Origin: Candidatus Angelobacter sp.
Lineage (GTDB): Bacteria; Acidobacteriota; Terriglobia; Terriglobales; Acidobacteriaceae
DNA length: 64,000 bases
Assembly (NCBI GenBank): GCA_035307585.1
Contig: DATGHX010000052.1
Location: 2,068-66,067 of the forward strand
Reading direction: 5' to 3'
Within the stretch, counting starts at the first letter, position 1. Each line of letters opens with the position of its first letter. The notes beneath the pieces were generated by a model. It worked only from the letters and a program-made list of their open reading frames with translations, had not been told where the DNA came from and made no database searches. Both the position numbers and the translations under genes were made by a program. Below are positions 1-64,000 of this stretch, piece after piece.

Positions 1-459
1 AAAGCGGGACTGGGTGATTTCGAAGGTTCAATTGAGCGGCGTCTGATTTTTAGACATCCCGAGCGTAGCGAGGGATCCCTATGGTCTCCAACACCGTTTT
101 GGGAGCACCACAGTGCCCACCAAAGATTCACAAAGTTGATAGGGATTCCTCACTCGGTTCGGGATTTCAGAAAAAGCTCAGTTTCCCCGGAGTAGGCGTT
201 TCTCAGTAGAAATCGCTGCAGCTCAGAAAGAACCCGCAACCCGGACACTTCAGCTTGCAGCGCGATTCTTTCATCTCCGAACCGCAGTTGGGACAGAAGC
301 GGCTGGGATCGGCGGGCTTGGTTGGTGGTTCCTGCGTCCGCTCCTTTACGCCGTCAAGGTCGGTGTCGGCCATCCTTCGCAGTTTAACTCCATTTTGCCG
401 AGGGCCCGCACTAAAACCGAGTACAACAGCCGCCTTTCCAAGCTCATCTCATACCGTGG

Positions 460-1572
460 ATGAAGCTCACTTTCTTCGGCCTGACCATCTCATCATCCTG
501 GGGCAACGGCCACGCCACTCCATACCGGGCGATCCTGCGGGCTCTGGCCGGCATGGGCCATGAAATCCATTTTTTTGAAAAGGATGTGGAATACTATAGC
601 TCCCGCCGCGATTTTGTGAGCTGCGACTACTGCCGGCTTACGCTCTATGAAGACTGGGACAGCATCCGGCGCACCGCCCTCGACGAGGCTCGCGTCTCGG
701 ATGCGGTGATTACCGCCAGCTACCTGCCCGAAGGCCAGCGCATCAATGATGAAATCCTGGAGCTGGCGCATCCTCTGCGGGTTTATTACGACCTGGATAC
801 GCCCATCACCCTGCGCAACCTGGAAGGCGGCGGAGTCTCCTACCTGCAGGCCGATCAGCTTCCGGCTTTCGACCTGGTGCTCTCTTTCACCGGCGGCCCG
901 ATCCTGGCTCAGCTGCAGACCCTTTATGGAGCGCGCGCCACGCGGGCGCTTTACGGTTGCGTGGATCCAGACGTTTATCATCGCGTAGAATCCAGCGCGG
1001 ACTACGCCTGCGACCTGAGTTACATGGGCACATATGCGCCCGACCGCCAGCCCGGAGTCGAAAGGCTTTTTCTCGATCCCGCGCGCCTGCATCCGGAAAA
1101 GCAATTCATGCTGGCCGGCTCCATGTACCCCGGGGATTGGAGCTGGCCGGAGAACGTGTGCCGCGCCGAGCATATCGCCCCCGGCGAGCATTCGCGTTTC
1201 TACTCCTCCTCGCGCATCACCCTGAACATCACGCGCACCGAGATGGCCCGCAACGGCTGGTGCCCCTCGGGTCGCTTCTTCGAAGCCGCGGCCTGCGGCA
1301 CGCCCCTGATCAGCGACCGGTGGGATGGGTTGAGCGACTTCTTCGATACGCGCCGGGAAATTCGCGTGGTGCAGACAGCAGCCGATGTGGAGGAGGCTTT
1401 GAAGATGGGCGATGCAGATCTGCGGCGGATGGCCGCGCGCGCCCGCCATCGCACGCTTGAAGAGCACACCGGAGCAGTCCGCGCCCGGCAACTCCTTCAG
1501 TTCCTCAGTGAATCTCGCTCTGACGCGACGGTATCCGCCGGCAACGTTTTGGACAGTGAGATGACACAATGA
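460..1572 (+). CDS. CgeB-like / GT-B glycosyltransferase
   Basis: 370-aa ORF with ATG at 460. C-terminal FEAAACGTPLISDRWDGLSDFF resembles the donor-binding half of CgeB/DUF3880-type transferases. Its stop overlaps the next start (ATGA at 1569-1572). Confidence 0.55.
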   Translation: MKLTFFGLTISSSWGNGHATPYRAILRALAGMGHEIHFFEKDVEYYSSRRDFVSCDYCRLTLYEDWDSIRRTALDEARVSDAVITASYLPEGQRINDEILELAHPLRVYYDLDTPITLRNLEGGGVSYLQADQLPAFDLVLSFTGGPILAQLQTLYGARATRALYGCVDPDVYHRVESSADYACDLSYMGTYAPDRQPGVERLFLDPARLHPEKQFMLAGSMYPGDWSWPENVCRAEHIAPGEHSRFYSSSRITLNITRTEMARNGWCPSGRFFEAAACGTPLISDRWDGLSDFFDTRREIRVVQTAADVEEALKMGDADLRRMAARARHRTLEEHTGAVRARQLLQFLSESRSDATVSAGNVLDSEMTQ

Positions 1573-2324
1573 TCGGCATCATTCCCGCCGCCGGCGCCGG
1601 CCAGCGCATTCAACCGCTGGGTTGCTCCAAGGAACTTTTGCCCGTCGGCTCGCGCATGGTGGAAGGCGTGGAGCGCCCCAAGGCGGTTTCGGAATACCTG
1701 GTGGAGCGGATGATTGCCGCCGGAGCCACCCAGATCTGCATGGTGATCTCGGCGGAGAAGACGGACATCGTCAAGTATTTCGCCGAGCGCAGCTTTGCCG
1801 CGGAGATCTTCTACGTGGTGCAGCAGAAGCCGCAGGGACTGTGTGACGCTCTCTTCCGCGCCGCCGGCTTTGCCCGCCATCATGACCAGGTGCTCATCGG
1901 GCTGCCGGACACCATCTGGTTTCCCGAGAACGCCTATCTTCCCGGCCTGAACTTCGAACGCAGCGATGTGAACCTGGTCATGTTTCCTGTGGCCAATCCG
2001 CAAGCCTTCGATGCCGTGGTCACAAACGATCACGGCTACGTGCAAAAGATCCAGGTCAAACAGAAGCGTCCCGACTCCAATTGGATATGGGGCGCCGTGA
2101 CCACGACCGGCGAGTGCTTCTACCGTCTGAAACTGCTCTGGGAGGCACGCCACCGCGAAGACGAGTACCTGGGAACGCTCCTGAACGCCTACATTGCCGC
2201 CGGCAACCTGGTGCGGGGACAGAGTTCGGGCGAGAGTTACATGGACGTGGGGACGTTGGAAGGCTATCGCAAGGCGCAGGACTACCTGCGTACTCTCTTT
2301 ATCCAGTCGTTGCGCGCCGCGTAG
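1569..2324 (+). CDS. sugar-phosphate nucleotidyltransferase (RmlA-like NTP_transferase)
   Basis: N-terminal IIPAAGAGQRIQPLGCSKELLPV matches the G-x-G-t-R-l signature of nucleotidyltransferases. Translationally coupled to the upstream glycosyltransferase. Confidence 0.75.
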   Translation: MIGIIPAAGAGQRIQPLGCSKELLPVGSRMVEGVERPKAVSEYLVERMIAAGATQICMVISAEKTDIVKYFAERSFAAEIFYVVQQKPQGLCDALFRAAGFARHHDQVLIGLPDTIWFPENAYLPGLNFERSDVNLVMFPVANPQAFDAVVTNDHGYVQKIQVKQKRPDSNWIWGAVTTTGECFYRLKLLWEARHREDEYLGTLLNAYIAAGNLVRGQSSGESYMDVGTLEGYRKAQDYLRTLFIQSLRAA

Positions 2325-2333
2325 GAAAGCGGA

Positions 2334-2690
2334 TCAGATGCTGGCCCGGAGGATTTCGCGTACCTCGCGATTGATGCGGGCGCAATCCCGTGCTGCCTTG
2401 TCGATGAGCTCTGTCCATCGCTTCACGTCTTCATGCAATCCCATCTGCGCCAGCAGGTAGGAGGCCTGCATAATCGTCTCCAGCGAATTGGAAAGATCAT
2501 GGGACAGGGCGCGCAGCTTACCGCTGGTTTCGGCTGGAATCTTGGAGATGACTTCCGGTTTGGCTTGGGCGCTCATGGACGTTTCGTTGACGGTTGCTCT
2601 TTTTGGTTTGATTGATCCCATCTTACATCCGGTCGGCAAATTAGACGCAAATACGATGTAAATAGTTGTGAGCTGGCGCGGTTCCGACAA
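2334..2690 (-). CDS. small protein carrying only a HisKA/DHp-like H-box
   Basis: LSHDLSNSLETIMQASYLL resembles a histidine-kinase H-box, and no ATPase domain follows. The start is uncertain (Met1, Met24 or Met39). Convergent with the previous gene. Confidence 0.45.
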   Translation of the reverse strand: MSEPRQLTTIYIVFASNLPTGCKMGSIKPKRATVNETSMSAQAKPEVISKIPAETSGKLRALSHDLSNSLETIMQASYLLAQMGLHEDVKRWTELIDKAARDCARINREVREILRASI

Positions 2691-2976
2691 ACCGACGGTT
2701 GCGCCTGCCTGAACTCTAACCGCCCTGGCGCGGGAGGTATTCCCGCTTTGGTCTCATTTCGTTCTTTCCGTGTCTATATCGGCCATAAGTTTCAATGATT
2801 TAGCGTATGAGGCAGGCCCTGATCCTCCTAATCCCTAAAGACCTTTCCAGAATGAAAACTAGGGCTGAAGCCGGCAGCAAACAGGTGCTTCCCTCGATGT
2901 TTCCAGCTCTGGCCGGTTCATAAAATCGCCCCAACCTCAGCCAATCGGCTGAAGAAATTCTTTTGGGGTTTAGGTC

Positions 2977-4914
2977 TTGCAACTCATTCTGGGATTCCTG
3001 GTCGCTCTCTCCTCCTCCGGGCTGGCTTCCGCGGCAACCTCGTATACGCCAACCACCACCTTGGCCGCGGAAACCGGAAACAACACCAGCGCTGCCGGCA
3101 GTTTCGCCGCGCAGAGCAATGGAAACATTGCCGGAGCGAACGTCAGCAAGGTGCCCATGCGGAGCCTGCTTTATACCGCTTCCAGTTCCAAAATTTATGC
3201 CCATTTTGTGCCCTGGTTCGGCTTCGGCGACCACATGAACGTGGGTTACACCTCCAACGACGTGGCCCAGGTACAGAAACAAGTGGCCGACATGGTCAGC
3301 CGCGGCTTCGATGGCGCGGTGGTGGACTGGTACGGCCGGGGCGAGTCGAACACCAACTTCGTCTACTACGATCAGGCCACGCAGGACCTGATGCACCAGG
3401 CGGAGCAGAACTCGGGATTCACGTTCGCCGTCATGGAAGACGTAGGTGCGTTGAAAACTTGCGCCACAACCTCAGGATGCAATGTCACCCAGACCATGAT
3501 TGCGGACCTGAACTACGCCAACACCACCTATTTCAACTCTCCGGCGTATCTGAAGTTTAACGGCCGGCCTGTGGTGTATTTCTTCGGCGAAGAGGCGTAC
3601 AGCATCGATTGGAACCTGGCCCGGAGTTCGGTGGCCGGCAATCCCATATTTGTCTTCCGCAACAGCGGCGGTTTCACCTCGGCGCAAAGCAATGGCGGGT
3701 ACTCATGGGTCGAGCCCACGCAGCCCAGCCTGACCTATCTGGATGGATTCTACGGAGTCTCCACGCAGTATCCCTCCGAGTACGTGACCGGATCGGGCTA
3801 CAAGGGGTTCAATGACACGCTGGCCGCGTGGAGCGCTAACCGCGTGATGCCGCAGAACTGCGGACAGACCTGGCTGACCAGCGTGGCTGAGGCGGGCAAG
3901 TATTACTCGGCCGGCACCCAGATGTTCGGCATCCAGCTGGTGACCTGGAACGACTACGAAGAGGGCACGGAGATCGAGACCGGTATCGATAATTGCGTCA
4001 GCGTCTCTGCGTCGGTTTCCGGGACCGTGGCCAAGTGGAGCATCAGCGGGCAGATGAACACGGTGGATCATTTCTCAGTCTATCTCTCCCAGGATGGGCA
4101 GACCCTGATGTGGCTGGCCGACGAACCGACCAGCGTTTCGTCGCTGGATCTGAGCAGCTTCGGCCTGCCCGCCGGGAACTACACGGTGTTCGTCAAAGCT
4201 ATCGGCAAACCGTCGCTGACCAACAAGATGTCGGGTGGCGCGCAGGTGACGTTGACCGGCGCTCCGCCTCCGCCAGCGACCGGCCTCTCGCTCACCGCGC
4301 CCAACGGAACCAGCGCCACGGTTGCCGCAGGAGCTTCGGCGAATTACGGGCTGCAACTCAGCGCCGCCGGCGGCCCGGCGACGGTCACGGTGGCCTGCTC
4401 GGGCAGCGTGCCTGACGGAGCCTGCTCGGTGCCTTCCACCTCTGTCACCGTCATTCCCGGCACGCCGGCCAGCCTGGCGATCACGGTGAGTACCACGGCC
4501 CGCGCCGGCGCAGCTCCGGGACCAAGTTCGCGAAACATTCCTCCCGCGCCCTGGCTCCTGCCGATCGCCGGCATGCTGAGCCTGGGTTCGATGGTGGGCT
4601 GGCTGGCTTCGCGCAGGAATCTGGCGGGAATGGCTTCGCCGGTGGCAATGGGCGTTTTTGCCGCGGCCCGTCTGGCCAGGATCAACGGCTTTGGCGCTCT
4701 GCTGCGTGCGAAGAAAGCTCTGCTGGCTCCTGCGGGGCTCCTGCTGGGACTGGCTCTGATGACCGGATGCGGCGGCGGCAGCCTGTCATCCAAGTCTTCG
4801 AACCAGAATCCGACTTCGGCCAACGGCACTCCCGCGGGTGCTTACACGCTTACAGTTACCGCGACCTCAGGCAGCCTCACGCAGACACAGTCGCTGACGC
4901 TGAATGTGAATTAA
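2977..4914 (+). CDS. secreted putative glycoside hydrolase (GH71/GH99-like TIM barrel) with Ig-like C-terminal segments
   Basis: TTG start followed by a signal-peptide-like LILGFLVALSSSGLASA. IYAHFVPWFGFGDH...FDGAVVDWYG recalls GH71/GH99-type barrels. The C-terminal architecture is unusual (see findings). Confidence 0.55.
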   Translation: MQLILGFLVALSSSGLASAATSYTPTTTLAAETGNNTSAAGSFAAQSNGNIAGANVSKVPMRSLLYTASSSKIYAHFVPWFGFGDHMNVGYTSNDVAQVQKQVADMVSRGFDGAVVDWYGRGESNTNFVYYDQATQDLMHQAEQNSGFTFAVMEDVGALKTCATTSGCNVTQTMIADLNYANTTYFNSPAYLKFNGRPVVYFFGEEAYSIDWNLARSSVAGNPIFVFRNSGGFTSAQSNGGYSWVEPTQPSLTYLDGFYGVSTQYPSEYVTGSGYKGFNDTLAAWSANRVMPQNCGQTWLTSVAEAGKYYSAGTQMFGIQLVTWNDYEEGTEIETGIDNCVSVSASVSGTVAKWSISGQMNTVDHFSVYLSQDGQTLMWLADEPTSVSSLDLSSFGLPAGNYTVFVKAIGKPSLTNKMSGGAQVTLTGAPPPPATGLSLTAPNGTSATVAAGASANYGLQLSAAGGPATVTVACSGSVPDGACSVPSTSVTVIPGTPASLAITVSTTARAGAAPGPSSRNIPPAPWLLPIAGMLSLGSMVGWLASRRNLAGMASPVAMGVFAAARLARINGFGALLRAKKALLAPAGLLLGLALMTGCGGGSLSSKSSNQNPTSANGTPAGAYTLTVTATSGSLTQTQSLTLNVN

Positions 4915-4956
4915 AGCAGTCTTGGTAATTGGCGTTGTCTCGTCGTGGAGGGAACG

Positions 4957-6039
4957 CTACCGGCTCTCCCACACAAAGGCGTCAAATCTGCGTTTGGTGG
5001 AGAATCCCAACCGGCGGTACAGGTCCACCGCTTTCACGTTGGCTTCGGTCACGGTGAGCGAGAGCGCGCTGAAGTGGCGCGCGCGCAGCTCCTGCGTGCA
5101 CAGGCCGATCAGAGACTCGCCGATCAATCGCCCGCGCTGCTCCGGCACCACGCAGACCTGGGTCACGTGGCCCACGTCGTCGCGGACGCGCGAGCACAGC
5201 AGCAGGCCGGCGATGGTCCGCGTGGAACGATGAATGGCTACAAACGAGGCGTTGGTTTCGAAGACGCCGCAGCCGGGGAAACGCACGATGTTGTTCAGGA
5301 AGCGGAGAGAGCCGTTCAGGCTGCGGTACTGGTCGTTGATTTCGGAATCGATGTGGCCGCGATAGCAGCCGGTGATGACGGCCGCGGCTGACTGAAAATC
5401 AGTCTCGGTCCAGCGGCGGTATTCGATATCCGGCAGGGAAGTAATTTTTGGCGGCGCTGCCAGCGACGACCGGTAGGAGTGCAGGTCGTGCCACTGAAGC
5501 GATGGAACGCTGCGCGACCCATCACTCGCGGAGTTCAAGGGCAGAACCATAAACAGCCGGGGATATTGGCAGAATCCTTCGCGCAAAAATGGCGCGCTCA
5601 GGGCTCCGCATTCGTGAGGCAGGAGCTGCGCCTCAATGCGCTGGATGCCGGGAGAGCGCTGCAGAGTCTCAATCACGTGGGTAGCCAGCCGGCATTCCAC
5701 GCTTTCCGCGGGAATTCCCGGTTCGCCGGGAAGCTGAATGGTGCCGTCGGCAAAGAGATCGCCGATCACGCCCTTGCTGCCTTCGTAGACGAAAAACGCG
5801 TAGCCGCCGATGCTGCCGTTCGCGACCGCGGCATAGCCGGGCAGGATCTTGGAATCGATGTAGCGCAGGATCATCTCCATGGAGGGGCGGTAATCCCACG
5901 ACATCAGCTGCGCCCACAGGCGGCTCTCGCGCTCCAGCAGCGGGCGCAGATGCTGCGCGCTGAAATGCCTGAGGTCGAGAATCTCAATCCCAAAGGCGCC
6001 GGGTGGACGGTGTGTTTCGATTGGAGTATGAAGGCCCAT
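4957..6039 (-). CDS. GNAT family N-acetyltransferase (two GNAT-like halves)
   Basis: QRGRLIGESLI...LSLTVTEANVKAVDLYRRLGF is a typical acetyl-CoA binding motif A region. The length of 360 aa suggests a tandem GNAT. Confidence 0.7.
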   Translation of the reverse strand: MGLHTPIETHRPPGAFGIEILDLRHFSAQHLRPLLERESRLWAQLMSWDYRPSMEMILRYIDSKILPGYAAVANGSIGGYAFFVYEGSKGVIGDLFADGTIQLPGEPGIPAESVECRLATHVIETLQRSPGIQRIEAQLLPHECGALSAPFLREGFCQYPRLFMVLPLNSASDGSRSVPSLQWHDLHSYRSSLAAPPKITSLPDIEYRRWTETDFQSAAAVITGCYRGHIDSEINDQYRSLNGSLRFLNNIVRFPGCGVFETNASFVAIHRSTRTIAGLLLCSRVRDDVGHVTQVCVVPEQRGRLIGESLIGLCTQELRARHFSALSLTVTEANVKAVDLYRRLGFSTKRRFDAFVWESR

Positions 6040-6222
6040 TACGGTACTTCCTGAACACCTGCTTCCTCGAGCGAGCTAAGAGTCTAGCCTCCAGCGGCCA
6101 AATACGTAAAGCCGTATCCGCACCGGAACCTGAACAGTAGGAACCCGGGGCGGTACTTCCGCGCACGCCGGTTTGCTGTTCAGGGACCCTGAAACGCTGG
6201 AATCGCCGATTGGCCGTATTCC

Positions 6223-7941
6223 TTACTTAGAATTAGACACCAAAAAGAACTCCAAGTGTTGTTGAGGAAGGTCGCCAAGGCGGGTGACCGTCCGGGGCGC
6301 GACCCTGGCGGTGAGTTCGGCGTCGCTGCCTTCGCGGGCAATGACCACGTGCTCCTGCGGCGGCACCCCGGAAGGCAGGTCACGTGGGCCGTCCGGCTCG
6401 TACCAGCTCACCGGCTGGTTGCGATAAAAGGTCAGGCCGTAGGCGACCTCGCGCTTGACGTGGAACGCCGCCAGGGGGATTTTGCCTATCCCTATCTGGC
6501 GCATGGCTAAATCGACGATGCGGGCAGAAAGAGTGTTATCCAGCAGCAGCGCGGCCGGCCGCAGCAGAAACGCCAGCGCCAGGACAACCGGTACCATGGT
6601 GGCAAAATGAAGAAACCTTCGCCCGCCACGCCGGACAACGATCAGCACCAGTGTGGCGATCAGCCCGGAGATGATGACGATCCAGGGCTTGGTCCGATCC
6701 GGCACGACCTGTAGAAGAAAATGAAGTTTGCACCAGCCCCTGCAGGGAAGGGGATAGACCAGCCCGGAAAGCCATGGAGTCAGCAGCGCACCGGCTATGA
6801 GTACGCCGCAGATAAGTGAATGCAGCATGAGATGCAGCCGGCCAATGGCCGATTTGCGCTGCAGGTAGTCGGCGGTGAGCAGGGCGGCTGCCGGGATGGA
6901 GGGAAGAATGTAGCCGGGCAGCTTGGAGCGCGAAATGCTGAACAGGACAATGGGGACCAGGGTCCACAATAGAAGGAAGAGCAGCAGCCGGTCATCGGCT
7001 GGCGCTAGATTTGCCGGCGGGCTGGGCTGCCCGGCGACGCCGGCCGCCACATCGGCGGTGGTTCTTGTGCGGAAACGTTGCACCTCATCGCGGACGGCCG
7101 CTATCAGCGCTGGAAGAGTAAACGCTGTCCAGGGCAGCGTGGCCAGGATGAAGACGGGAATGTAATACCAGAAGGGTTGCGAGTGCTGGTAGATGTTGGT
7201 TCCGAAACGCTCCAGGTTGTGCTCCAGAAAGAAGACGCGAAAGAACCGCGGCACCTTCACCTGGATGGCGATATACCAGGGCAGCGCGACGGCGCAGAAC
7301 AGCAGGAACCCGGGAAGCCAAAAGCTGCGCTGCAAGATGCTGCCATCACGCCTCAGCCAGGCGTATCCGCCGACGATCAACAGAGCCAGTGCCGGGGCGA
7401 CCGGTCCTTTGGCCAGAGCTGCGGCAGCGAGCAAGACGAAGAAGGCAGCCAGCCAGAGCTTTTTCCCGGTAGCATGCCAGGCCCACCAGGCCATCATGCC
7501 CATGCTGAAATCGGCGGACAGCGACATATCGGTCGAGGCCCCGCGGGCAAAGCCGATGACGGCTGCCGATGAGCCCGCTATCAGCGCGGCGTCCATCTCG
7601 CTGCCGGGACGAAACCGGCGAATAAAAAGGAAGATCACCACCACCAGCGCGGTGGCGTGGAAGGCGGAGGGGAGACGCGCCGCCCAGTCCTGGACGCCGA
7701 GAATCGCATAACTGTTGATGATCTTCCAGTAAAGAAGCACCGGCTTTTCCAGCCAGGGCGATCCGTTGAACGTGGGCACGATCCAGTCGTGGCGCTGGAA
7801 CATCTCGCGGGCGATCTGGGCATAGCGCGGCTCGTCGGCGCCGATCAGGCCGAAGGCCCCCAGTCCAAAGAAGAAAAGAAACAGGCAGACGCCCAGCAGA
7901 AAGGCGAGCTGCAGAGTGAGCAGGCGGGAGCGGACGCTCAT
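6223..7941 (-). CDS. ArnT/PMT-like (GT39/GT83) membrane glycosyltransferase
   Basis: GADEPRYAQIAREM...PWLEKPVLLYW motif plus many TM helices. Start placed at the Met9 ATG, which overlaps the upstream stop (ATGA at 7938-7941). Confidence 0.75.
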   Translation of the reverse strand: MSVRSRLLTLQLAFLLGVCLFLFFFGLGAFGLIGADEPRYAQIAREMFQRHDWIVPTFNGSPWLEKPVLLYWKIINSYAILGVQDWAARLPSAFHATALVVVIFLFIRRFRPGSEMDAALIAGSSAAVIGFARGASTDMSLSADFSMGMMAWWAWHATGKKLWLAAFFVLLAAAALAKGPVAPALALLIVGGYAWLRRDGSILQRSFWLPGFLLFCAVALPWYIAIQVKVPRFFRVFFLEHNLERFGTNIYQHSQPFWYYIPVFILATLPWTAFTLPALIAAVRDEVQRFRTRTTADVAAGVAGQPSPPANLAPADDRLLLFLLLWTLVPIVLFSISRSKLPGYILPSIPAAALLTADYLQRKSAIGRLHLMLHSLICGVLIAGALLTPWLSGLVYPLPCRGWCKLHFLLQVVPDRTKPWIVIISGLIATLVLIVVRRGGRRFLHFATMVPVVLALAFLLRPAALLLDNTLSARIVDLAMRQIGIGKIPLAAFHVKREVAYGLTFYRNQPVSWYEPDGPRDLPSGVPPQEHVVIAREGSDAELTARVAPRTVTRLGDLPQQHLEFFLVSNSK

Positions 7942-8198
7942 GCCGTCGATTTCTGCCGGAAGCAACGCACCAACGCGTAGACGCTGATGGCCGCCCAGGC
8001 GAACTCCAGGATGACAAACCCGAGTTGAAACGGGCGCACCGCAATCATGCCCAGGATCAGCGATCCGGCGAAGTTGACCACGTTGTAGAAAGGACGGCGA
8101 GCGCTCATCCAGCCAAACTGCTCGCCGGCGTAGCCGATCAGAATCAGCAGCGCCCCGATGAACGATAAAACCTGCACGAACACGGAAATTTGCGGCAT
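7938..8198 (-). CDS. small 3-TM membrane protein
   Basis: 86-aa hydrophobic ORF lying between nrnA and the ArnT-like gene and coupled to the latter. Confidence 0.55.
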   Translation of the reverse strand: MPQISVFVQVLSFIGALLILIGYAGEQFGWMSARRPFYNVVNFAGSLILGMIAVRPFQLGFVILEFAWAAISVYALVRCFRQKSTA

Positions 8199-8202
8199 GA
8201 GA

Positions 8203-9162
8203 TCAGCTCGATTTGGGAAGTTTTCGACGCAATTCGTTCAGGACAACCTGCTCGGCGGCAGCGAGCGGTCCGGCGATGGAGAAGCCGCTGGCGCATTCGT
8301 GGCCGCCGCCGCCGAATTTCTCCGCGATCTGGGCCACGTTGACCGCGCCCTTGCTGCGGACGCTCACGCGAACGCGATCCGGTCCGGTCTCGCGGAAGAA
8401 CGCCGCCACCTCGACGCCGGCGATGCCCAGGGCATAGTTCACCAGGCCTTCGCAGTCTTCGTCGAGGGCACCGCAGCGCTCCATATCGTCGCGGGTGATG
8501 GCCATCCAGGTCATGGCTCCTTCGCGATGGAGTCCGGAGAGGGCCGCGCCCAGCAGCCGCATCTTCGACGTGGGACTGGAAAAATAAATGCTTTGCGCGA
8601 TCCGCGCGGGATCGGCGCCATGCTGCACCAGCACCCTGGCCAGCTCAAAGGTGTGAGCGTTGGTGGGCGAGTAGCAGAATGCGCCGGTATCGGTGAGCAC
8701 CGCGGCGTAGAGGCAGGTGGCGATGTCGGGGGTGATCTTCACGTCAGCAGCCTGGGCCAGGCGGTAGACCAGCTCTGCCACCGCGCAGGCGTTGGGATCG
8801 ATCCAGTTGACGTGGGCGAACGGCTTGGAAGAGGCGTGATGATCGATGTTGATCAGGAAGTGCCTTTCCAGGCCCTGCAGCCGGGTGCGCAGCACGCTGT
8901 CACACTCCAGAATGACGGCCGCGTCGTAGTGGCCATTCACTTCGGTGGCATGGATGATGCTCTCGGCCTGAGGCAGAGGCTTATAGATGACGGGGACAGT
9001 ATCGCCCAGAATCACGTCGGCGTTCTTTCCCATGGCGCGCAACACCTGGGCCAGGGCCAGCGCGGAGCCCACCGCATCGCCGTCGGGACGGTTGTGCGAG
9101 GTCACAATAAACCGGCTGCGTTCCCGGATGTGCCGTAACACCTGTTCGATCATCTGGTCCAT
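8203..9162 (-). CDS. nrnA: DHH-family phosphoesterase NrnA (oligoribonuclease / pAp phosphatase)
   Basis: Carries HNRPDGDAVGS and NIDHHASS (DHH) motifs plus a GGGH motif near the C-terminus (DHHA1). Confidence 0.85.
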   Translation of the reverse strand: MDQMIEQVLRHIRERSRFIVTSHNRPDGDAVGSALALAQVLRAMGKNADVILGDTVPVIYKPLPQAESIIHATEVNGHYDAAVILECDSVLRTRLQGLERHFLINIDHHASSKPFAHVNWIDPNACAVAELVYRLAQAADVKITPDIATCLYAAVLTDTGAFCYSPTNAHTFELARVLVQHGADPARIAQSIYFSSPTSKMRLLGAALSGLHREGAMTWMAITRDDMERCGALDEDCEGLVNYALGIAGVEVAAFFRETGPDRVRVSVRSKGAVNVAQIAEKFGGGGHECASGFSIAGPLAAAEQVVLNELRRKLPKSS

Positions 9163-9210
9163 GGTTCTGGCTCTGGCTGCCTTACCGCACCCCCGCAGCC
9201 TGCGCTCCGC

Positions 9211-9576
9211 TTACCGTCTGCGCTTCCCGATCCGCCCCAGCAGCTCGTCAATGCGCGAGCCGTACTCCTGGGAGCGATCGAGAATGAAAATCAAATCGGG
9301 TACGTGGCGAACGCCGAGGCGTTCCAGCAGTTCGCGGCGAATGTAGCCCTTGGCGGCGTTGACGGCCGTCACCGTCTGCTCGCTCTCGTGCTGGTCGCCC
9401 TGCACCTGCAGAAAAACCCTGGCGCTCTTGCCGTCCGGCGCGAGCAGAACCTCGCTCACCGTGCACAGGGCGATGCGCGGATCGCCCAGTTCACCTTCGA
9501 TGATGGCGCCGATCTCTTCTTTCAGCGCCTCGCCCACCCGCTCGCGGTGATATTGTCTGCCACGTTGTTCCGGCAT
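9211..9576 (-). CDS. rbfA: ribosome-binding factor A
   Basis: RVGEALKEEIGAIIEGELGDPRI...VSEVLLAPDGKSARVF is typical RbfA; 121 aa. Confidence 0.9.
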   Translation of the reverse strand: MPEQRGRQYHRERVGEALKEEIGAIIEGELGDPRIALCTVSEVLLAPDGKSARVFLQVQGDQHESEQTVTAVNAAKGYIRRELLERLGVRHVPDLIFILDRSQEYGSRIDELLGRIGKRRR

Positions 9577-9693
9577 TTTTGCTGCTCAAAGAAAACTTTT
9601 GAGAATACCAGAGAATCGCCGAGATCGCACGTGATCGTCGGCATCACCCACTATGGGACAGTTCTTGCGATGACGGCGATATCGGCAATTCGA

Positions 9694-9990
9694 TCAGCTC
9701 TCCAGGTAGTCCAGGAAACTGTCCACCACCTCGGCGCCGGCGTTATTGGCCACGCGCACGACCTCGCGCTCCACGTTGCGCATCAGCCCCTCGAGATAAT
9801 CGCGGGAGTCGGAAATGCTGACTACGCCCAGGGTCGCCCGCTGCCAGAGGTCGGTGCCTTCGATCTCGGCTACGGAGACGTTGAACGAGTTGCGCACGCG
9901 GTCCTTTACGCTGCGCAGAACCTGTCGCTTATCTTTGAGCGAGTGCGCGTCTTCAATGCGCAATTCCAGGGTCAGGTAGGCGATGGGCAT
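9694..9990 (-). CDS. DUF503 (YlxP-like) protein
   Basis: LELRIEDAHSLKDKRQVLRSVKDRVRNSFNVSVAEI is characteristic of DUF503, which usually sits next to rbfA. Confidence 0.8.
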   Translation of the reverse strand: MPIAYLTLELRIEDAHSLKDKRQVLRSVKDRVRNSFNVSVAEIEGTDLWQRATLGVVSISDSRDYLEGLMRNVEREVVRVANNAGAEVVDSFLDYLES

Positions 9991-10153
9991 GGACAGATAT
10001 ATTGTGCACGAAACGACATGCGGTTATCGCTGGGATCGTTCCCCGAGAGGATTTAAGGAGTTTTGGTGACGTTTTTGGCTTGTCAAAACTTCACAACTTT
10101 TTGCCGGTTTTGCGGTTAACATTGAAGGACATCCCCGCCCAAAAACTGAGGTC

Positions 10154-10903
10154 TTGAGGACTGTCGTGTCAAAATCCATTCTTTCAAGCTTTACTGTCAA
10201 AACCCTTCTTTTTTCGCTGGTGTTAGTCGCTGGGACGGCTTTGCGACTGGGAGCGCAGAACGACGGCAAATCGCCCGCCGGCGGAGCCTGGAGCGTCTAC
10301 AGCAACGAAGACAGAATGACAGCGGCCCATCATGTGACGTTCGAGCTGGTGGGCAGCAGCGATCAGCGCGCGCCGCGGGGCCCCGACGCTCGCGGCCCCT
10401 ATGACGACAACGGTCCGACGCAGCGCGGGCCTAACGACAACGGCCCGGCGCAGAGCGGACCTAACGACAACGGCCCTGGCCCGCGTGGCCCTTACGACAA
10501 TGGGCCCGGCGGCCCTCGTGGCCCTAGCCGTGGCCAGCATTATAGGCCCGACTACAATCCCGGTCCTCCGCGGGTAGAGATCTACTGCGAGAACGGGAAC
10601 TACAAAGGCAGCAACTTCTTCCCGGGCGAGCGCATCGCCCCGCCCAACCGTCCCGGCTTCTGGGGACAGCCGCAGATGGAGGTGCTGGTCAGGGTCAATG
10701 ACAGCCACGGCAACCATGGCTGGAACTGGACCCCGGATTCGCTGTCCATGGACAAGAACACGGCTCGCGAGCTGATTGGCGCGCAGCTTTTCCGTGTTGA
10801 ATACCTGGGAGCGCGCGGCCCGGTAATCGCGGAATTCTCGCCCGCCGGGCTGGAACTGGGACGGATCGCGAAGGCCTGCGGCCTGAAGCCAAAGAAGCCG
10901 TAG
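10154..10903 (+). CDS. secreted protein with GP(N/Y)D(D)NGP tandem repeats
   Basis: TTG start and signal peptide TLLFSLVLVAGTALRLGAQ, followed by a central 9-10-aa repeat block. Confidence 0.6.
   Translation: MRTVVSKSILSSFTVKTLLFSLVLVAGTALRLGAQNDGKSPAGGAWSVYSNEDRMTAAHHVTFELVGSSDQRAPRGPDARGPYDDNGPTQRGPNDNGPAQSGPNDNGPGPRGPYDNGPGGPRGPSRGQHYRPDYNPGPPRVEIYCENGNYKGSNFFPGERIAPPNRPGFWGQPQMEVLVRVNDSHGNHGWNWTPDSLSMDKNTARELIGAQLFRVEYLGARGPVIAEFSPAGLELGRIAKACGLKPKKP
10376..10531 (+). repeat. in-frame tandem repeat (about 27-30 nt unit, 4-5 copies) encoding RGP-N/Y-D-(D)-N-G-P
   Basis: Read directly from the translation: RGPDARGPYDDNGPTQRGPNDNGPAQSGPNDNGPGPRGPYDNGPGGPRGP. Confidence 0.8.
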
Positions 10904-10926
10904 TATCGCGGAAACGAGAAGAGAAG

Positions 10927-10950
10927 AAAAAAGCGGCCCGCCAGGGCCGC
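10927..10950 (-). terminator. rho-independent terminator of the small Lys-rich gene
   Basis: 7-bp GC stem GCGGCCC/GGGCCGC with a 4-nt loop, followed on the minus strand by TTTTTT. Lies 27 nt downstream of the stop at 10977. Confidence 0.5.
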
Positions 10951-10976
10951 TGAATCAAGCTGCGATACCGGAACCC

Positions 10977-11189
10977 TTATTTGGGAGGGGTACTGGTGGT
11001 GGAAGAGCCTTTCTTGCTCTTCTTGCCGCCCTTGTGAGCCTTGCTGGTCTTGGTGGCCTTCTTGCCCGAGGTTGTCTCAGCGGTCTTGGTGCCCTTGCCT
11101 TCTTTGTCGGTACTGCCGCCACCGGCTTGGGCGAAAGACAAGCTGCCCGCCAGCAACAGAGCGAAAACTACTGTCATTAGCTTCTTCAT
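10977..11189 (-). CDS. small secreted Lys/Thr/Gly-rich protein
   Basis: 70 aa with signal peptide MKKLMTVVFALLLAGSLSFAQA, then low-complexity KGxK repeats. Confidence 0.55.
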   Translation of the reverse strand: MKKLMTVVFALLLAGSLSFAQAGGGSTDKEGKGTKTAETTSGKKATKTSKAHKGGKKSKKGSSTTSTPPK

Positions 11190-11292
11190 GCAATCTCCTT
11201 TTAAAAAAGGGAAGTTCAGAGTTGGCCTCTACAACACGGCCGGCTGGGGAAAGTTTCTTCGCTCGGTTCACAATTTTCGTCGATCACGAAGA

Positions 11293-11979
11293 TCAGCGGA
11301 GACCCATGGCTTCTTCTGCCCTGGCCCGGCATCTCTCCAGCGTCTCCTGCATCTTCTGGTGGAGGGCCGCCATTTGTTCTTCACTGGCGTCGGCGGGAAC
11401 CGGCATGGGGCTGCTGAAATAGGCGCAGGCGCGCGAAAACGGCCGGGGAATCACCATGCGGTCCCAGGAGTTCAGGACCCAAGCCCGCTGCACCGCAATG
11501 TAGAAACAGTTCACTGTCTGGCCAGTCTTTTTGGCCAGCAGCACCGGGCCGGGCTTGGCCACGTAGCGCGGGCCGCGAGGGCCGTCAATGGTGAAGACCA
11601 CGGGGTGGCCGAGTTCCAGTTCGCGGCGCATCCCGATCAGCGCGCCCACGGCGCCGCGGGAACTGGATCCGCGAACCGCGCGAAAGCCAAGTTTGCTAAC
11701 GATCCGGGCGATGTATTCGCCATCAAAGCTGCGGCTTATCATCACTGCGACCTGTTTGCCGCGAAAGCGGTAGCCGGCGGGAATCACGCAGCGGTGCCAG
11801 AAGCACCATATGCCGTTGGGCGCGCACCAGCCGTCGCTGAGGCAATCGGGCTCACGGATAACGCTGAAGCGCAAAGTAGGACCAATCCAGCGAATCAGCA
11901 GGTATCCCATCCAGGTAATGAACCAGAGAGAGATCCGCTGGCGCAGGGTGAAGCGCCCAGGCCGGGGAACCTCAGCCAT
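11293..11979 (-). CDS. DUF374-type lysophospholipid acyltransferase family protein
   Basis: ISRSFDGEYIARIVSKLGFRAVRGSSSRGA...FTIDGPRGPRY is typical of DUF374. Start placed at the internal ATG (Met42 of the ORF). Confidence 0.7.
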   Translation of the reverse strand: MAEVPRPGRFTLRQRISLWFITWMGYLLIRWIGPTLRFSVIREPDCLSDGWCAPNGIWCFWHRCVIPAGYRFRGKQVAVMISRSFDGEYIARIVSKLGFRAVRGSSSRGAVGALIGMRRELELGHPVVFTIDGPRGPRYVAKPGPVLLAKKTGQTVNCFYIAVQRAWVLNSWDRMVIPRPFSRACAYFSSPMPVPADASEEQMAALHQKMQETLERCRARAEEAMGLR

Positions 11980-12330
11980 CGCCGGCGCAGTTTGTGACGG
12001 TGAGCCCACGAATCCAGATTCTAAATTGTTCAACCAAACCTGCGGCGCGCAGGCGAGCTGGCCGTTTGGCAAAAAGTGTCTAAGTGAAATCCTGACGCTC
12101 ACGCTAAAGTTAACCCTTTAGCAAAAAACTGCAAGCCGTGTCATGGTTTGGCGCAGTTGGCAAAAATATCGTATTTTCACAAAGATACAGTCTAAGCTGT
12201 TTTGCTGCCCAAAGTTTACCTGGATGGCACCACGGCCTTAGTTCTTCGCCCGCAGCGACGTCTTGTGGTCGGTACATTCGAGCTTGCTGGTAGATTTGGG
12301 TTGAGGTCTGCCGGTTGGTTAGCTGCCCGA

Positions 12331-12356
12331 TGAACGATAGTGGCTGGCTTAGCGTA
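12331..12356 (+). promoter_or_regulatory. ECF-type promoter candidate (TGAAC-N17-CGTA)
   Basis: TGAAC at 12331-12335 and CGTA at 12353-12356, about 25 nt upstream of the sigma-factor start. A GGGGAG SD sits 6 nt before the TTG start. Confidence 0.3.
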
Positions 12357-12379
12357 TTGAATAGAAGCGGGGAGACTGC

Positions 12380-12982
12380 TTGGAGGACCAGCAAACAGGG
12401 GCAATAGTCCGCCGATGCGTGGCCGGAGAGGCATCCGCATGGGAGGAGATCGTGCGCCTGCACAACCGGCGAATCTACAATCTCTGCTACCGCTTCACCA
12501 GTTCGCAGGATACGGCGGAAGACCTGACGCAGGAAGTCTTTCTCAAAGTTTACCGCACGTTGGCCTCGTATGATGTTGAAAAAGGGGCATTTACGACGTG
12601 GCTGACCACCCTTGCCCGAAACCTGCTGGTAGACCACTTCCGGCGCAGCAAGCAGGACCGCATCACGGATTCGATTGACGCAAGCCCCGCCAGCGAGGAA
12701 GATTCTCCGTCGATCGCGGACCGCCTGCGAGACCCCGGCGCATCTCCGGCCGACCGGCTGGCCAGCCAGGAGACGCAAAAGATGGTCCAGCGGGGCCTGG
12801 CTCGGCTGTCTCCGGACCTGCGCGAAGCGGTAATTCTGAGAGATCTCCAAGACATGGATTACAAAGAGATTGCCGCGGTGCTGCGGGTGCCCGAGGGAAC
12901 CGTAAAATCGCGGATTAACCGAGGCAGAATGGAACTGGCGCGATTACTTTCACGTAATAAAAAGCAGGCAGGCGATGACTGA
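12380..12982 (+). CDS. ECF (RpoE-like) sigma-70 family sigma factor
   Basis: Region 2 is YNLCYRFTSSQDTAEDLTQEVFLKVY and region 4 is LQDMDYKEIAAVLRVPEGTVKSRINRGR. Confidence 0.85.
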   Translation: MEDQQTGAIVRRCVAGEASAWEEIVRLHNRRIYNLCYRFTSSQDTAEDLTQEVFLKVYRTLASYDVEKGAFTTWLTTLARNLLVDHFRRSKQDRITDSIDASPASEEDSPSIADRLRDPGASPADRLASQETQKMVQRGLARLSPDLREAVILRDLQDMDYKEIAAVLRVPEGTVKSRINRGRMELARLLSRNKKQAGDD

Positions 12983-13853
12983 TAGAGCCCAAAACGGAAT
13001 GACCTGCAGCCAGTTTGAGGCGCTGCTGGCCCAAGCCCTGGACGGAGAGATAGTCGATCTCCGCCCCGGAGCCGTGGCCGGGAGTGCCGACGAGCTGGTG
13101 GCCTTCCCCGCGGAGATGCGGGCGGCGTTCGTCGCGCATCGGCAGGGTTGCACGGACTGCGGTCCTCTCTATGCCGAGGCGCGCGAAGGCATGCTGCTGT
13201 TGCACGCCCTTGAGGAAGTCGAGCCGCCGCGGAACCTGGTGCACAACATTATCGCCGTCACCAGCCACGTGGAGTCGAAGACTGCGGCCGCTGGCGCTCC
13301 CGCAGGCAGCGGGTGGCTGGAGCGGATGCGCGCTCGCTTAGTGCCCGCCTTCGCCGGGGTGCTGCGCTCGCGCTTTGCAGCTTCGTTCTGCATGGCCTTC
13401 TTCTCGCTCAGCCTGACGCTCAGCCTGACCGGAATCAAGATCACTGAGATCGCCTACATGGCATCCCATCCCAGCGAGCTGCGCAAGTCAGTAGTGCTGG
13501 AATACACCCAGATCCAGGCGCGGGTCATGCGTTACTACGACAACATGCGCCTGGTGTATGAAGTTCAGAACCGCGTCCGCGAACTGAAGAACGCGGCCGT
13601 GCCCGCTCAGAACCAGGACAAGGGAACGGGCCAGCCGGACCAGCAGAACCTGATCCGGCCGGAACCGAAGGTTCCCGAATGGAAGGAGGTTGTGCAGCCG
13701 CAAACGCAGAACGCCTACAGGGGCCGCTGGAATGACCGTTCGCCACGGCAGATCACTATCGCGCGGCGCGCATCTGCCCTGCCCGACCTGAACCAGCTTT
13801 CTGCGTACGAGATTGCCGAATTCATGAGGAAGACCGAAGGAGCCAGAATATGA
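12975..13853 (+). CDS. anti-sigma factor (ZAS-type, H-x3-C-x2-C) with one TM segment
   Basis: Overlaps the sigma-factor stop. Carries HRQGCTDC (H-x3-C-x2-C) and a central hydrophobic helix FAASFCMAFFSLSLTLSL. Confidence 0.6.
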   Translation: MTDRAQNGMTCSQFEALLAQALDGEIVDLRPGAVAGSADELVAFPAEMRAAFVAHRQGCTDCGPLYAEAREGMLLLHALEEVEPPRNLVHNIIAVTSHVESKTAAAGAPAGSGWLERMRARLVPAFAGVLRSRFAASFCMAFFSLSLTLSLTGIKITEIAYMASHPSELRKSVVLEYTQIQARVMRYYDNMRLVYEVQNRVRELKNAAVPAQNQDKGTGQPDQQNLIRPEPKVPEWKEVVQPQTQNAYRGRWNDRSPRQITIARRASALPDLNQLSAYEIAEFMRKTEGARI

Positions 13854-14581
13854 ACTGCGCCGTACACACCGATGTGCCCGCGACGGCTTTTTGCCGCACC
13901 TGCGGTAAGGCGCTGTGTGATAACTGCAAGCGCGATGTGATGGGGGCGATTTACTGCGAGCCCTGCATCGCGGTTCGCCTGCATGGCGGCCAGCCGGCGA
14001 CAGGCGCTGTTCCTCCACCGCCGCCGGTGGTGATCAGCAATGCGCCCAGTCCGGGCGTGGCCATGCTGCTGGGTTTTATTCCCGGCGTCGGCGCCATGTA
14101 CAACGGCCAGTTCCTGAAGGGCTTCATTCACGTGGTGATGTTCGTGCTGCTGATCATTGCCACCGACAACATTTCCGGGCTGTTCGGGATTCTGATCGCA
14201 TTTTCGATCTTCTATATGGCCTTCGACGCGTACAAGACCGCCGAGGCCAAGAGACTTGGACTACCCCTGCCCGACCCGCTGGGGCTCGATCGCCTCTTTG
14301 GGTTGCAGGAGGGGCAGCATGGCTCCGCAGGAGGCGCCAGCGGCGCTGCCGGTACGACCTCCCCAACTTCTGCGGCTTCGGTCAACACGGAAACTGCAAC
14401 GCAGCCGGCGACGCAGGCAGGCGACAGCGGCATTCCGGCGGGAGCCGTTGTGCTCATCGCGCTGGGCGTGATTTTTCTGCTGAACAACTTTGTCCGTTTC
14501 AACCTTAACCATTTTTGGCCCCTGATCCTGATCGGCATCGGTTTATGGCTGGCTTACAAGCGAATGGATATGAGGACCTAG
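13850..14581 (+). CDS. B-box zinc-finger membrane protein
   Basis: N-terminal CAVHTDVPATAFCRTCGKALCDNCKRDVMGAIYCEPC (B-box-like Cys/His pattern), then TM helices. ATGA overlap with the anti-sigma gene. Confidence 0.6.
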   Translation: MNCAVHTDVPATAFCRTCGKALCDNCKRDVMGAIYCEPCIAVRLHGGQPATGAVPPPPPVVISNAPSPGVAMLLGFIPGVGAMYNGQFLKGFIHVVMFVLLIIATDNISGLFGILIAFSIFYMAFDAYKTAEAKRLGLPLPDPLGLDRLFGLQEGQHGSAGGASGAAGTTSPTSAASVNTETATQPATQAGDSGIPAGAVVLIALGVIFLLNNFVRFNLNHFWPLILIGIGLWLAYKRMDMRT

Positions 14582-14589
14582 GAGAAGAA

Positions 14590-14874
14590 ATGAGCCCATA
14601 CATTCCCAACCGATCTTGCCATTGCCCGCGCTGCCGTGCGCGCGGACTGATGGGTCCGGCCATCCTGATCACCCTTGGCGTTCTCTTCCTGCTGGACCAG
14701 TTGTTGGTGGTCCGCTGGGGAGAGAGCTTTCCCGTATTTCTGATCGTAATCGGCGTGATGCTCTACCTGGGCCGTTCGGCTTCAACCGAGGGCCATGTCA
14801 ACGCGGTTGTTCCCGGCGCGCCTGTTCCGCCGCCGCCGCCGGCCGATCCAACTCACCCTGAGGTGAACCGATGA
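14590..14874 (+). CDS. small Cys-rich membrane protein (DUF5668/LiaF-TM-like)
   Basis: ATG at 14590 preceded by AGGAGAAG. Contains CHCPRCRARG followed by two TM helices. Confidence 0.5.
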   Translation: MSPYIPNRSCHCPRCRARGLMGPAILITLGVLFLLDQLLVVRWGESFPVFLIVIGVMLYLGRSASTEGHVNAVVPGAPVPPPPPADPTHPEVNR

Positions 14875-16247
14875 GTACTCCCAATCCCGCGCCCTATTAT
14901 CGTTCGGAACGTCCACGTTCGATCTTTGGACCGATCGTGCTCACGGCGATCGGCGTGGTGCTGCTGCTGTGCACGACAGGCAGGATTTCGTGGCACTCGT
15001 TCTGGCTCGGCTTTGCCAAGTACTGGCCGGTGCTGCTGATCCTGTGGGGAGTAGCCAAGTTCGCCGAATACGCGATGGCCAGGCAGAGGGGTTATCCGCC
15101 GCCACGGCTGGGCGCGGGCAGCATCGTGTTCCTGATTTTCTTCATCATGTTCGGCATAACCACAACCAGGCTGGCGGGCGTGAACTGGCGCGGCATTGGC
15201 ACGGCCATTGAGAAAGATGGCGATTTCGACACCTTCGACCTGTTCGGCTCCGGCCACGATTTCACCGATACCCTGGCGGCGCCGCTGACGGGTGCCACGC
15301 AGATCCGGATCGTCAACGGGCGCGGCGACATCAGCGTGACTGCCAGCGCCGATAGCCAGGCCCACGGCTTTGTTCATAAGAACCTGCACAGCGATTCCGA
15401 CAGTGCCGCGAATCGCATGAATCAATCCACGCAGGCCAAGTTTCAACAACAGGGTGGAGTCTGGGTACTGGACCTGACCGGCAGCGACTACGACCGGGGA
15501 CGCTTCAACGTTGATCTGCAGCTTCCGCGCAACGTTGCATTGGCGCTCTCCACGCGCTTCGGCAATATTTCCGTGACCGGCATGAAGGGCAACCTGGAAG
15601 CCTCCTGCACGCGCGGCGATGTGAGCGCGGAGCAAATCACGGGCGATGCCTCGCTTCATCTGCGCAACGGTAAGATCACCGCCCGCAATATCAGCGGCAA
15701 TGTCAGCGTCGACGGCGGCAGCGACACCACCATCTCCGACATCGGCGGAACTCTGACCATGACGGGAAGCTTTCCCGGAGAGATACAGCTCTCGCACCTG
15801 GCCAAGCCGGTGCACTTTTCCACGTCGCGCACCGACCTGGAGTTCGCGCGTCTGGACGGCGATCTCAACATGGAGCTGGACAGCATGCGGGCCAACGGGA
15901 TTCAGGGTCCCTTCAAGATGACCACGCGCAGCAAGACGGTGCGCCTGGAGGACCTGAGCGGCGATGCCACCATCCAAGACAGCAACGCCACTGTGGAACT
16001 GCGGTCCAAGGCGCCGCTGGGAAATATCGATGTCAGCAATAAGCACGGCGAGATCGACGTCGAATTACCGGGCGGCGCAGGATTCCAACTCGACGCGCAG
16101 AGTAAGGGCGGCGATATCGAGAGCGACTTCAACGTGAAGGTCGACAACAGCGCCAACATTGCCCAGGCCATCGCCACTGTTGGCAAAGGTGGACCACTGG
16201 TGAAGCTGCGCTCCGATCACGGAACCATTCAGATCAAAAAGCAGTAG
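14871..16247 (+). CDS. DUF4097 beta-strand-repeat protein with N-terminal TM region
   Basis: Repeated G(N/D)(I/V)S(V/A) strands (NISVTGMKGNLEA...GDVSAEQITGDASL...GKITARNISGNVSV). ATGA overlap with the upstream gene. Confidence 0.7.
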   Translation: MSTPNPAPYYRSERPRSIFGPIVLTAIGVVLLLCTTGRISWHSFWLGFAKYWPVLLILWGVAKFAEYAMARQRGYPPPRLGAGSIVFLIFFIMFGITTTRLAGVNWRGIGTAIEKDGDFDTFDLFGSGHDFTDTLAAPLTGATQIRIVNGRGDISVTASADSQAHGFVHKNLHSDSDSAANRMNQSTQAKFQQQGGVWVLDLTGSDYDRGRFNVDLQLPRNVALALSTRFGNISVTGMKGNLEASCTRGDVSAEQITGDASLHLRNGKITARNISGNVSVDGGSDTTISDIGGTLTMTGSFPGEIQLSHLAKPVHFSTSRTDLEFARLDGDLNMELDSMRANGIQGPFKMTTRSKTVRLEDLSGDATIQDSNATVELRSKAPLGNIDVSNKHGEIDVELPGGAGFQLDAQSKGGDIESDFNVKVDNSANIAQAIATVGKGGPLVKLRSDHGTIQIKKQ

Positions 16248-16254
16248 CTGAACG

Positions 16255-16953
16255 CTAAGATCCGGCTTGCGAGAGTTTCCGCTCGACGATAGCCACAGCT
16301 TTCTCCACCACCTGTTCCAGAGTCAGGTGCGTGGAATCGATGGTCACGGCATCTGGCGCTGCCACGAGAGGCGAGTTAGCTCGAGTCCGGTCGCGCTGGT
16401 CGCGGGCGCGCAGTTCGGCGAGGACCGCGGCTTCCGGCGCTGGGGCTCCCGGGTTCTGCAGAAAACGCCTGTTGCCCCGAACCTCCGGCGCCGCATCGAG
16501 AAAGATTTTGACCTCGGCATGCGGGAAGACTTTGGTGCCGATATCGCGGCCCTCCATCACGATTCCGCCGCCTGCTCCCATCTCGCGCTGCCGCTCCACC
16601 ATCCACTGGCGGACCGCGGGATGAATCGAAACCTGTGAAGCAGCCTCAGTGACATCCTGGCGCCGAACGCGATCGGTGACGTCCTTGCCGTCAAGCAGCA
16701 CGCGATTGCCCTCGCTGGTGGCTTGCAGGGTGATGGTGGAGCTGCGCGCCAGATCCGCCATGGCCGCTGGATCAGTGAAGGGAAGATTGCGCTCGATGGC
16801 TTTCAGCGCCAGGGCGCGATACATGGCTCCGGTTTCGATGTTGGTGTAGCCGTATCTGCGCGCCAGTCGCGCCGCCAGCGTGCTCTTGCCGGACCCGGCC
16901 GGACCGTCGATGGCTATCACGATGCGGCGAGCCGCCGCCTGGCCATTAGCCAT
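16255..16953 (-). CDS. cmk: cytidylate kinase
   Basis: IAIDGPAGSGKSTLAARLARRYGYTNIETGAMYRA is a canonical Cmk N-terminus. Confidence 0.9.
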   Translation of the reverse strand: MANGQAAARRIVIAIDGPAGSGKSTLAARLARRYGYTNIETGAMYRALALKAIERNLPFTDPAAMADLARSSTITLQATSEGNRVLLDGKDVTDRVRRQDVTEAASQVSIHPAVRQWMVERQREMGAGGGIVMEGRDIGTKVFPHAEVKIFLDAAPEVRGNRRFLQNPGAPAPEAAVLAELRARDQRDRTRANSPLVAAPDAVTIDSTHLTLEQVVEKAVAIVERKLSQAGS

Positions 16954-17812
16954 GCACGCGGCTCCGCTGCGATTCCGCGACCGGCGACATCCGAATCAGG
17001 CTCTTTCCGCCAACAGTCACAAAGCTCAGCTCACGCGCCGCCAACAACGCCTTCGTGGCTTCGCGGACTTTGGAGCGCGAGGTGAAGCGCGAAAATAGAT
17101 CCTCAATCTCCTGCTCATCGGCGGCAACCACGGCTTCCAGATGCTTGCTGAGCAGCGCGGAAACGGCTTCCGGCGCAGAAATATCCAGCCCCTGCTTCAA
17201 CTGTTCGGGCGCCCAGCGATAGAGCACGTCCCAGAACGCTCCCTGGTCTTCGCGATAATCCACGCGGGTGATCTTGAGGATGGACCAAAGCTCGTGGAGC
17301 GCGCGGTCCAGCCCGGCGTCGCTGAGCGCGCGCCCGCAGATCTCGCGCAGCTGGTTCTTGCTGGCGGGGCCATGTTTCTGGATGGCTTCAAAGACGGTCA
17401 GAGCCAGCGGGGAGAAGGATATGCCCTGCGACCTGGCACGCGGCACCGCGCGCGGATTGCGGTCACTAACGAGGGCGTAAAAGTAGGGAAACATGCCCGC
17501 CGAAATAAGCAGAGTTTCGCCGGCATTGAGCGTGGCCTCGAAAGCAGCGCGCTGGCGAAGCAGGCGGACCATAAGTCCGATGGCTTCTTTTGCGCGCGGG
17601 TCGGCGAAGGCGTGTTTGACGTCGGGCAGACGCTCGGCGGAACCTGCGTATGCGCCCATGAATGTCGGCACCTGCGAGAGGCTGCGATCGGGATACATCA
17701 GGCACAGGCCCACGGAATCGACGAAAGCCACAGCGTCCTCAATGGTGCGAACGGGTTTGCCGTCGGTGTGCCAGAGGTACGAGCGCTGCTGCTGGAGTTC
17801 GAGTTCGGTCAT
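16946..17812 (-). CDS. conserved hypothetical protein
   Basis: 288-aa ORF between mutL and cmk, overlapping the cmk start by 8 nt. Codon usage looks like its neighbours. No motif recognised. Confidence 0.5.
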   Translation of the reverse strand: MTELELQQQRSYLWHTDGKPVRTIEDAVAFVDSVGLCLMYPDRSLSQVPTFMGAYAGSAERLPDVKHAFADPRAKEAIGLMVRLLRQRAAFEATLNAGETLLISAGMFPYFYALVSDRNPRAVPRARSQGISFSPLALTVFEAIQKHGPASKNQLREICGRALSDAGLDRALHELWSILKITRVDYREDQGAFWDVLYRWAPEQLKQGLDISAPEAVSALLSKHLEAVVAADEQEIEDLFSRFTSRSKVREATKALLAARELSFVTVGGKSLIRMSPVAESQRSRVHG

Positions 17813-17813
17813 C

Positions 17814-19814
17814 TCAGATACGTTTAAACGCTTTCTGAATCTCCTTCACAGAATAGCTCAATACCACGGGACGGCCATGCGGACAGCTCATGGGACACTC
17901 GGTCCGGGCCAGTTCCTTCAGCAGCCACTCCATTTTTTTCTGCTCCAGCGGCATGTTGATCTTGATGGCGGCATGGCAGGCGATCGAGGCCGCGATCCGC
18001 GCCCGGATGGCGTCCAGGTTAAGCGCCTGCTCCTCTTTCTGGAACTGGTCGAGCAGTTCCACCAACATCTGCTCCACCTGCGCCGGCTCGACGCCTGCGG
18101 GCGCAGTCTTCACCGCCACGGTCTTCACGCCGAAAAGCTCTACCTCGAAGCCGTTGCGGCGAAGCTCGTCGGAGATCTCGGTGAACACCGCTTGCTGCGC
18201 CGGTGTGAGTTCCACGATCAGCGGCATCAGCAGCCTTTGTCCCTGATGGGCGAGGTGCGTTTCGCGCCGTTCACGCAGAATCTTTTCGAACAGCACGCGC
18301 TCATGGGCGACATGCTGGTCGATGATCCACAACCCGTCGGCGTTGACGGCGAGAATGAAGGAATCGCGCACCTGTCCCAGCGGCTTCAGGCTGGCCAGCG
18401 CCAGTTGATCGGCGACGGCCTGCGGTTCGTCGGGCAACACGTTGCCGCAGTTGTCGGCGATAGGAATCCTGGTGATCTGGGGCGCGGGTATGGTGCCAAA
18501 GCCGCTGCGGGCGAGGTTGGCTTCCACGACGATGCCGGCGCCGGCAAAAGGAAGCCGCTCATTGATCACCGGCTGCGGAGGAGCCTGCAGCGCGAAGTCG
18601 CCCGGCGGCTGCGCTTCGGGAGCTTCCAACACGGTAGCGATCGCGCTGGCGCGTTCGCCCGCGGCTCCGGCGCGAGGCGCGAACGCTCCCGGACTCAGAC
18701 CGGGCGCGGCGTTGGGCTGGGCGGTGATCTCGCGCGTGAACTGCGGCACCGGGCGGGCCTTCATCAGCGCCGCGCGCACCGAGTCGCGGACAAAGTCGTG
18801 GACCACCGCTTGCTGGCGGAAGCGGACTTCGGTCTTCGCGGGATGCACGTTGGCATCTACCTCAGCGTTGGGCAGCTCGATGAACAACAGCACCACGGGG
18901 AAGACTGTGGGCGGAAGGATGTTGCGATACGCCTCGGTCAGCGCGTGCTGGATCAGGCGGTCGCGCACCAGGCGGCTGTTGACGAAGATGAAGATGGAGT
19001 TGCGGTTGAGCTTCTGTACCTCCGGCTTGGAGACGAAGCCGTGCACACGCAGGTCGCCGGGGACCGCGGGCGAGTACTCTTCGTCGCGGCGCCAGGGGGG
19101 AGGCTCGGGAATGCCGACCCGCTCCAGCTTCATGGCCGCGGCCACCGAGATGAGCTGGTCCAGCGTCTCGCGCCCGAAGATCTGGTAGATGCGCGTGGAG
19201 TGCGACTCCACCGGCGGCGCCACCAGCATGGCACTGGTGGCCGAATGCAGCTCGAAATGCTTCTCGGGATGGGCCAGCGCGTAATGCGTGACCAGCGAGG
19301 CGATGTGCGAGAGTTCGGTGGACTCCGCCTTCAGAAATTTCTTGCGCGCCGGCGTGTTGAAGAAAAGGTCGCGCACGGCGATGGAAGTTCCCGCGGGAAT
19401 CCCGGCCTCTTCCATGCGCAGGATCTTGCCTCCGGCGATCTCCAGCAGCGTGCCCCCGGGTTCGTCGGGCGAGCGCGTCTCCATGGTAACGCGGGCGACG
19501 GAGGCGATCGAGGGCAGCGCCTCGCCGCGAAACCCAAGCGTGTGGATGTTCAGCAAGTCGTCCGCGTCTTTGATCTTGGAGGTGGCGTGGCGCTCGAAGG
19601 CCAGCAGGGCATCGTCGCGCACCATACCGCAGCCGTCGTCCACCACCTGGATCAACTTCTTGCCGCCCGCCTCCACCTGCACGCGAATGCGGCCGGCGCC
19701 GGCGTCCAGAGAATTTTCCAGCAGCTCTTTGAGTACGGAAGCGGGACGTTCCACCACCTCGCCGGCGGCGATCTTGTTGGCCACGTGTTCCGAGAGCAGG
19801 TGGATGCGCCCCAT
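17814..19814 (-). CDS. mutL: DNA mismatch repair protein MutL
   Basis: N-terminal ANKIAAGEVVERPASVLKELLENSLDAGA (GHKL ATPase) and a C-terminal CPHGRP motif. Confidence 0.9.
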   Translation of the reverse strand: MGRIHLLSEHVANKIAAGEVVERPASVLKELLENSLDAGAGRIRVQVEAGGKKLIQVVDDGCGMVRDDALLAFERHATSKIKDADDLLNIHTLGFRGEALPSIASVARVTMETRSPDEPGGTLLEIAGGKILRMEEAGIPAGTSIAVRDLFFNTPARKKFLKAESTELSHIASLVTHYALAHPEKHFELHSATSAMLVAPPVESHSTRIYQIFGRETLDQLISVAAAMKLERVGIPEPPPWRRDEEYSPAVPGDLRVHGFVSKPEVQKLNRNSIFIFVNSRLVRDRLIQHALTEAYRNILPPTVFPVVLLFIELPNAEVDANVHPAKTEVRFRQQAVVHDFVRDSVRAALMKARPVPQFTREITAQPNAAPGLSPGAFAPRAGAAGERASAIATVLEAPEAQPPGDFALQAPPQPVINERLPFAGAGIVVEANLARSGFGTIPAPQITRIPIADNCGNVLPDEPQAVADQLALASLKPLGQVRDSFILAVNADGLWIIDQHVAHERVLFEKILRERRETHLAHQGQRLLMPLIVELTPAQQAVFTEISDELRRNGFEVELFGVKTVAVKTAPAGVEPAQVEQMLVELLDQFQKEEQALNLDAIRARIAASIACHAAIKINMPLEQKKMEWLLKELARTECPMSCPHGRPVVLSYSVKEIQKAFKRI

Positions 19815-20005
19815 GGGTCGCTTCCGGGCACTCCGAGGTGCGCGGAATCCTTATAGTAACCGTTCCGCTGGGCGCGCAGCAGAGGAAGTCCATGGCGCGC
19901 TGTGCGGCAGGCAATCCTCCGATTGCGATTCGCCAGGATGCATGCTATTGTCAAAGTGACAAATCATCATCGGACACCCGTCCCGCGGCGTCCGATTTTG
20001 CCCAC

Positions 20006-20088
<83 letters not shown>

Positions 20089-20128
20089 CAGGCAGTTAGA
20101 GTGAGTTTCCCCGATAATCCGCGCTGTC

Positions 20129-20151
20129 ACTTTAAGGACGACTTTAAGGAC
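20129..20151 (+). repeat. paired ACTTTAAGGAC direct repeats (arm-type recombinase site candidate, attL side)
   Basis: ACTTTAAGGAC at 20129-20139 and 20141-20151 (12-bp period), 41 bp inside the island from the core repeat. Confidence 0.4.
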
Positions 20152-20451
20152 CCAGCGAATTTCCTCACGGTGTCCCAGACGAGTTTGAGAAAAAGTTTGA
20201 GGACCTCTTACGGTTCAAAAGTCTATTCAATGCAGAACCGACTTGGTGCCGAAGAAGGGACTCGGCAGCGGTCGCGGAAAGCCCTCGTAAACAGTGGCTA
20301 AATCCTTGGTTATCAAAGACCCCTAGTTGGCCCATTTTGAGCAGGATTTCAGACGCCATTGAGTTGGCACGGCGGATTTATCAGAAGGATGAAGAATGAC
20401 TTTCCGCGTTAGAATGCGGAAGCAGACGCATCGCAGGAGTAAGCGCGAAAT

Positions 20452-23007
20452 ATGTTCGACAGGTCGGGCAACGATATGGAGCCGAGTTACAAAACCAGCG
20501 AAGAGGCATTCCAGGCTTTTCTAGCCTTAAAGGGTGATCTTCCAAAGTACGACCTGAGTGGTCAGACAGAAGCTGACACCAGAGCTCGCCTAATTACACG
20601 TTTGCTGACCGATGTCCTGGATTGGCAACCAGAACAGATCAAACGAGAAGAGCATGCCCATCCCGGATACATGGATTATGTGCTCCTAACGAATCGCCGG
20701 ATCGCGGTTGTAGAAGCGAAGCGATCAGGCGATGTTTTTCATTTGCCAAACGATCTTTCACGAGTTAAGAATCTCCGTCTCGCCGGTGTCGTGAGAACGG
20801 TCAAAAACCTCCAAACACACATTTCGCAAGTGTTTGGATATTGTTCCAACAACGGCATCGAATATGCGGTAGTGACGAATGGTCTTCAGTACGTGATTTT
20901 TCGAGCGATCCGCACTGATGGAATTCACATTGGTCAAGGACGCGTCATTGTATTCCCCAGCTTTGATGACATCGAGCAGCGGTTCGTTGAATTCTGGTCC
21001 CTCCTCGCAAGGCCCAATGTCGAAAACAATTCTCTCGTAAGAGCGTTCCAGCCCGATGCAGCGGTCTTGTTTCAGTACAAGCGATTGGCCGACCAGGTGC
21101 ACACTTATAGAGAAAAGGTTTCTCGAAACCGATTGAGTCGCGACCTTGAACCACTTTTAGCGGAATACATGGGAGAGATCGCGGGGGTCGAGCAAGCACC
21201 AGAAAAACTCAAACGGTTGTATGTAAGAAGCACCGCCCTTAGCGAGGTTTTAGAGGCTGTTGGTCAAAAGATTTCGCTGTCCCTTTCCGCGACCATCAAA
21301 CAATCGGGCAGAGTGATAGAGCCAAAAGCGACTGAAGAGTTGAAAAAAGGCCTGCAGCAGCAGGTTCAGTCACACGTGTCACTTCCCGTAAGATCGCAAG
21401 ATGTGCTTCTCCTCGGACGTGTTGGTTCGGGCAAAACCACATTTGTCACGCATTTCTTGACTGTTGATCTCGTGACGCTTCTTAAGGGGCACATCGTTGT
21501 TCAAATCGACTTTCGGCTCTTGGAAAAGGGAGGTCGTATTTCAAGCTTCTTTTACGATACCCTGCACAAGGTGCTTACAAAGAATCAACGATTCACTGAT
21601 TTGACTTCGAAGCAACTCAGACACATATATACTCCTGAAATTAGAGAGCTTTCGGTCGGTCCTCTGGCCGTTCTCGAACGCACTAATAAGAAGAGGTATG
21701 AAGAAAAAATTGCCGACTTTCTCATGGAGCAGTATAAGAAGCCAGAAATCCACTATGTAAGGGTTCTACGATACTTGGCTGAGAAACAAGGTGTTCGATC
21801 TTTTGTGTTTTTCGACAACGTAGACCAACACGATTTCGACTCGCAACAGGAGATATTTACCTTTGCTCACTCGGTAGCCGCGAAATGCCATGCATTCGCA
21901 ATAGTCACTATGTGGGAAGAGACGTTTATCCGGTCGAAACAAAAGGGAGCACTCTCGGCCTACCAGACGCCAGCCTACAGCGTACCGCCGACGAGCGTAG
22001 TGGACATTATTGTTCGCCGCCTCGAGTACATGGTAGACCAAATCAGAAGCGGCGGCCTGGCAAGGGCATTGATCATCAATCGTCAAAATACCCAGGATGT
22101 TCAAGACTTTCTGGAGCTTGTTCGTGTGTCATTGTTGCATGATAAGAAACGAGCACGGTTCTTTCTAGAGTCGATAGCGATGGGAAATTTGCGCAAAGCA
22201 ATGGACGTCTTCTCGTCTTTTCTCGTTTCTGGACATACGGACGCACTTAAGATGCTCGACACTGTTCGTGAGACCAGGGGCTATTTGATTCCTTTGCACG
22301 AATTCATAAAGTCTATCGGGTTGGGAGAATACCGTTTTTACTATGGTGATCTGAGCTATGTGCTAAATGTTTTTTCAATTTCAGACGAATCGCGCCCGTC
22401 GCATTTTACAAAGCTCCGACTCCTAGAGTACCTCTTTCATCACCGTAATCGTTCAACAGCACTCGGAATCGGGTTTATAGGGATTGATTTTATTCGCTCT
22501 GACTTTCAACGTATTGGCACAAGCGAAGCTGATCTGACAGAGTCGTTGAAAGTCTTGTCGCGATTTTTGTTGGTGGAGAATGATGTCTACGATGCGGACA
22601 GAACCGGCCATGGTTATCGGATCACCGCAGCAGGTCGGTATTACTTACGTTATTTAGTCAACAAATTCACATATCTCGATTTGGTGCTACAGGACACACC
22701 GATTGCAGACAATACTGCATTTGAAGAAATGAAGGACCTGCTTACCAGCCGGGAGTTGGAGGATAGATTTGCCCGCGTCGAAACCTTCTTAACCTACTTG
22801 CTCGCAGAAGAAGAGCGGGAGCATTCGGCAGTTCTCAGCACGAGTGAGTCCATTCCCCTTCGGCAGAAAATGATGCCACCCATAATTACCGATTTCCATT
22901 CGGACAAGGACTTCATTAGATCCAAAAGAAGGCGAAGGAGAAAGGGTGAGCCAACACCATACATATCGGAGGATCAAGAGGATTCTTCCGGAGCAACGGC
23001 CGACTGA
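20452..23007 (+). CDS. PD-(D/E)xK nuclease (HsdR-N/Mrr-like) fused to a P-loop NTPase (STAND/NACHT- or ORC-like) with a helical C-terminus
   Basis: 851 aa. N-terminus has TEADTRARLI..GYMDYVLL..IAVVEAKRSG..QVFGY..VVTNG. Walker A is LLLGRVGSGKTTF (aa 320-331) and Walker B-like is FVFFDNVDQ (aa 451-459). It is the only plus-strand gene of the island. Confidence 0.65.
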   Translation: MFDRSGNDMEPSYKTSEEAFQAFLALKGDLPKYDLSGQTEADTRARLITRLLTDVLDWQPEQIKREEHAHPGYMDYVLLTNRRIAVVEAKRSGDVFHLPNDLSRVKNLRLAGVVRTVKNLQTHISQVFGYCSNNGIEYAVVTNGLQYVIFRAIRTDGIHIGQGRVIVFPSFDDIEQRFVEFWSLLARPNVENNSLVRAFQPDAAVLFQYKRLADQVHTYREKVSRNRLSRDLEPLLAEYMGEIAGVEQAPEKLKRLYVRSTALSEVLEAVGQKISLSLSATIKQSGRVIEPKATEELKKGLQQQVQSHVSLPVRSQDVLLLGRVGSGKTTFVTHFLTVDLVTLLKGHIVVQIDFRLLEKGGRISSFFYDTLHKVLTKNQRFTDLTSKQLRHIYTPEIRELSVGPLAVLERTNKKRYEEKIADFLMEQYKKPEIHYVRVLRYLAEKQGVRSFVFFDNVDQHDFDSQQEIFTFAHSVAAKCHAFAIVTMWEETFIRSKQKGALSAYQTPAYSVPPTSVVDIIVRRLEYMVDQIRSGGLARALIINRQNTQDVQDFLELVRVSLLHDKKRARFFLESIAMGNLRKAMDVFSSFLVSGHTDALKMLDTVRETRGYLIPLHEFIKSIGLGEYRFYYGDLSYVLNVFSISDESRPSHFTKLRLLEYLFHHRNRSTALGIGFIGIDFIRSDFQRIGTSEADLTESLKVLSRFLLVENDVYDADRTGHGYRITAAGRYYLRYLVNKFTYLDLVLQDTPIADNTAFEEMKDLLTSRELEDRFARVETFLTYLLAEEEREHSAVLSTSESIPLRQKMMPPIITDFHSDKDFIRSKRRRRRKGEPTPYISEDQEDSSGATAD

Positions 23008-23012
23008 CTGTT

Positions 23013-24281
23013 TCAGCATTCCTCCGGCAACAGAGCCGTCGTCGCCGTCCGCTTGCCGTCATCCGCGCCTTTCTGGAAGTCTTGAGTTTGTTGTCGGGCG
23101 CTAATCGTCTCAACCGCACCTCGCAACTCATCGAGCGTAAAGTGTCCGTAACGAGCGGCCATCTGCACCGTGGTGCTAGGGCTCCAACCAACTATCTTGG
23201 CAATTTTCATCAGCGGTACGCCGGCGTCAATCATCCGCGAAACTGCTGTGTGGCGCAGATCGTGAAAGCGGCAGACAAGGGGTTGGATTTCATTTTCGTT
23301 GTCGTCGTCAGAACCCTCTGTCAATATCTCTGTTGCGCGAACCCTGGCTCTCTCCCAAGCCTCTTTCACGTCACCAACGGGGCGGGTCACGTCCAAGTCG
23401 TATGACATGCCCTCAGTGAATCCAAAGTGATCTTTCTTGCCTCCTCCTCCATACTTCTGAGTTGGAAACACGAAATGCTCAGGCTTACGGTCAGGAAATT
23501 CACTGGCCCAGAATTGAAGTGTTGCCATGGCACGAGGTGAGAGAGGGACAACTCGCCCTGTGCCTGCTTTGGTCTTGTCTTTCCCAAATTTCAGACAACG
23601 ATTTTGGAAGTCAACATTACCCCACTGGAGGGTTCTGATGACATTGAATCGCGCACCTGTTTCAAGGGCAAGTGTGACGAAGGGCAAGAGACAGCGAGAA
23701 CGTGAAAGAGAGCAAGCTTGGAGGAGGGCACGCTCCTCATCCACCGTGATTGCTCGTCCAACGTCATCTCTTACCGGTAGCATCCTCACGTTAGGTTGCA
23801 CCCGGGCCCACTGACCATGTTTCTTTAGGATTGCTCTCAAGGTCCCGATCTCAAGATTGATTGTTGCCGGTGACGCCCCCTCGCCAAGGCGTCTCTTTTG
23901 ATATTGGGAGATGTCTTCTGCGGTAATGTCTGATACAAGCTTCTTGCCTAACACCGGCAGCAGGTGAAGATCAAGGTTTGTGTTCTCAATTGTAAGAGAA
24001 GAGGCCGCGAGTGAAGTCTTCTTGGCTTCAAGATAGGCCTGGGCAGCAAACGACAGCAGTCTGGGAGCGTCAGGCTTGCGGATGCCGGTAAGGCCGGTCT
24101 CAAGCTCATACTTCCTCTTGGTCTGCACCTTTCTCGCTATTGTGAGTGAACGTGTCTTGGTCGATTCCTGAATCAGTGAGCCTTGAAAGTGAAATTGCAT
24201 CCACCAGATTTGTGATTTCTTTTTCTCACCAGTCTTTTGATCCCTGTATGTCGGCCTATAGAGCGCCATGAGCACCCCCAT
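23013..24281 (-). CDS. int: tyrosine-type site-specific integrase
   Basis: LALETGAR (catalytic Arg), RFHDLRHTAVS (H-x-x-R), IVGW, and the nucleophile Tyr in AARYGHF. Confidence 0.9.
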   Translation of the reverse strand: MGVLMALYRPTYRDQKTGEKKKSQIWWMQFHFQGSLIQESTKTRSLTIARKVQTKRKYELETGLTGIRKPDAPRLLSFAAQAYLEAKKTSLAASSLTIENTNLDLHLLPVLGKKLVSDITAEDISQYQKRRLGEGASPATINLEIGTLRAILKKHGQWARVQPNVRMLPVRDDVGRAITVDEERALLQACSLSRSRCLLPFVTLALETGARFNVIRTLQWGNVDFQNRCLKFGKDKTKAGTGRVVPLSPRAMATLQFWASEFPDRKPEHFVFPTQKYGGGGKKDHFGFTEGMSYDLDVTRPVGDVKEAWERARVRATEILTEGSDDDNENEIQPLVCRFHDLRHTAVSRMIDAGVPLMKIAKIVGWSPSTTVQMAARYGHFTLDELRGAVETISARQQTQDFQKGADDGKRTATTALLPEEC

Positions 24282-24320
24282 TTGTATACTGTTCTCGGGG
24301 CATGACTCGGGGGATGGTCA

Positions 24321-24941
24321 TCATTCTTTCCCACTCACGATCCGCTTGATCGTGTCCGGATGGACCCTGAAGAGTGGGGCAATTTCGGTCCATGTCTTGC
24401 CCTCACGCCTGAGTCGTTTGGCTTGTTCCTTCTGATCTGGCGTGAGGGATGATGGTCTGCCTCCAACGCGTCCATCTGCCCTGGCTTTGAGGAGACCTGC
24501 CTTTGTGCGTTCAGATATCCGGATCTTTTCTTGACGGGCGACCGCAGCAAGGATCCCTAGGACTGCATCGCGGAAAACACCAAGGCTGTCTAAATACTGT
24601 TCCGTAAAGCTTAGGTATCCGACGCCATAAGAGGTTAGCTGTTGGAGATAATTCAGCGTTGGCAGAACGCCTTCTCTGCTGAGTCGATCCAGCGACCAAA
24701 ACAGAAGCACATCAAACTTGCGCTGGCTTGCGTGGAGGAACATCTCTTTCTGTCTGGGTCGTTCAGCCTTTGCGCCGGAGCAGACATCCACGTATTCAGC
24801 AACAATTGCATATCCCTGACGCTGGCAGTATTCACGCAGTTGGGTAAGCTGATTTTCATTGTCCTGGTCCTTGGTTGACACCCGGCTGTAAAGAGCGACC
24901 CGCAAGCTGCTGGCCTGCGGGCCTATGGCCTGCGTTGTCAT
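24321..24941 (-). CDS. serine recombinase (resolvase/invertase type) with C-terminal HTH
   Basis: VALYSRVSTKDQDNENQ catalytic-Ser motif plus a C-terminal TWTEIAPLFRVHPDTIKRIV HTH. Start set at the ATG that overlaps the upstream stop (ATGA at 24938-24941). Confidence 0.85.
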   Translation of the reverse strand: MTTQAIGPQASSLRVALYSRVSTKDQDNENQLTQLREYCQRQGYAIVAEYVDVCSGAKAERPRQKEMFLHASQRKFDVLLFWSLDRLSREGVLPTLNYLQQLTSYGVGYLSFTEQYLDSLGVFRDAVLGILAAVARQEKIRISERTKAGLLKARADGRVGGRPSSLTPDQKEQAKRLRREGKTWTEIAPLFRVHPDTIKRIVSGKE

Positions 24942-25327
24942 TTCTTCCCCCAACCGCACTCAACGGCAATTTTCATGATCGCCAGACAATCAGTCCTGAG
25001 AGTTGCGATGGTGCTCTTTCTCTTCTCAACGTCCGCTGCGTCCCAACCGCCATCAATAAGCATTTGTGAGATTTCGTCCACAGTGTTCTCTGGGTTTTGC
25101 AACACGAGTCTGCGTGTAGTTGTCGAGATAGACGGAGTTTTCGGGTTGTCGTCCTTCACCTTCTGTGGAGGTGCGGATTGACTTGGCGAAGCATGAGTCT
25201 TATCCACGGGTGCGGCAGGCGCAGCTGTCTCGGGTTGAGCTGACTGCGCTGGCTCTGGAGCAACTTGCTCATCGTGCTTGTGATTCTTTTTCGCGTTTTC
25301 TTTTTTCTTCACGATTCCACCTCTCAT
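24938..25327 (-). CDS. hypothetical protein (Lys/Pro-rich N-terminus)
   Basis: 129-aa ORF, first gene of the apparent 129aa-resolvase-integrase string. No motif recognised. Confidence 0.45.
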   Translation of the reverse strand: MRGGIVKKKENAKKNHKHDEQVAPEPAQSAQPETAAPAAPVDKTHASPSQSAPPQKVKDDNPKTPSISTTTRRLVLQNPENTVDEISQMLIDGGWDAADVEKRKSTIATLRTDCLAIMKIAVECGWGKK

Positions 25328-25358
25328 ATTTACTAAATAGTAACTACTGATGCGTTAC

Positions 25359-25387
25359 GTATAAGTACCGCACCGGGAAGAAGTCAA
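25359..25387 (-). promoter_or_regulatory. sigma70-like promoter candidate (TTGACT-17-TTATAC)
   Basis: Minus strand reads GGTTGACTT, then a 17-nt spacer, then TTATAC, about 30 nt upstream of the ATG at 25327. Confidence 0.3.
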
Positions 25388-25842
25388 CCTTTTTCTTTGG
25401 CAAAAACGAAGATTTTTTCCTTATGTAATCGAGAAATGAGAACTGCTTTGTTTTCAGGAGGAGTTAATCAGAACTTTTAAATACGTTTTTGCTTGCCAGG
25501 CTGAACAACTCGAAGCGGGGAGAATTTCACGATGATTTGCTGCCTATCTCAGCGGCATCACAAACGAGGGGGCGGAAGTCACACGGGTTCGGCCTTGATC
25601 CAACAGCTACCCATGACAACTCACTGCTCGTCTATGTTTGTTTTTCTTGTTGTTCTCAAGTTTCTTTTACAGGAGCTTCTGGCGTGAAAAACTCAGGCGT
25701 GGTTTTTTAATTGTGGTAACTTTTTTGTGAGTTGTCGCCCATCTTTGCGTTGCTCATTCTGCGACATGCTCTCGTACCAGCCAGCACCTATCCCTAGCGC
25801 AGCGCCCAAGTAAAGCCATCACGCTGGTAATCTGAAACGGGT

Positions 25843-25881
25843 CACAAAGAAATGAGGGCAGTGCTGAATTCACTACCCTCA
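25843..25881 (-). terminator. rho-independent terminator candidate
   Basis: Imperfect 11-bp stem TGAGGGCAGTG/CACTACCCTCA (one mismatch) with a 7-nt loop. Followed on the minus strand by TTTCTTTGTG, about 60 nt after the stop at 25942. Confidence 0.4.
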
Positions 25882-25941
25882 TCCCTCCCGCCGCCTCCCA
25901 TCAAAAGGAAGATGATTGATGGGGCAGGAAACTTTAAATTC

Positions 25942-26388
25942 TCATATGCAGAGCCCCTCACGCAGGCATAGCATTTTCTCCTCAGCAAATGTCGCTAGCG
26001 CCTGATTGAATTCTTTGAGTGCATTGCCAACTCTCTCCCGCAGCATCTGCTCAGTTAGAGTGTCTCCGATCGGTAGCCTCATCTCGTGCACGACGTCGAG
26101 CGATGAAAAGTTGATGCCGCGATTCCTGTTCTTGGCTAGAAACTCGGCGTGCTCATTGGTAGCTTCCTGGAGGGACGCATCAGTTTCTTTGACCCTTTGC
26201 AATGCGATCTCGAACCGCTCGCGCGCGGTAAGTTGGACAGCCGGGGGTGTCTCTTTGATTTGCTTCCGTGGTAGCAGGCCCATTTCAATATCCCCTGTGT
26301 GGTTCACTTTCAGAAAACGAGTGAGCCCGACGCTGAGAAGCAGCTCCTCCAGATAAAACGGGTTAATGTTTTGGGCAAACCGGATCAT
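25942..26388 (-). CDS. hypothetical protein
   Basis: 148-aa ORF starting 9 nt after the stop of the upstream 80-aa ORF. No motif recognised. Confidence 0.5.
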   Translation of the reverse strand: MIRFAQNINPFYLEELLLSVGLTRFLKVNHTGDIEMGLLPRKQIKETPPAVQLTARERFEIALQRVKETDASLQEATNEHAEFLAKNRNRGINFSSLDVVHEMRLPIGDTLTEQMLRERVGNALKEFNQALATFAEEKMLCLREGLCI

Positions 26389-26397
26389 GTGAAAAAC

Positions 26398-26640
26398 CTA
26401 ACCCGCCTTCTGATATGACGGTTCAACGACATTGAAATCAGCATTGATTCGTTTACCCAACCCAAAAACGGTTCTGTTTTCTGGATTGTCACGCACGACA
26501 ATGTTGATTTGCTCATCCAGCCTCTCAAACCCGACGTCGCCAGACAGACGATTGAAATCAGGGTAAAGCGTAATGATGAGACGTTCTTTGATCGCAAGTG
26601 ACTGAGCGACTTTAATCACTACGAAAGATATGTTGAACAT
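26398..26640 (-). CDS. hypothetical small protein (80 aa)
   Basis: Internal ATG at 26640 is preceded by a GGAGAG SD. The longer ORF-track version would run through a terminator hairpin. Confidence 0.4.
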   Translation of the reverse strand: MFNISFVVIKVAQSLAIKERLIITLYPDFNRLSGDVGFERLDEQINIVVRDNPENRTVFGLGKRINADFNVVEPSYQKAG

Positions 26641-26712
26641 TTCACTCTCCAGAAATAGAGGTGCTGATTGAGCAGGTTCTCTGAAGCAGCACCTCCACTT
26701 TTTCCTGCAACA

Positions 26713-26754
26713 GGAGAAAACTTTAAAGAGGTGGAGATGGGTACCCTCCACCTC
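26713..26754 (-). terminator. rho-independent terminator candidate
   Basis: Perfect 9-bp stem GAGGTGGAG/CTCCACCTC (26728-26754) with a 9-nt loop, followed on the minus strand by TTTAAAGTTTTCT. Confidence 0.45.
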
Positions 26755-26887
26755 TGCTTTCGCCACCAATCGCCTTGGTCATCGCTTCGACTAACCCCTG
26801 TTGAGCTGCATTAGCCTCGCTTGCAAGTCACCCTCTGCATCAGAGGGTCATTCAACTGGCGGCGAAAAACCCTACCGTTTCTCGCCA

Positions 26888-27082
26888 CTACCTCAAGTCA
26901 GAACTGCGAGCACTTGCAGTTGGCCCGTTAAACTGGGTTCGGTCTCGGCTGCAACGTAGGCTGTCGCCCACCACATGCACCAGATCACTCAGACCACATG
27001 TCGGGCAAGGAGCAATCCTTGGGAGTGCGGTGACTTTTGCATGTTGAACAGTTGGGATCGATTCAACCGACGTTTTACTCAT
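26888..27082 (-). CDS. small Cys-containing (zinc-ribbon-like) protein
   Basis: 64 aa containing CPTCG...LRCSRD. Its ATG overlaps the stop of the upstream small ORF (ATGA). Confidence 0.4.
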   Translation of the reverse strand: MSKTSVESIPTVQHAKVTALPRIAPCPTCGLSDLVHVVGDSLRCSRDRTQFNGPTASARSSDLR

Positions 27083-27255
27083 CTCTCACTCCCTCTCTCC
27101 TTGAGCAATTTCTCAATGCTGATCAATCGCAGCAAAATTGCAGCCTGAATCTTGAGGTGATGAGCGTTGATGGTCTCGGCAATATTCTGAGGTGGGAAAA
27201 TGCCTCCTTTTTCCCACTGACCATCTGCAAGTGCTTTTAGCTGCTCGTCGTCCAT
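27079..27255 (-). CDS. unlisted 58-aa ORF (below the ORF-track length cutoff)
   Basis: Hand translation gives MDDEQLKALADGQWEKGGIFPPQNIAETINAHHLKIQAAILLRLISIEKLLKERGSER. A GAGGGTGAT SD-like sequence precedes the ATG. It fills the gap between two coupled genes. Confidence 0.35.
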   Translation of the reverse strand: MDDEQLKALADGQWEKGGIFPPQNIAETINAHHLKIQAAILLRLISIEKLLKERGSER

Positions 27256-27262
27256 ATCACCC

Positions 27263-27709
27263 TCAGTTTGCGTCTCTTGCAGCTTCGACTAGTGCGCCCT
27301 TCATCAACAACCGAAATTTGCCGACTTCTTGGGCAAATCTCTCCGGAGTAAATACTTGATTCATCTGAGCAAAAAGTTTGGTCATCTGAAGTGTCAACCG
27401 CGCCCTTGCGCGCTCCTTTGCAGTTGGCAGTTCGGAACGAAACCCCCCGTCATCATCCACGCCCAACTGAATCTCGCCCAGCATCTTGGTGACGTCTGCA
27501 TCCCTCAGCTCGTCGCGAGTTAGTGATTTCGTGATGCTTGGGCCAAACAGTGCTCGGATATCCGCGCTTTCGGGGCTGAGAGCCTGTTGCCGGTTGTAGT
27601 CAACAAGACCTGCCCTCGTCATCGGCAGCTCACCATCATCAATGAGTGGAGCCTCATCATCCAAACCGGCCAAAAGATCTTCTAAATCAAATGGGACATC
27701 GTTTTTCAT
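27263..27709 (-). CDS. acidic hypothetical protein (148 aa)
   Basis: ATG at 27709 preceded by GGAGGAAG, 4 nt after the upstream stop. N-terminus is rich in D and E. Confidence 0.5.
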   Translation of the reverse strand: MKNDVPFDLEDLLAGLDDEAPLIDDGELPMTRAGLVDYNRQQALSPESADIRALFGPSITKSLTRDELRDADVTKMLGEIQLGVDDDGGFRSELPTAKERARARLTLQMTKLFAQMNQVFTPERFAQEVGKFRLLMKGALVEAARDAN

Positions 27710-27713
27710 GAAA

Positions 27714-28118
27714 TCAACTTCCTCCGCTTTCCTGATCAATTGCAACAGAGGCAACAGTCGTGATGGTTCTCTGTTCCACATTCACTAACTTTTGGTACAA
27801 CTTGTGAACCGCGCTCTGCCCGCCGTTGCCTTCTGGCACCATCTCGAAATATCCGTGGAACATGTGGGAAAAGTTTGCCTCACCTATCGTCTCCCTTATT
27901 TCCCTGAAAGCGAAAACTGATCCCCTCAAAGCTGCCTGGATGAGATGGTCACACAGTAACTCTGCGTATGTTTTTCCCGATCCAGAATCCACCTGTTCCA
28001 ATTTTTGTCTTAGGGCGGTTCTGAGAAGGGCTGTTCGCGGTCGTCCACCAGGGTTCCCCGAGACGCCCTTTAACCCGTCGCGCCACGTCAGCCTGCCGCT
28101 TTGAGTGTCACCGTCCAT
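27714..28118 (-). CDS. GNPGGRP-motif protein (DUF5681 / small-terminase-like family of phages and mobile elements)
   Basis: SGNPGGRPRTALL followed by a helical region. The family assignment is from motif recall only. Confidence 0.45.
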   Translation of the reverse strand: MDGDTQSGRLTWRDGLKGVSGNPGGRPRTALLRTALRQKLEQVDSGSGKTYAELLCDHLIQAALRGSVFAFREIRETIGEANFSHMFHGYFEMVPEGNGGQSAVHKLYQKLVNVEQRTITTVASVAIDQESGGS

Positions 28119-28437
28119 TTCGAAACTCCTTCAGCGCGAAACCTTCAAATTGCGAATGGGGCAGGTTTCTCCTCTGACGTGGTCTAAAGAAATCACGGCG
28201 CACAAATTCCTTGCGAAGTTCCTCTTGAATACGAGGCGATAAGTCCACGATGTCGAATGGCCGCCGGCCAATCAAAATTGAAGGCCCCATCACATCGTGG
28301 CCAATTTCGTGGAAGAGACAACCATGGATGGTTACGTCGCCATCGTCAGATTGAAAAACCAACGAGAATCTTTTCAAGGCGGGATTGGCAAGAGGTTTCG
28401 TATCGGCGACAACGCGAAGCCGGAAATCCACGTACAT
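28108..28437 (-). CDS. hypothetical protein
   Basis: 109-aa ORF overlapping the next gene by 11 nt. No motif recognised. Confidence 0.4.
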   Translation of the reverse strand: MYVDFRLRVVADTKPLANPALKRFSLVFQSDDGDVTIHGCLFHEIGHDVMGPSILIGRRPFDIVDLSPRIQEELRKEFVRRDFFRPRQRRNLPHSQFEGFALKEFRNGR

Positions 28438-28540
28438 TTACGTATGTGGCTTTTTTAAAAAAGTCAACCTCGAAAACAGAGGTGAAACGGGGAATTCCAA
28501 AAATAATTTTGTAAGCTAAGAGGCTCTTCTCAAAGCTCAA

Positions 28541-29215
28541 TCACTTTTCCATTTGGAGCAGCGATGTATATCTTAGAACTTGACCAATAAACCTGTGTTT
28601 GCCTCGCGCCTTCGAGTTGAGCCACCAATATGGCCCAAAATTGAGGGCCAGATAACCAGCTGATCCAACGCCGACCCAAAATACACTTATCTCATATTGT
28701 GAGTAGGGCATTCTAAATTGGTCCTCAATGATTTCTTTTGGCACATCTTTCAGCAGAAACGATGCAGCCGCGATAATGAAGGCTATCGTTTGACGGCCGG
28801 TGAATTCAATCCGATCTCTCTGAAGTGAATCATGAAGGCTTGCTAACTTATCAAAATCATAAGCTGGATATCGAGCGATCAGTTCACTTGACAAAGAGTG
28901 AACCACATAATCAGACGCGCACACGCGGTAAAAGTCAGAGCGCTTATCCTCGTCTGATGCCGTGGCGTAAACATCGTGTATAACGTCGATCTTCTTCCCG
29001 CTGAGTAAATCCCTGCTAGGCGTAAAAGTCCCATGCACTATCCGCCACGTGAAGCGGATAGGATGCCTGAACATGTTCTTAGCCCAGTATCTTTTCCATA
29101 GGCGCGCCCACAGCTGCCGCCGGAAATCCTCGTAAGCAGTCAAGTACGAGACGACATTGTCAAGTTGTTCTTGCAGATTTGGACTTGCGGGAGTCTGTTG
29201 CGGTTGTGAAGCCAT
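28541..29215 (-). CDS. hypothetical membrane protein with two C-terminal TM helices
   Basis: 224 aa. Hydrophobic segments are IAFIIAAASFLL and ISVFWVGVGSAGYLALNF. The N-terminal ~140 aa are soluble and unrecognised. Confidence 0.55.
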   Translation of the reverse strand: MASQPQQTPASPNLQEQLDNVVSYLTAYEDFRRQLWARLWKRYWAKNMFRHPIRFTWRIVHGTFTPSRDLLSGKKIDVIHDVYATASDEDKRSDFYRVCASDYVVHSLSSELIARYPAYDFDKLASLHDSLQRDRIEFTGRQTIAFIIAAASFLLKDVPKEIIEDQFRMPYSQYEISVFWVGVGSAGYLALNFGPYWWLNSKARGKHRFIGQVLRYTSLLQMEK

Positions 29216-29272
29216 TTTGCAGCATTCTGCTCGAAAACAACCTGTTTCGCAAGGGTCATGGGTCTCACGATC

Positions 29273-30019
29273 TCAAGGCTGTTCGCCAAAAGTCGATTTT
29301 GTTAGCGCATTTGTCCCTGCCGCCTTAGCTGCTTTCTTCTCACGAGATTTCCCAAGCAGATTCCATGGGGGTTGAATTACGCGGATTAAACCCCCCTCCA
29401 ATCCCGCTGCGGTATTGACAGGAAGACCGTGCCATTCATAGGAATTCTCAGGCTTGGCGGTTAGCACTTTTACTTGTTTGCCTGCTGCCAATTCTGAGGC
29501 AATGAGTTTCTTGATTCTCGCGCTGGTTTTTTGCCGTTCATATCCGCGACGGTAATGCCCCATTCGCGTTCTGAATCCCCGCTGTGCTAACCCGACATAT
29601 ACAACCAAGTCGTCAACCAGGAACGCATACACCCCTGCCGCCGTCGGCGCTTTGGCGCTGAGTTTCAATTCGCCATCTCCGAGCGCAATCCAGTCACCAA
29701 GATATTCAAACCCGGCACGAAGGAGCGCATCGCCTGGCGTCGGCTTAGGAGGCTTTGCGTCGACTTCGATCGTTACGGGAGGTCGCTCAAATTCCTCTTT
29801 GTGCTTGAGGCCTCCAGTGATTCCAGCATCGAGCAGTACCTTGCGGACATGCTGGTATCGAATATCCAAAATCTCAGCAATCTCAGCGCGCTTATAGCCA
29901 GCTTGATTAAGGGCGCGGATCTTGTCTGACTTTGTTGTCAGGCCTTGGATCACGGTGTCGGGCGTGGGGCGCTGCACTCTGTTCACTCCTCTCTCGTTTC
30001 GAAAAGGCAGTGAGAACAC
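29273..30019 (-). CDS. HTH + GIY-YIG nuclease domain protein
   Basis: N-terminal HTH-like KIRALNQAGYKRAEIAEILDIRYQHVRKVL. The C-terminal half has GVYAFLVDDLVVYVGLA ... RTRMGHYRRG ... LEGGLIRVIQPPWN (GIY-x9-YxG, then Arg, Glu, Asn). Confidence 0.65.
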   Translation of the reverse strand: MFSLPFRNERGVNRVQRPTPDTVIQGLTTKSDKIRALNQAGYKRAEIAEILDIRYQHVRKVLLDAGITGGLKHKEEFERPPVTIEVDAKPPKPTPGDALLRAGFEYLGDWIALGDGELKLSAKAPTAAGVYAFLVDDLVVYVGLAQRGFRTRMGHYRRGYERQKTSARIKKLIASELAAGKQVKVLTAKPENSYEWHGLPVNTAAGLEGGLIRVIQPPWNLLGKSREKKAAKAAGTNALTKSTFGEQP

Positions 30020-30043
30020 GCGCTACTAGAATTGACCATCACG

Positions 30044-31354
30044 TTATGTCTTCCTCGAATGGTGGATAAGAACTAGCGCGTCTAATATGTGTTCGGCGAG
30101 TTGACACGCCTGCTCCATCACTCTGAGATTTGCTTTCCAAAAGGACGTTGATGCGGGGCGAAGTTTCGCACGTGAGAACTCTGCGAGAACGTCCACCAAC
30201 TGCTGATCTTTCATATGCACACCTCTGCCTCTTGTTTCTCTGAAAGGCAAGAAGAGGCGAATCTTGTCCGCCCGGACATTAGCCTGCGACAGATCCACCT
30301 CAACCGTTGAATCGAAGGGTAAAACGTGATGAAACGCGTAGCTCCTCGCATTGGAGACAATTGACTGATATTCGCTGAGTTTTTCTTTGCGGCCCAAAGC
30401 CGACCACGGCAACGCTGCAAACGCCCTGTACAGCGCCCAGTGCTGCTTGATCGTGCACCAAAACACTAAGGGTTTTAGATCGCAGATGCTGGTAAACAAT
30501 GAGATCAAGGGTACTGTGTCGCTGCTGAAATTATAGGCAAGCCTCAAGACCTCGTTCAGGGATTTTGAGTCGTCCGGTAACTCTTCAAGCTTCTTCAAGG
30601 CTTCTTTGTATTCATCTGCCTGGTTACGAAGAGAGGCCAAGATTTTCCCAAGCACTGTATCATCGGGGTGATGAACGCCAGCCGTTGGGAGGACGACATC
30701 TGTTATGGCTGCGTCACTGAGTCGATCGTAAACATCGGCGATGGCTCGGCTGCTTTCGAGTGATAGCCCCCCTTCTTTCTCCAAATCGCGTGCAATCACC
30801 TCGAGTAAATCTTCCGGAGGCACTATTTTTTTTATTGCATACACGCCTGGTGCGATTCTTTGAATGTCTGGATCTGGCAGAGATGGCAGCAGGCGAAGCT
30901 CCTTGACCGAAGCGGTCTCGACCTTGTGCGCATCTGGCCGCAGTCCTTTCATCGTGCCAATGAGCACAAAGATCAAATCTCCAACTGTCGCAAGTTCCTG
31001 AGCAACAGCGTCAGTGAGAGAAATCAGGTGCGCAGTCTCCTTTGTAGACAGAACCTTGTAGTGGTTCTTGACGCTAGTGTCGTCGCAGGCAGAAATCCTG
31101 CCCACCGATACCTTCTTCCCCGTAGCCGACAATTCCACGACTATTCGTCTCTGGGATTGATTTGTTTTAAAGATCTGTTTCTCTCTCGAAAGAAATGAGC
31201 TGTTTATTGCCAGATATGTCGTCGTGTTCCTGCCGATCGTGGCCCTTCCAATTTCATCAAATACTGAAGCCATTTGCTGGACGACCGAATCTACGGCTGA
31301 AAGGATCTTGTTTTCTATCTGGGTGTTAGCTACCGACCTGACATTCTGACTCAT
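30044..31354 (-). CDS. hypothetical 436-aa protein
   Basis: Long uninterrupted ORF with AT-rich, island-type codon usage. No P-loop or methyltransferase motifs. The only match is a weak R-x4-H (NARSYAFHH). Confidence 0.6.
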   Translation of the reverse strand: MSQNVRSVANTQIENKILSAVDSVVQQMASVFDEIGRATIGRNTTTYLAINSSFLSREKQIFKTNQSQRRIVVELSATGKKVSVGRISACDDTSVKNHYKVLSTKETAHLISLTDAVAQELATVGDLIFVLIGTMKGLRPDAHKVETASVKELRLLPSLPDPDIQRIAPGVYAIKKIVPPEDLLEVIARDLEKEGGLSLESSRAIADVYDRLSDAAITDVVLPTAGVHHPDDTVLGKILASLRNQADEYKEALKKLEELPDDSKSLNEVLRLAYNFSSDTVPLISLFTSICDLKPLVFWCTIKQHWALYRAFAALPWSALGRKEKLSEYQSIVSNARSYAFHHVLPFDSTVEVDLSQANVRADKIRLFLPFRETRGRGVHMKDQQLVDVLAEFSRAKLRPASTSFWKANLRVMEQACQLAEHILDALVLIHHSRKT

Positions 31355-31513
31355 GTTGAGCCTATTATGTCTCGAAGTTACCTCCCGTTTGTTCGCCGAA
31401 ACGCACCTTTTCGCTATTTGGAAAATGGCTGTCTAATGGGGCGCTAAAAAATAGGCTGCTAATGAATACTCACGTTCTGCTGGGCCGCTACGCCTATGAT
31501 GGGAGGAATTCCC

Positions 31514-32068
31514 CTACACAATTGCCGAACCGCCTGCGCGGCGCGAACGCCGCGCTCTATGGCGTTTCAGAGACTGCCGTTCGTTCTTGTTTTTTGGCTC
31601 ATAACCGGGCGCGAAAAGGTAAATATTGTCTGATAGTGCCCAATCACAATGCTCATCATCTCTCTTTTTGAGAATGTAACCAATTCCATTCTTTGAAAAA
31701 TCGTAGGCCTCAACTTTGGCGTTCCCGACCATCCCTCCCCAGCGCTCTTGAATTCCCGCAGCAGAAAGAGGGGCATTGCTCAGGAGGATGCAGTGGAGAT
31801 GCCGTTTCACTTTGAAATTCGAAAGGCCGCTCAATGACATCTCCTCCGCCATGATGTAAGCAATATTCTCTCGGTAGCGCCAACGGCAGGAGAGGATATT
31901 CGCGAAATCTGAAAATGTCCTTCTGGCTTGTTGATGATCCGCTTGGTCTCGGAATGTGAATGTGCAATAAAGGGAACACTTTGCGTCGCGGATAATATCC
32001 TGGTACCACTCTTTTTCATCAGCAGTTAAAAACCGGAGAGACCTGTAAGGTGAGTGTGAGGAAGACAT
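31514..32068 (-). CDS. minimal HUH-superfamily Rep/relaxase-like endonuclease
   Basis: Three motifs in canonical order and spacing: CTFTFR (motif I), RHLHCILLS (HUH), GIGYILKK (Y-x-x-K). Start set at the ATG, Met3 of the ORF. Confidence 0.55.
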   Translation of the reverse strand: MSSSHSPYRSLRFLTADEKEWYQDIIRDAKCSLYCTFTFRDQADHQQARRTFSDFANILSCRWRYRENIAYIMAEEMSLSGLSNFKVKRHLHCILLSNAPLSAAGIQERWGGMVGNAKVEAYDFSKNGIGYILKKRDDEHCDWALSDNIYLFAPGYEPKNKNERQSLKRHRARRSRRAGGSAIV

Positions 32069-32400
32069 GCCCAATGTCCTTTGCTAACTGAATGTGGACC
32101 GCTATTGCCTACTGGTCTCTCTGTCAAGCAGCTTCGTGAACTCGCTACTCAGCATCGCGCTATAAACCAGTAACCCATGTCCCATTCAATTCTCCAACTG
32201 CGTCTGACTTGAATCTTCTCGAAGGTTTCAGACAATGGAGAATCCAAGAGCGCCATCGCGCTTGTCGTCACTCTCTGGAGTCGAGAGAAATAGAGAGCAA
32301 GGTGGACATTGGGCATGAAGACCTTGCTCTCCATCTCAACTCAGAAGCAAAGCTCTCTTCGGCTGTCAGGCCGGTTGGAGCTGCTTCCATTTCTTGTTGC

Positions 32401-32429
32401 TTATAAAATCCTCCTTTGCCAAAAGTCAA
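32401..32429 (-). promoter_or_regulatory. sigma70-like promoter candidate (TTGACT-17-TTATAA)
   Basis: Minus strand reads GGTTGACTTTT, then a 17-nt spacer, then TTATAA, upstream of the Rep-like gene block. Confidence 0.3.
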
Positions 32430-32437
32430 CCGCTGCA

Positions 32438-32590
32438 CTAGGAAATCTTTGAGCCGTTATAACTTGCTGCAGTGGCATTCTCCGAGCTTATGTAGTCGTC
32501 ATCGAACCACTGCGGTTCTGGCATTTCCTGCTGCTGGCGAGAGTTGCCCTGGTCGTCGTACTGTTCAAAATCGAGATTTGGGTCATTCAT
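32438..32590 (-). CDS. unlisted 50-aa highly acidic ORF
   Basis: Hand translation gives MNDPNLDFEQYDDQGNSRQQQEMPEPQWFDDDYISSENATAASYNGSKIS. Starts 13 nt after the upstream stop, with a weak SD. Confidence 0.25.
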   Translation of the reverse strand: MNDPNLDFEQYDDQGNSRQQQEMPEPQWFDDDYISSENATAASYNGSKIS

Positions 32591-32603
32591 GGTCTTTACT
32601 CGA

Positions 32604-33113
32604 TCAAGCAAGGTCGCTGGCTTCTTTTTTGCCAGGGAGAGTTACCTGTTCCCAGTTGATCTGCTCCCCTACCAGCGGGATGAAGCTTGGCTTCCCTGGA
32701 AGATCCCAGAGATCGATAAACTCACCTGTTTTGGGGTTCGTGATGTGAAGTTGGGTTGGGTTACCATCGTCATCCCACACATGATGCGGTTGGCGTGGGT
32801 CATTGGGCCCTAAGTGATAGGTTCCTTGGACATACTCAAACTGGACGTTTGGGGACAGTTTGAATATAACAGCCTCCTTCAGTTCATCAATGAACTCAGC
32901 ATCGATGCAGTAAGCTTCGATATAAAGCGCATCATGAACGAGTTTTACATAACCAGCCGCCGTCGTCCCAATATCGCCTACTCCGAACCAGACATCTGTT
33001 GGCTCATCTGTTTCTTCATATGTTTTGAGCAGTTGGAGGGCCTGCTCTTTGGTCCATTTATGGATCGCGTCTGGGTCACCTAGATCGCGATACCTGGTTT
33101 TCGTTTGTTGCAT
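32604..33113 (-). CDS. hypothetical protein
   Basis: ORF with ATG at 33113 (Met17) preceded by AAAGGAAG. No motif recognised. Confidence 0.45.
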   Translation of the reverse strand: MQQTKTRYRDLGDPDAIHKWTKEQALQLLKTYEETDEPTDVWFGVGDIGTTAAGYVKLVHDALYIEAYCIDAEFIDELKEAVIFKLSPNVQFEYVQGTYHLGPNDPRQPHHVWDDDGNPTQLHITNPKTGEFIDLWDLPGKPSFIPLVGEQINWEQVTLPGKKEASDLA

Positions 33114-33182
33114 TTTTCGCTGTCTTCCTTTCTGTTCAGTCGCGGTCCAACTGAGCGCCATTTACATCGAGGCGAATTCGTA

Positions 33183-33425
33183 CTAGCCTTTTCTCACCTT
33201 CGCAGGTACTATGTTCTGCCGAATCAAATCCTCAATGGCCTCGCGGCGAAACCTGATGAGGCGACCGATTCGCACGTATTCGATCTGCTTAAACAGCACC
33301 CATTGCCGAAGGCCAGATTCCGTCAGTCCCAGGGCCTTAGCAGCCTCACGAACGGACAGCAGTTTCTGAGTCGCAAGCTCTCCCACGGTCAAGAACCCTC
33401 TCAAGGCTGTATACCGTCTCTTCAT
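33183..33425 (-). CDS. xis: excisionase-family (AlpA/Xis-type) HTH DNA-binding protein
   Basis: LLSVREAAKALGLTESGLRQWVLFKQIEYVRIGRLIRFRREAIEDLI matches the excisionase-type HTH pattern. Confidence 0.75.
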   Translation of the reverse strand: MKRRYTALRGFLTVGELATQKLLSVREAAKALGLTESGLRQWVLFKQIEYVRIGRLIRFRREAIEDLIRQNIVPAKVRKG

Positions 33426-33626
33426 TTCACATTCCGTACTTTGCCGTGAAATATTTTGTCCGGACGTCTACCTCCTGCTTCTTAATTTCGCCGCCTCTCG
33501 CCTAAGGGAAGGGAGGGCCGAACTCATTAGACCGTGAGTGTCGGCCCTCATTTCAGGCGGGCGATGTTGATTTATTGAAGCCCTGAGGCTGGTAACAGAA
33601 CAAGCTTTGTTTTGGCAGGGAAACTG

Positions 33627-34280
33627 TTACGTTTTGTTCTTACCGGACTTAGATCGACGCGGGAAAAGGTGACCACGTTGCTTAATTGTCTTCAAATATT
33701 TCACGCCGATTTTCTTGGAAAAAACCGCGCTGATGAGAACAGATAGCGTGGAGTAATTCGTGCTGCCAGTTCTTTCCTCCACGATCCTCACCACATAAGC
33801 AATCTGCGACCAAGCTGTCACGGTGCGCATTCCCGCCCGTACCTTCTTTTCTGCTTCGAGGCACTCATGGATAACACGCGCAGTCTTGTGAATGAGGTCG
33901 GGAACAATATCGCCATTTTGCTTGATGTGCATCGACGAGATTAAGAGGAAACGATGTGCTTCCTCATTCTGATAGCAGTATTCCAAGTCATCTACCAATC
34001 TCGTCAGCTGTTTTCGTACGTCCCTCCTGAGAAGTGCAGGCTGCCGCCCGCCATAAGGCAATCTCCGCAGTCGAAGCAAGTTTCTTTCTAGCCACTCTGG
34101 ATCGCAATTCTGATTGCAGAGCCGGTCAAAAGCGTTCTTGACGGGGCCGCGCTCGATCCGAAGTCTTCGATGGAAGCTCCGCTGCCACTCAAGCATCTGC
34201 TCATAGCCTAGCAATGCAACTTTGTTTCTGCTCGACACAACACCCTCCCTTGGGCGTTTGAGATTTAAACAGCTAATCAA
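33627..34280 (-). CDS. hypothetical protein (start uncertain)
   Basis: 217-aa ORF, the first gene inside attR. The TTG start lies within the ACTTTAAGG repeat, so the true start may be at the next in-frame Met (Met29). Confidence 0.4.
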   Translation of the reverse strand: MISCLNLKRPREGVVSSRNKVALLGYEQMLEWQRSFHRRLRIERGPVKNAFDRLCNQNCDPEWLERNLLRLRRLPYGGRQPALLRRDVRKQLTRLVDDLEYCYQNEEAHRFLLISSMHIKQNGDIVPDLIHKTARVIHECLEAEKKVRAGMRTVTAWSQIAYVVRIVEERTGSTNYSTLSVLISAVFSKKIGVKYLKTIKQRGHLFPRRSKSGKNKT

Positions 34281-34300
34281 CTTTAAGGGGTACTTTAAGG
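34280..34300 (+). repeat. paired ACTTTAAGG direct repeats (arm-type recombinase site candidate, attR side)
   Basis: ACTTTAAGG at 34280-34288 and 34292-34300, with the same 12-bp period and orientation as the attL-side pair. Confidence 0.4.
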
Positions 34301-34446
34301 AGTCGAGAAAGAAATCGACGGCACGTGACGGTAAATGACGGTAGTCGAAAAATCAAGCTAAGTCGTTGACTCTAAATGGCAACCGCCAATTTTGTCTTGG
34401 CGCTTCAAGAGTTTACAATCTGTCAGGAGAGCACGAAGAATTCTGC

Positions 34447-34499
<53 letters not shown>

Positions 34500-34585
34500 A
34501 ACCGCCTCACCCTGCACTTCCGTTTCTCGGCGCCTCCGTTTTTCCAATCACCGGATCACGCGATCCGAACCGCGGCCATCCTGAT

Positions 34586-34918
34586 TCACGCTTTGTCGTA
34601 GAACTTCAGAGCCATGGCGCCGTGCGTGGCCGCTCCACCGGCGCGCAAGGCGGCGGCCAGCAGAGCGCTTTCCGTAATCTCTTCGCGCGATGCGCCTGCG
34701 CCCTTCGCGGCTTTGCTATGCACCTCAATGCAATAAGGGCACTGCGTGGTGCAGGCGACAGCCAGCGCGATCAGCTCGCGGTATTTGCGGGGAATGGCGC
34801 CGTCTTCGCGGGCAACGATCTTGTCCAGGTTCAACCAAGCCTGGAATTCCGCGGGCGCAAGCTTGCCCATCTCCTTCAGCAGCCGGAGATCGGCGGGATC
34901 ATGATAGTGGTCGCTCAT
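34586..34918 (-). CDS. carboxymuconolactone decarboxylase / AhpD-like family protein
   Basis: ALAVACTTQCPYCIEVHSKAA carries the AhpD-type CxxC motif; 110 aa. Confidence 0.8.
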   Translation of the reverse strand: MSDHYHDPADLRLLKEMGKLAPAEFQAWLNLDKIVAREDGAIPRKYRELIALAVACTTQCPYCIEVHSKAAKGAGASREEITESALLAAALRAGGAATHGAMALKFYDKA

Positions 34919-35065
34919 CTTCTCCTCCTCGGGGTACAGCGTCTTTTAAAACAATCTGCGTGCGATTTACCAAAGTCGATGCAATCCCGGCTGCTTTCAC
35001 AGGAACAGCCGCAGTTGCGCTCGGCGAGCGCTCGCCGAAGTTCAGCTTCCAGACGGACAGCGAAG

Positions 35066-35743
35066 TCATCGTCCATTCATGGGAAGCGAACCCAGCAGGC
35101 TGCTGGCGCCGTTCCAAACGATTTGCACGCCGATGCACACCAGCAGAAACGACGAAAGTCTTAGCAACACCGACATCCCGGTTGTTCCCAGCACGCGCGC
35201 CAGGCGGTCGGCGAAGGCATAGCAGAAATAGACGCTGGCGGCAATCATCGCCGAAGCCACCAGCGCCACAGCCATGGACAGCACGTGGATCGGGTGGTGG
35301 CGGGCGGCGTTCGCGCCCAAAGTGATGGCCACGGAGATCGAGCCGGGTCCAACGGTGAGAGGCAGCGTCAGCGGATAAAAGGCCTGGCCGTACAGGTCCT
35401 GCGGCTGCATGCTCTGGTCGAGTTCGCGACGCTCGTCGGCGCCCTGCTTCAACAGTGTCCAACCGGTGGAGATCACGATCAATCCTCCGCCCACCTGCAC
35501 CACCGGCAGAGAGATTCCAAAGAACTCCAGAATGTATGAGCCGATGAAATAGGATCCCACCAGGATGAAGAAGGAATTCCAGGCGACCTTTTGCGCAAGC
35601 GTTCGCCGGGCGTCACCAGGGTAGGAGGTGGTACGCGCCAGAAAGACCGGGCTCCCGCCCAGCGGATTCACGATAGGGAACAGCGCGCTCAGCACCAGCA
35701 GAAGAGTTTTCGCGGCTTCAAGCATAGGAGCGAGTATAGCCAT
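35066..35743 (-). CDS. MarC-family (UPF0056) integral membrane protein
   Basis: LFPIVNPLGGSPVFL N-terminal signature and about 6 TM helices. Confidence 0.8.
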   Translation of the reverse strand: MAILAPMLEAAKTLLLVLSALFPIVNPLGGSPVFLARTTSYPGDARRTLAQKVAWNSFFILVGSYFIGSYILEFFGISLPVVQVGGGLIVISTGWTLLKQGADERRELDQSMQPQDLYGQAFYPLTLPLTVGPGSISVAITLGANAARHHPIHVLSMAVALVASAMIAASVYFCYAFADRLARVLGTTGMSVLLRLSSFLLVCIGVQIVWNGASSLLGSLPMNGR

Positions 35744-35819
35744 TCTTCGTCGTTTTCAATTCTTCCAACCGGACCAGAAGATGGCTGTTCTCGCTCCCCA
35801 TCTTGCGCCTGGCGCCGCT

Positions 35820-36464
35820 TTATGCTGCGCCGGACGTCCGCTCGTCTTCAGCTTTCACCAGCGGCACGTTTACCAGGTGTTCGCTCAGAAACCACGACTG
35901 CAGTTCGTTGGTCCGCAGCACCTCGCTGACGACGAGATCATTTGTGCCGTCATCGCCCAGGGTCGATGCGCGGCGCGCCAGCTCGCGGACCTGGCCGATG
36001 ATTACCTGGTGAGCGTCCAGCAGGCGGGACAATTGCACCGGAACTTCTTCGCGTCCGCGAGGCGGGCGCTCGATCTGAGTGGTCTCGGCTACGTCCGCCG
36101 CCATGGCGATGCTCACTCCGCCCAGCAGTTGAATGCGTTCCGCAATCGAGTCCACCAGCTCGTTCTGTTCTCCATAGTGTTTGTCATATAGCAAGTGCAG
36201 CTGGTAAAACGTCGGGCCGGCAACCTGCCAGTGCGACTTCTTGTACAAGTCGCGAAGAGTGATGGTGTCCGCCAGAAGCTGGTTTAACTGCGCGGTCATC
36301 TCCAGGCGCACCGGCTCCTCCAGTTGCAGAGGAAGAATGTGGTTCACCGTTCCGTAGGCCTGCAGTTCGCGGGCGCGTTGATGAAGACGGGGTTGAGCAC
36401 TGATCTTTGCCGTGGTATTCGCTCCCATAGGTTTTTTTGCCATTGCCTTTTCTCCTTTCGCCAT
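35820..36464 (-). CDS. dps: Dps-family DNA-protection / ferritin-like protein
   Basis: TITLRDLYKKSHWQVAGPTFYQLHLLYDKHYGEQNELVDSIAERIQLLGG is typical Dps. The start may be Met8 (36443), which has an AAAGGAG SD. Confidence 0.85.
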   Translation of the reverse strand: MAKGEKAMAKKPMGANTTAKISAQPRLHQRARELQAYGTVNHILPLQLEEPVRLEMTAQLNQLLADTITLRDLYKKSHWQVAGPTFYQLHLLYDKHYGEQNELVDSIAERIQLLGGVSIAMAADVAETTQIERPPRGREEVPVQLSRLLDAHQVIIGQVRELARRASTLGDDGTNDLVVSEVLRTNELQSWFLSEHLVNVPLVKAEDERTSGAA

Positions 36465-36694
36465 AGATCGGCGGGCATGATGAACAGTTGTTTCCCTCGC
36501 GTTGGTGCGCGCTGCTTATTCTATGCTCTTCGCGGCGCGCAGTGGGCCTGCCGCCGGAAGAGGCAGCATATTGCGGGGGCTGGAGCATCATAACAACAAC
36601 GACAACCGCGCACTTCGTCAGCCCTCCCCTACTGAAAAGGTGTCGCCGATTTGCCTCCGACGGCTCGTGAGCCGGAAGCGCTCCGTGATCTTGC

Positions 36695-38281
36695 ATGCAT
36701 GGACTCGTCCAACACGCGTCGAAAATCGACTCACCGCAAGAGCGGCCCTATCTTTTGCGATCGAGTCGCGGACGACCGCGCCGGCGCTTCGCCCGTTTGC
36801 TTATCTTGGCTCTGGCGATCCTGTTCGCTGCGTTGATCATCGCGGTCATCGAATGGCCCTTTACCCGCAAGAAAGTCATCGCCGACCTGGCAGATGCCAT
36901 GCAGGGCAAGGTGGAAATTGGAAGATTTCACCGGACGTATTTTCCGCACATCGGCTGCGTCGCTGAGGACGTGACTTTCACCGGCTACGGCAACCTCGCG
37001 AATTCCACGCCGATGACCGTCCGAAAGCTGACCATCCAGGACAGCATACGCGGGCTTTTCACGCACCACGTGCCGGTCATGCGCGCGGAAGGAGTACACC
37101 TGGTGGCCGCAAGAGCCGATTCGTTTGCGGGTTGGGGAACTACCAACGGAAAAGAAAAATCGCCTGCGGTAGTCGATCAACTCATCATTACGGAATCCGT
37201 TCTGGAATTTTCCTCGAAGGGCGCCCCAGGCTTGAAGTTTGAAATTGCCGAGCTGTCGCTGATCGATCGCGGGCCGCGCGCTCCCATGCAGTTTGCCGTT
37301 GTTCTACGCAATCCCAAGCCGCCGGGGGAAGTGCGCGCCAGCGGATCACTCGGTCCATGGTCGTCAAACAACTCCGGGCAAACGCCTGTTTCCGGTAAGT
37401 ATTCATTCCAGCACGCCGATTTGAGTGTTTTTCATGGGATTGCCGGGACCCTCTCCTCGGAAGGAAGCTTCGCCGGCAATCTTCACGAACTCGAGATCAG
37501 CGGCAAAACCGATATGCCCGATTTTGAGCTCACCGACACCGGCCACAAGGTCGCTCTATCAACGCAATTTCGCGCGCGTGTGAACACCCGGCACGGCGAC
37601 GTGGTGCTGGAGCAGGTTGCCGGCCGTCTGGGCCGGAGCGGCGTAGAGTCGGCAGGCTCCATCGCCGGCCAGCCAAACCAGCCGGGAAAGACCACGGATC
37701 TGAACATGGCGGTGCCCAACGGCAGGATCCAGGATTTCCTTTTTTTGTTTCTCAAGGAGAAGGTCCCGCCTATGAACGGGGTCTTCAGCTTCCGGGGACG
37801 CGCTGTTCTTCCCTCGGGTAAAGAACCTTTCACCAGGCGCGTCCAGTTGGAAGGTGATTTCGGCGTCGATAACGCCAGCCTCGCCAACCCGGTTACCCAG
37901 GGCAAGCTGGAAGAGTTGAGCGAGCGCGCTGAAGGCCAAAAAGGCGAAGCTCCAGAACGGATCGTCTCCGACCTGAAAGGCCACTTGGTGTTACGCCAGG
38001 GAATTGCCAGCTTCTCCGGCCTTACCTTCCGCGTGCCCGGCGCCAAGGCGAAATTACACGGGACCTACAGCCTCCTCGACTATCGCATCAACCTGCAGGG
38101 ACGGCTGTTCACCGAAGCCACTCTCTCCGAGGCCACGACTGGCGTGAAATCGTTTCTGCTGAAGGTGATCAGCCCGGTGCTCAAGAAGAACCATCACGGT
38201 GGAGGAGTAGTTGCGCTGGGCGTTACCGGCGTCTATCCCCATCCGGTTTATAAGACCACACCGGTTACTAAGGCTGACTGA
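36695..38281 (+). CDS. AsmA-like membrane-anchored protein
   Basis: N-terminal TM helix LLILALAILFAALIIAVI followed by a long beta-rich soluble part. The family call is from overall architecture only. Confidence 0.45.
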   Translation: MHGLVQHASKIDSPQERPYLLRSSRGRPRRRFARLLILALAILFAALIIAVIEWPFTRKKVIADLADAMQGKVEIGRFHRTYFPHIGCVAEDVTFTGYGNLANSTPMTVRKLTIQDSIRGLFTHHVPVMRAEGVHLVAARADSFAGWGTTNGKEKSPAVVDQLIITESVLEFSSKGAPGLKFEIAELSLIDRGPRAPMQFAVVLRNPKPPGEVRASGSLGPWSSNNSGQTPVSGKYSFQHADLSVFHGIAGTLSSEGSFAGNLHELEISGKTDMPDFELTDTGHKVALSTQFRARVNTRHGDVVLEQVAGRLGRSGVESAGSIAGQPNQPGKTTDLNMAVPNGRIQDFLFLFLKEKVPPMNGVFSFRGRAVLPSGKEPFTRRVQLEGDFGVDNASLANPVTQGKLEELSERAEGQKGEAPERIVSDLKGHLVLRQGIASFSGLTFRVPGAKAKLHGTYSLLDYRINLQGRLFTEATLSEATTGVKSFLLKVISPVLKKNHHGGGVVALGVTGVYPHPVYKTTPVTKAD

Positions 38282-38385
38282 GAGCGCCCATATTGTCGGC
38301 TCCCGAGGCAAAGCATGCGCAGAGCCTGCTTTGCTCTTTGCCTGCCGGAGTTAAGCATCCGCATTGCGTGCAGCCGATTTTCGTC

Positions 38386-40884
38386 CTATTCGCAGCGCAG
38401 AGCCACCACCGGCTCAACGGCCGAGGCTTTGCGCGCAGGAATGAAGCTTGCCGCCAGGGCAACAGCTCCTATGCCCGCCAGCGAAGCCGCAATGGCCAGC
38501 GGATCGCCGGGGCCGAGTCCGTACAACATGGAGCGCATCAGTCGCGCGGCCATGAAGCCCGCGGGCAAACCCACCGCCACGCCCAACAGGCACAAGACCA
38601 GGCTTTCGCGAAGCACCATCCACAAGACATTGAGGCGCTGCGCGCCCAGGGCCATGCGCACGCCGATCTCCGAGGTGCGCCGTGCCACGCGGTAGGCCAG
38701 GGTTCCGTAGACGCCGGTCGCTACCAGAAGCACTGCCAGCATGCCGAAGAATGCCGAGAGCCGGGTCACCAGACGGTCCTGGCTGAGCGTGTCCTCCAGT
38801 TGCTGGCGCTGCGTAGCCGGGTTCAGCAGCGGGAGGTCGGGGGCAAGTTCGGCCACCGCGCGCCGCACTTCCGGCCAGAAAGCTTCGGGACTGCCCGCCG
38901 TCCGCAATTCGATGTGCATGGTGTCGATGCCGCTCCACTGCACAAAGGGCACGTAGGCCATGGGCCGCGGCTCTTCGCGCATTGCCGTGTACTTGCTGTC
39001 TCCCGCCACGCCCACGATGGTGAACTGCATGCCGTTGCGGCCGCCCAGTGCAACGGTATGTCCTACCGCAGGCGAGCCGTTGAGGTAGTTCTTAACGAAG
39101 GTGGCGTTCACGATTATTGCTGGAGGGGCAGTCGCTGTGTCGGCGTCGTTGAAGTCGCGGCCGGCAAGGATGGGAATTTCCAGGGTGCGCAGGAAGTCTG
39201 AACCCACGGCGTTCCAGCGAACTGGGGCAAACTTGCCGTTGGCGGTCTTGGGCCGCTGGCCATCGAGGAAAATCGAGGTATTGCTGCTCCAGCCGCCGCC
39301 GATGCGGTTACGCATGATCGTCGCCGATTGCACTCCGGGAATACGCCGCATCCTCTCTTCCATCGCCTGAAAGAACGGCTTGCTCTCGGTGTCAGTGGGC
39401 GCGTGCTGTTGGGGAGTCAGCCCGAAGACCAGCAGGCCATCGGCCTTCATTCCCATGTTGATGTTTTCCAGGTTCCTCAGGGTCCGCAGCATCAGGCCGG
39501 CGGCGATGAGCAGCACCAGGCAAAGTCCCATCTGCAGCGCCACCACCGTCTGGCCCGAGCGCCTGCCGCGGCGGTCCTGGAATGTGGTCGCGCTCGAAGT
39601 CTTCATGGCCAGGCTGATGGGTACGCGCACCGCGCTCCACAGCGGAGCCAGGCTGAAGGTCAGGGCAGCCAGCACCGACACCCCGGCGGTGAAGATCAAA
39701 ACTGACTTGTCCGGCGACAAGGTCCGGTCCAGATGCGACCACTTGGCCAGGGCGCTGGTGGCCCAGATGGCGAAGGCCCACCCCAGCCCCGCGCCGGTCG
39801 CGACCAGCAAGGCCGAGTCGACGAACAACTGGCGGAAAAGGCGGGCACGGCTCTCGCCCAGCGCCTGGCGCACGCTGAACTCGCGCTGGCGCGCTGTGTT
39901 GCGCGCCACCAGCAGCATGGCTACGTTGCCGCACGCGATCACCAGCACCAGCGCCACCAGGCCCATCAAAATGCGCAACGGCGTGTCGTAGTCGTCGCGA
40001 AGCCCTTCCATGCCGCGGGTGTCGCTGAAGCTCAACTGCGGCGACTTGGAGTTCTCCGGGCGCTCCGCGTTCTCCACGTACGCGGCCTGCTGGAAGAGAG
40101 GATTCAGGTAAGCCAGCGCCTGTTTTTGATTCACGCCCGGCCGCAGCCGGCCAACTGTCAGCAAGAACCACCATGTGGATCCGTAGAGCTGATCGTGCTT
40201 ATTAGAAGCGGCTACGCCCCAGGGCTTGACTTCATCGCTGGTCTGGAATGGCACCCACACATCGGTGGCGCTTCCACGATCCAGCCCGGTGAATCGCGGG
40301 CCGGCGACTCCTACGATTGTGAAGGGAACGCCGCGGAGATAGATGGGCCGCCCAAGAACGGATTCGCTGCGATTGAAGCGCCGCGTCCAGTAGTCATAGC
40401 TGAGGATGGCGTTCTGGGTGTGACCGCGTTCATCGTCGATGTTGAACACGCGGCCGCGCACCGGCCTGACGCCCAGACCGCTAAAGAAGTTGCCGCTGAC
40501 CATGTCCGCTTTCAACTGCTCGGGATCGCTGCCGAATCGCGCCGGCACATCGCCGGTGAAGGAGAGCGGCACCCAGGCCATAAGGTCGGAGAAAATGCGT
40601 TCTTCTTTGCGCAGCGCCGCATACACCTGCATGCGTATGGAGGTGTCGCCGTAACCGGTCTGGCCTCCGGGAAAATCACTGGTGTGCAAGTAGACCAGTT
40701 CCTGAGGATTTGCCACGGGAAGCGCTGCCAGCAGCACCGCGTTCATCACGCTGAAAACCGCGGTATTGGCGCCGATGCCCAGCGCCAGCATGATCACAGC
40801 CACCAGGGCGAAGCCTGGTGTCTTGCGCAGTTGCCGCAGCGCGTAAATGCCGTCGCGGGACACAGCTTGTATCCATGCCGTCAC
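38386..40884 (-). CDS. ADOP-family duplicated FtsX/MacB-type permease
   Basis: LRQLRKTPGFALVAVIMLALGIGANTAVFS N-terminus, two FtsX-like 4-TM modules, and a C-terminal VEPVVALRCE. Confidence 0.85.
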   Translation of the reverse strand: MTAWIQAVSRDGIYALRQLRKTPGFALVAVIMLALGIGANTAVFSVMNAVLLAALPVANPQELVYLHTSDFPGGQTGYGDTSIRMQVYAALRKEERIFSDLMAWVPLSFTGDVPARFGSDPEQLKADMVSGNFFSGLGVRPVRGRVFNIDDERGHTQNAILSYDYWTRRFNRSESVLGRPIYLRGVPFTIVGVAGPRFTGLDRGSATDVWVPFQTSDEVKPWGVAASNKHDQLYGSTWWFLLTVGRLRPGVNQKQALAYLNPLFQQAAYVENAERPENSKSPQLSFSDTRGMEGLRDDYDTPLRILMGLVALVLVIACGNVAMLLVARNTARQREFSVRQALGESRARLFRQLFVDSALLVATGAGLGWAFAIWATSALAKWSHLDRTLSPDKSVLIFTAGVSVLAALTFSLAPLWSAVRVPISLAMKTSSATTFQDRRGRRSGQTVVALQMGLCLVLLIAAGLMLRTLRNLENINMGMKADGLLVFGLTPQQHAPTDTESKPFFQAMEERMRRIPGVQSATIMRNRIGGGWSSNTSIFLDGQRPKTANGKFAPVRWNAVGSDFLRTLEIPILAGRDFNDADTATAPPAIIVNATFVKNYLNGSPAVGHTVALGGRNGMQFTIVGVAGDSKYTAMREEPRPMAYVPFVQWSGIDTMHIELRTAGSPEAFWPEVRRAVAELAPDLPLLNPATQRQQLEDTLSQDRLVTRLSAFFGMLAVLLVATGVYGTLAYRVARRTSEIGVRMALGAQRLNVLWMVLRESLVLCLLGVAVGLPAGFMAARLMRSMLYGLGPGDPLAIAASLAGIGAVALAASFIPARKASAVEPVVALRCE

Positions 40885-41056
40885 TGGCGCCTCCGTTGCA
40901 ACACCCGCTTAGACTGTGTGCGAAATCAAAGGTAATCATCGGCAGGGGAAACGGGAAACGGCCGGCAATGGCAGGAGTTCGAACCCTCTAAGGCCAGGAC
41001 CAGGCTTCAGAACTGAGCCCCGCTGAACCGATTCGCCGAACTGCCTCAGCAGACGC

Positions 41057-41467
41057 TCAGCTCTTCGAACTCGTCGACGCCCCGGGGAGTTGTGTGTTTC
41101 TGACCGGAATCTGCGAAGCGGTTCGACTCTCCCGGGGTTCCGCAGTGGCGCTTCGGATGGCTTCCAGCAAGGCCGCAGGAGAGTTTTCCACGTTGAGGCA
41201 ATTAGCGTAGCTCTCGCCCTCACGGGCTATCAGCGCGATCACCGGCAGCGGCCGGGTCTTTTCCTTCAGCTTCAACATCAACGCCTTGCGATCGCGTGGA
41301 GTAATCGAATGGCAGATAAGGATCAGGTCGATCACTTTGGAGGTTAAGAGTTGCAGGGCATCGTCGGCAGCATAGGCTTCTTCCACGGTATGGCCGTAGT
41401 GCCTCAGCAGTACCGACCGCACATTCATGAGATGGCGGTCGCGGCCCATGGAGAGAATGCGACACAT
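41057..41467 (-). CDS. receiver-like (REC) single-domain protein lacking the phospho-acceptor Asp
   Basis: REC-like pattern with RILSMGRD in place of the acidic pair and DLILICHS in place of DxxxxD. Confidence 0.5.
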   Translation of the reverse strand: MCRILSMGRDRHLMNVRSVLLRHYGHTVEEAYAADDALQLLTSKVIDLILICHSITPRDRKALMLKLKEKTRPLPVIALIAREGESYANCLNVENSPAALLEAIRSATAEPRESRTASQIPVRNTQLPGASTSSKS

Positions 41468-41605
41468 GATGGTGGGAATCCAGCTTCAATTCTAGGAGCA
41501 ATTCTGAAGGTTGGAAGCGTCAAATAGCGCCAAAACTCTGATTATGTAATGCCCGGCCCAGGCGCCAGCTTTACAATTTTGAAGGGTGAGTCCCGGACCG
41601 CTCAT

Positions 41606-42112
41606 TCAAGGGTGGGAAGATTCTTTGACCATTTTTCCCAGGGTCCGTACCAGGCGAAGGATGGCATCGCCGAGTTGAACACGAGAATCGGCCATATCTG
41701 TACGCAGACGTTGGGCGTCCAGCAGCAACTCCCGGGTGGTAGTCGTCACTGCTTGCTGATCGCGACCATTTTGCAGCTTTTCGGCCGGGCAAGATCTGAG
41801 CCACGAGTCCAGATCTGAACGCATCGCAAAAACGGCGCTCCGGCCGCGACCATGGGGACGCCGCACCGGCAGCCCCAACTCCACTTCCCAGCGTTGTACG
41901 GTGCGCACTCCCCTATCCAGGTACCGGGCGATGTCCTTCCAGGAGTTCAGAATGTCGGCAGCCGGATTTACTTCGGTAGCAGTAGCCATCTTTCGCTTCT
42001 CTGACTGCTCGAACAACTTAGATGCAGTCACTCCAGCATTTACCGTTTCCTGGTTGCTGGGATTGGATGGACGCTTAATACTCTGAATTATATCAACATA
42101 GTACAAGGGCAA
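41606..42112 (-). CDS. excisionase/MerR-like HTH protein
   Basis: ILNSWKDIARYLDRGVRTVQRWEVELGLPVRRP. The start is uncertain (Met1 or Met42 at 41989). Confidence 0.5.
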   Translation of the reverse strand: MPLYYVDIIQSIKRPSNPSNQETVNAGVTASKLFEQSEKRKMATATEVNPAADILNSWKDIARYLDRGVRTVQRWEVELGLPVRRPHGRGRSAVFAMRSDLDSWLRSCPAEKLQNGRDQQAVTTTTRELLLDAQRLRTDMADSRVQLGDAILRLVRTLGKMVKESSHP

Positions 42113-42390
42113 CGGCCCAAAAGAATGGAGCGGAAATGAGTTAAAACTTCAGATATTCAAGAATCAAAGCTTGCGCAGAAAGGGCTGTGAGCGACGCTTT
42201 CGAAGGTTCCGGAGTTTTGTTGGCGGCCTTGATCCTGTGTTAGTCACGCGGCCATCGCTTGCTGGTATTTGTCCCGACTCGGAGCTTGCGGGCAAGGCCA
42301 TGACTTGAAACGGCTTGAGAAGCATATAATGTTGCCGCCGCACCTCGTACATCCCCCGAGAAAGCAGCGGGCTTCTCCTTCATCACCGCC

Positions 42391-45060
42391 ATGCCCAAGT
42401 CAGGCGAAAAACCGAAAGAGAAGAAGGCGAATGGGCCGGTAAAGGCTGGCTCCCCGCAGCCATCCGAAAGCAACGGCTTTCCTATCGTCGGCGTAGGTGC
42501 CTCCGCGGGCGGCCTTGAAGCGTTCACCGAGTTGCTGAAGAGCGTCCGCCCCGACCTGGGCATCGCTTTTGTCCTTGTGCCCCATCTGGATCCCACCCAC
42601 GAGAGCGCCATGACCGAGCTGATGAGCAAAGCCACCCGGATGCCGGTTCTGCAGGTGGAGCATGGCATGCGCGTCGAGCGCAATCACGTCTACGTCATTC
42701 CTCCCGGCCACGAGATGTCGATCAAAAATGGGATCCTGCAACTGGAGCCGCGCCGGCAGCACCCGCCCATGCCCATCGACCTTTTCCTGCGTTCCCTGGC
42801 AGAGGACCAGCACAACAACGCCATCGGCATCATCCTTTCCGGGACAGCTTCCGACGGCACCCTCGGCCTGAGCGCTATCAAAGGCGAAGGCGGCATCACC
42901 TTCGCCCAGGATTCAAAGTCCGCCCGCTATGACGGCATGCCCAACAGCGCCGTAGCGTCGGGAGCGGTGGACTTCGTCCTGCCGCCGGCGAAAATTGCCG
43001 AAGAGCTGGATAAGATCCGGCACCACCCGTATATCGCTAGTGGTCACGACGATAGGATCGAAGCCCTGGAAGCGGAGGGCACTTCCGATCTGGGCCATCT
43101 CTTCCGCATCCTGAAGCAGGTCAGCAAGGTCGATTTCTCCGACTATAAGCCCGCCACGGTGCGCCGCCGCGTTCTGCGCCGCATGGCTCTCAAGAAGATC
43201 GAGAAGGTGAGCGACTACGTCGCTTTCGTGCGCGAGAACCCGCTGGAGGCCGAAGCGCTGTACCAGGACATCCTCATCAACGTCACCAGCTTCTTCCGCA
43301 ACCCCGACGTGTTCGAGGCTTTGAAACAGAGTGTCTATCCGGCGCTGTTAAAAGACCGCGCCCCCAACGACACCGTCCGCATCTGGGTTCCTGGCTGTTC
43401 CACCGGCGAGGAAGCCTACTCGCACGCCGTTTCCATCGTGGAATATCTGTCTGAAGTGCGAGCCGAAGTTTCCGTGCAGATCTTCGCCACCGACCTCAGC
43501 GAACCGGCGGTCCAGCGCGCCCGGTTGGGAATTTACAAAGAGAGTATTACCACCGATGTGGTTCCCACCCGGCTGCGGCGTTTCTTTAACAAGGTTGAGG
43601 GCGGATACCAGATCAGCAAGTCCATCCGCGATCTCTGCATTTTTGCGCGGCAGAATGTGTTCAGCGATCCTCCGTTCTCCAAGATGGACATCGTGAGCTG
43701 CCGCAATCTGCTCATCTACCTGGGCCCGGCATTGCAGCGCAGGGTGATCCCCGTCTTTCATTATGCTTTGCGGCCGAACGGTTTTCTGATCCTGGGCAGC
43801 ACTGAGGGCCTGTTGGGAGCCGGCGCCGAACTGTTCGATCTGGTCGATAAAAAGAGCAAGATTTACCTGAAACGGCCGGTGCCTTCGCCGGTCAGCCTTG
43901 GTTTTTCTATGGAACGCTTCGATACCGGATCCGATGAAGCCTCTACCGAACTGAAAGAGCAGGAAACGCCCAAAATACCGGCCGACCTGCAAAAAGAGGC
44001 GGACCGGCTGCTCCTTTCCAAATATGTCCCCGCTTCCGCCGTTGTTAACGAGCAGCTGGACATTCTGCAGACACGCGGACACACGGGGAGGTATCTGGAG
44101 CTCTCCCCGGGGAGAGCCAGCCTGAACCTGCTGCGCATGGCCCGGCCCGGCCTGCTGTTTGAGCTGCAGAAAGCCATTGAGAGCGCCCGCAAATCCAATT
44201 TGCCGGTCTTGCGCGAGAATGTGCAGCTGGAGAGCAACGGCAACCTGCAACTGGTCAATATTGAAATAGTTCCTCTGCGCCTGGGCGCCGCCCCGCAGCC
44301 AAATTTCCTGATCATCTTTCACGAGTCGCAGGATGACGCAAACACGTCTGTCGCGCAGCCTCGGGTTGGAGCGTCCTCCGTTGCCAGCGCGGAATCCGAG
44401 CAGGTGCAGGAGAAACAGAAGCAGCTCCGGGAGGAACTGGCCGCGACCAAGGAGTACCTGCAATCGATCGTCGAAGAGCGCGAGGCCACCAACGAGGAGC
44501 TGCAGTCTGCCAACGAGGAAATTCAATCCGGGAATGAAGAGCTGCAGAGCACTAACGAGGAGTTGCAGACCTCTAAGGAAGAGCTGGAGTCGGCCAACGA
44601 AGAGCTGAACACGGTAAACGAGGAGATGCAGCACCGCAACCAGCAGCTCTCCCAGCTGAACAACGATCTCACCAATCTGCTCAACAGCGTGAATATCCCG
44701 ATCGTGATGCTGGGGCCGGATCTCAGCGTCCGCCGCTTTACCATGCGCGCCGAAAAAGTGCTGGGACTCTCCGCCATCGACGTGGGACGCCCGATCAGCA
44801 ATCTCCGGCTCAAGGTGACGATTGCCGATCTCGAAGAGCCGGTGCTCGACGTGATCCGCGATATCATCCCCAAGCAGCAGGAATTCCGGGATGCGGACGG
44901 AAACTCCTACAATTTGCGCATTACGCCCTACCGCACTAGCGACAACAAGATTGAAGGCGTCGTCCTGGTTCTGCTGGATACCGAGGGAAGAACCACGCCG
45001 CGACAGATTACGAAGAAACCGGCCTCGCGCGCGCGCAAGAAGGCAAAAAAAAGACGCTAG
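42391..45060 (+). CDS. CheB-methylesterase / CheR-methyltransferase fusion protein with coiled coil and PAS-like C-terminus
   Basis: FPIVGVGASAGGLEAFTELL (CheB-type), RIWVPGCSTGEEAYS (CheR SAM-binding) and NEELQS heptads at 44491-44637. Confidence 0.85.
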   Translation: MPKSGEKPKEKKANGPVKAGSPQPSESNGFPIVGVGASAGGLEAFTELLKSVRPDLGIAFVLVPHLDPTHESAMTELMSKATRMPVLQVEHGMRVERNHVYVIPPGHEMSIKNGILQLEPRRQHPPMPIDLFLRSLAEDQHNNAIGIILSGTASDGTLGLSAIKGEGGITFAQDSKSARYDGMPNSAVASGAVDFVLPPAKIAEELDKIRHHPYIASGHDDRIEALEAEGTSDLGHLFRILKQVSKVDFSDYKPATVRRRVLRRMALKKIEKVSDYVAFVRENPLEAEALYQDILINVTSFFRNPDVFEALKQSVYPALLKDRAPNDTVRIWVPGCSTGEEAYSHAVSIVEYLSEVRAEVSVQIFATDLSEPAVQRARLGIYKESITTDVVPTRLRRFFNKVEGGYQISKSIRDLCIFARQNVFSDPPFSKMDIVSCRNLLIYLGPALQRRVIPVFHYALRPNGFLILGSTEGLLGAGAELFDLVDKKSKIYLKRPVPSPVSLGFSMERFDTGSDEASTELKEQETPKIPADLQKEADRLLLSKYVPASAVVNEQLDILQTRGHTGRYLELSPGRASLNLLRMARPGLLFELQKAIESARKSNLPVLRENVQLESNGNLQLVNIEIVPLRLGAAPQPNFLIIFHESQDDANTSVAQPRVGASSVASAESEQVQEKQKQLREELAATKEYLQSIVEEREATNEELQSANEEIQSGNEELQSTNEELQTSKEELESANEELNTVNEEMQHRNQQLSQLNNDLTNLLNSVNIPIVMLGPDLSVRRFTMRAEKVLGLSAIDVGRPISNLRLKVTIADLEEPVLDVIRDIIPKQQEFRDADGNSYNLRITPYRTSDNKIEGVVLVLLDTEGRTTPRQITKKPASRARKKAKKRR

Positions 45061-45140
45061 GCTGCGACAATGCAGCCGGCCGACGTCGAGGCAATGTGCG
45101 TCTGGAGTTCTGGCGCCAGGAACCTTCGCGGCCTTCTTGA

Positions 45141-46100
45141 TCAGTTTCCAAGAAAATTCAGCAGCGCTTTGGCGAATGCTTCCGGCTGTTCGATGTGCGG
45201 GATGTGGCCGCAGTCGGGAATCTCTACCAGCCTGGACCCGGGGATCTGCTCGTGTGTTTTTTCGCCAAGGCGCGGATAGTCCCCCGCCGCTGCTTTGGCC
45301 TCTGCGGAGAGGCGCGCTTTGCCCGGGACGGTGCGATCGTCGTGGCCGACGATCAGCAGCGTGGGGACCTTCAAACGCGAGAATTCGTAGCACACCGGCT
45401 GTTCGTAAACCATCTCCGAGGTTAGAGCCGATGCCATGGCCGCGCGCGGATACTCTCCCGTGCCTAGCACCCACGCCTGGTCCTGAACATACTGCTCGTA
45501 CTGCGGCTTCCAGGCGTGGTAATAACTTTTCTGATAATTGAGGAAGCTCTCGTAGGTGGCTTTCAACTCGCCGGCGTATAGTTCGTCAATCGAAGCATAG
45601 GGAACAAAGGTCCGATAATCTTCCAGACCAATCGGATCCTCCAGCACCAGCTTGGCAACGTTGCCCGGATAAAGCAGAGCGAATCGGACTGCCACCATGC
45701 CTCCCATGGAATGGCCAACTACCACCACGCGGCTGATCCCCAGCTTATCCAGCAGCCCCAGGGTGGTCGCCGCCATGCTAATCAGGCTGTAGTGGATGCC
45801 CGGCCGCGATGAAGCGCCAAAGCCGATCTGATCGGGAGCCACCACGCGATACCCGCGCTCGGTCAGCCTCGCGATCACACCCTCCCAGTAGTACCCGGAG
45901 AAATTCTTACCGTGAAGCAGCAAGACGGTTGTGCCGTTGGCCGCAGACGACGGCGCTACGTCGCGATAGGCCATGCGCAAATCCTGGTCTTCGATGCGGG
46001 TGGAAAAGAACTGAACCGGATACTGCGCTTTTGGCGCCGCCTGCGCCAGGGAGAGGGAGGCGGGAAGGAATAAACCAAGCCAGAGGATGGCGAGCTTCAT
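45141..46100 (-). CDS. secreted alpha/beta hydrolase
   Basis: Signal peptide MKLAILWLGLFLPASLSLAQA, nucleophile elbow GHSMGG, and a C-terminal CGHIPHIE. Confidence 0.8.
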   Translation of the reverse strand: MKLAILWLGLFLPASLSLAQAAPKAQYPVQFFSTRIEDQDLRMAYRDVAPSSAANGTTVLLLHGKNFSGYYWEGVIARLTERGYRVVAPDQIGFGASSRPGIHYSLISMAATTLGLLDKLGISRVVVVGHSMGGMVAVRFALLYPGNVAKLVLEDPIGLEDYRTFVPYASIDELYAGELKATYESFLNYQKSYYHAWKPQYEQYVQDQAWVLGTGEYPRAAMASALTSEMVYEQPVCYEFSRLKVPTLLIVGHDDRTVPGKARLSAEAKAAAGDYPRLGEKTHEQIPGSRLVEIPDCGHIPHIEQPEAFAKALLNFLGN

Positions 46101-46154
46101 GGAACCGGATGATACACCGGATACTGCAGCGTTAAGACCTGCAGACGAGGCCCA

Positions 46155-46382
46155 TTACATCATCAAAGCCGAGGCCTCCAGTTCGCGGCGCAGGGCCTCT
46201 ACGCCGTCCCGCCGGCCGTCAAACCGCGTAGCCATTTCCCGGGCCGTTTGAGCGGAAATCCCGTAGCCGTGGGTGGCCATGAACATCTTGATGGTCTCCG
46301 CGATCTGAAATGAGTCCAGACCGGCCCCCGCAAGATCGCTGCGCAGCATGGCTACCTGAACCGTTGAGAATTTCTCATGCAT
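46155..46382 (-). CDS. hypothetical small protein (75 aa)
   Basis: Only the part from the ATG at 46382 looks protein-like. No motif recognised. Confidence 0.3.
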   Translation of the reverse strand: MHEKFSTVQVAMLRSDLAGAGLDSFQIAETIKMFMATHGYGISAQTAREMATRFDGRRDGVEALRRELEASALMM

Positions 46383-46598
46383 AGTGCACCTCGGACAAAA
46401 ACGTGTATTGCAAGCCGCGTGCCATACCGGAACGCATTGATTTTCTTTAGGTGCCAGCATTCGGACTGTGGATCCCTGCGCCATTTGGCGCAAGCTTGCA
46501 CCCGGTTGCGCGACAAAGCCTAATTTACCGGCACGATTGCTGCGTGTGATCCGCATCACCGTTCCCGGTGACCGCACAAGTTTAATTTGTTCTTAGAC

Positions 46599-47084
46599 AT
46601 GAAGGTCCTGCTGGCCATCGACGATTCCGATTTCTCCAAAGCCGCTATCCGGCTGCTACAAAGCAAGTTCAACCCGCGTCAGACGGAGGTGCATGTCTTG
46701 CATGCGGTCGAACCGCTACGCCTGGCCCCGCGCTCCGTGGGAACGGGAGTTGGCCCCAGCGTGCCCGGGGATTTCGTCGGGCTGGTGGAAGAATGGCTGG
46801 ATCGGGCCGAGGCTCTCACCGCCGAAGCCGCCAAATCGCTGGAGTTTGCAGGCTTCGCCGTTACAAGCAGCGTGGTGGAAGGCGACGCCAAGCATGAGAT
46901 TCTGGAATTCGCCGGCCAATGGAAGCCGGAGCTGATTGTGCTCGGTTCTCACGGCCGAACCGGTTTCAGACGCTTCCTGCTGGGCAGCGTGTCGGAAGCC
47001 GTCGCCCGCCATGCCGATTGCTCCGTGCTGATCGTCCGTCCCGCGCCGCCGGCTCCCTTGCCGGAGCCTTCGCCGGCAAGCTGA
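46599..47084 (+). CDS. universal stress protein (UspA family)
   Basis: MKVLLAIDDSDFSKAA ... LIVLGSHGRTGFRRFLLGSVSEAVARHADCSVLIV is canonical Usp. Confidence 0.8.
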   Translation: MKVLLAIDDSDFSKAAIRLLQSKFNPRQTEVHVLHAVEPLRLAPRSVGTGVGPSVPGDFVGLVEEWLDRAEALTAEAAKSLEFAGFAVTSSVVEGDAKHEILEFAGQWKPELIVLGSHGRTGFRRFLLGSVSEAVARHADCSVLIVRPAPPAPLPEPSPAS

Positions 47085-47137
47085 CCCGGCCCTTCGCAAC
47101 CGCTCCTTCCGCGTTCAGAAGGTCGCCCTCTCTACCC

Positions 47138-47167
47138 TTGACATCTAGGTATAGGCCGGACTAGACT
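47138..47167 (+). promoter_or_regulatory. sigma70-like promoter (TTGACA-18-TAGACT) overlapping CTAG-containing repeats (possible PadR operator)
   Basis: TTGACA at 47138-47143 and TAGACT at 47162-47167. CTAGGT / CTAGAC / CCTAGC / CTAGGT motifs span 47144-47188, just upstream of padR. Confidence 0.35.
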
Positions 47168-47194
47168 TCGAACCCTAGCCCTCTAGGTGAGTGC

Positions 47195-47530
47195 ATGTCC
47201 AAAGCAAAGAAAGATCAGCTTTCAGGAACGCTCGATCTCCTGATCCTGAAGACGCTGGCCCAGGCCGGAGCTACACACGGCTACGGGATCGTGCTCTATA
47301 TCCAGCGCGTCACTGGCGACCTGCTGCGCGTGGAAGAAGGCTCTTTGTATCCGGCGTTACACCGCATCGAGCACGCCGGCTGGATCAGTTCCGAGTGGCG
47401 GACTTCGAAAAACAATCGCCGGGCAAAGTATTACCGGCTGACGGCCGCCGGACGCATACAACTGGAACGGGAACAGGAAAGCTGGGACCGCGTAGTGCAG
47501 GGCGTGTCGAGCCTGCTTCGTTTTGCTTGA
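47195..47530 (+). CDS. PadR-family transcriptional regulator
   Basis: LDLLILKTLAQAGATHGYGI...EGSLYPALHRIEHAGWI...RRAKYYRLTAAGR. Confidence 0.9.
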   Translation: MSKAKKDQLSGTLDLLILKTLAQAGATHGYGIVLYIQRVTGDLLRVEEGSLYPALHRIEHAGWISSEWRTSKNNRRAKYYRLTAAGRIQLEREQESWDRVVQGVSSLLRFA

Positions 47531-47570
47531 GAAACCGATCTCCTGAAGTTAAACGAGCGGAGAACGGAGG

Positions 47571-50243
47571 TTGAAGCGCATGTGGTCGTTTATCCGCCGG
47601 CTGGGTTCCATGGCGCGGCAGCGCAAGCTGGATCGCGATCTTCAGGGCGAGATGCGCGCTCATCTTGAAATGCGCGCCGAAGACAGCGTAGCCGAAGGCA
47701 TGGGAGAAGAAGAAGCCCGCCGCGACGCGCTGTTGCGCTTCGGCAATCCCGCGCTGGTGGAGGAGTCGACGCGCGCCGAGAACATTCTGTTGTGGCTGGA
47801 GACAGTAGCGCAGGACCTGCGCTACTCTTTGCGCGTGATGCGCAAGAAGCCCGGCTTCAGCGTGATGGCGATCCTGATTGTGGCCGTCGGCATCGGCGCC
47901 GGAGCTACGTTGTTCAGTATCACCGATACCGCGCTGCGCACCGGGATCTACGGCCCCATCAGCGACCGCTGGGTGATGATGCGCGCGTTTTTTCCCGAGC
48001 GGAACCAAAGAGTCTTCACGTTTACCGTTCCTGAGTATCTCGAAGTTCGCAGCCAGGGCCAGATTTTCGAAAAAGCAGCTTTTGTGGGCGGGCAGGTCTG
48101 CAACTTGTTCGTCGGACAGGCGCCGGAATTGGTGGAGTGCACCCACATCACTGCCGACGCCATTCCCATGACCGGAGTGCGCCCACTGCTAGGCAGGTAT
48201 ATCCGGCCTGACGAAGACGTGCCGGGGGGCGCCAAGGTAGCGGTGCTGCGGTATGAACTGTGGCAGCAGCGTTTCCGCGGCGATTCCCGCGTGCTGGGGA
48301 CAACCATAAAGATCGATGGCGAGGCGCACACCGTGATCGCCGTCATGCCGCAAGGTTTCGATTTGTGGGGCGGCAACATCTGGGTTCCGTTCCAGTTGCG
48401 CACAGGCGGGACCAACGCTGACAGCCGCCGCGCGCGCATCGTGGCGCTGATGCGCAAAGGCTTGACCGAGGAGCAAGTCAATTCCCGGCTGGTGGATCTG
48501 ACCCAGCGCATGGCTCGCGACTATGCCGCCACCAACCCCGAGTACCGCGGCATGACCTTCACGGTTTGGAATATCCATCAAGCGGTCGTGGGCTTCGTAA
48601 AGCCGGCTTTGATGATTCTGCTGGCCGCAGTCGGCCTGCTGATTCTGGTTTCGTGCGCCAATCTGGGAAGCCTGCTGTTGTCGCGGGCAAGCACCCGCCG
48701 GCGCGAGATGGCGGTACGCGCGGCCCTGGGAGCGCGTCGCCTGCGCCTGTTGCGGCAAGTGATTGTGGAAAGTCTTACGCTGTCGATCGTCGGCGGCGCT
48801 CTTGGAGTGTTGCTGGCCATATGGGGCGTGCCTCTTGCGGGATCGCTGGTTCCGCAGCTTCCCAATTTTGCCCAGGCAAGGCTGACCATTTCGGCGCTTG
48901 CGGCGGCGCTGGGCATCGCGATTGTGATGGGAATTCTTTTTGGAATTGCTCCGGCCTTTTACGGAGCCAGCGCCAATCTCATGGAAGCCTTCAAGGAAGG
49001 AAGCGGCCAGGCGGGGGTGGCCGGCGCCAGCCATGGCGTTCGCAATGGCCTGGTGATCGCAGAGATTGCGCTTTCATTCGTGATCCTGGCCAGCGCGGTG
49101 CTGATGATCCACACCTACTGGCAGCTTACACGGCTCGATATCGGCTATCGCACGCACGATTTGCAGACCATGGAGGTCACGCTGCCCGACAGCAACTATC
49201 CTCGTCCGGCCGATCTCACTCAATTTTTCCACCAGCTGACGCCCAGGGTGTCTGCGCTGCCCGGAGTGCAGGGCGCCGCACTGGTGACCGGCCATCCGCT
49301 GATGGACCGCATTGTGGACTCGGCCACGCAGAATTTTGAGCTGGATGGCCGGCAGGGACAGAAAGACACGGCCAACGCCAACATTCGCGTGATCACGCCG
49401 GATTACTTCCAGGTGACGGGCACGCGGCTCTTAAGCGGGCGCTATTTCAGCGAGCAGGACGATGCCGACCATCCTGCTGTCGCCATCATTAATAAGACCA
49501 TGGCGCATCTGTTCTGGCCGAAGGGGAGCCCGCTGGGGCAGCGCATCCACCTTGGCGCTCACACCGGGCAGGCGATGGAGATGGCGGAACCCAACCTGTG
49601 GGTGACGATTGTCGGGGTGGTCGACGATGCCAAGCAGCTGGACGTCATCGACGCGCCGGTGCGCCAGGAAATGTTCTTCCCCATGCTGCAGCGCGGCGCG
49701 CTTCGCGGCATGACGTTGATGATCCGCTCCCGGCTGGACCAGGCCACGCTTGCCGATGCCGTGCGCCACGCGGTGCTGAGCCTCGATCCCGAGCTGCCGA
49801 TTCACGAAGTCTTCACCATGGAGCAGCTGGTTTCCTTTTCTTTTGGACCCAAGCGCCTGACCACGGTATTGCTGGCATTTTTCGCCGTAGCCGGGCTTAC
49901 CCTGGTGATCGTGGGCCTTTACGCGGTGATGGCCTTCTCGGTAACCCAACGCACGCGCGAGATCGGCGTGCGCATGGCGCTGGGCGCGCGGCGCGCCAGC
50001 ATTCTCAGAATGTTCCTGCGGCAGGGACTGCGCCTGGGGGCTGCCGGTATGGCCATAGGGCTCATCGCCAGCCTGGGGGCGACGCGGGTGCTGCGCAGCC
50101 TGTTCATCAACATCGATCCGGTTGATTCTCTGACCCTCGCGCTGGCCTGCGCCGGACTGGCGGCGATCATCGCGGCCGCCAGCTATGTTCCCGCCCTGCG
50201 CGCGACCAAGGTCGATCCCATGATCGCGCTGCGCCAGGAATAA
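47571..50243 (+). CDS. ADOP-family duplicated FtsX/MacB-type permease (PadR-associated)
   Basis: N-terminal helical extension RDLQGEMRAHLEMRAED, then QDLRYSLRVMRKKPGFS and two FtsX modules, ending DPMIALRQE. The start may be the ATG at 47580. Confidence 0.85.
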   Translation: MKRMWSFIRRLGSMARQRKLDRDLQGEMRAHLEMRAEDSVAEGMGEEEARRDALLRFGNPALVEESTRAENILLWLETVAQDLRYSLRVMRKKPGFSVMAILIVAVGIGAGATLFSITDTALRTGIYGPISDRWVMMRAFFPERNQRVFTFTVPEYLEVRSQGQIFEKAAFVGGQVCNLFVGQAPELVECTHITADAIPMTGVRPLLGRYIRPDEDVPGGAKVAVLRYELWQQRFRGDSRVLGTTIKIDGEAHTVIAVMPQGFDLWGGNIWVPFQLRTGGTNADSRRARIVALMRKGLTEEQVNSRLVDLTQRMARDYAATNPEYRGMTFTVWNIHQAVVGFVKPALMILLAAVGLLILVSCANLGSLLLSRASTRRREMAVRAALGARRLRLLRQVIVESLTLSIVGGALGVLLAIWGVPLAGSLVPQLPNFAQARLTISALAAALGIAIVMGILFGIAPAFYGASANLMEAFKEGSGQAGVAGASHGVRNGLVIAEIALSFVILASAVLMIHTYWQLTRLDIGYRTHDLQTMEVTLPDSNYPRPADLTQFFHQLTPRVSALPGVQGAALVTGHPLMDRIVDSATQNFELDGRQGQKDTANANIRVITPDYFQVTGTRLLSGRYFSEQDDADHPAVAIINKTMAHLFWPKGSPLGQRIHLGAHTGQAMEMAEPNLWVTIVGVVDDAKQLDVIDAPVRQEMFFPMLQRGALRGMTLMIRSRLDQATLADAVRHAVLSLDPELPIHEVFTMEQLVSFSFGPKRLTTVLLAFFAVAGLTLVIVGLYAVMAFSVTQRTREIGVRMALGARRASILRMFLRQGLRLGAAGMAIGLIASLGATRVLRSLFINIDPVDSLTLALACAGLAAIIAAASYVPALRATKVDPMIALRQE

Positions 50244-50675
50244 GGCCTCTAAGCTGTCTTCTTGAGGGCAATCGCAGCGGGCTCGGTGCGAAATCGCTTC
50301 ACCGCAAATATTGTTACCACTACCAAGATTGCCAGAACCGCAAGCTGAGCGATAGCAAACGGCGGCTCTTTTTGCATGGGAGCAAGCGCGTGAAGGGCGG
50401 GAACTTTCAGGAAGCTCTGCACCACCAGGAAGAAGACGTTGAAGTAAAGCCCTAGCGAGGCGGTGACAACATAGATCCAGCACTAGCCACCGGAAAGATG
50501 TAAGGTGTAGCGCCACTGCTGTCGTGATCAGCGACCAGGAGCGGCGCCAACAGCGGGCGAAGCCCGGCGTATCAAACCCAATGGCAGCACGAGATGGATT
50601 TGCAACTGGCGCGAGCCTACGCCGGCGACAGAAAGATCGTCGACCGCCTCACCGTCCAACAATTCCCGCGGCTTC

Positions 50676-52103
50676 CTACTGCGTGCCGGAGCGCTTCTCC
50701 GGGAGTTCGTAGACGGCAACGGATTTCACGTTCACAAACTCGCGGATTCCGTGGTGGCTCAGCTCGCGGCCGTAACCGGATTGTTTTACGCCGCCGAAGG
50801 GGATTCGCGGGTCGGAAGCCACCATGGCGTTGACGAAGGCCAGCCCCGACTGAATTTCACTGATGAACATTTCGCGCTCCACCGGGTCATTGGTCCAGGC
50901 GCACGCACCCAGTCCGAACTTTGAATCGTTGGCGATGCGGATGGCGTCGCGCATGCCGTTGGCGCGAAACAGGGAAGCGACCGGTCCGAACATCTCGTCG
51001 TCCCAGGCTGGAGAGCCGGGGGGGATGCCGGCCAGCACGGTGGGCTCGAAAAAGTTTCCTTTGCGATCGGCGCGTTTGCCGCCGGTCAAAACGTGGGCGC
51101 CCATGGCGACGGTGGTCTTCACCTGCTCCTCCAGAGCGCGCAGGCCGTCAGCGGTGGCCAGAGGGCCCACATCGGTTGCAGGCTCCATGGGATCGCCCAG
51201 CTTGAGCGATTTCACCCGCTCCACAAATTTCTGTTCGAAGCGGTCGGCGATGCCGCGGTCGACGATGAATCGCTTGGCGGCGATGCAGGATTGCCCGTTG
51301 TTAATGATCCGGGCCTGTACCGCGACCTCGACAGCGCGCTCGAGGTTGGCGCTGGGCATGACGATAAAGGGATCGCTGCCGCCCAGTTCAAGCACGGTCT
51401 TCTTGATGGCCTTGCCCGCGGCTTCAGCCACGCTGCTGCCGGCGCCGACGCTGCCGGTAAGCGTGACTGCCGCGATGCGCGGATCGGCAATCAAAGCATT
51501 GACTCGCTTCGAGTCGATGAGCAGAGTCTGAAAGGCGCCGTCAGGGAAGCCGGCGCGGCGAAAGACATCTTCGATTGCCAGAGCGCACTGCGGAACGTTG
51601 GAGGCGTGTTTGAGCAGACCGACATTGCCGGCCATCAGCGCCGGGGCGGCAAAGCGAAATACCTGCCAGAAGGGGAAATTCCACGGCATCACGGCCAGGA
51701 CTACGCCTAATGGCTCGTAGCGCACAAGACTTCGTGAGGCGTTAGTAGTGGCTTCTTCCTGGGCCAGGAAGCGCTCGGCGTTCTCGGCGTAGTATCGACA
51801 CCCGAAAGCGCACTTCTCCGCTTCCTGCACGGCTGACACCAAGGTCTTGCCCATTTCCTGAGTCATCAGACGTCCCAGTGCGATCTTTTCTTTGTCCAGG
51901 ATCTCGGCGGCTTTCAGCATCATGCGGCTGCGATCCGCAAAGCCGACGCCGCGGAACCTTGCGAAGGTCTCGACCGAGAGCTGAAGCTTCTTCTCGACCT
52001 GCTCGTCGGAGTGTTGCTCGAATTCACGCAGGAGGTCGCCGGTCAGCGGACTGATGCTGGAGAGCGTGCGCTTGCGGAGCTGAATAACGTTTTCCGTGGC
52101 CAT
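50676..52103 (-). CDS. NAD(P)-dependent succinate-semialdehyde dehydrogenase (ALDH family)
   Basis: Carries the ALDH Glu motif KKTVLELGGSDP and catalytic Cys NNGQSCIAAKR. Start set at Met14 (MATENV...). Confidence 0.8.
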   Translation of the reverse strand: MATENVIQLRKRTLSSISPLTGDLLREFEQHSDEQVEKKLQLSVETFARFRGVGFADRSRMMLKAAEILDKEKIALGRLMTQEMGKTLVSAVQEAEKCAFGCRYYAENAERFLAQEEATTNASRSLVRYEPLGVVLAVMPWNFPFWQVFRFAAPALMAGNVGLLKHASNVPQCALAIEDVFRRAGFPDGAFQTLLIDSKRVNALIADPRIAAVTLTGSVGAGSSVAEAAGKAIKKTVLELGGSDPFIVMPSANLERAVEVAVQARIINNGQSCIAAKRFIVDRGIADRFEQKFVERVKSLKLGDPMEPATDVGPLATADGLRALEEQVKTTVAMGAHVLTGGKRADRKGNFFEPTVLAGIPPGSPAWDDEMFGPVASLFRANGMRDAIRIANDSKFGLGACAWTNDPVEREMFISEIQSGLAFVNAMVASDPRIPFGGVKQSGYGRELSHHGIREFVNVKSVAVYELPEKRSGTQ

Positions 52104-52207
52104 GATTTCACCTTCCGGAACTGCGAGGTGGGACGTTGACAAGTTCCTATTTTGACTTGGATGCGGCTGCGGCGTCCATTGCCAGACAATGTGCGAATTC
52201 TCTGGCT

Positions 52208-54676
52208 CTACTCGCTTCGGAGCGCCGCGAGAGGATCAACGCTGAGAGCCTTACGGGCCGGAACGTAGGAAGCCCCCATCGAGACCAGGAAGAGCAGTGT
52301 TGCGGCCCCCATCAGCGTTGCCGGATCGCTGGTGCTGATCCCATATAGCATGCTTGCCAGCAATCGGGCGACAACCAGTGATGCGCCGGCCCCGATGGTC
52401 AGGCCGAGTAATGCCAGCCGCCCTGCCTGGTTGATGACCAGCAGCAGGATGCTTCCCGCATTCGCGCCCATGGCGCGGCGAATGGCGATCTCTTGCCTTC
52501 GCAGCCCAACCAGGTAGGAGACCACGCCGTAAGTTCCAAGGGCTGAGAGAAGCAGCGCCAGAGCTGCAAACACGCCCAAAAGCATCATCGCGAATCGACG
52601 ACTCGCGAGCCAGCTCTTGACGATGCCCTCCATGGTGCGGACCTCAAACATCGCCAGACCGTTATCGAGTTGCCCGGCCTCTTCCTGGATTGCGGCGAGG
52701 AATCCGGCCGGATCAGATTTCGTGCGAACCACCACGGTGGCGCCGCCTGAGATTCCCAGCGGCAAGTACTTGTCCGCCAGCTGCGAGTAAGGAAAGTACA
52801 TCTGCCGGTTCACGAAAGCTGGGGGATCGGCGCCCAGGTTCCAGTGATTTACGTGCCCGACCACACCCACAATTTCCGACGTTCCGGTGAAGCCGATGGT
52901 GATGCGCTTGCCGATGGGGTCCTTGCCGGGAAACATGCTGCGCGCGAACGCCTCGTCGACGATCGCCACCTGCGGGGCTTTTTCATCATCGTTGATGGTG
53001 AACCCGCGGCCGCGTTTCAAAGAGATTCCCATGGCGCGAAAGTAGTTCGGACTCACGAAGTACCAGATAGCCGCGGGCTGCTTCTTCTCGTTCGGGTCGA
53101 CTGCCCGGCCTTCCACCCGGACGGGAACCGCATCGGCCATACCGGTCAGGGGCAGAGGGTCCAGGATCATGGAGGCGGAATCGATGCCCGACAAACTCTC
53201 CACTCTCCGCGTCAGATCGCGGAAGAGTCTCCGGATTTTTTCGGGGTCGCTGGCGATCGAGGGAGAAGGAGTCACATCAAAAACCAGCACCCTGCGCTGG
53301 TCAAAGCCAGGATCGACGCCCCAGAGCTTGACCAGGCTTCGTATCATCAATCCCGCGGCCACCAGGAGCACGAGAGCGAGCGCGACCTCGAAGACTACAA
53401 GCACGCGCCGCGCCGGGGCGCGTTCCCCGATTCCTCCACGACCGCCCTGCTTGAGCGTCTCGCTCAGGTTCAGTCTGCGGATCCCCCTCGCCGGCGCGAC
53501 ACCAAATAGGATTCCCGCCACCACAGCGAGAAGCAGTGTGAACGAAACCACCGGGCCGTTGATCCCGATGGAGTCCGGCCGCGGAATCTCAGCAGGGGCA
53601 AGAATTAATGCAATCCGCGTGAGCCCTGAAGCCACCAGGAGTCCCAAAATTCCTCCGCCCAGCGCCAGCGGCAGGTTCTCCATCAGCAAATACGCGGCTA
53701 TGCGCATCGGAGAAGCTCCAAGGGCGGCCCTGGTGGCGTATTCGCGGAGAAGCCCGCTCGATCGGACCAACAGCAGGTTGCCCACGTTGGTACAGGCAAT
53801 GAGCAGCACGAACATCACCGCCATTTGCAGAACCAGCAGCATTGATTCCGATCCCCGCACGACTACCTTTTTGAGCGGAACAAGGTTGATGCCGATATCG
53901 CGATTGGCTTCAGGATAGGCGGTGGCCAGGTTCGCAGCGAGTTGCGCTGCGTCAGCCTGCGCCGAAGCCTCCGAGCTTGCTGCCTTCAGGCGGCCAACCA
54001 CGTATAGTCCCATGGTCACTTTGCGTTCGCGAATGCTTGGATCCCGCCACTGGCCGACGGGCACATAGACCTCGGCCGGTCCCATCCTGATCTTGAGCGT
54101 CTGCAGAGTCTGCGGCGCGACTCCGACAATAGTGTAGGCGGAGCCGTTCAGCTCCAGCGCTCGCCCAAGTACCTGCGGGCTTCCCTCGTATCTCTTTCGC
54201 CACAAGCTCTCACTGATCAGCGCTACACCTGCGGCGCCAAGGTGATCGTCTTCCGCTCCGAACTCATGGCCGATCACGGGGCTTACTCCCAGGGTGGAAA
54301 GAAATCCGGCGGAAAGCATGGCGGCGTGAAGTCTCTCCGGACGTCCTTCGCCGGTCAAAACGAGATTGTCTTTTCGAAAAGCCGCGATCCCGGAAAAAGC
54401 ATGGGCATCACGCGACCAGTCGAGAAAATTCGGATAAGAGACAGACCCTTGCTGCGAAGTCGGGGTCTTTTCATACAACATGTAAAGACGATCGGGCTCC
54501 GCGAAGGGCAGAGGCGCCAGCAGCGCGGCATGAAAAATCGAAAACACTGCGGTATTGGCTCCGATTCCCAGCGCCAGCGTCGTGAGGACGATGGCAGTGA
54601 AAGCCGGACTCCTTCGCAATCCGCGCAGGCCGCAACGCAGGTCCCGCAACAAATGATCAACCGACTCGGTCTTCAT
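52208..54676 (-). CDS. ADOP-family duplicated FtsX/MacB-type permease
   Basis: LRDLRCGLRGLRRSPAFTAIVLTTLALGIGANTAVFS ... VDPLAALRSE. Its ATG overlaps the stop of the upstream decarboxylase gene (ATGA). Confidence 0.85.
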   Translation of the reverse strand: MKTESVDHLLRDLRCGLRGLRRSPAFTAIVLTTLALGIGANTAVFSIFHAALLAPLPFAEPDRLYMLYEKTPTSQQGSVSYPNFLDWSRDAHAFSGIAAFRKDNLVLTGEGRPERLHAAMLSAGFLSTLGVSPVIGHEFGAEDDHLGAAGVALISESLWRKRYEGSPQVLGRALELNGSAYTIVGVAPQTLQTLKIRMGPAEVYVPVGQWRDPSIRERKVTMGLYVVGRLKAASSEASAQADAAQLAANLATAYPEANRDIGINLVPLKKVVVRGSESMLLVLQMAVMFVLLIACTNVGNLLLVRSSGLLREYATRAALGASPMRIAAYLLMENLPLALGGGILGLLVASGLTRIALILAPAEIPRPDSIGINGPVVSFTLLLAVVAGILFGVAPARGIRRLNLSETLKQGGRGGIGERAPARRVLVVFEVALALVLLVAAGLMIRSLVKLWGVDPGFDQRRVLVFDVTPSPSIASDPEKIRRLFRDLTRRVESLSGIDSASMILDPLPLTGMADAVPVRVEGRAVDPNEKKQPAAIWYFVSPNYFRAMGISLKRGRGFTINDDEKAPQVAIVDEAFARSMFPGKDPIGKRITIGFTGTSEIVGVVGHVNHWNLGADPPAFVNRQMYFPYSQLADKYLPLGISGGATVVVRTKSDPAGFLAAIQEEAGQLDNGLAMFEVRTMEGIVKSWLASRRFAMMLLGVFAALALLLSALGTYGVVSYLVGLRRQEIAIRRAMGANAGSILLLVINQAGRLALLGLTIGAGASLVVARLLASMLYGISTSDPATLMGAATLLFLVSMGASYVPARKALSVDPLAALRSE

Positions 54677-56166
54677 GGCCGCGTTTTCTCCGAAATCCGG
54701 CCCTTGGCTTTCGCGCTGACCGAATCAGGTTTAGATTCCCTGAGGACCTCTGCCACCACGTTTACCGATCGCTCCACGTCTTCCTTGCTCGTCTGCCAGT
54801 TGCAGACGCTTATTCGCATCGCGCGCCTGCCGTGCCAGGTGGTGCCGGAGAAGAATGCCTCACCGGTGCCGTTGACCGCTGCGATGACTTGATCGGTGTG
54901 TCGGTCGTGATCTGTGTCGGACGCGCCGCGTTGCGGATCGAGGAAGCGCACAAGTCCCTGATTGAACACAGGCTCCCACAAGAGCTGTGCGCCGGGAAGG
55001 CTGCCGATTCGAGTCGCCAGCGCGTGGGCATGCGCGCAAACGCGGCCGACGAGAGCTGTCACGCCTTCGCGTCCAAGCTGCCGAAGAGCGGCATAGGTAG
55101 GGAAGCCGCGTGCGCGGCGCGACCATTCCGGCGTCCAGTCCATGGGATCGCGAGCGTCACCATTCTGGGTAAGGTACGAAGCTTGCTGGGCCATCGAGCC
55201 GCTGTGGGCCTTGGTATCGCTGACAAACGCATAGCCGCAGTCGAAGGGCACGTTGAGCAGCTTGTGGCCATCGGTGGCCCACGAGTTGGCGAGTTCTACT
55301 CCGCGCACCAGATGCTGGTAGCGCGGGCTCGCGGCCGCCCACAGACCGAACGCACCGTCAACGTGTACCCAGGCGCGATAACGCCTGGCAATGGGGATGA
55401 GTGCAGGGAAATCGTCGAAGGCGCCGATATTAATGTCGCCCGCCTGAAGAAGAACGATGGCCGGGGACGTCGGTTCGGCGGCGAGCGCATCCTGCAGGCT
55501 GTCGGCGCGAAGGAAGTCACGATCATCAGCAGACAGATAAACGATCTGCGAACGCCCCAACCCCACCAGGCGGACAGCGCGCTCGAAGGCGGCATGGCGG
55601 GCAATGCTGGTCAAAACGCGAATGGGCGGCGCTCCGAACAGGCCTTGCTCTTCGACATTCCAGCCGCGCTGCGCCAGCAGAGCGTGGCGCGCCGCTGCCA
55701 GGCAGGTGGCGTGCGCCATCTGGCAACCAGTCACAAACGAAAAGCTGGCGTCGGCGGGAAGGCCAAGAACATCCTTGAGCCAAGCGCCGGCGATCTCTTC
55801 CACGAGCGCGGCTGCAGGCGCGGTGGCGGCAAGCACGGCATTCTGGTCCCACGCCGAGGTCAGCCAGTCGGCTGCCAGGGCGGCGGGCAGCGAGCCGCCG
55901 ATCACCCAGGCAAAGAAGCGTCCTCCGGCCGATCCGAGAAGGCCGCCGGCCACATCGTGAGCAAGCTCGCGGATGACCTGCTCGGCAGACACACCTTGCT
56001 TTTCAAGAGGCCTTGCGATCTGGTCGCGCAGAGACAAACAGCCAGCCGTGGTTGCGACCGAGCTTTGATCAAGACTTGTGAGATGAGTTAGAGCGTGGTT
56101 GAGGGCCGTCTCCAACGCTCCCCGATAGGTTGAGTCTGCATTCTTCACACGTGAAAGCATAGGCAT
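54673..56166 (-). CDS. PLP-dependent (group II) amino-acid decarboxylase family protein
   Basis: HVDGAFGLWAAASP and the PLP-lysine motif SWATDGHKLLNVPFDCG. Confidence 0.8.
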   Translation of the reverse strand: MPMLSRVKNADSTYRGALETALNHALTHLTSLDQSSVATTAGCLSLRDQIARPLEKQGVSAEQVIRELAHDVAGGLLGSAGGRFFAWVIGGSLPAALAADWLTSAWDQNAVLAATAPAAALVEEIAGAWLKDVLGLPADASFSFVTGCQMAHATCLAAARHALLAQRGWNVEEQGLFGAPPIRVLTSIARHAAFERAVRLVGLGRSQIVYLSADDRDFLRADSLQDALAAEPTSPAIVLLQAGDINIGAFDDFPALIPIARRYRAWVHVDGAFGLWAAASPRYQHLVRGVELANSWATDGHKLLNVPFDCGYAFVSDTKAHSGSMAQQASYLTQNGDARDPMDWTPEWSRRARGFPTYAALRQLGREGVTALVGRVCAHAHALATRIGSLPGAQLLWEPVFNQGLVRFLDPQRGASDTDHDRHTDQVIAAVNGTGEAFFSGTTWHGRRAMRISVCNWQTSKEDVERSVNVVAEVLRESKPDSVSAKAKGRISEKTRP

Positions 56167-56938
56167 GCAGCCGTAGCAGAACTATCCGCGCATTGCGGTC
56201 AAATTGTTTTGCTGGCTCGCGAATTGTCACCAGGGATGGAACGTTGAGTTCAGTTTCGTCGACGCACCCTGCAGCAGAAAAACCAGGAGGCCCAAAGGAA
56301 CGGCTTCATCAGCCCGCTCCTCCGGGGTTCAGAGGCTACGCAGGAAGGATTTGGAGGAGAGGAACATGGTTTTCCAGGGGAGGCAGTAGGGGTCTCTTGA
56401 GGGTCTCAGCAAACTGCGTAGATATTGCCGTCTGATTGGTGGGTTCAAGCAAGACCTTTAGCTCCTTTCGGCAAAAGGTGCGGGTTCTCGCTCAGTCCCG
56501 GTGGACCTGATCAGGACCTCGCTGTTTAAATCAGACAGATGCGGAATTGCCGACCAGATTTGGACAGCTTCGATGCGTCAAGAAACGCCAGCAAGGAGGG
56601 GACCGGCGCGCCCAAAAACATAAATCCCCGGGACGCCGTTTAGCTGTCCCAGGGAATCTATCTTGCATATCATTCCGGGTTCGTCCTTAATTTCCGCGCC
56701 GTTTCCCCCAGGTTTTTAATCTGCCGTCGCGGATGGTCCGAAACCCATCGTGATTGGTTTAGGTTGGAAGAAGTATTGAGGTAAGCTGGATTTTGAGATA
56801 TTCGGGGAATTACCTAGACAACTCCGCAAATCCACCTTAGTCCGCAAAGAACTTGATCTGGATTCCCGCCTTCGCCCGGCTGCGGAGGCTCAAAGCCATC
56901 CCGACCATCGGGAATTCTCATCTTAAATTCTGTTAATC

Positions 56939-57568
56939 ATGGGTTCCTGGCTTCATGTCCTCTGCTCCTCGCTCTTCTCGGCCCTGTTCCTGACTTTTTT
57001 TTGCGGCCTTTCCGGCGCCCAGGATCTGCACACGAGCGAAGACGGCACGGCGTCGATCCTGTCCCGTTCGGCGTTTGCTCACGGTTACCGTCACGGCTAC
57101 GAAGAGGGCTACCATTTCGGCAACATCGATGCCAACATGGGCCGGCGAGCCGACGTGAAGAAAAAACATGAAGATGGCCTGGGCTATTCCCCCAAGTTCG
57201 GAACGCGGCAGTCGTTCGAAGAGGGCTTCCACGCCGGTCTCCAGGCCGGCTATTACGATGGCTACGCCGGCAACGATTTTCGCGCGGTTGACGCTGTTCG
57301 CGCGCTGGCCCTCGACCTGGAATCTGCTCCCGCCGGGCCCTCTGGCGACTTCGATCACGGTCTGGGATCGGGCTACCGCGACGGCTTCGATCACAGCCAG
57401 CCCTCTTCTGTTGTTCTGTTTGCCTTACCCGCCTCGCTCGACTTCCTGACCGTAAATTGCTCGTCCACCCACGACATTTTCTGTGAAGGCTACCGCCGCG
57501 GTTTCGCCCTGGGGCGAGCAGATGCCTTAACTCTGCATCGGGAAGACATCCTAGAAGCCAGCAAGTAA
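56939..57568 (+). CDS. secreted protein with repeated GY-x-x-GY/F motifs
   Basis: Signal peptide SALFLTFFCGLSGAQD, then recurring HGYRHGYEEGYHFG, EGFHAGLQAGYYDGYAG, GYRDGF and GYRRGF. Confidence 0.5.
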   Translation: MGSWLHVLCSSLFSALFLTFFCGLSGAQDLHTSEDGTASILSRSAFAHGYRHGYEEGYHFGNIDANMGRRADVKKKHEDGLGYSPKFGTRQSFEEGFHAGLQAGYYDGYAGNDFRAVDAVRALALDLESAPAGPSGDFDHGLGSGYRDGFDHSQPSSVVLFALPASLDFLTVNCSSTHDIFCEGYRRGFALGRADALTLHREDILEASK

Positions 57569-57719
57569 ACCCTGAGTACCTCGCAAAATCTTGCACACGG
57601 CCAGCAGGACATGTACTCTGCTTGAGAATGGGCAGGTTCTGAAGTCCATCGCACTTTCAGGTCGAGTCACGACAATGTCGCATACAATTTCGGATGTTCG
57701 ACGCCAGGAAGGAGTTCTA

Positions 57720-58379
57720 ATGAAAACCGCAGCCTCCAAAAAACCCATCATTCGCATAGCTGTGGTGGAGAGCGATCCCTTGCGGTTCATTGGACTGAAG
57801 TCGCTCTTCGACACCGAACCGGATCTGGAACTGATCTCCTGCTCGCTCGCCGAACTCGGGCCGCGGCGCGATGTGGATCTGGTGCTCCTGGGAACGCGTG
57901 CCGGCCAGAATCTTTTTGACGTGATGGCGGGACTGAAAGCCGCCCGCCCCGACCTGCGCATCATCGTGACCGGAAGCGGCGCCGACGACGAGACTATCCT
58001 GAAGGCGCTCGCAGCAGGAGCCAAGGGTTACGTGGATGAAGCCGCCTCGCCCGCTGAATTCGTTCAGGCCATCCGCAACGTTCATCAGGGCTCGGTGTGG
58101 GCGCCGCGACGCGTCCTTTCCATCTTCATCGAGCGCGTTACATCCTCTCCCGGCCGCATTTTTCCTGCCGGCCGCGTAACCTTCACCGATCGCGAAAAAG
58201 AAGTTCTGGAACTGCTTGTGGCCGGGCGTTCCAACAAGGAAATCGGTTCGGTACTGGGCATTGAAGAGCGTACCGTCAAGGCCCACGTAGCCAAACTCAT
58301 GCGCAAAGTTGGAGTGCAGAACCGCATCGCGCTCTCTGTGCATGCCATCACCCATTCTCTCGTCACCTCGTCGAAATAG
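57720..58379 (+). CDS. LuxR/NarL-family response regulator with atypical receiver
   Basis: ATG at 57720 preceded by GGAAGGAG. C-terminal REKEVLELLVAGRSNKEIGSVLGIEERTVKAHV (LuxR HTH). The receiver has LVLLGTRAG where the phospho-acceptor Asp is expected. Confidence 0.8.
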   Translation: MKTAASKKPIIRIAVVESDPLRFIGLKSLFDTEPDLELISCSLAELGPRRDVDLVLLGTRAGQNLFDVMAGLKAARPDLRIIVTGSGADDETILKALAAGAKGYVDEAASPAEFVQAIRNVHQGSVWAPRRVLSIFIERVTSSPGRIFPAGRVTFTDREKEVLELLVAGRSNKEIGSVLGIEERTVKAHVAKLMRKVGVQNRIALSVHAITHSLVTSSK

Positions 58380-58953
58380 CCCGGTTCTGTTCGCACAAAT
58401 CCGAAGAACGTTCCGGCGAGCGACTTTCATCGGCCCGCGGGGTTCATTCAGGCAGCAGGATGTTCGCGTGCCTGGCGACTTGTGTCCCGGTAACTCGCGC
58501 AGCAGATGGTCTGGCCGGCGTCCCCATATTTATGTCCGCAATCGTGAACAGGAAATTCGCAGCCGTGCCCTCTCATCTTCCGGCCCCGCCGCAATCCAGA
58601 CTTGCCGGCACTTCTGAGGGCCGCCGCCCTCCCGCGCATGCCTGGTACTACGGTACTTTTGTCCCTTTAGCCGCCCCGCGCGCGAGAACGGACATACCAC
58701 TGGTCCGGTGCACTTTAGGTACATGTCCGGATTGCCCTGCCCATGTGGCACTGGGGTTACTTGTTCCACGCAGCAATCAGGACCATACTCCTCTCACCTA
58801 CCACAGAACCTGGGAGACAGGGGTTGGAGGCGGTAACGAGGGTCGCCGCATCCAACCCTTCATTCTTTTTCCGGTAATCGATATCCCGCCGCTTCTGTCA
58901 CCATTACAATCCATTCCAGGAGCTCGTTTAGCCCGGCTCCACCTGAGGTCTCA

Positions 58954-59799
58954 ATGACGCGACGCTTAGCCGCTGTTCTTTTCGCACTCCTGTTCTCGTC
59001 TTTCTCGTTTGCCGACGACGCAGCTCATCGCGCCGAATCCGCCGCCACCATCCTCAACGAAATCATGTCCGCTCCTGACAAAGGCATTCCCGAAGAAGTT
59101 CTAGGTTCGGCCAAATGTGTTGCTGTTGTGCCCACCTTGCTCAAAGGAGGATTCGTCTTCGGCGGCGCTCACGGCAGAGGCATGGCCACTTGCCGGACGG
59201 CTGAAGGCTGGAGCGCGCCGGCGCCTTTCACCATGACCGGCGGCTCGTTCGGGCTGCAGATCGGATTGCAGGGAGTTGACCTGGTCATGCTGATCATGAA
59301 CCAGCGCGGCATGCAGGCCCTGCTCTCCAGTCACTTCAAGATCGGAGCCGATGCCTCGGCGGCTGGCGGCCCTGTGGGGCGCCATGCTGAAGCCGCCACC
59401 GACTGGACCATGCGCTCGGAGGTCCTCACCTACTCACGTGCCCGCGGCCTGTTTGCCGGCGTGACCATCAATGGCGCCGTGGTGCGCCAGGATGAAGATT
59501 CCACTCGCGAACTCTACGGCCGCCTGATTCCTTTCAAGAGCATCCTGACCGGCGCTGTGCCCACTCCTCAGGGCGGCGAACCCTTCGTTGCCGCCGTGCG
59601 CAAAGCCGTGGGCAGTGAAACCTATGCCCCTCCGGCCGCACGTAAGACGAATGTTCCCGTAAACCCGCCGCCCGCCAGTTCCGCTCCTCCGCCACAGCCG
59701 GCTCCTCCGGCTACGGCTCCCGCCCAGCCGACACCGGCCGCCTCACCGACTCCGCCGCTGGCCGCGGTTCACGAGCCTAAGCAGCTCTTCAGGAGTTGA
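58954..59799 (+). CDS. SYLF (Ysc84/DUF500) lipid-binding domain protein with Pro/Ala-rich tail
   Basis: Signal peptide, then AKCVAVVPTLLKGGFVFGGAHGRG...GGSFGLQIGLQGVDLVMLIMN. The tail is NPPPASSAPPPQPAPPATAPAQP. Confidence 0.7.
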   Translation: MTRRLAAVLFALLFSSFSFADDAAHRAESAATILNEIMSAPDKGIPEEVLGSAKCVAVVPTLLKGGFVFGGAHGRGMATCRTAEGWSAPAPFTMTGGSFGLQIGLQGVDLVMLIMNQRGMQALLSSHFKIGADASAAGGPVGRHAEAATDWTMRSEVLTYSRARGLFAGVTINGAVVRQDEDSTRELYGRLIPFKSILTGAVPTPQGGEPFVAAVRKAVGSETYAPPAARKTNVPVNPPPASSAPPPQPAPPATAPAQPTPAASPTPPLAAVHEPKQLFRS

Positions 59800-59891
59800 T
59801 GCGGGATATTCAACGATCTTTTAATAGCCGTCCGATAACAATTTGCTGGACAAGCCGCCGCGCCTCATCGCTGGAGCCTGGTGCGCACCGG

Positions 59892-60437
59892 TTATTTCGG
59901 TTGCGGATGCGAATGCTCGTGGGTATGTTCTTTGGCGCCGTGTTCCGCATGCTCGTGCTGTTCCGCTTCTTCTTTATAAATCTCAGGATCACCCAGGCTG
60001 CCTTTCGCCGGCAGATGGCGCAGGAAGCGCACCATATTCCACATCTCTTCATCCGTCAGGATGCCCTTCCATCCCGGCATGCCCGAGGGCGCAATGCCGT
60101 TGGCGATGATCCACTTCAGCTGCCCGTCGGTGTAATCCTGCACGTCCTTCGACGCCAGGTTCGCCACCGGGGGTTCCATCTTAGTGGCAAACGGCACGCC
60201 GGTGTTCTGGCCGTCGAGCCCGTGGCAGATCTGGCAGTGATGTTGAAAGTGCTCTGCGCCTTCTTTCGCGACGTCTGGTGTGTCCGGCTGGGGGTTCTTA
60301 TCGTCTTTGCCGCCGATCGTGACCGCGTGCTTGATGTCGGTCATCACTGTCTTTTCAACGCCGCTGGGCGCCCCGGCTTTGCATCCGGCCAGCGCCAGCG
60401 CTACCGCCACAGCGGCAATACTTGCTTCGAGCTTCAT
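59892..60437 (-). CDS. lipoprotein c-type cytochrome (class I) with His/Glu-rich C-terminal tail
   Basis: ATG at 60437 preceded by AGGAG. Lipobox LALAGC, heme site CQICHG, and tail EEAEQHEHAEHGAKEHTHEHSHPQPK. Confidence 0.75.
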   Translation of the reverse strand: MKLEASIAAVAVALALAGCKAGAPSGVEKTVMTDIKHAVTIGGKDDKNPQPDTPDVAKEGAEHFQHHCQICHGLDGQNTGVPFATKMEPPVANLASKDVQDYTDGQLKWIIANGIAPSGMPGWKGILTDEEMWNMVRFLRHLPAKGSLGDPEIYKEEAEQHEHAEHGAKEHTHEHSHPQPK

Positions 60438-60609
60438 CTCTAATCTCCTGTTGTTGCGTCTGTTCATTAGATTGGTGACTGGTCATTTTACAAATAGAGT
60501 CATGCCGGCAGAAAAGGACACGACAATTCCGTACGTAATACGCAAGAACTGCGCACGTCGGATTTGAATTATTTCCGGGTGGATGGTACCGTCCAAGCTC
60601 CATCTCTGA

Positions 60610-61509
60610 ATGAGACACCGGCTTGAGTATCTTCCCGTATGGCTGCTGGCGGCCTTTCTTCGCGTGCTGCCTCGTCCGCTGTCGCGGGCCTTGGGCATGG
60701 TCACAGGGTTGGCCGCCTATCTTCTTTATGCCCGCCTGCGCCGCGTAGGCATGCGCAATCTCGATCTGGCTTTTCCCCGCCTGGGCCGTGCGGAGAAGAA
60801 GCGAATCCTGCGCGGCGTCTACATCAATCTTGGCCGCGTGCTCGCCGAGTTCAGTCTCTTCCCTCGTTACACCAAAGACAACGTCGGCCGCGTCGCCGTT
60901 TACGAAGGCTTCCAGAATTTCGCTGAAGCCCAGGCCCGCGGCAAGGGCGTGATCTTTCTTACCGCGCATCTCGGCGGATGGGAGGTCAGTTCCTTCGCGC
61001 ATTCGCTCTACGGCCATCCCATGGATATCGTGATGCGCCCCCTCGACAATCCCTACGTCGACGCGCTGGTCGACCGCTACCGCAGGCTGCACGGCAACCG
61101 CACCTTCCCCAAGCAGGACTTCGTTCGTGGATTGCTCAGCGCGCTGCGCAACGGCGAAACCGTGGGCATCCTCATGGATACCAACATGACTCCGCCCCAG
61201 GGCGCATTCGTCGATTTTTTCGGCGTGCCCGCCTGCACCGCCACCGGAATCGCTCGCGCTGCCCTCCATACTGACGCTGCCGTTTTGCCCGCCTTCGGCG
61301 TCTGGGATAAGCAGTTGCGCAAGTACAGGATCTGCTTCGAGCCGCCGCTGCAGCTGGTGCGTACCGGCGACGACGAAGCCGATGCCATCGCCAACACCGC
61401 CATGTTCACCAAGGTCATCGAAAGCTACGTGACTAAATATCCCGACCAGTGGCTGTGGGTGCACCGCCGCTGGAAGACCCGTCCGCCGGGCGAGCCTCCT
61501 ATTTATTAG
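60610..61509 (+). CDS. lipid A biosynthesis (LpxL/HtrB-type) lysophospholipid acyltransferase
   Basis: Carries the FLTAHLGGWE acyltransferase H-x4-(D/E) motif and a C-terminal YPDQWLWVHRRWK signature. Confidence 0.8.
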   Translation: MRHRLEYLPVWLLAAFLRVLPRPLSRALGMVTGLAAYLLYARLRRVGMRNLDLAFPRLGRAEKKRILRGVYINLGRVLAEFSLFPRYTKDNVGRVAVYEGFQNFAEAQARGKGVIFLTAHLGGWEVSSFAHSLYGHPMDIVMRPLDNPYVDALVDRYRRLHGNRTFPKQDFVRGLLSALRNGETVGILMDTNMTPPQGAFVDFFGVPACTATGIARAALHTDAAVLPAFGVWDKQLRKYRICFEPPLQLVRTGDDEADAIANTAMFTKVIESYVTKYPDQWLWVHRRWKTRPPGEPPIY

Positions 61510-61568
61510 GTGCGGCTTTGCTCGATGCGGAGGCCTCGTTTTCTACACGGCCGTCGCTTGGCCTCACA

Positions 61569-62993
61569 CTACCTCCCAGTACCGCCGGCCGATTTCGCTC
61601 CTTCCGGCGGCTCGAACTTCGGCGCCGCAAAGGGCAGCGTGTCCGGGTTGATGCGTACTGCTGTCGTAAACTTCAGCGGGTATTTGCCACCTCCTGCGAA
61701 CGTTAGTTCCACAAAATAAGCGCTCCAGCCTTTGGCGGGCTTCTCCACCTTGCCGACGTACACTCCGTGTCCCCGCTCCTGCAGCGTGGTCGAGGTATAA
61801 GCCGGCCCGATCGCCGCCAAACGAAAGTCGCGATGCTCGGGATTCGTCGCCTGCCACAGCTTGACTTCCGTTGGCTTATCGATGGTAGTCACGCGGATGG
61901 AGCCGTCATCTTCAAACTTCCAGGAAAACCGCGGCCGCGGCTGTTGACGCAGGAACGCGTCGTAATAGGCAATCAGCCCCTGGCGCGCGTCGGAATTCTT
62001 GAGCGAATGGTCGGTGTTGGGCACGTAGCGCAGGTACTTTTCGCCTTTCAGATCGTCGAAGTAGAAGCGCGACGAGTCGGGCAGAAAATACTGGTCGCCC
62101 GCCGAATTCACTATGTACTTGGGCATGGTCAGCCGGTCGCGATATTCGTACGGCTCTTCGATCTCCATCAGCTTGTGAAATTTCGGCGTGCCGTTCCACT
62201 TCATGATTCCCAGCTCTTCGTAATCTTTGACCGCCGGCGAGTAGAAACCGTAGGCGCGATAGTGGTGCTCGAACGACTTCTCGTTGTTGAGCAGGTCGAT
62301 CACCAGCGGCGCAATCGCCACCACGCGCTTGTCCACCGCCGCGGTGGTCCACGTGGTCCAGCCGCGCTTGGAGCCGCCGGCAACCATGAAGTGCTCGACT
62401 TTGATCTTGCCGCCCGCCTCTGACGCCATGAACTGCTGTACCGCGTCCATGGCCCGCACCGCCGATTTAGTCATGGGCAGCCGCGCCGGCCAAAGTTCAT
62501 TGCCGGTGCGCAGATACTTGTCCCAGGTATAGGCGATGATCTGGTCTTCCACCACCTCCGGCCGGGTGCCGTCGGGGAAGGTCAGCGGCTGGTTGGGCAC
62601 CATGCGCAACTCCGCTACCACCGAGTGCGTGGTCACCGCCATGTCTGAGATCAGCGAATCCACTTTCTCCGGCGCCTTGTCTTTGTTCGATCCGCCGGTG
62701 ATGTACAGAAACGCCGTCGTGAAGTTCACCTTGTCGGGCACCGCCACCGTCAGCCAGTGCTTCCACAGCGAGCGGTCGGCTTCCACTGGAGGCTTCCAGG
62801 TTTGCGAGGTCAGGTCCAGCACGTAAGCCTTGTAGCCCTCGCCGGGAATGGTGCCGGCCAGTTCGAACTTGTAGCTGGGATCGGGCGCGTGCACGTAGCG
62901 GTCGAGCGCCGTCTCTTTCGATGATGGCGCCGCCGCGAGCTGCAACACGATCGCGGCCAGCACCGGCAGGATGCGCAGGCGAAGTCGTTTCAT
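61569..62993 (-). CDS. PhoPQ-activated pathogenicity-related (PqaA-like) secreted protein
   Basis: Start at Met83 (MKRLRLRILPVLAAIVLQLAAAP, a signal peptide). AGGSKRGWTTWTTA motif recalled from the PhoPQ_related family. Confidence 0.55.
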   Translation of the reverse strand: MKRLRLRILPVLAAIVLQLAAAPSSKETALDRYVHAPDPSYKFELAGTIPGEGYKAYVLDLTSQTWKPPVEADRSLWKHWLTVAVPDKVNFTTAFLYITGGSNKDKAPEKVDSLISDMAVTTHSVVAELRMVPNQPLTFPDGTRPEVVEDQIIAYTWDKYLRTGNELWPARLPMTKSAVRAMDAVQQFMASEAGGKIKVEHFMVAGGSKRGWTTWTTAAVDKRVVAIAPLVIDLLNNEKSFEHHYRAYGFYSPAVKDYEELGIMKWNGTPKFHKLMEIEEPYEYRDRLTMPKYIVNSAGDQYFLPDSSRFYFDDLKGEKYLRYVPNTDHSLKNSDARQGLIAYYDAFLRQQPRPRFSWKFEDDGSIRVTTIDKPTEVKLWQATNPEHRDFRLAAIGPAYTSTTLQERGHGVYVGKVEKPAKGWSAYFVELTFAGGGKYPLKFTTAVRINPDTLPFAAPKFEPPEGAKSAGGTGR

Positions 62994-63210
62994 GCCCCGC
63001 CATTCTATCCGCCCGCCCGCTCTATCCGCAGCTGTCACTCCCAGTCTTTTGCCGGCAGCCTTGGCCTCGATACTCGGTTTGCGGATTCGGCTACAGTGCG
63101 CGTCCGCAGCCGCCCGCAGGCCGGTACTGTCTTCTCTTTGTTTTTCCCTTTGAACGGCCTGCGCGAGTTTGCAGCCCCGCCGCATAAGATTTCTTGCCGC
63201 CGCGGAAGTA

Positions 63211-63906
63211 TCAACTCCGTCGCGCCAGAGAGATGTCAACTGCGATCAATGCGCAAAACGGGACCAGCCCCACCGCCGACGGCCAGCGAACATGCAGCGC
63301 CGCGGTGATGCCTGCCGCTACGGCGTAGGAGAGAAACACCTCCGCCTGCAGGCTCATCGAGCGTTTGAGTCCCAATGTTGTCGTCTCCGCGTGAGTCCCA
63401 GTCCTTCGACGCAGCCCGTGCACCATTCCTGAGAACAAGCTGGTGATCGTCCCGGTGATGTACGTGGTAGCGATCCCGGGCAGCTTCAGCCGGCGCACCG
63501 CCGCGCTCTGCAGTCCCATGGCCAGCCCCGATGAGCCGATCATCAGAAGAACAATCGCCCGCAGGCTCAGGGCAGCCGGAGCAAACGCCGACATGGCGAA
63601 GAAAGCCAGGATGACTGTTTCCATCCACACCGCGCGCCGCACCGCGGCGGCCGCGCTCGCGCTCTCGCCTTCGCCTACAGCCAACGCTCCAAGAATCGCG
63701 CCCACAACGAAGGCGATCAGTGCGAGAAGGGAACTGACCACCGGCTCCGCCTTGGCCTGGCTGGCGGCGATACCCAGCAAAACCGTGTTGCCGGTCATGT
63801 TGGCGGTGAACACATGCGCGCTCAGGTACGTAATCGCGTCCACGCTGCCCGCCGCCCAGGTAAACAAAAGGATGGTCGACCGTCCGGGATTGGAGCTGCT
63901 TGTCAT
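63211..63906 (-). CDS. YoaK/DUF1275 family membrane protein
   Basis: GSVDAITYL...FTANMTGNTVLLGIA signature and about 6 TM helices. Confidence 0.75.
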   Translation of the reverse strand: MTSSSNPGRSTILLFTWAAGSVDAITYLSAHVFTANMTGNTVLLGIAASQAKAEPVVSSLLALIAFVVGAILGALAVGEGESASAAAAVRRAVWMETVILAFFAMSAFAPAALSLRAIVLLMIGSSGLAMGLQSAAVRRLKLPGIATTYITGTITSLFSGMVHGLRRRTGTHAETTTLGLKRSMSLQAEVFLSYAVAAGITAALHVRWPSAVGLVPFCALIAVDISLARRS

Positions 63907-64000
63907 TTTTTTTGCCGGCTAAGGCAAAGATTGTAACCTCAAGGTGTCTGGCTTCGGGCTCGGTGCTCAGTCGCACAAAATGCTAAGGAATTTCTGAGCA

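What the first reader, a model, noticed from the sequence alone, without database searches (positions are those of the whole stretch)
20452..23007. 851-aa PD-(D/E)xK nuclease / P-loop NTPase fusion between attL and int: candidate single-gene defence system
The N-terminus (aa ~35-150) has the HsdR-N/Mrr-type nuclease pattern TEADTR..., D in GYMDYVL, E-x-K in VVEAKR, QVFGY and VVTNG. A linker follows, then Walker A GRVGSGKT (nt ~21415-21438) and Walker B-like FVFFDNVDQ (aa ~451-459). After that come ~390 aa of helical sequence with no motif I recognise. An N-terminal nuclease effector, a central NTPase switch and a variable C-terminal sensor is the architecture of Avs/bNACHT-like STAND defence proteins. 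This protein is much shorter than them and I cannot assign it to a named family. It is the only plus-strand gene in the island and converges on int with 5 nt between the stops. It occupies the att-proximal cargo slot where mobile elements often carry defence genes.
Basis: partly seen in the sequence, partly recalled or inferred. Interest (0 to 1): 0.7.

Follow-up and report, generated by a model that had tools for sequence, protein, structure and literature searches.

The report
Unnamed single-gene nuclease–ATPase defence candidate
This 851-residue gene belongs to a large, unnamed protein family that joins a restriction-type DNA-cutting domain to an ATP-driven switch and a DNA-binding fold; it travels alone on prophages, plasmids and genomic islands, often next to known anti-phage genes, so it is a good but untested candidate immune gene.

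Summary
In 219 full-length relatives the nuclease D-ExK/QxxxY residues and Walker A/B residues are 97-100% retained.

The family is large (at least 1,485 clusters at 50% identity with E<=1e-30) and its architecture is fixed: HsdR-type PD-(D/E)xK nuclease, helical linker, ORC/Cdc6-STAND-like NTPase with lid, winged helix, short helical tail. It has no conserved partner gene. It rides on lambdoid and P2-like prophages, phage-plasmids, IncF plasmids, an ICE and small integrase islets. In at least 8 of about 49 loci it abuts known or candidate defence genes.

No PADLOC, Pfam or NCBIfam model covers it, and every source calls it hypothetical.

The Avs/bNACHT reading is only partly right. The protein has no large or hypervariable sensor. 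The best fold matches are ORC/Cdc6, and the lid carries an AAA+-type sensor-2 arginine.

I conclude it is a new variant of the nuclease-NTPase single-protein defence class. It probably works as an NTP-gated, self-assembling DNase directed by nucleic acid. Function is untested.

The parts
20006..20080 (+). tRNA-Asn (GTT), the integration target of the island
   Evidence: ARAGORN; Rfam tRNA, 72 bits
20031..20088 (.). attL: left copy of the 58-nt direct repeat, overlapping the 3' end of the tRNA
   Evidence: the repeat finder family D1
20452..23007 (+). The 851-aa nuclease-NTPase-wHTH gene (stop codon included). An alternative start at ATG 20476 (Met9) matches the N-termini of homologues.
20554..20961 (+). 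HsdR-N-type PD-(D/E)xK nuclease domain (aa ~35-170): E40/R44 helix, D75, E88-x-K90, Q126xxxY130, N143-G144
   Evidence: Invariant columns; HsdR 3H1T E=4.7e-4; HSDR_N/HSDR_N_2 in 11 and 15 of 34 members; a phage 'HsdR N-terminal domain' protein by Foldseek, E=3e-4
20962..21351 (+). Helical linker (aa 171-300), the least conserved segment (mean pairwise identity 0.22)
21352..21981 (+). P-loop NTPase core (aa ~301-510): Walker A G322-T329 (nt 21415-21438); Walker B hhhhD455-N456-V-D458-Q (nt 21802-21828); W488 where 176 of 219 relatives have Arg
   Evidence: AAA_16 25 bits, below cutoff; family-wide Pfam hits; Foldseek ORC4/Cdc6/NLR; residue retention
21982..22326 (+). Helical lid (aa ~511-625) with R523 and the motif G-[ND]-x-R581-x-A-L. 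I read this motif as an AAA+ sensor-2 equivalent.
   Evidence: R523 and R581 kept in 218/219; weak hit to the pol III gamma lid; the sensor-2 reading rests on my own knowledge of AAA+ motifs
22408..22665 (+). Winged helix-turn-helix (aa ~653-738), preceded by the conserved H616-E-F and N639 loop
   Evidence: H-H-H-E-E topology in both models; weak MarR/PadR hits (TcaR 0.076, PadR 0.34; Rv0047c and MepR)
22666..22941 (+). C-terminal helical hairpin (aa ~739-830); the remaining ~20 residues are disordered and basic
23013..24281 (-). Tyrosine integrase of the island, convergent with the gene
   Evidence: Phage_integrase 5.6e-20
24321..24959 (-). Serine recombinase (resolvase/invertase)
   Evidence: Resolvase 7.9e-31; phrog_125
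34442..34499 (.). attR: right copy of the 58-nt repeat (97% identical)

Best explanation
The gene encodes a stand-alone defence nuclease carried as cargo by mobile elements.

What is shown: an intact HsdR-type PD-(D/E)xK nuclease is fused through a helical linker to an intact P-loop NTPase of the ORC/Cdc6-STAND assemblage, followed by a lid, a winged helix and a short helical tail. There is no partner gene.

What is inferred: the NTPase-lid-winged-helix module is a nucleotide-dependent switch that keeps the nuclease off in uninfected cells. On meeting invader nucleic acid (foreign DNA, or a replication or packaging intermediate) the module binds it through the winged helix. In distant relatives an added cold-shock or S1 domain would help. 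With NTP bound, the protein self-assembles, which brings two or more nuclease domains together to cut DNA. The result is destruction of the invader or abortive infection.

The invariant Asn in Walker B (D-N-x-D) suggests slow hydrolysis, which means a long-lived 'on' state and not a motor.

I put the umbrella claim (an NTP-gated defence nuclease) at about 0.65. I put this specific nucleic-acid-triggered version at about 0.45.
For: Both catalytic centres are under strong purifying selection in 219 members. The architecture is fixed across at least 1,485 clusters at 50% identity.

No neighbour is conserved: the best neighbour cluster occurs in 4 of 41 loci.

Carriers are mobile elements:
- the tRNA-Asn island in this window
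- E. coli lambdoid prophages, in the moron slot between the replication genes and hokD/nin
- a P2-like remnant and a phage-plasmid
- IncF and other plasmids
- an ICE
- a Mycobacterium integrase/resolvase islet
- an archaeal locus next to a terminase gene

The distribution is patchy and copies decay often: 8 of 5,426 E. coli genomes, with one copy cut by IS1 and one split, and about 8 of 41 copies disrupted.

PADLOC-confirmed defence neighbours occur in at least 8 of about 49 loci: DRT UG9 + PolA, Tmn, SIR2 + TIR, PDC-S28, Type II R-M, Type I HsdR, two Type IV-like enzymes, and HEC-06. Against the 1.5% background in PMC13581612, P=1e-4 for the six loci with established systems and P=8e-7 for all eight.

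Evidence for the nucleic-acid-directed version:
- ORC4/Cdc6/Orc1 are the best fold matches, E=7e-6.
- The lid carries a sensor-2-like R581.
- The winged helix resembles MarR/PadR proteins.
- P0095 has a C-terminal cold-shock domain, and P0096 has an S1 domain.
- There is no large or hypervariable sensor.
Against: No experiment exists for any family member.

The enrichment test uses a background rate taken from a different tool. Significance fades if the true background on mobile elements is 5% or more. Neighbours 5.5-10 kb away are also rich in defence genes, so the signal may be partly a general property of islands.

STAND-type features also exist: an Arg in 176 of 219 members at the position where, from my own knowledge, STAND proteins carry sensor 1; a D-x-x-D Walker B as in NACHT and KAP; no obvious arginine finger; and sub-threshold nSTAND5 and NACHT hits. 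A protein trigger therefore cannot be excluded.

No DNA-binding or oligomerisation evidence was obtainable. The winged-helix matches are weak (E 0.08-3).
Confidence: 0.45

Rival explanations
1. It is an Avs/NLR-like pattern-recognition receptor. The region after the NTPase binds a conserved phage protein, ATP-dependent oligomerisation follows, and the N-terminal nuclease degrades DNA indiscriminately (abortive infection).
For: The domain order (effector, then NTPase, then C-terminal module) matches Avs. Foldseek also hits NRC2, CED-4 and ZAR1 at E about 1e-4. Sub-threshold nSTAND5, NACHT and NPHP3_N hits occur in 17, 10 and 6 of 34 members. Most members (176 of 219) have an Arg at the position I equate, from my own knowledge, with STAND sensor 1, and no arginine-finger candidate is seen. 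The defence context is the same as for the best explanation.
Against: There is no repeat or large sensor. Only about 340 aa follow the NTPase, below the 400-aa sensor threshold used in the STAND census (PMC13581612). The C-terminal part is not hypervariable. No PADLOC Avs or NLR model matches 11 diverse members. ORC/Cdc6 proteins outrank the NLRs in the fold search. The lid has an AAA+-type sensor-2 arginine, which STAND proteins typically lack (my own knowledge).
Confidence: 0.2
2. It is a modification-dependent (Type IV-like) restriction enzyme. The winged helix reads modified phage DNA, the NTPase licenses cleavage, and the absence of a methyltransferase is explained because only modified DNA is cut.
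For: It is a solitary nuclease-NTPase gene with no cognate methyltransferase. JGI pipelines call several members 'predicted type IV restriction endonuclease'. It carries an HsdR-type dsDNA nuclease.
Against: No PADLOC mREase_IV model matches the family. No known modification-reader domain (SRA, EVE, ASCH, YTH) was detected by Pfam. In one locus the gene is flanked by two Type IV-like enzymes, which argues for a complementary role and not a redundant one.
Confidence: 0.1
3. It serves the mobile element itself and not host defence. For example, it could be an ORC-like replication or partition factor, an integration accessory, or a weapon against competing elements only.
For: The ORC/Cdc6-like fold with a winged helix is the fold of replication initiators. 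In E. coli prophages the gene follows the replication module. It lies next to int and resolvase in the window and in Mycobacterium. TnsC is among the fold hits.
Against: The same protein at 90% identity or more sits in elements that have their own, unrelated replication systems: lambdoid prophages and IncF plasmids. It is also found in an ICE, a P2-like remnant and plain chromosomal sites. It is frequently disrupted without loss of the element. No transposase or other partner is conserved. The integrases of two carrier islets are only 22% identical. A fully conserved restriction-type nuclease site is not a feature of initiators.
Confidence: 0.12
4. It is an orphan or decayed Type I restriction R subunit that needs HsdM/HsdS partners encoded elsewhere.
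For: The N-terminal domain is homologous to the HsdR nuclease domain. Some RefSeq records name relatives 'type I restriction endonuclease'. One locus (L019) abuts a PADLOC-confirmed Type I HsdR, and Type I methyltransferase and specificity subunits occur among near neighbours.
Against: There is no SF2 helicase motor. The centre is a different P-loop class. Type I genes are confirmed next to it in only one of the loci assigned individually, and the only recurrent large neighbour cluster is in 4 of 41 loci. The full-length architecture is conserved across about 1,500 clusters, which is not a decay pattern.
Confidence: 0.03

Closest known systems
Avs (AVAST) proteins with N-terminal Mrr- or Cap4-type nucleases, e.g. 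Avs3 and Avs4
   Same: A single polypeptide with an N-terminal PD-(D/E)xK effector followed by an NTPase of the STAND/ORC lineage with lid and winged helix. Encoded in defence islands and on mobile elements.
   Different: Avs proteins are 1,000-2,000+ aa with large TPR-like sensors that bind phage proteins. This family is about 830 aa, has no repeat sensor, carries a sensor-2-type arginine and a D-N-x-D Walker B, and matches no PADLOC Avs model.
Type I restriction R subunit (HsdR), nuclease domain
   Same: The N-terminal domain is homologous, with the same D...E-x-K and QxxxY motifs.
   Different: HsdR couples the nuclease to an SF2 translocase and needs HsdM/HsdS. Here the nuclease is coupled to an ORC/STAND-type switch NTPase and the gene is solitary.
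ORC/Cdc6-clade ATPases of conflict systems (BrxC/PglY, DUF499, SspC, Orc/Cdc6 + REase + HerA 'capture' operons)
   Same: An ORC/Cdc6-like AAA+ core followed by a helical bundle and a winged helix, associated with restriction-fold nucleases in anti-invader contexts (PMC12839542, PMC10853773).
   Different: Those are parts of multi-gene systems. The REase there is separate, C-terminal, or an inactive insert between the ATPase and the wHTH, and BrxD/BrxC keep an arginine finger. Here an active HsdR-type nuclease is N-terminal, the gene is alone, and no arginine finger is evident.
KAP NTPase defence proteins (Tmn)
   Same: D-x-x-D-type Walker B. KAP_NTPase matches 11 of 34 members weakly. Both are single-gene defence candidates.
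   Different: Tmn has transmembrane segments and no nuclease. The PADLOC Tmn model does not match this family; it matches a neighbouring gene in one locus instead.
McrBC and other NTP-dependent Type IV restriction enzymes
   Same: An NTPase-licensed PD-(D/E)xK nuclease with no cognate methyltransferase.
   Different: McrB is a GTP-specific ring AAA+ protein with a separate McrC nuclease and a dedicated reader domain. No PADLOC Type IV model matches here.

Membership tests
Avs / antiviral STAND | STAND-class NTPase core (NBD-HD-WHD) | tested here: inconclusive
   The fold matches both ORC/Cdc6 (E=7e-6) and NLRs (about 1e-4). STAND Pfam models score below threshold.
Avs / antiviral STAND | Large C-terminal sensor (TPR-like or beta-propeller, typically 400 aa or more) | tested here: not met
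   Only a lid, a wHTH and a roughly 90-aa tail follow the NTPase. There are no repeats and no significant PDB analogue. The region is not hypervariable.
Avs / antiviral STAND | Match to curated Avs/NLR defence models | tested here: not met
   PADLOC 2.0 on the window protein and 10 diverse relatives gives no Avs or NLR hit. DefenseFinder and the 589-clade table of PMC13581612 could not be consulted.
Avs / antiviral STAND | Activation by a conserved phage protein | not testable with these tools
   Needs co-expression or binding experiments.
bNACHT / NACHT | NACHT domain at the Pfam gathering score | tested here: not met
   12.5 bits against a cutoff of 26.7 for the window protein. Ten of 34 members reach E<0.01.
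Type I restriction HsdR | HsdR-type PD-(D/E)xK nuclease domain with the QxxxY motif | tested here: met
   Profile hit to 3H1T residues 17-130, E=4.7e-4, with the motifs aligned. Q126 is kept in 213/219 and Y130 in 219/219.
Type I restriction HsdR | SF2 helicase/translocase motor and HsdM/HsdS partners | tested here: not met
   No ResIII or Helicase_C domain. A Type I HsdR neighbour is confirmed in only one locus, L019, and the only recurrent large neighbour cluster is in 4 of 41 loci.
ORC/Cdc6-clade AAA+ | AAA+ core, helical lid and C-terminal winged helix | tested here: met
   Foldseek top hits are ORC4, Cdc6 and Orc1 over about 500 aligned columns. The wHTH topology is present.
ORC/Cdc6-clade AAA+ | Sensor-2 arginine in the lid | tested here: met
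   G-[ND]-x-R581-x-A-L is kept in 218/219. Calling it sensor 2 rests on motif knowledge and a weak hit to the pol III gamma lid.
ORC/Cdc6-clade AAA+ | Arginine finger and a D-E Walker B | tested here: not met
   No conserved Arg lies between beta4 and beta5. Walker B is D-N-x-D with Asn in 219/219.
Type IV restriction (McrBC, Mrr, GmrSD, SauUSI) | Match to mREase_IV models or a known modification-reader domain | tested here: not met
   No PADLOC mREase_IV hit to the family. Pfam finds no reader domain.
PHROG phrog_14719 (function unknown) | Full-length profile match | tested here: met
   E=3e-102, residues 19-808 against profile positions 7-805 of 833.
DefenseFinder 'FS_HsdR_like' (PICI-encoded single-gene system) | Sequence match to the HsdR_like model | not tested
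   This lead comes from memory only. The source paper and model are not available here.

The most novel reading that the evidence does not exclude
The family is a previously unrecognised, widespread class of minimal immune nucleases that has no separate sensor domain. An ORC/Cdc6-like ATP switch with its winged helix recognises invading DNA directly, much as a replication initiator recognises an origin, and then licenses an HsdR-type nuclease by self-assembly. This would be an intermediate between replication-initiator AAA+ proteins and STAND immune receptors.
Probability: 0.25. Interest if true: 0.7.

Novelty: new variant of a known kind. Interest (0 to 1): 0.5.

Why it matters
If confirmed, this would add a compact (about 830 aa) single-gene system to the nuclease-NTPase defence class. 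It is widespread across at least a dozen bacterial phyla and some archaea, and it occurs on E. coli prophages and Klebsiella IncF plasmids, where it may affect phage therapy and plasmid spread.

Mechanistically it sits between ORC/Cdc6 initiators and STAND receptors. It has a sensor-2 arginine, no arginine finger, an invariant D-N-x-D Walker B and no repeat sensor. It could therefore show how a minimal NOD-like module gates an effector, and how immune STANDs arose from DNA-binding AAA+ proteins.

The E. coli copy makes it directly testable.

Tried and rejected
- Direct family searches with the window protein (Pfam, NCBIfam, PADLOC, PDB by sequence) gave only sub-threshold or P-loop hits.
- The full-length profile against the PDB was dominated by generic P-loop matches such as ABCE1 and G-alpha, so I split the profile by region.
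- tblastn against INPHARED phages found nothing, despite the PHROG match.
- BFVD held no full-length viral analogue.
- The C-terminal-only fold search gave no significant hit.
- The 34-sequence alignment was too diverse for the genome scan. A 14-sequence subset worked.
- I first suspected a shared mutL-adjacent hot spot in the window and in the Bryobacteraceae locus. I rejected this: that locus has no tRNA and a different gene order.
- A TnsA/TnsC-like transposition fusion was considered and rejected because no transposase or other partner is conserved.
- Hailibu and the 15 other nuclease-NTPase systems of bioRxiv 2025.07.10.664194 do not share this architecture.
- Searches for the architecture, the accessions and phrog_14719 in the literature found no description.
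- The FS_HsdR_like lead could not be checked.
- The other island genes remain unidentified.
- Rfam found only the tRNA.
Full report
**1. The observation**

The ORF at 20452-23007 (+) is real and encodes 851 aa. A Shine-Dalgarno-like AGGAG lies 12 nt upstream of the start, and the stop codon is 5 nt from the stop of the convergent integrase gene.

tRNA-Asn lies at 20006-20080. A 58-nt direct repeat at 20031-20088 and 34442-34499 (97% identical) bounds a 14.4-kb segment of about 49% GC in a context of about 61% GC. The gene is therefore the first gene inside attL of an integrated element. That element also carries a tyrosine integrase and a serine recombinase.

**2. The motifs are not chance**

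A homologue search returned 96 clusters. Most complete members are 790-880 aa, and identity ranges from 62% down to 23%. An exhaustive profile search of 1.84 billion representatives found 7,588 proteins at E<=1e-3 and 1,485 at E<=1e-30. Most of the top 150 are 790-875 aa with end-to-end matches.

Retention in 219 full-length members:
- Nuclease: D75 217, E88 219, K90 217, Q126 213, Y130 219.
- NTPase: K328 219, D455 219, N456 219, D458 219.
- Lid and beyond: R523 218, R581 218, N639 216.

Both catalytic centres are under purifying selection.

**3. Domain anatomy**

The full-length AlphaFold model is confident (pLDDT 84.7, pTM 0.69).

*Nuclease.* A profile of residues 1-215 hits only one PDB sequence, the nuclease domain of a Type I HsdR (3H1T, E=4.7e-4). 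The EADT helix, D, E-x-K and QxxxY...TNG motifs all align. HSDR_N_2 and HSDR_N match 15 and 11 of 34 members. Foldseek against BFVD finds a phage 'HsdR N-terminal domain' protein.

*NTPase and what follows.* Foldseek against the PDB aligns about 500 columns. ORC4, Cdc6 and Orc1 come first (E 7e-6 to 1e-4), followed by NRC2, CED-4, ZAR1, TnsC and DnaA. Pfam hits across members are AAA_16 (28 of 34), AAA_22 (22), nSTAND_NTPase5 (17), KAP (11), NACHT (10) and ATPase_2 (9). For the window protein they are all below the curated thresholds.

*Lid.* The lid carries G-[ND]-x-R581-x-A-L. From my own knowledge of AAA+ motifs I read this as a sensor-2 arginine, typical of initiator and clamp-loader AAA+ proteins. 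A weak hit to the pol III gamma lid agrees.

*Walker B and sensor 1.* Walker B is D-N-x-D with an invariant Asn where AAA+ proteins have the catalytic Glu. The second Asp recalls NACHT and KAP. At position 488, the equivalent of sensor 1, 176 of 219 members have Arg. The window's clade (39 of 219) has Trp. I found no conserved arginine-finger candidate.

*C-terminal region.* Residues 505-851 were modelled separately (pLDDT 89, pTM 0.85). They comprise the lid, a conserved loop, a winged helix and a helical hairpin. Searched alone, this region has no significant PDB analogue (best E about 1). Only weak PadR/MarR winged-helix resemblance appears.

*Divergence by domain.* Mean pairwise identity is 0.34 for the nuclease, 0.22 for the linker, 0.27 for the NTPase, 0.30 for the lid, 0.24 for the wHTH and 0.26 for the tail. 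So there is no repeat-type or hypervariable sensor.

**4. Genomic ecology**

*No partner gene.* Clustering all ORFs within 7 kb in 41 loci found no partner. The best neighbour cluster occurs in 4 loci, flanking genes vary in strand and spacing, and about 8 copies are disrupted.

*Taxonomic spread.* The genome scan found 60 loci among about 186,000 species genomes. They fall in Acidobacteriota, Desulfobacterota, Planctomycetota, Verrucomicrobiota, Chloroflexota, Bacteroidota, Firmicutes, Myxococcota, Gemmatimonadota, Alpha- and Gammaproteobacteria, and one Bathyarchaeia archaeon.

*Carriers are mobile elements:*
- 31 plasmids, where the neighbours include IS elements, an integrase, a Type II R-M system and VapBC
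- an ICE with a VirB4/TrbI type IV secretion system
- a Mycobacterium islet with integrase, excisionase and resolvase, whose integrase is only 22% identical to the window's
- a P2-like remnant and an SSU5-like phage-plasmid in Klebsiella
- an archaeal locus beside a terminase
- two different E. coli lambdoid prophages, in both cases in the slot between the replication genes and hokD/nin/Q

*Rarity and recent transfer.* Only 8 of 5,426 complete E. coli genomes carry it. One copy is cut by IS1 and one is split. One cluster at 90% identity (270 members) spans E. coli, Klebsiella, Serratia and Enterobacter, and every member is called hypothetical. The match to phrog_14719 (E=3e-102) fits carriage by prophages.

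**5. Defence association, tested and not assumed**

| Locus | Neighbouring gene(s) | PADLOC E-value |
|---|---|---|
| L071 (= L012) | DRT RT_UG9 + RTasPolA | 4e-168, 3e-116 |
| L003 | Tmn | 8e-78 |
| L079 | TIR (PDC-S66/ThsB) + SIR2 (Dsr1/ThsA-like) | 2e-61, 1e-13 |
| L073 | PDC-S28 helicase | 2e-290 |
| L001 | Type II methyltransferase | 2e-45 |
| L019 | Type I HsdR | 3e-223 |
| L047 | two flanking Type IV-like enzymes | 2e-109, 5e-54 |
| L043 | HEC-06 | 8.5e-32 |

Batch scans of 148 near ORFs and 148 distal ORFs both contain many defence hits, so these regions look like extended defence islands.

At least 8 of about 49 independent loci have a confirmed defence neighbour, 6 of them with established systems. 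Against the 1.53% background reported in PMC13581612 this gives P=8e-7 and P=1e-4.

Caveats: the background comes from a different tool, the locus choice was only partly unbiased, and significance is lost if the background on mobile elements is about 5-8%.

**6. Comparison with what is known**

No PADLOC 2.0 model covers the window protein or 10 diverse relatives, including the E. coli copy. There are only local hits, such as the HsdR-N-like N-terminus of DrmMI. NCBIfam has no model.

The 16 nuclease-NTPase systems of bioRxiv 2025.07.10.664194 and the ORC/Cdc6-centred systems of PMC12839542 and PMC10853773 have different architectures or are multi-gene.

The 2026 STAND census (PMC13581612) may include this family among its 589 clades. 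Its tables are not held here, and its sensor analysis excluded C-terminal regions under 400 aa.

The DefenseFinder system FS_HsdR_like is an unchecked lead from memory.

**7. Interpretation**

What is shown: a fixed fusion of an intact HsdR-type nuclease with an intact ORC/STAND-type NTPase and a winged helix; solitary; cargo of mobile elements; associated with defence islands; unnamed.

What is inferred: it is a defence nuclease whose NTPase module acts as a nucleotide-dependent switch.

I favour a nucleic-acid-directed trigger, for four reasons. The best fold matches are ORC-like. The lid has a sensor-2 arginine. The protein has a winged helix, and distant relatives add a cold-shock or S1 domain. 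There is no protein-sensor domain.

An Avs-like protein trigger, modification-dependent restriction and a role in the mobile element's own maintenance remain rivals.

The gene is not a housekeeping or core-genome gene, and it is not a restriction subunit with obligate partners.

**8. Verdict**

The gene belongs to an unnamed, sizeable family that is best described as a new variant of the single-protein nuclease-NTPase defence class. Interest is moderate (0.5). New defence candidates are common. This one is widespread, compact, mechanistically intermediate between ORC and STAND proteins, and directly testable in E. coli.

Noticed in passing
window 20031-34499: The 14.4-kb tRNA-Asn island has clean 58-nt att repeats. 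Apart from int, the resolvase and one phrog_1111 endonuclease-like protein (29273-30019), none of its roughly 12 other genes matches Pfam, PHROGs or NCBIfam, so the type of element is unknown.
   Followed up: partly
L077 14001-16505; L078 12001-14505 (E. coli chromosomes): In two different E. coli lambdoid prophages, at different integration sites, the homologue occupies the same slot between the replication genes (replisome organizer, DUF977) and hokD/nin/RusA/Q. Only 8 of 5,426 complete genomes carry it; one copy is cut by IS1 and one is split.
   Followed up: partly
cluster of L077:14001-16502 and L002:7950-10451: One cluster at 90% identity or more (270 members) is shared by E. coli prophages and by plasmids of Klebsiella, Serratia and Enterobacter. 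This implies recent movement between genera and between types of mobile element.
   Followed up: partly
window 21817-21819 (Asn456): The Walker B motif is D-N-x-D, with Asn invariant in 219 of 219 members at the position where AAA+ proteins have the catalytic Glu. This is a family signature that predicts slow hydrolysis or an unusual catalytic arrangement.
   Followed up: no
window 21913-21915 (Trp488): At the position I equate with sensor 1, 176 of 219 relatives have Arg. The window's clade (39 of 219) has Trp, so NTPase chemistry may differ within the family.
   Followed up: no
P0095 (973 aa, Pseudomonas donghuensis), P0096; plasmid hits H18, H21: Distant relatives carry an extra OB-fold nucleic-acid-binding domain. 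P0095 has a C-terminal cold-shock domain (aa 831-886); P0096 has an S1 domain.
   Followed up: partly
L047 6649-14752: In Methylotuvimicrobium sp. KM1 the gene is flanked on both sides by large Type IV-like restriction enzymes (PADLOC mREase_IV, 2e-109 and 5e-54).
   Followed up: partly
L071 12664-15899: In Acidobacteriaceae TAA166 the gene sits 167 nt from a DRT UG9 reverse transcriptase and its associated PolA-like gene, inside an ICE that has a VirB4/TrbI type IV secretion system.
   Followed up: partly
L082 and L020: Archaeal copies exist. One locus has histone, thermosome and CDC48 genes with the family member next to a terminase gene. One Bathyarchaeia MAG also carries a copy.
   Followed up: no
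window 32416-32748 (+): A 110-aa plus-strand ORF lies in the gap between minus-strand genes. It could be a divergent regulator, in which case the studied gene would not be the only plus-strand gene of the island.
   Followed up: no
window 20452 vs 20476: Homologues start at a position aligned to about residue 12. The true start may therefore be Met9 (ATG 20476), although the AGGAG motif favours ATG 20452.
   Followed up: no
window 17814-19814; L007 15981-17963: mutL lies within a few kb of the family member both in the window and in a Bryobacteraceae MAG (MutL proteins 53% identical). Gene order differs and that locus has no tRNA, so this looks coincidental. It does suggest the host is an Acidobacteriota bacterium.
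   Followed up: yes

Follow-up and report, generated by a model that had tools for sequence, protein, structure and literature searches.

Three genes follow one another on the minus strand near the middle of the window, that is, the whole stretch of 64,000 nt from Candidatus Angelobacter sp. that was analyzed here. They are referred to below as A (30044-31354, an ORF of 436 aa), B (29273-29977, 234 aa) and C (28541-29215, 224 aa). The original prediction had described the same three minus-strand ORFs correctly, with a B of 248 aa read from an upstream GTG at 30019 and with gaps of 24 and 57 nt. The most likely start of B is the GTG at 29977, which follows a GAGAGGAG Shine-Dalgarno, coincides with the beginning of the homologues and yields the 234 aa of the public gene calls. 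With this start the gap between A and B becomes 66 nt instead of 24 nt, the gap between B and C being 57 nt in either case. In the intergenic regions, promoter-like sites are no more common than by chance, and inverted repeats resembling operators were not found. A terminator-like hairpin with a T-run (28467-28483, minus strand) is located 58 nt past the stop codon of C, ahead of o109, the gene that follows; it is suggestive by its position only, because sites of this kind are no more frequent in the region than expected by chance.

All three genes are contained in a 14.4-kb low-GC element integrated at a tRNA-Asn (20006-20080), the sole match returned by the Rfam search, and bordered by a 58-nt direct repeat. 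The first copy, attL (20031-20088, plus strand), overlaps the 3' part of the tRNA, while the second, attR (34442-34499, plus strand), is 97% identical and forms the right end of the island, at the same place as the step in GC content (48-53% within the island versus about 61% outside). A tyrosine integrase (23013-24281, minus strand) is adjoined by a serine resolvase (24321-24959, minus strand), and an HTH_17 excisionase-like gene and a weak Rep-like match (REP_ORF2-G2P, 5e-5), directly downstream of which A is found, are also present. Borders that both repeat the 3' end of the tRNA, an internal recombinase and a compositional break are what characterizes tRNA-targeting integrative elements, and the mobile island that had been proposed is thereby confirmed. 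As in tRNA-integrated defense islands, the tRNA-Asn, the 58-nt att repeat, the tyrosine integrase, the HTH_17 excisionase-like gene and the low GC content are found together, and the cargo varies between relatives. Unlike in such islands, the integrase is set back from the att end by an 851-aa NTPase gene on the tRNA side, the tyrosine integrase has a serine resolvase for a neighbor and a single related element was found. A contig of 14,415 nt (L172) was considered as an excised circle of the element and rejected; it gives no evidence of excision, since both of its ends lie about 30 nt into the att repeat, as a k=31 assembly-graph break would produce.

The related element, L041, has in common with the island the genes xis, A (61%), o109 (28108-28437, minus strand), DUF5681 (27714-28118, minus strand), o129 and the integrase (71%). 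In L041, an HTH_3 gene and a 91-aa ORF are found between A and o109 in place of B and C; the backbone genes o109 and DUF5681 (together 27714-28437) delimit a variable slot, filled here by B and C, and A keeps the same relative position in this one sister element. An integrase-anchored search for further sister elements yielded 86 new loci, nearly all of which are organized differently, xis preceding int by about 1 kb; the backbone is common only to L041 and, in part, to L048. Among the 87 loci scanned for integrase relatives, B and C are found in none and A in L041 only. It is scarcely credible that A, B and/or C form part of the backbone of the element, with a role in its replication, mobilization or regulation. 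The location of A directly after the weak Rep-like gene, its constant position in L041 and the resemblance of the HTH of B to recombinase HTHs would agree with such a role, but B and C are missing from L041 and from all 87 integrase-relative loci, where A occurs once, and A is found in chromosomal restriction-modification (R-M), BREX and Hachiman loci without any element backbone, in at least six phyla.

The three genes do not travel together. Relatives of B or C were found near A in none of about 42 independent loci (36 genomic loci with 10-kb flanks and six metagenomic ones), and relatives of A or C near B in none of about 40 loci (36 genomic ones together with plasmid and metagenome contexts, the latter differing from each other). 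The trio recurs only in contigs that are 100% nucleotide-identical to the window. Co-occurrence in independent genomes and conservation of each component beyond one lineage, both expected of a conserved unit, are not observed, C falling short of the latter. A, B and C are thus not a conserved cassette, and the original prediction of a three-gene sensor/effector or abortive-infection system, which had itself been made to depend on the genes co-occurring elsewhere, is refuted. As they do not travel together anywhere else, A, B and C constitute separate pieces of cargo within a small integrated mobile element.

A single three-component defense or abortive-infection system, with A as the sensor or HEPN effector, B as a GIY-YIG DNase effector and C as a membrane protein, is consequently regarded as very unlikely. 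The shared strand, the gaps of 24-66 and 57 nt and the terminator-like hairpin after C only are what such a system would display, and all three genes are cargo of a mobile element, with A and some B loci near defense genes. These points are to be set against the zero co-occurrence, the absence of any homologue of C, the presence of A without B and C in L041 and the uniform length of A, which is complete without partners in many operon contexts. Moreover, none of the three proteins has a match in PADLOC-DB v2.0.0 at E<=1, so that no PADLOC model stands for such a system, in agreement with the earlier statement that the genes could not be assigned to any named system. A functional coupling of A, B and C specific to this lineage is compatible with the data, since the tight spacing, the shared strand and the terminator-like site only after C fit co-transcription, and the three genes may be transcribed together.

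To judge from its sequence, B is a bona fide GIY-YIG nuclease of the T4-endonuclease-II type. Its GIY-YIG domain covers residues ~120-222 in the 248-aa numbering (29354-29662, minus strand); the best solved match is T4 endonuclease II (2wsh, E=1.9e-9), UvrC-N and Hpy188I being weaker, and B also matches phrog_1111 'endonuclease' at 1.8e-11. In the alignment of homologues, GVY131, Y141-V-G, R152 and E208 of the catalytic core are invariant, N220 is conserved in at least 90%, and the PPWN motif is present. The HTH region, at residues ~29-76 (29792-29935, minus strand), has weak matches to HTH_Cbp1, to a DNA invertase HTH and to other HTH PHROGs, and harbors a strongly conserved 'IRYQHVRKVL' segment. 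An HTH followed by a GIY-YIG core (GVY-x9-YVG, R152, E208 and PPWN) was already recognized in the original prediction and is retained here, the HTH matches being weak but consistent. As in the class of T4 endonuclease II (DenA), Hpy188I and Eco29kI, the Tyr, Tyr, Arg, Glu and Asn of the core are conserved. Unlike T4 endonuclease II and the GIY-YIG restriction enzymes, B possesses an additional N-terminal HTH and is cellular or borne on mobile elements rather than on phages. B was also considered as the R subunit of a Type II R-M system, and this was rejected: a cognate methyltransferase, which such a system should have next to it, was found neither in the island, where the Pfam scan of 13 proteins gave no methyltransferase domain, nor as a recurrent gene among 129 neighbors of B homologues. 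That the nuclease does not belong to a classical R-M unit had been correctly anticipated.

Members of the B family from Acidobacteriota, Alphaproteobacteria, one cyanobacterium and one deltaproteobacterium share 55-69% identity. No phage carries B, whereas 23 plasmids do, 11 of which are conjugative; at the homologue loci B is always solitary and its neighbors are variable. B would thus far be best described as a solitary, HTH-guided DNA nuclease moving among plasmids, conjugative elements and islands of several phyla, which may act against incoming or competing DNA by cleaving it, or may be selfish. A stricter version of the latter, in which B (with C) is a selfish insertion of the homing-endonuclease type between A and o109 that promotes its own spread, appears unlikely. 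Such an origin would account for the identity of 55-69% across phyla, for the solitary occurrence among variable neighbors that are mostly mobile-element genes (integrases, T4SS, ParA), for the different filling of the slot in L041 and for a nearest solved relative, T4 EndoII, that is a phage nuclease. On the other hand, neither phage-borne copies nor an intron or intein context were found, and two B loci lie in defense/TA clusters, one with Shedu, AbiGi and zeta and the other with Mrr, HipA and BrnT. Neither scars of insertion nor duplicated target sites were found, L041 being too divergent for comparison. In addition, the order of domains in B, with the HTH N-terminal and the nuclease C-terminal, is the reverse of that of the I-TevI/Seg enzymes.

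C is a lineage-specific ORFan. Among 5.8 billion proteins it hits only itself, it is found on no plasmid and it has no family in Pfam, PADLOC or other family searches. Two C-terminal transmembrane helices had been assigned to it; two hydrophobic stretches are indeed present at residues 143-156 and 176-199, but they are marginal, the 19-residue Kyte-Doolittle mean of about 1.3 being under the usual 1.6. It was also considered whether B has a conserved partner family to which C belongs as a divergent member, and this was rejected. Many B homologues are followed by a co-directional ORF of about 200 aa, and these ORFs show no relationship to each other or to C; a tyrosine recombinase is the sole recurring cluster among them, several of the frames are spurious and high in GC, and C resembles none of them.

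A belongs to an unnamed, defense-island-associated family. An exhaustive search of 1.84 billion proteins gave 396 representatives, of about 415-445 aa and without domain fusions, while a word-index search gave 140 homologues. A has no match in Pfam, PADLOC, NCBIfam, PHROG, PDB or fold searches. The genomic contexts of its relatives are those of bacterial defense. In locus L019 the order hsdM-hsdS-A-(GmrSD)-hsdR has Pfam support, and in L007, L010 and L016 blastp-cluster relatives of the same R-M subunits lie directly upstream of A. The overlap of A with the upstream hsdS amounts to 4 nt in L007, L010 and L019, and in L016 A starts 3 nt past hsdS; these hsdS-adjacent loci are from MAGs of Actinomycetota, Bacteroidota, Acidobacteriota and Omnitrophota. 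Embedding in a type I R-M operon applies to these four relatives, whereas about half of the A loci, the window included, have no adjacent R-M. Elsewhere, A is flanked by a DUF6079/BrxC-like protein and a methylase in a BREX-like locus (L006), or is found beside Type ISP (L017, L018), CHAT (L034), LmuA of Lamassu (L001), AbiV (L037), Hachiman (L039, L169) or TIR together with GmrSD-HNH and MmeI (L166). Among the 114 nearest neighbors of A, the commonest Pfam families are all R-M families. An identical procedure, applied as an internal control to the 129 neighbors of B, returned integrases, T4SS coupling proteins and ParA instead.

A is therefore strongly associated with defense loci, by the principle of guilt by association, and is a good candidate for a new single-gene defense protein that would confer a defense phenotype as a stand-alone member of an undescribed defense-associated family. 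The defense character attributed to the locus by the original prediction holds mainly for A, with its R-M and defense loci, and does not hold for a three-gene unit. The interval as a whole is best explained, with a probability of about 0.7, as cargo of the 14.4-kb tRNA-Asn element consisting of three functionally independent genes, namely a defense-associated A, a solitary nuclease B and an ORFan C.

Regarding the mechanism of A, the AF2 model (pLDDT 86, pTM 0.82) consists of an N-terminal alpha/beta domain (~1-230) and a C-terminal helical domain (~230-436). The latter comprises helices 234-258 and 263-293, an insert at 295-320, a helix at 326-342 that ends in the motif R337-S-Y-A-F-H342 (30329-30346, minus strand), a loop/hairpin and a helix at 403-434. 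Among 121 full-length representatives with a median identity of 26%, R337 is conserved in 100%, N338 in 95%, F341 in 99% and H342 in 99%, the A of the window having S at position 338 where the family has N. This HEPN-like R-[N/S]-x-x-F-H motif had been noted as a weak R-x4-H within NARSYAFHH; the motif is there, but it is not weak, since both R337 and H342 are invariant in the family. R-N-x-x-F-H is indeed the most conserved feature of the A family, which gives substance to the earlier hint at a HEPN site, while no profile or fold link to HEPN was detected. HEPN proteins are defined by R-x4-6-H with a polar residue (N, D or H) after the arginine (PMC3710099), a pattern displayed by the A family, the secondary structure of the AF2 model fits this fold, and the predicted position of the motif in A agrees with that described for the HEPN catalytic motif in the same work.

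The most likely mechanism is that A would act as a latent, metal-independent RNase of the HEPN type and serve as a second-line or abortive-infection effector, its N-terminal domain being a putative sensor or regulator. The motif, the helix position and the context are the three elements that suggest an RNase activity. That A is a defense-island protein other than a HEPN RNase, either a new enzyme or a non-catalytic sensor or adaptor with a fold not yet in the PDB, is possible, though less likely than not. In line with this, the confident model has no fold match: Foldseek searches with the full-length model (PDB and BFVD) and with the C-domain alone (PDB) gave only generic helical bundles at E>0.05, and the A profile matched no PDB sequence. 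Nor does any HMM link A to HEPN, a Pfam scan of 29 family members having returned nothing, including no HEPN family although Pfam holds many. Furthermore, R57, D292, K294, K323 and D383 are charged and near-invariant, lie outside the R-x4-H and could form a different active site. A PD-(D/E)xK reading of D279...D292-x-K294 was rejected because the three residues lie in predicted helices, not strands. However, R-N-x-x-F-H is better conserved than any other feature, with the canonical polar residue after the arginine and a predicted canonical place in the helical domain, and the R-M-embedded context is typical for HEPN. It should also be considered that Foldseek is weak on small helical bundles.

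The HEPN-type RNase reading of A invites a comparison with PrrC and RloC, which are kept silent by the R-M enzyme in which they are embedded. The order hsdM-hsdS-X-hsdR is the layout of the prr locus, and it is with A as X, overlapping hsdS in three loci and similarly placed in the fourth, that the likeness is closest. Like PrrC and RloC, A has a C-terminal helical domain with an R-x4-H in which R and H are invariant, and it is a single gene without a dedicated antitoxin. In contrast to them, A lacks a P-loop/ABC ATPase domain, its N-terminal alpha/beta domain is unrelated, no sequence or fold similarity is detectable and about half of its loci are devoid of R-M. The Pfam scan gave no P-loop/ABC match in A or in 28 relatives, nor a methyltransferase family in A, as had been stated from the outset. 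Since the A of the window has no neighboring R-M, a guard relationship of the PrrC kind cannot apply literally here.

The linkage of PrrC with PrrI is cited in the work according to which at least 16 HEPN clades are R-M-linked (PMC3710099), and for BREX loci an auxiliary or backup effector role of stand-alone HEPN modules has been described (PMC12839542). A resembles these BREX- and R-M-linked HEPN proteins by its presence within a BREX-like locus and beside Type ISP, MmeI and GmrSD enzymes, and by a motif that agrees in pattern and in predicted position with the HEPN definition. It differs from them in being unmatched by the Pfam HEPN models and in its size, ~430 aa being much larger than a bare HEPN module, with a conserved extra N-terminal domain. 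It may tentatively be hypothesized that A founds a new single-gene anti-phage family, with about 400 sequence clusters in at least six phyla and a fold without solved relative, in which a novel N-terminal sensor would control a highly divergent HEPN-like RNase. Such a protein would be a back-up effector translationally coupled to type I R-M, a P-loop-less functional analogue of PrrC that would also work alone on mobile elements like the present island.

With regards to the annotation of such loci, A, B and C should not be catalogued as one system, and the present case illustrates that closely packed cargo genes of a mobile element provide weak grounds for assuming a functional system. A is a testable lead, being a family outside the current Pfam, NCBIfam and PADLOC models that takes the position of PrrC in type I R-M operons of four phyla. 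If A were a phage-protective RNase dependent on R337 and H342, one more family would be added to the R-M-linked second-line effectors, and it would offer a simple model, free of an ATPase domain, for the silencing and triggering of these effectors.

Genes A (30044-31354, 436 aa), B (29273-30019, 248 aa counted from an upstream GTG) and C (28541-29215, 224 aa) are found on the minus strand as the original prediction had placed them, with gaps of 24 nt between A and B, when B is read from the upstream GTG, and 57 nt between B and C. The true start of B is almost certainly the GTG at 29977, 14 codons downstream, since the N-termini of B homologues coincide with it in their alignment, a Shine-Dalgarno sequence (GAGAGGAG) is located 8 nt 5' of it, and public gene calls agree, giving a protein of 234 aa. 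A terminator-like site (28483-28467, 58 nt past C) is the sole one on this strand between the genes, and the region has no more sites of this kind than shuffling would lead one to expect; 5' of A, neither a promoter-like site nor an inverted repeat stands out.

The proposed mobile-island setting is borne out. The GC content drops from ~61% outside to 48-53% within ~20 to 34.5 kb of the window, the 3' part of a tRNA-Asn (20006-20080) is present as a 58-nt direct repeat (att, 20031-20088 and 34442-34499), and a tyrosine integrase (23013-24281) directly adjoins a serine resolvase (24321-24959); A, B and C thus lie in the accessory region of an integrative element of 14.4 kb. This island also encodes a DUF5681 protein and an 80-aa HTH_17 excisionase-like gene (xis). 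Its integrase does not lie at the att end, being separated from the tRNA-Asn/attL by the gene of an 851-aa NTPase (20452-23007, plus strand) with an AAA_16 domain, a weak N-terminal HSDR_N_2 (restriction-nuclease-like) match and a match to phrog_14719, of unknown function (3e-102), but none in a PADLOC search. A homologue of this protein (23% identical; locus L016, 2156-4534) directly adjoins a type I R-M operon in which an A homologue is also found, and the 851-aa gene is a possible second defence gene among the island's cargo. One public Logan contig (SRR5579864, 14,415 nt) corresponds to window positions 20062-34476, exactly the island, and stops ~30 nt inside the att repeat at either end; a de Bruijn-graph break at the repeat explains this most simply, and the contig is not proof of an excised circle.

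Within this setting, A, B and C had been read as one sensor/effector defence or abortive-infection cassette. Relatives of A are encoded at 36 genomic loci, which represent at least six phyla, and tblastn of their 10-kb flanks with B, C and twelve other island proteins returned neither B nor C (0 of each); six further metagenomic A loci are likewise without B or C, and filter-free phmmer of B and C against every co-directional ORF 3' of A gave negative scores only. Neither A nor C was found at 36 genomic B loci, where the ORFs after B share no relationship with each other or with C, a tyrosine recombinase being the only recurring ORF after B homologues; the contexts of plasmid-borne B and of the closest metagenomic B relatives are different again. 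A search of 5.8 billion proteins and of the plasmid collection gave no relative of C, and A, B and C are all absent from another 86 loci, which had been located through relatives of the integrase. Adjacent copies of the three genes occur only in four contigs from other samples, whose 100% nucleotide identity to the island indicates the same organism. The single sister element found (L041) shares with the island xis (40% identity), A (61%), the ORFs o109 (41%) and o129 (55%), DUF5681 (39%) and the integrase (71%), but between A and o109 it has an HTH_3 gene and a 91-aa ORF in place of B and C. It also carries unrelated genes at the position of the window's 186-aa Rep-like protein upstream of A (31514-32074, minus strand), which matches the rolling-circle replication family REP_ORF2-G2P at E=5e-5, below the Pfam cut-off. 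With no co-occurrence in any of these searches, the three-gene system is, on the original prediction's own terms, not supported, its observations being largely right; A, B and C are best described as cargo genes of the tRNA-Asn island that are independent of each other and occupy a variable slot in it.

C is a lineage-specific ORFan. It is probably a real gene, since by our estimate a 224-codon ORF would be open by chance at ~48% GC with a probability of ~2e-5 per start, and since the gene calls of public assemblies include it. Two hydrophobic stretches are present where two TM helices had been proposed, but they are marginal (best 19-residue Kyte-Doolittle means of 1.34 and 1.32).

The B family is large, with 343 clusters in a word-index search, its relatives (~212 aa, 55-69% identity, named "GIY-YIG nuclease family protein" at NCBI) being found mainly in Hyphomicrobiales and Acidobacteriota, and also in a cyanobacterium and a deltaproteobacterium. 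The GIY-YIG core stands, as the catalytic set (GVY, YVG, R152, E208 and N220) is kept across homologues and the top match among solved structures is T4 endonuclease II (2wsh, 1.9e-9), to which B ranks nearer than to UvrC-N or Hpy188I. B is carried by 23 plasmids, of which 11 are conjugative, and by no phage. Most genes around it belong to mobile elements, and at two loci it is part of a defence/TA cluster (Shedu, AbiGi and zeta toxin; DUF4238, Mrr, HipA and BrnT); neither a conserved partner nor, as had been noticed for the cassette, a methyltransferase accompanies it. We read B as an HTH-targeted DNA nuclease, solitary and horizontally mobile, which may restrict foreign DNA or may be selfish. 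In a 395-aa metagenomic relative (P0122), the HTH-GIY-YIG unit is tandemly duplicated in one protein. DUF4238 lies beside B's closest relative (L173, 479-856) and beside two A homologues, and may be another unstudied defence-island family.

For A, a word-index search gave 140 relatives, all unnamed, and an exhaustive profile search of 1.84 billion representatives gave 396 at E<=1e-3, 210 of which reach E<=1e-30; of the 150 matches listed, full-length members have ~415-445 aa and no domain fusion. A could not be matched to any named system, as originally stated: the window copy has no match in Pfam, NCBIfam, PADLOC or PHROG, 28 further relatives match no Pfam family, and no copy occurs in plasmid or phage records. 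In four loci (L007, L010, L016 and L019, from MAGs of Actinomycetota, Bacteroidota, Omnitrophota and Acidobacteriota), hsdM and hsdS precede A, with a 4-nt overlap between hsdS and A in L007, L010 and L019 and a 3-nt spacing in L016, and hsdR comes after A in L007 and L019 and ahead of hsdM in L016 (subunits Pfam-confirmed in L019 and assigned elsewhere via blastp clusters with L019). A is found between a DUF6079/BrxC-like protein and a methylase in a BREX-like locus (L006), and adjoins Type ISP enzymes (L017, L018), a CHAT protease (L034), Lamassu LmuA (L001), AbiV (L037) and, at two independent loci, Hachiman HamA with a DEAD helicase (L169, 8296-12505; L039, 916-4253); in L169, hamA overlaps the end of the A gene. 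In L166, A belongs to a cluster of TIR, Fic-HTH, GmrSD-HNH and MmeI genes on a conjugative element. The commonest Pfam families among the 114 nearest A neighbours are all R-M families, whereas the same procedure with 129 B neighbours gives integrases, T4SS coupling proteins and ParA, so that the signal is specific to A. We count at least ~20 A loci, out of 42, in which a recognised defence gene lies no more than 5-7 kb away. A is associated with defence loci, this context evidence being associative. A 218-aa ORF without a Pfam match (L168, 4438-5094, on a T4SS-bearing element) extends over the stop codon of an A homologue and could be its local partner; it bears no relation to B or C.

Across 121 full-length representatives, whose median identity to A is 26%, R57, D292 and R337 are 100% conserved, K323, F341 and H342 99%, K294 and D383 98%, and N338 95% (Ser in the window copy). 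The resulting R-N-x-x-F-H motif agrees with the HEPN signature R-x4-6-H with N, D or H after R (PMC3710099), which gives substance to the HEPN hint first seen in R337/H342. In the AlphaFold model (pLDDT 86, pTM 0.82), the motif is predicted at the C-terminal end of helix 326-342, followed by a loop/hairpin and a long last helix, exactly such a position as in the HEPN census (PMC3710099), with an additional helical insert modelled past the second helix. The profile found nothing among PDB sequences, and nothing significant was returned by Foldseek with the full model against PDB and BFVD or by a fold search with the C-terminal domain modelled alone (pLDDT 74.5). Because every homology and fold method failed, the HEPN assignment of this domain is put at roughly even odds.

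In the prr locus, ordered hsdM-hsdS-X-hsdR, the HEPN anticodon nuclease PrrC is kept latent by the type I enzyme. The hsdM-hsdS-A-hsdR order of some A relatives has the same layout; the linkage of PrrC to type I R-M has been discussed (PMC3710099), and stand-alone HEPN modules embedded in BREX loci have been described as backup effectors (PMC12839542). A would most likely be a stand-alone second-line or abortive-infection effector, in which a very divergent HEPN-type RNase would form the C-terminal domain and the N-terminal domain would be sensing or regulating; the RNase chemistry and any phenotype are what we infer. The valuable remainder is A, a new member, still without a name, of a class already known, the R-M-linked stand-alone effectors.
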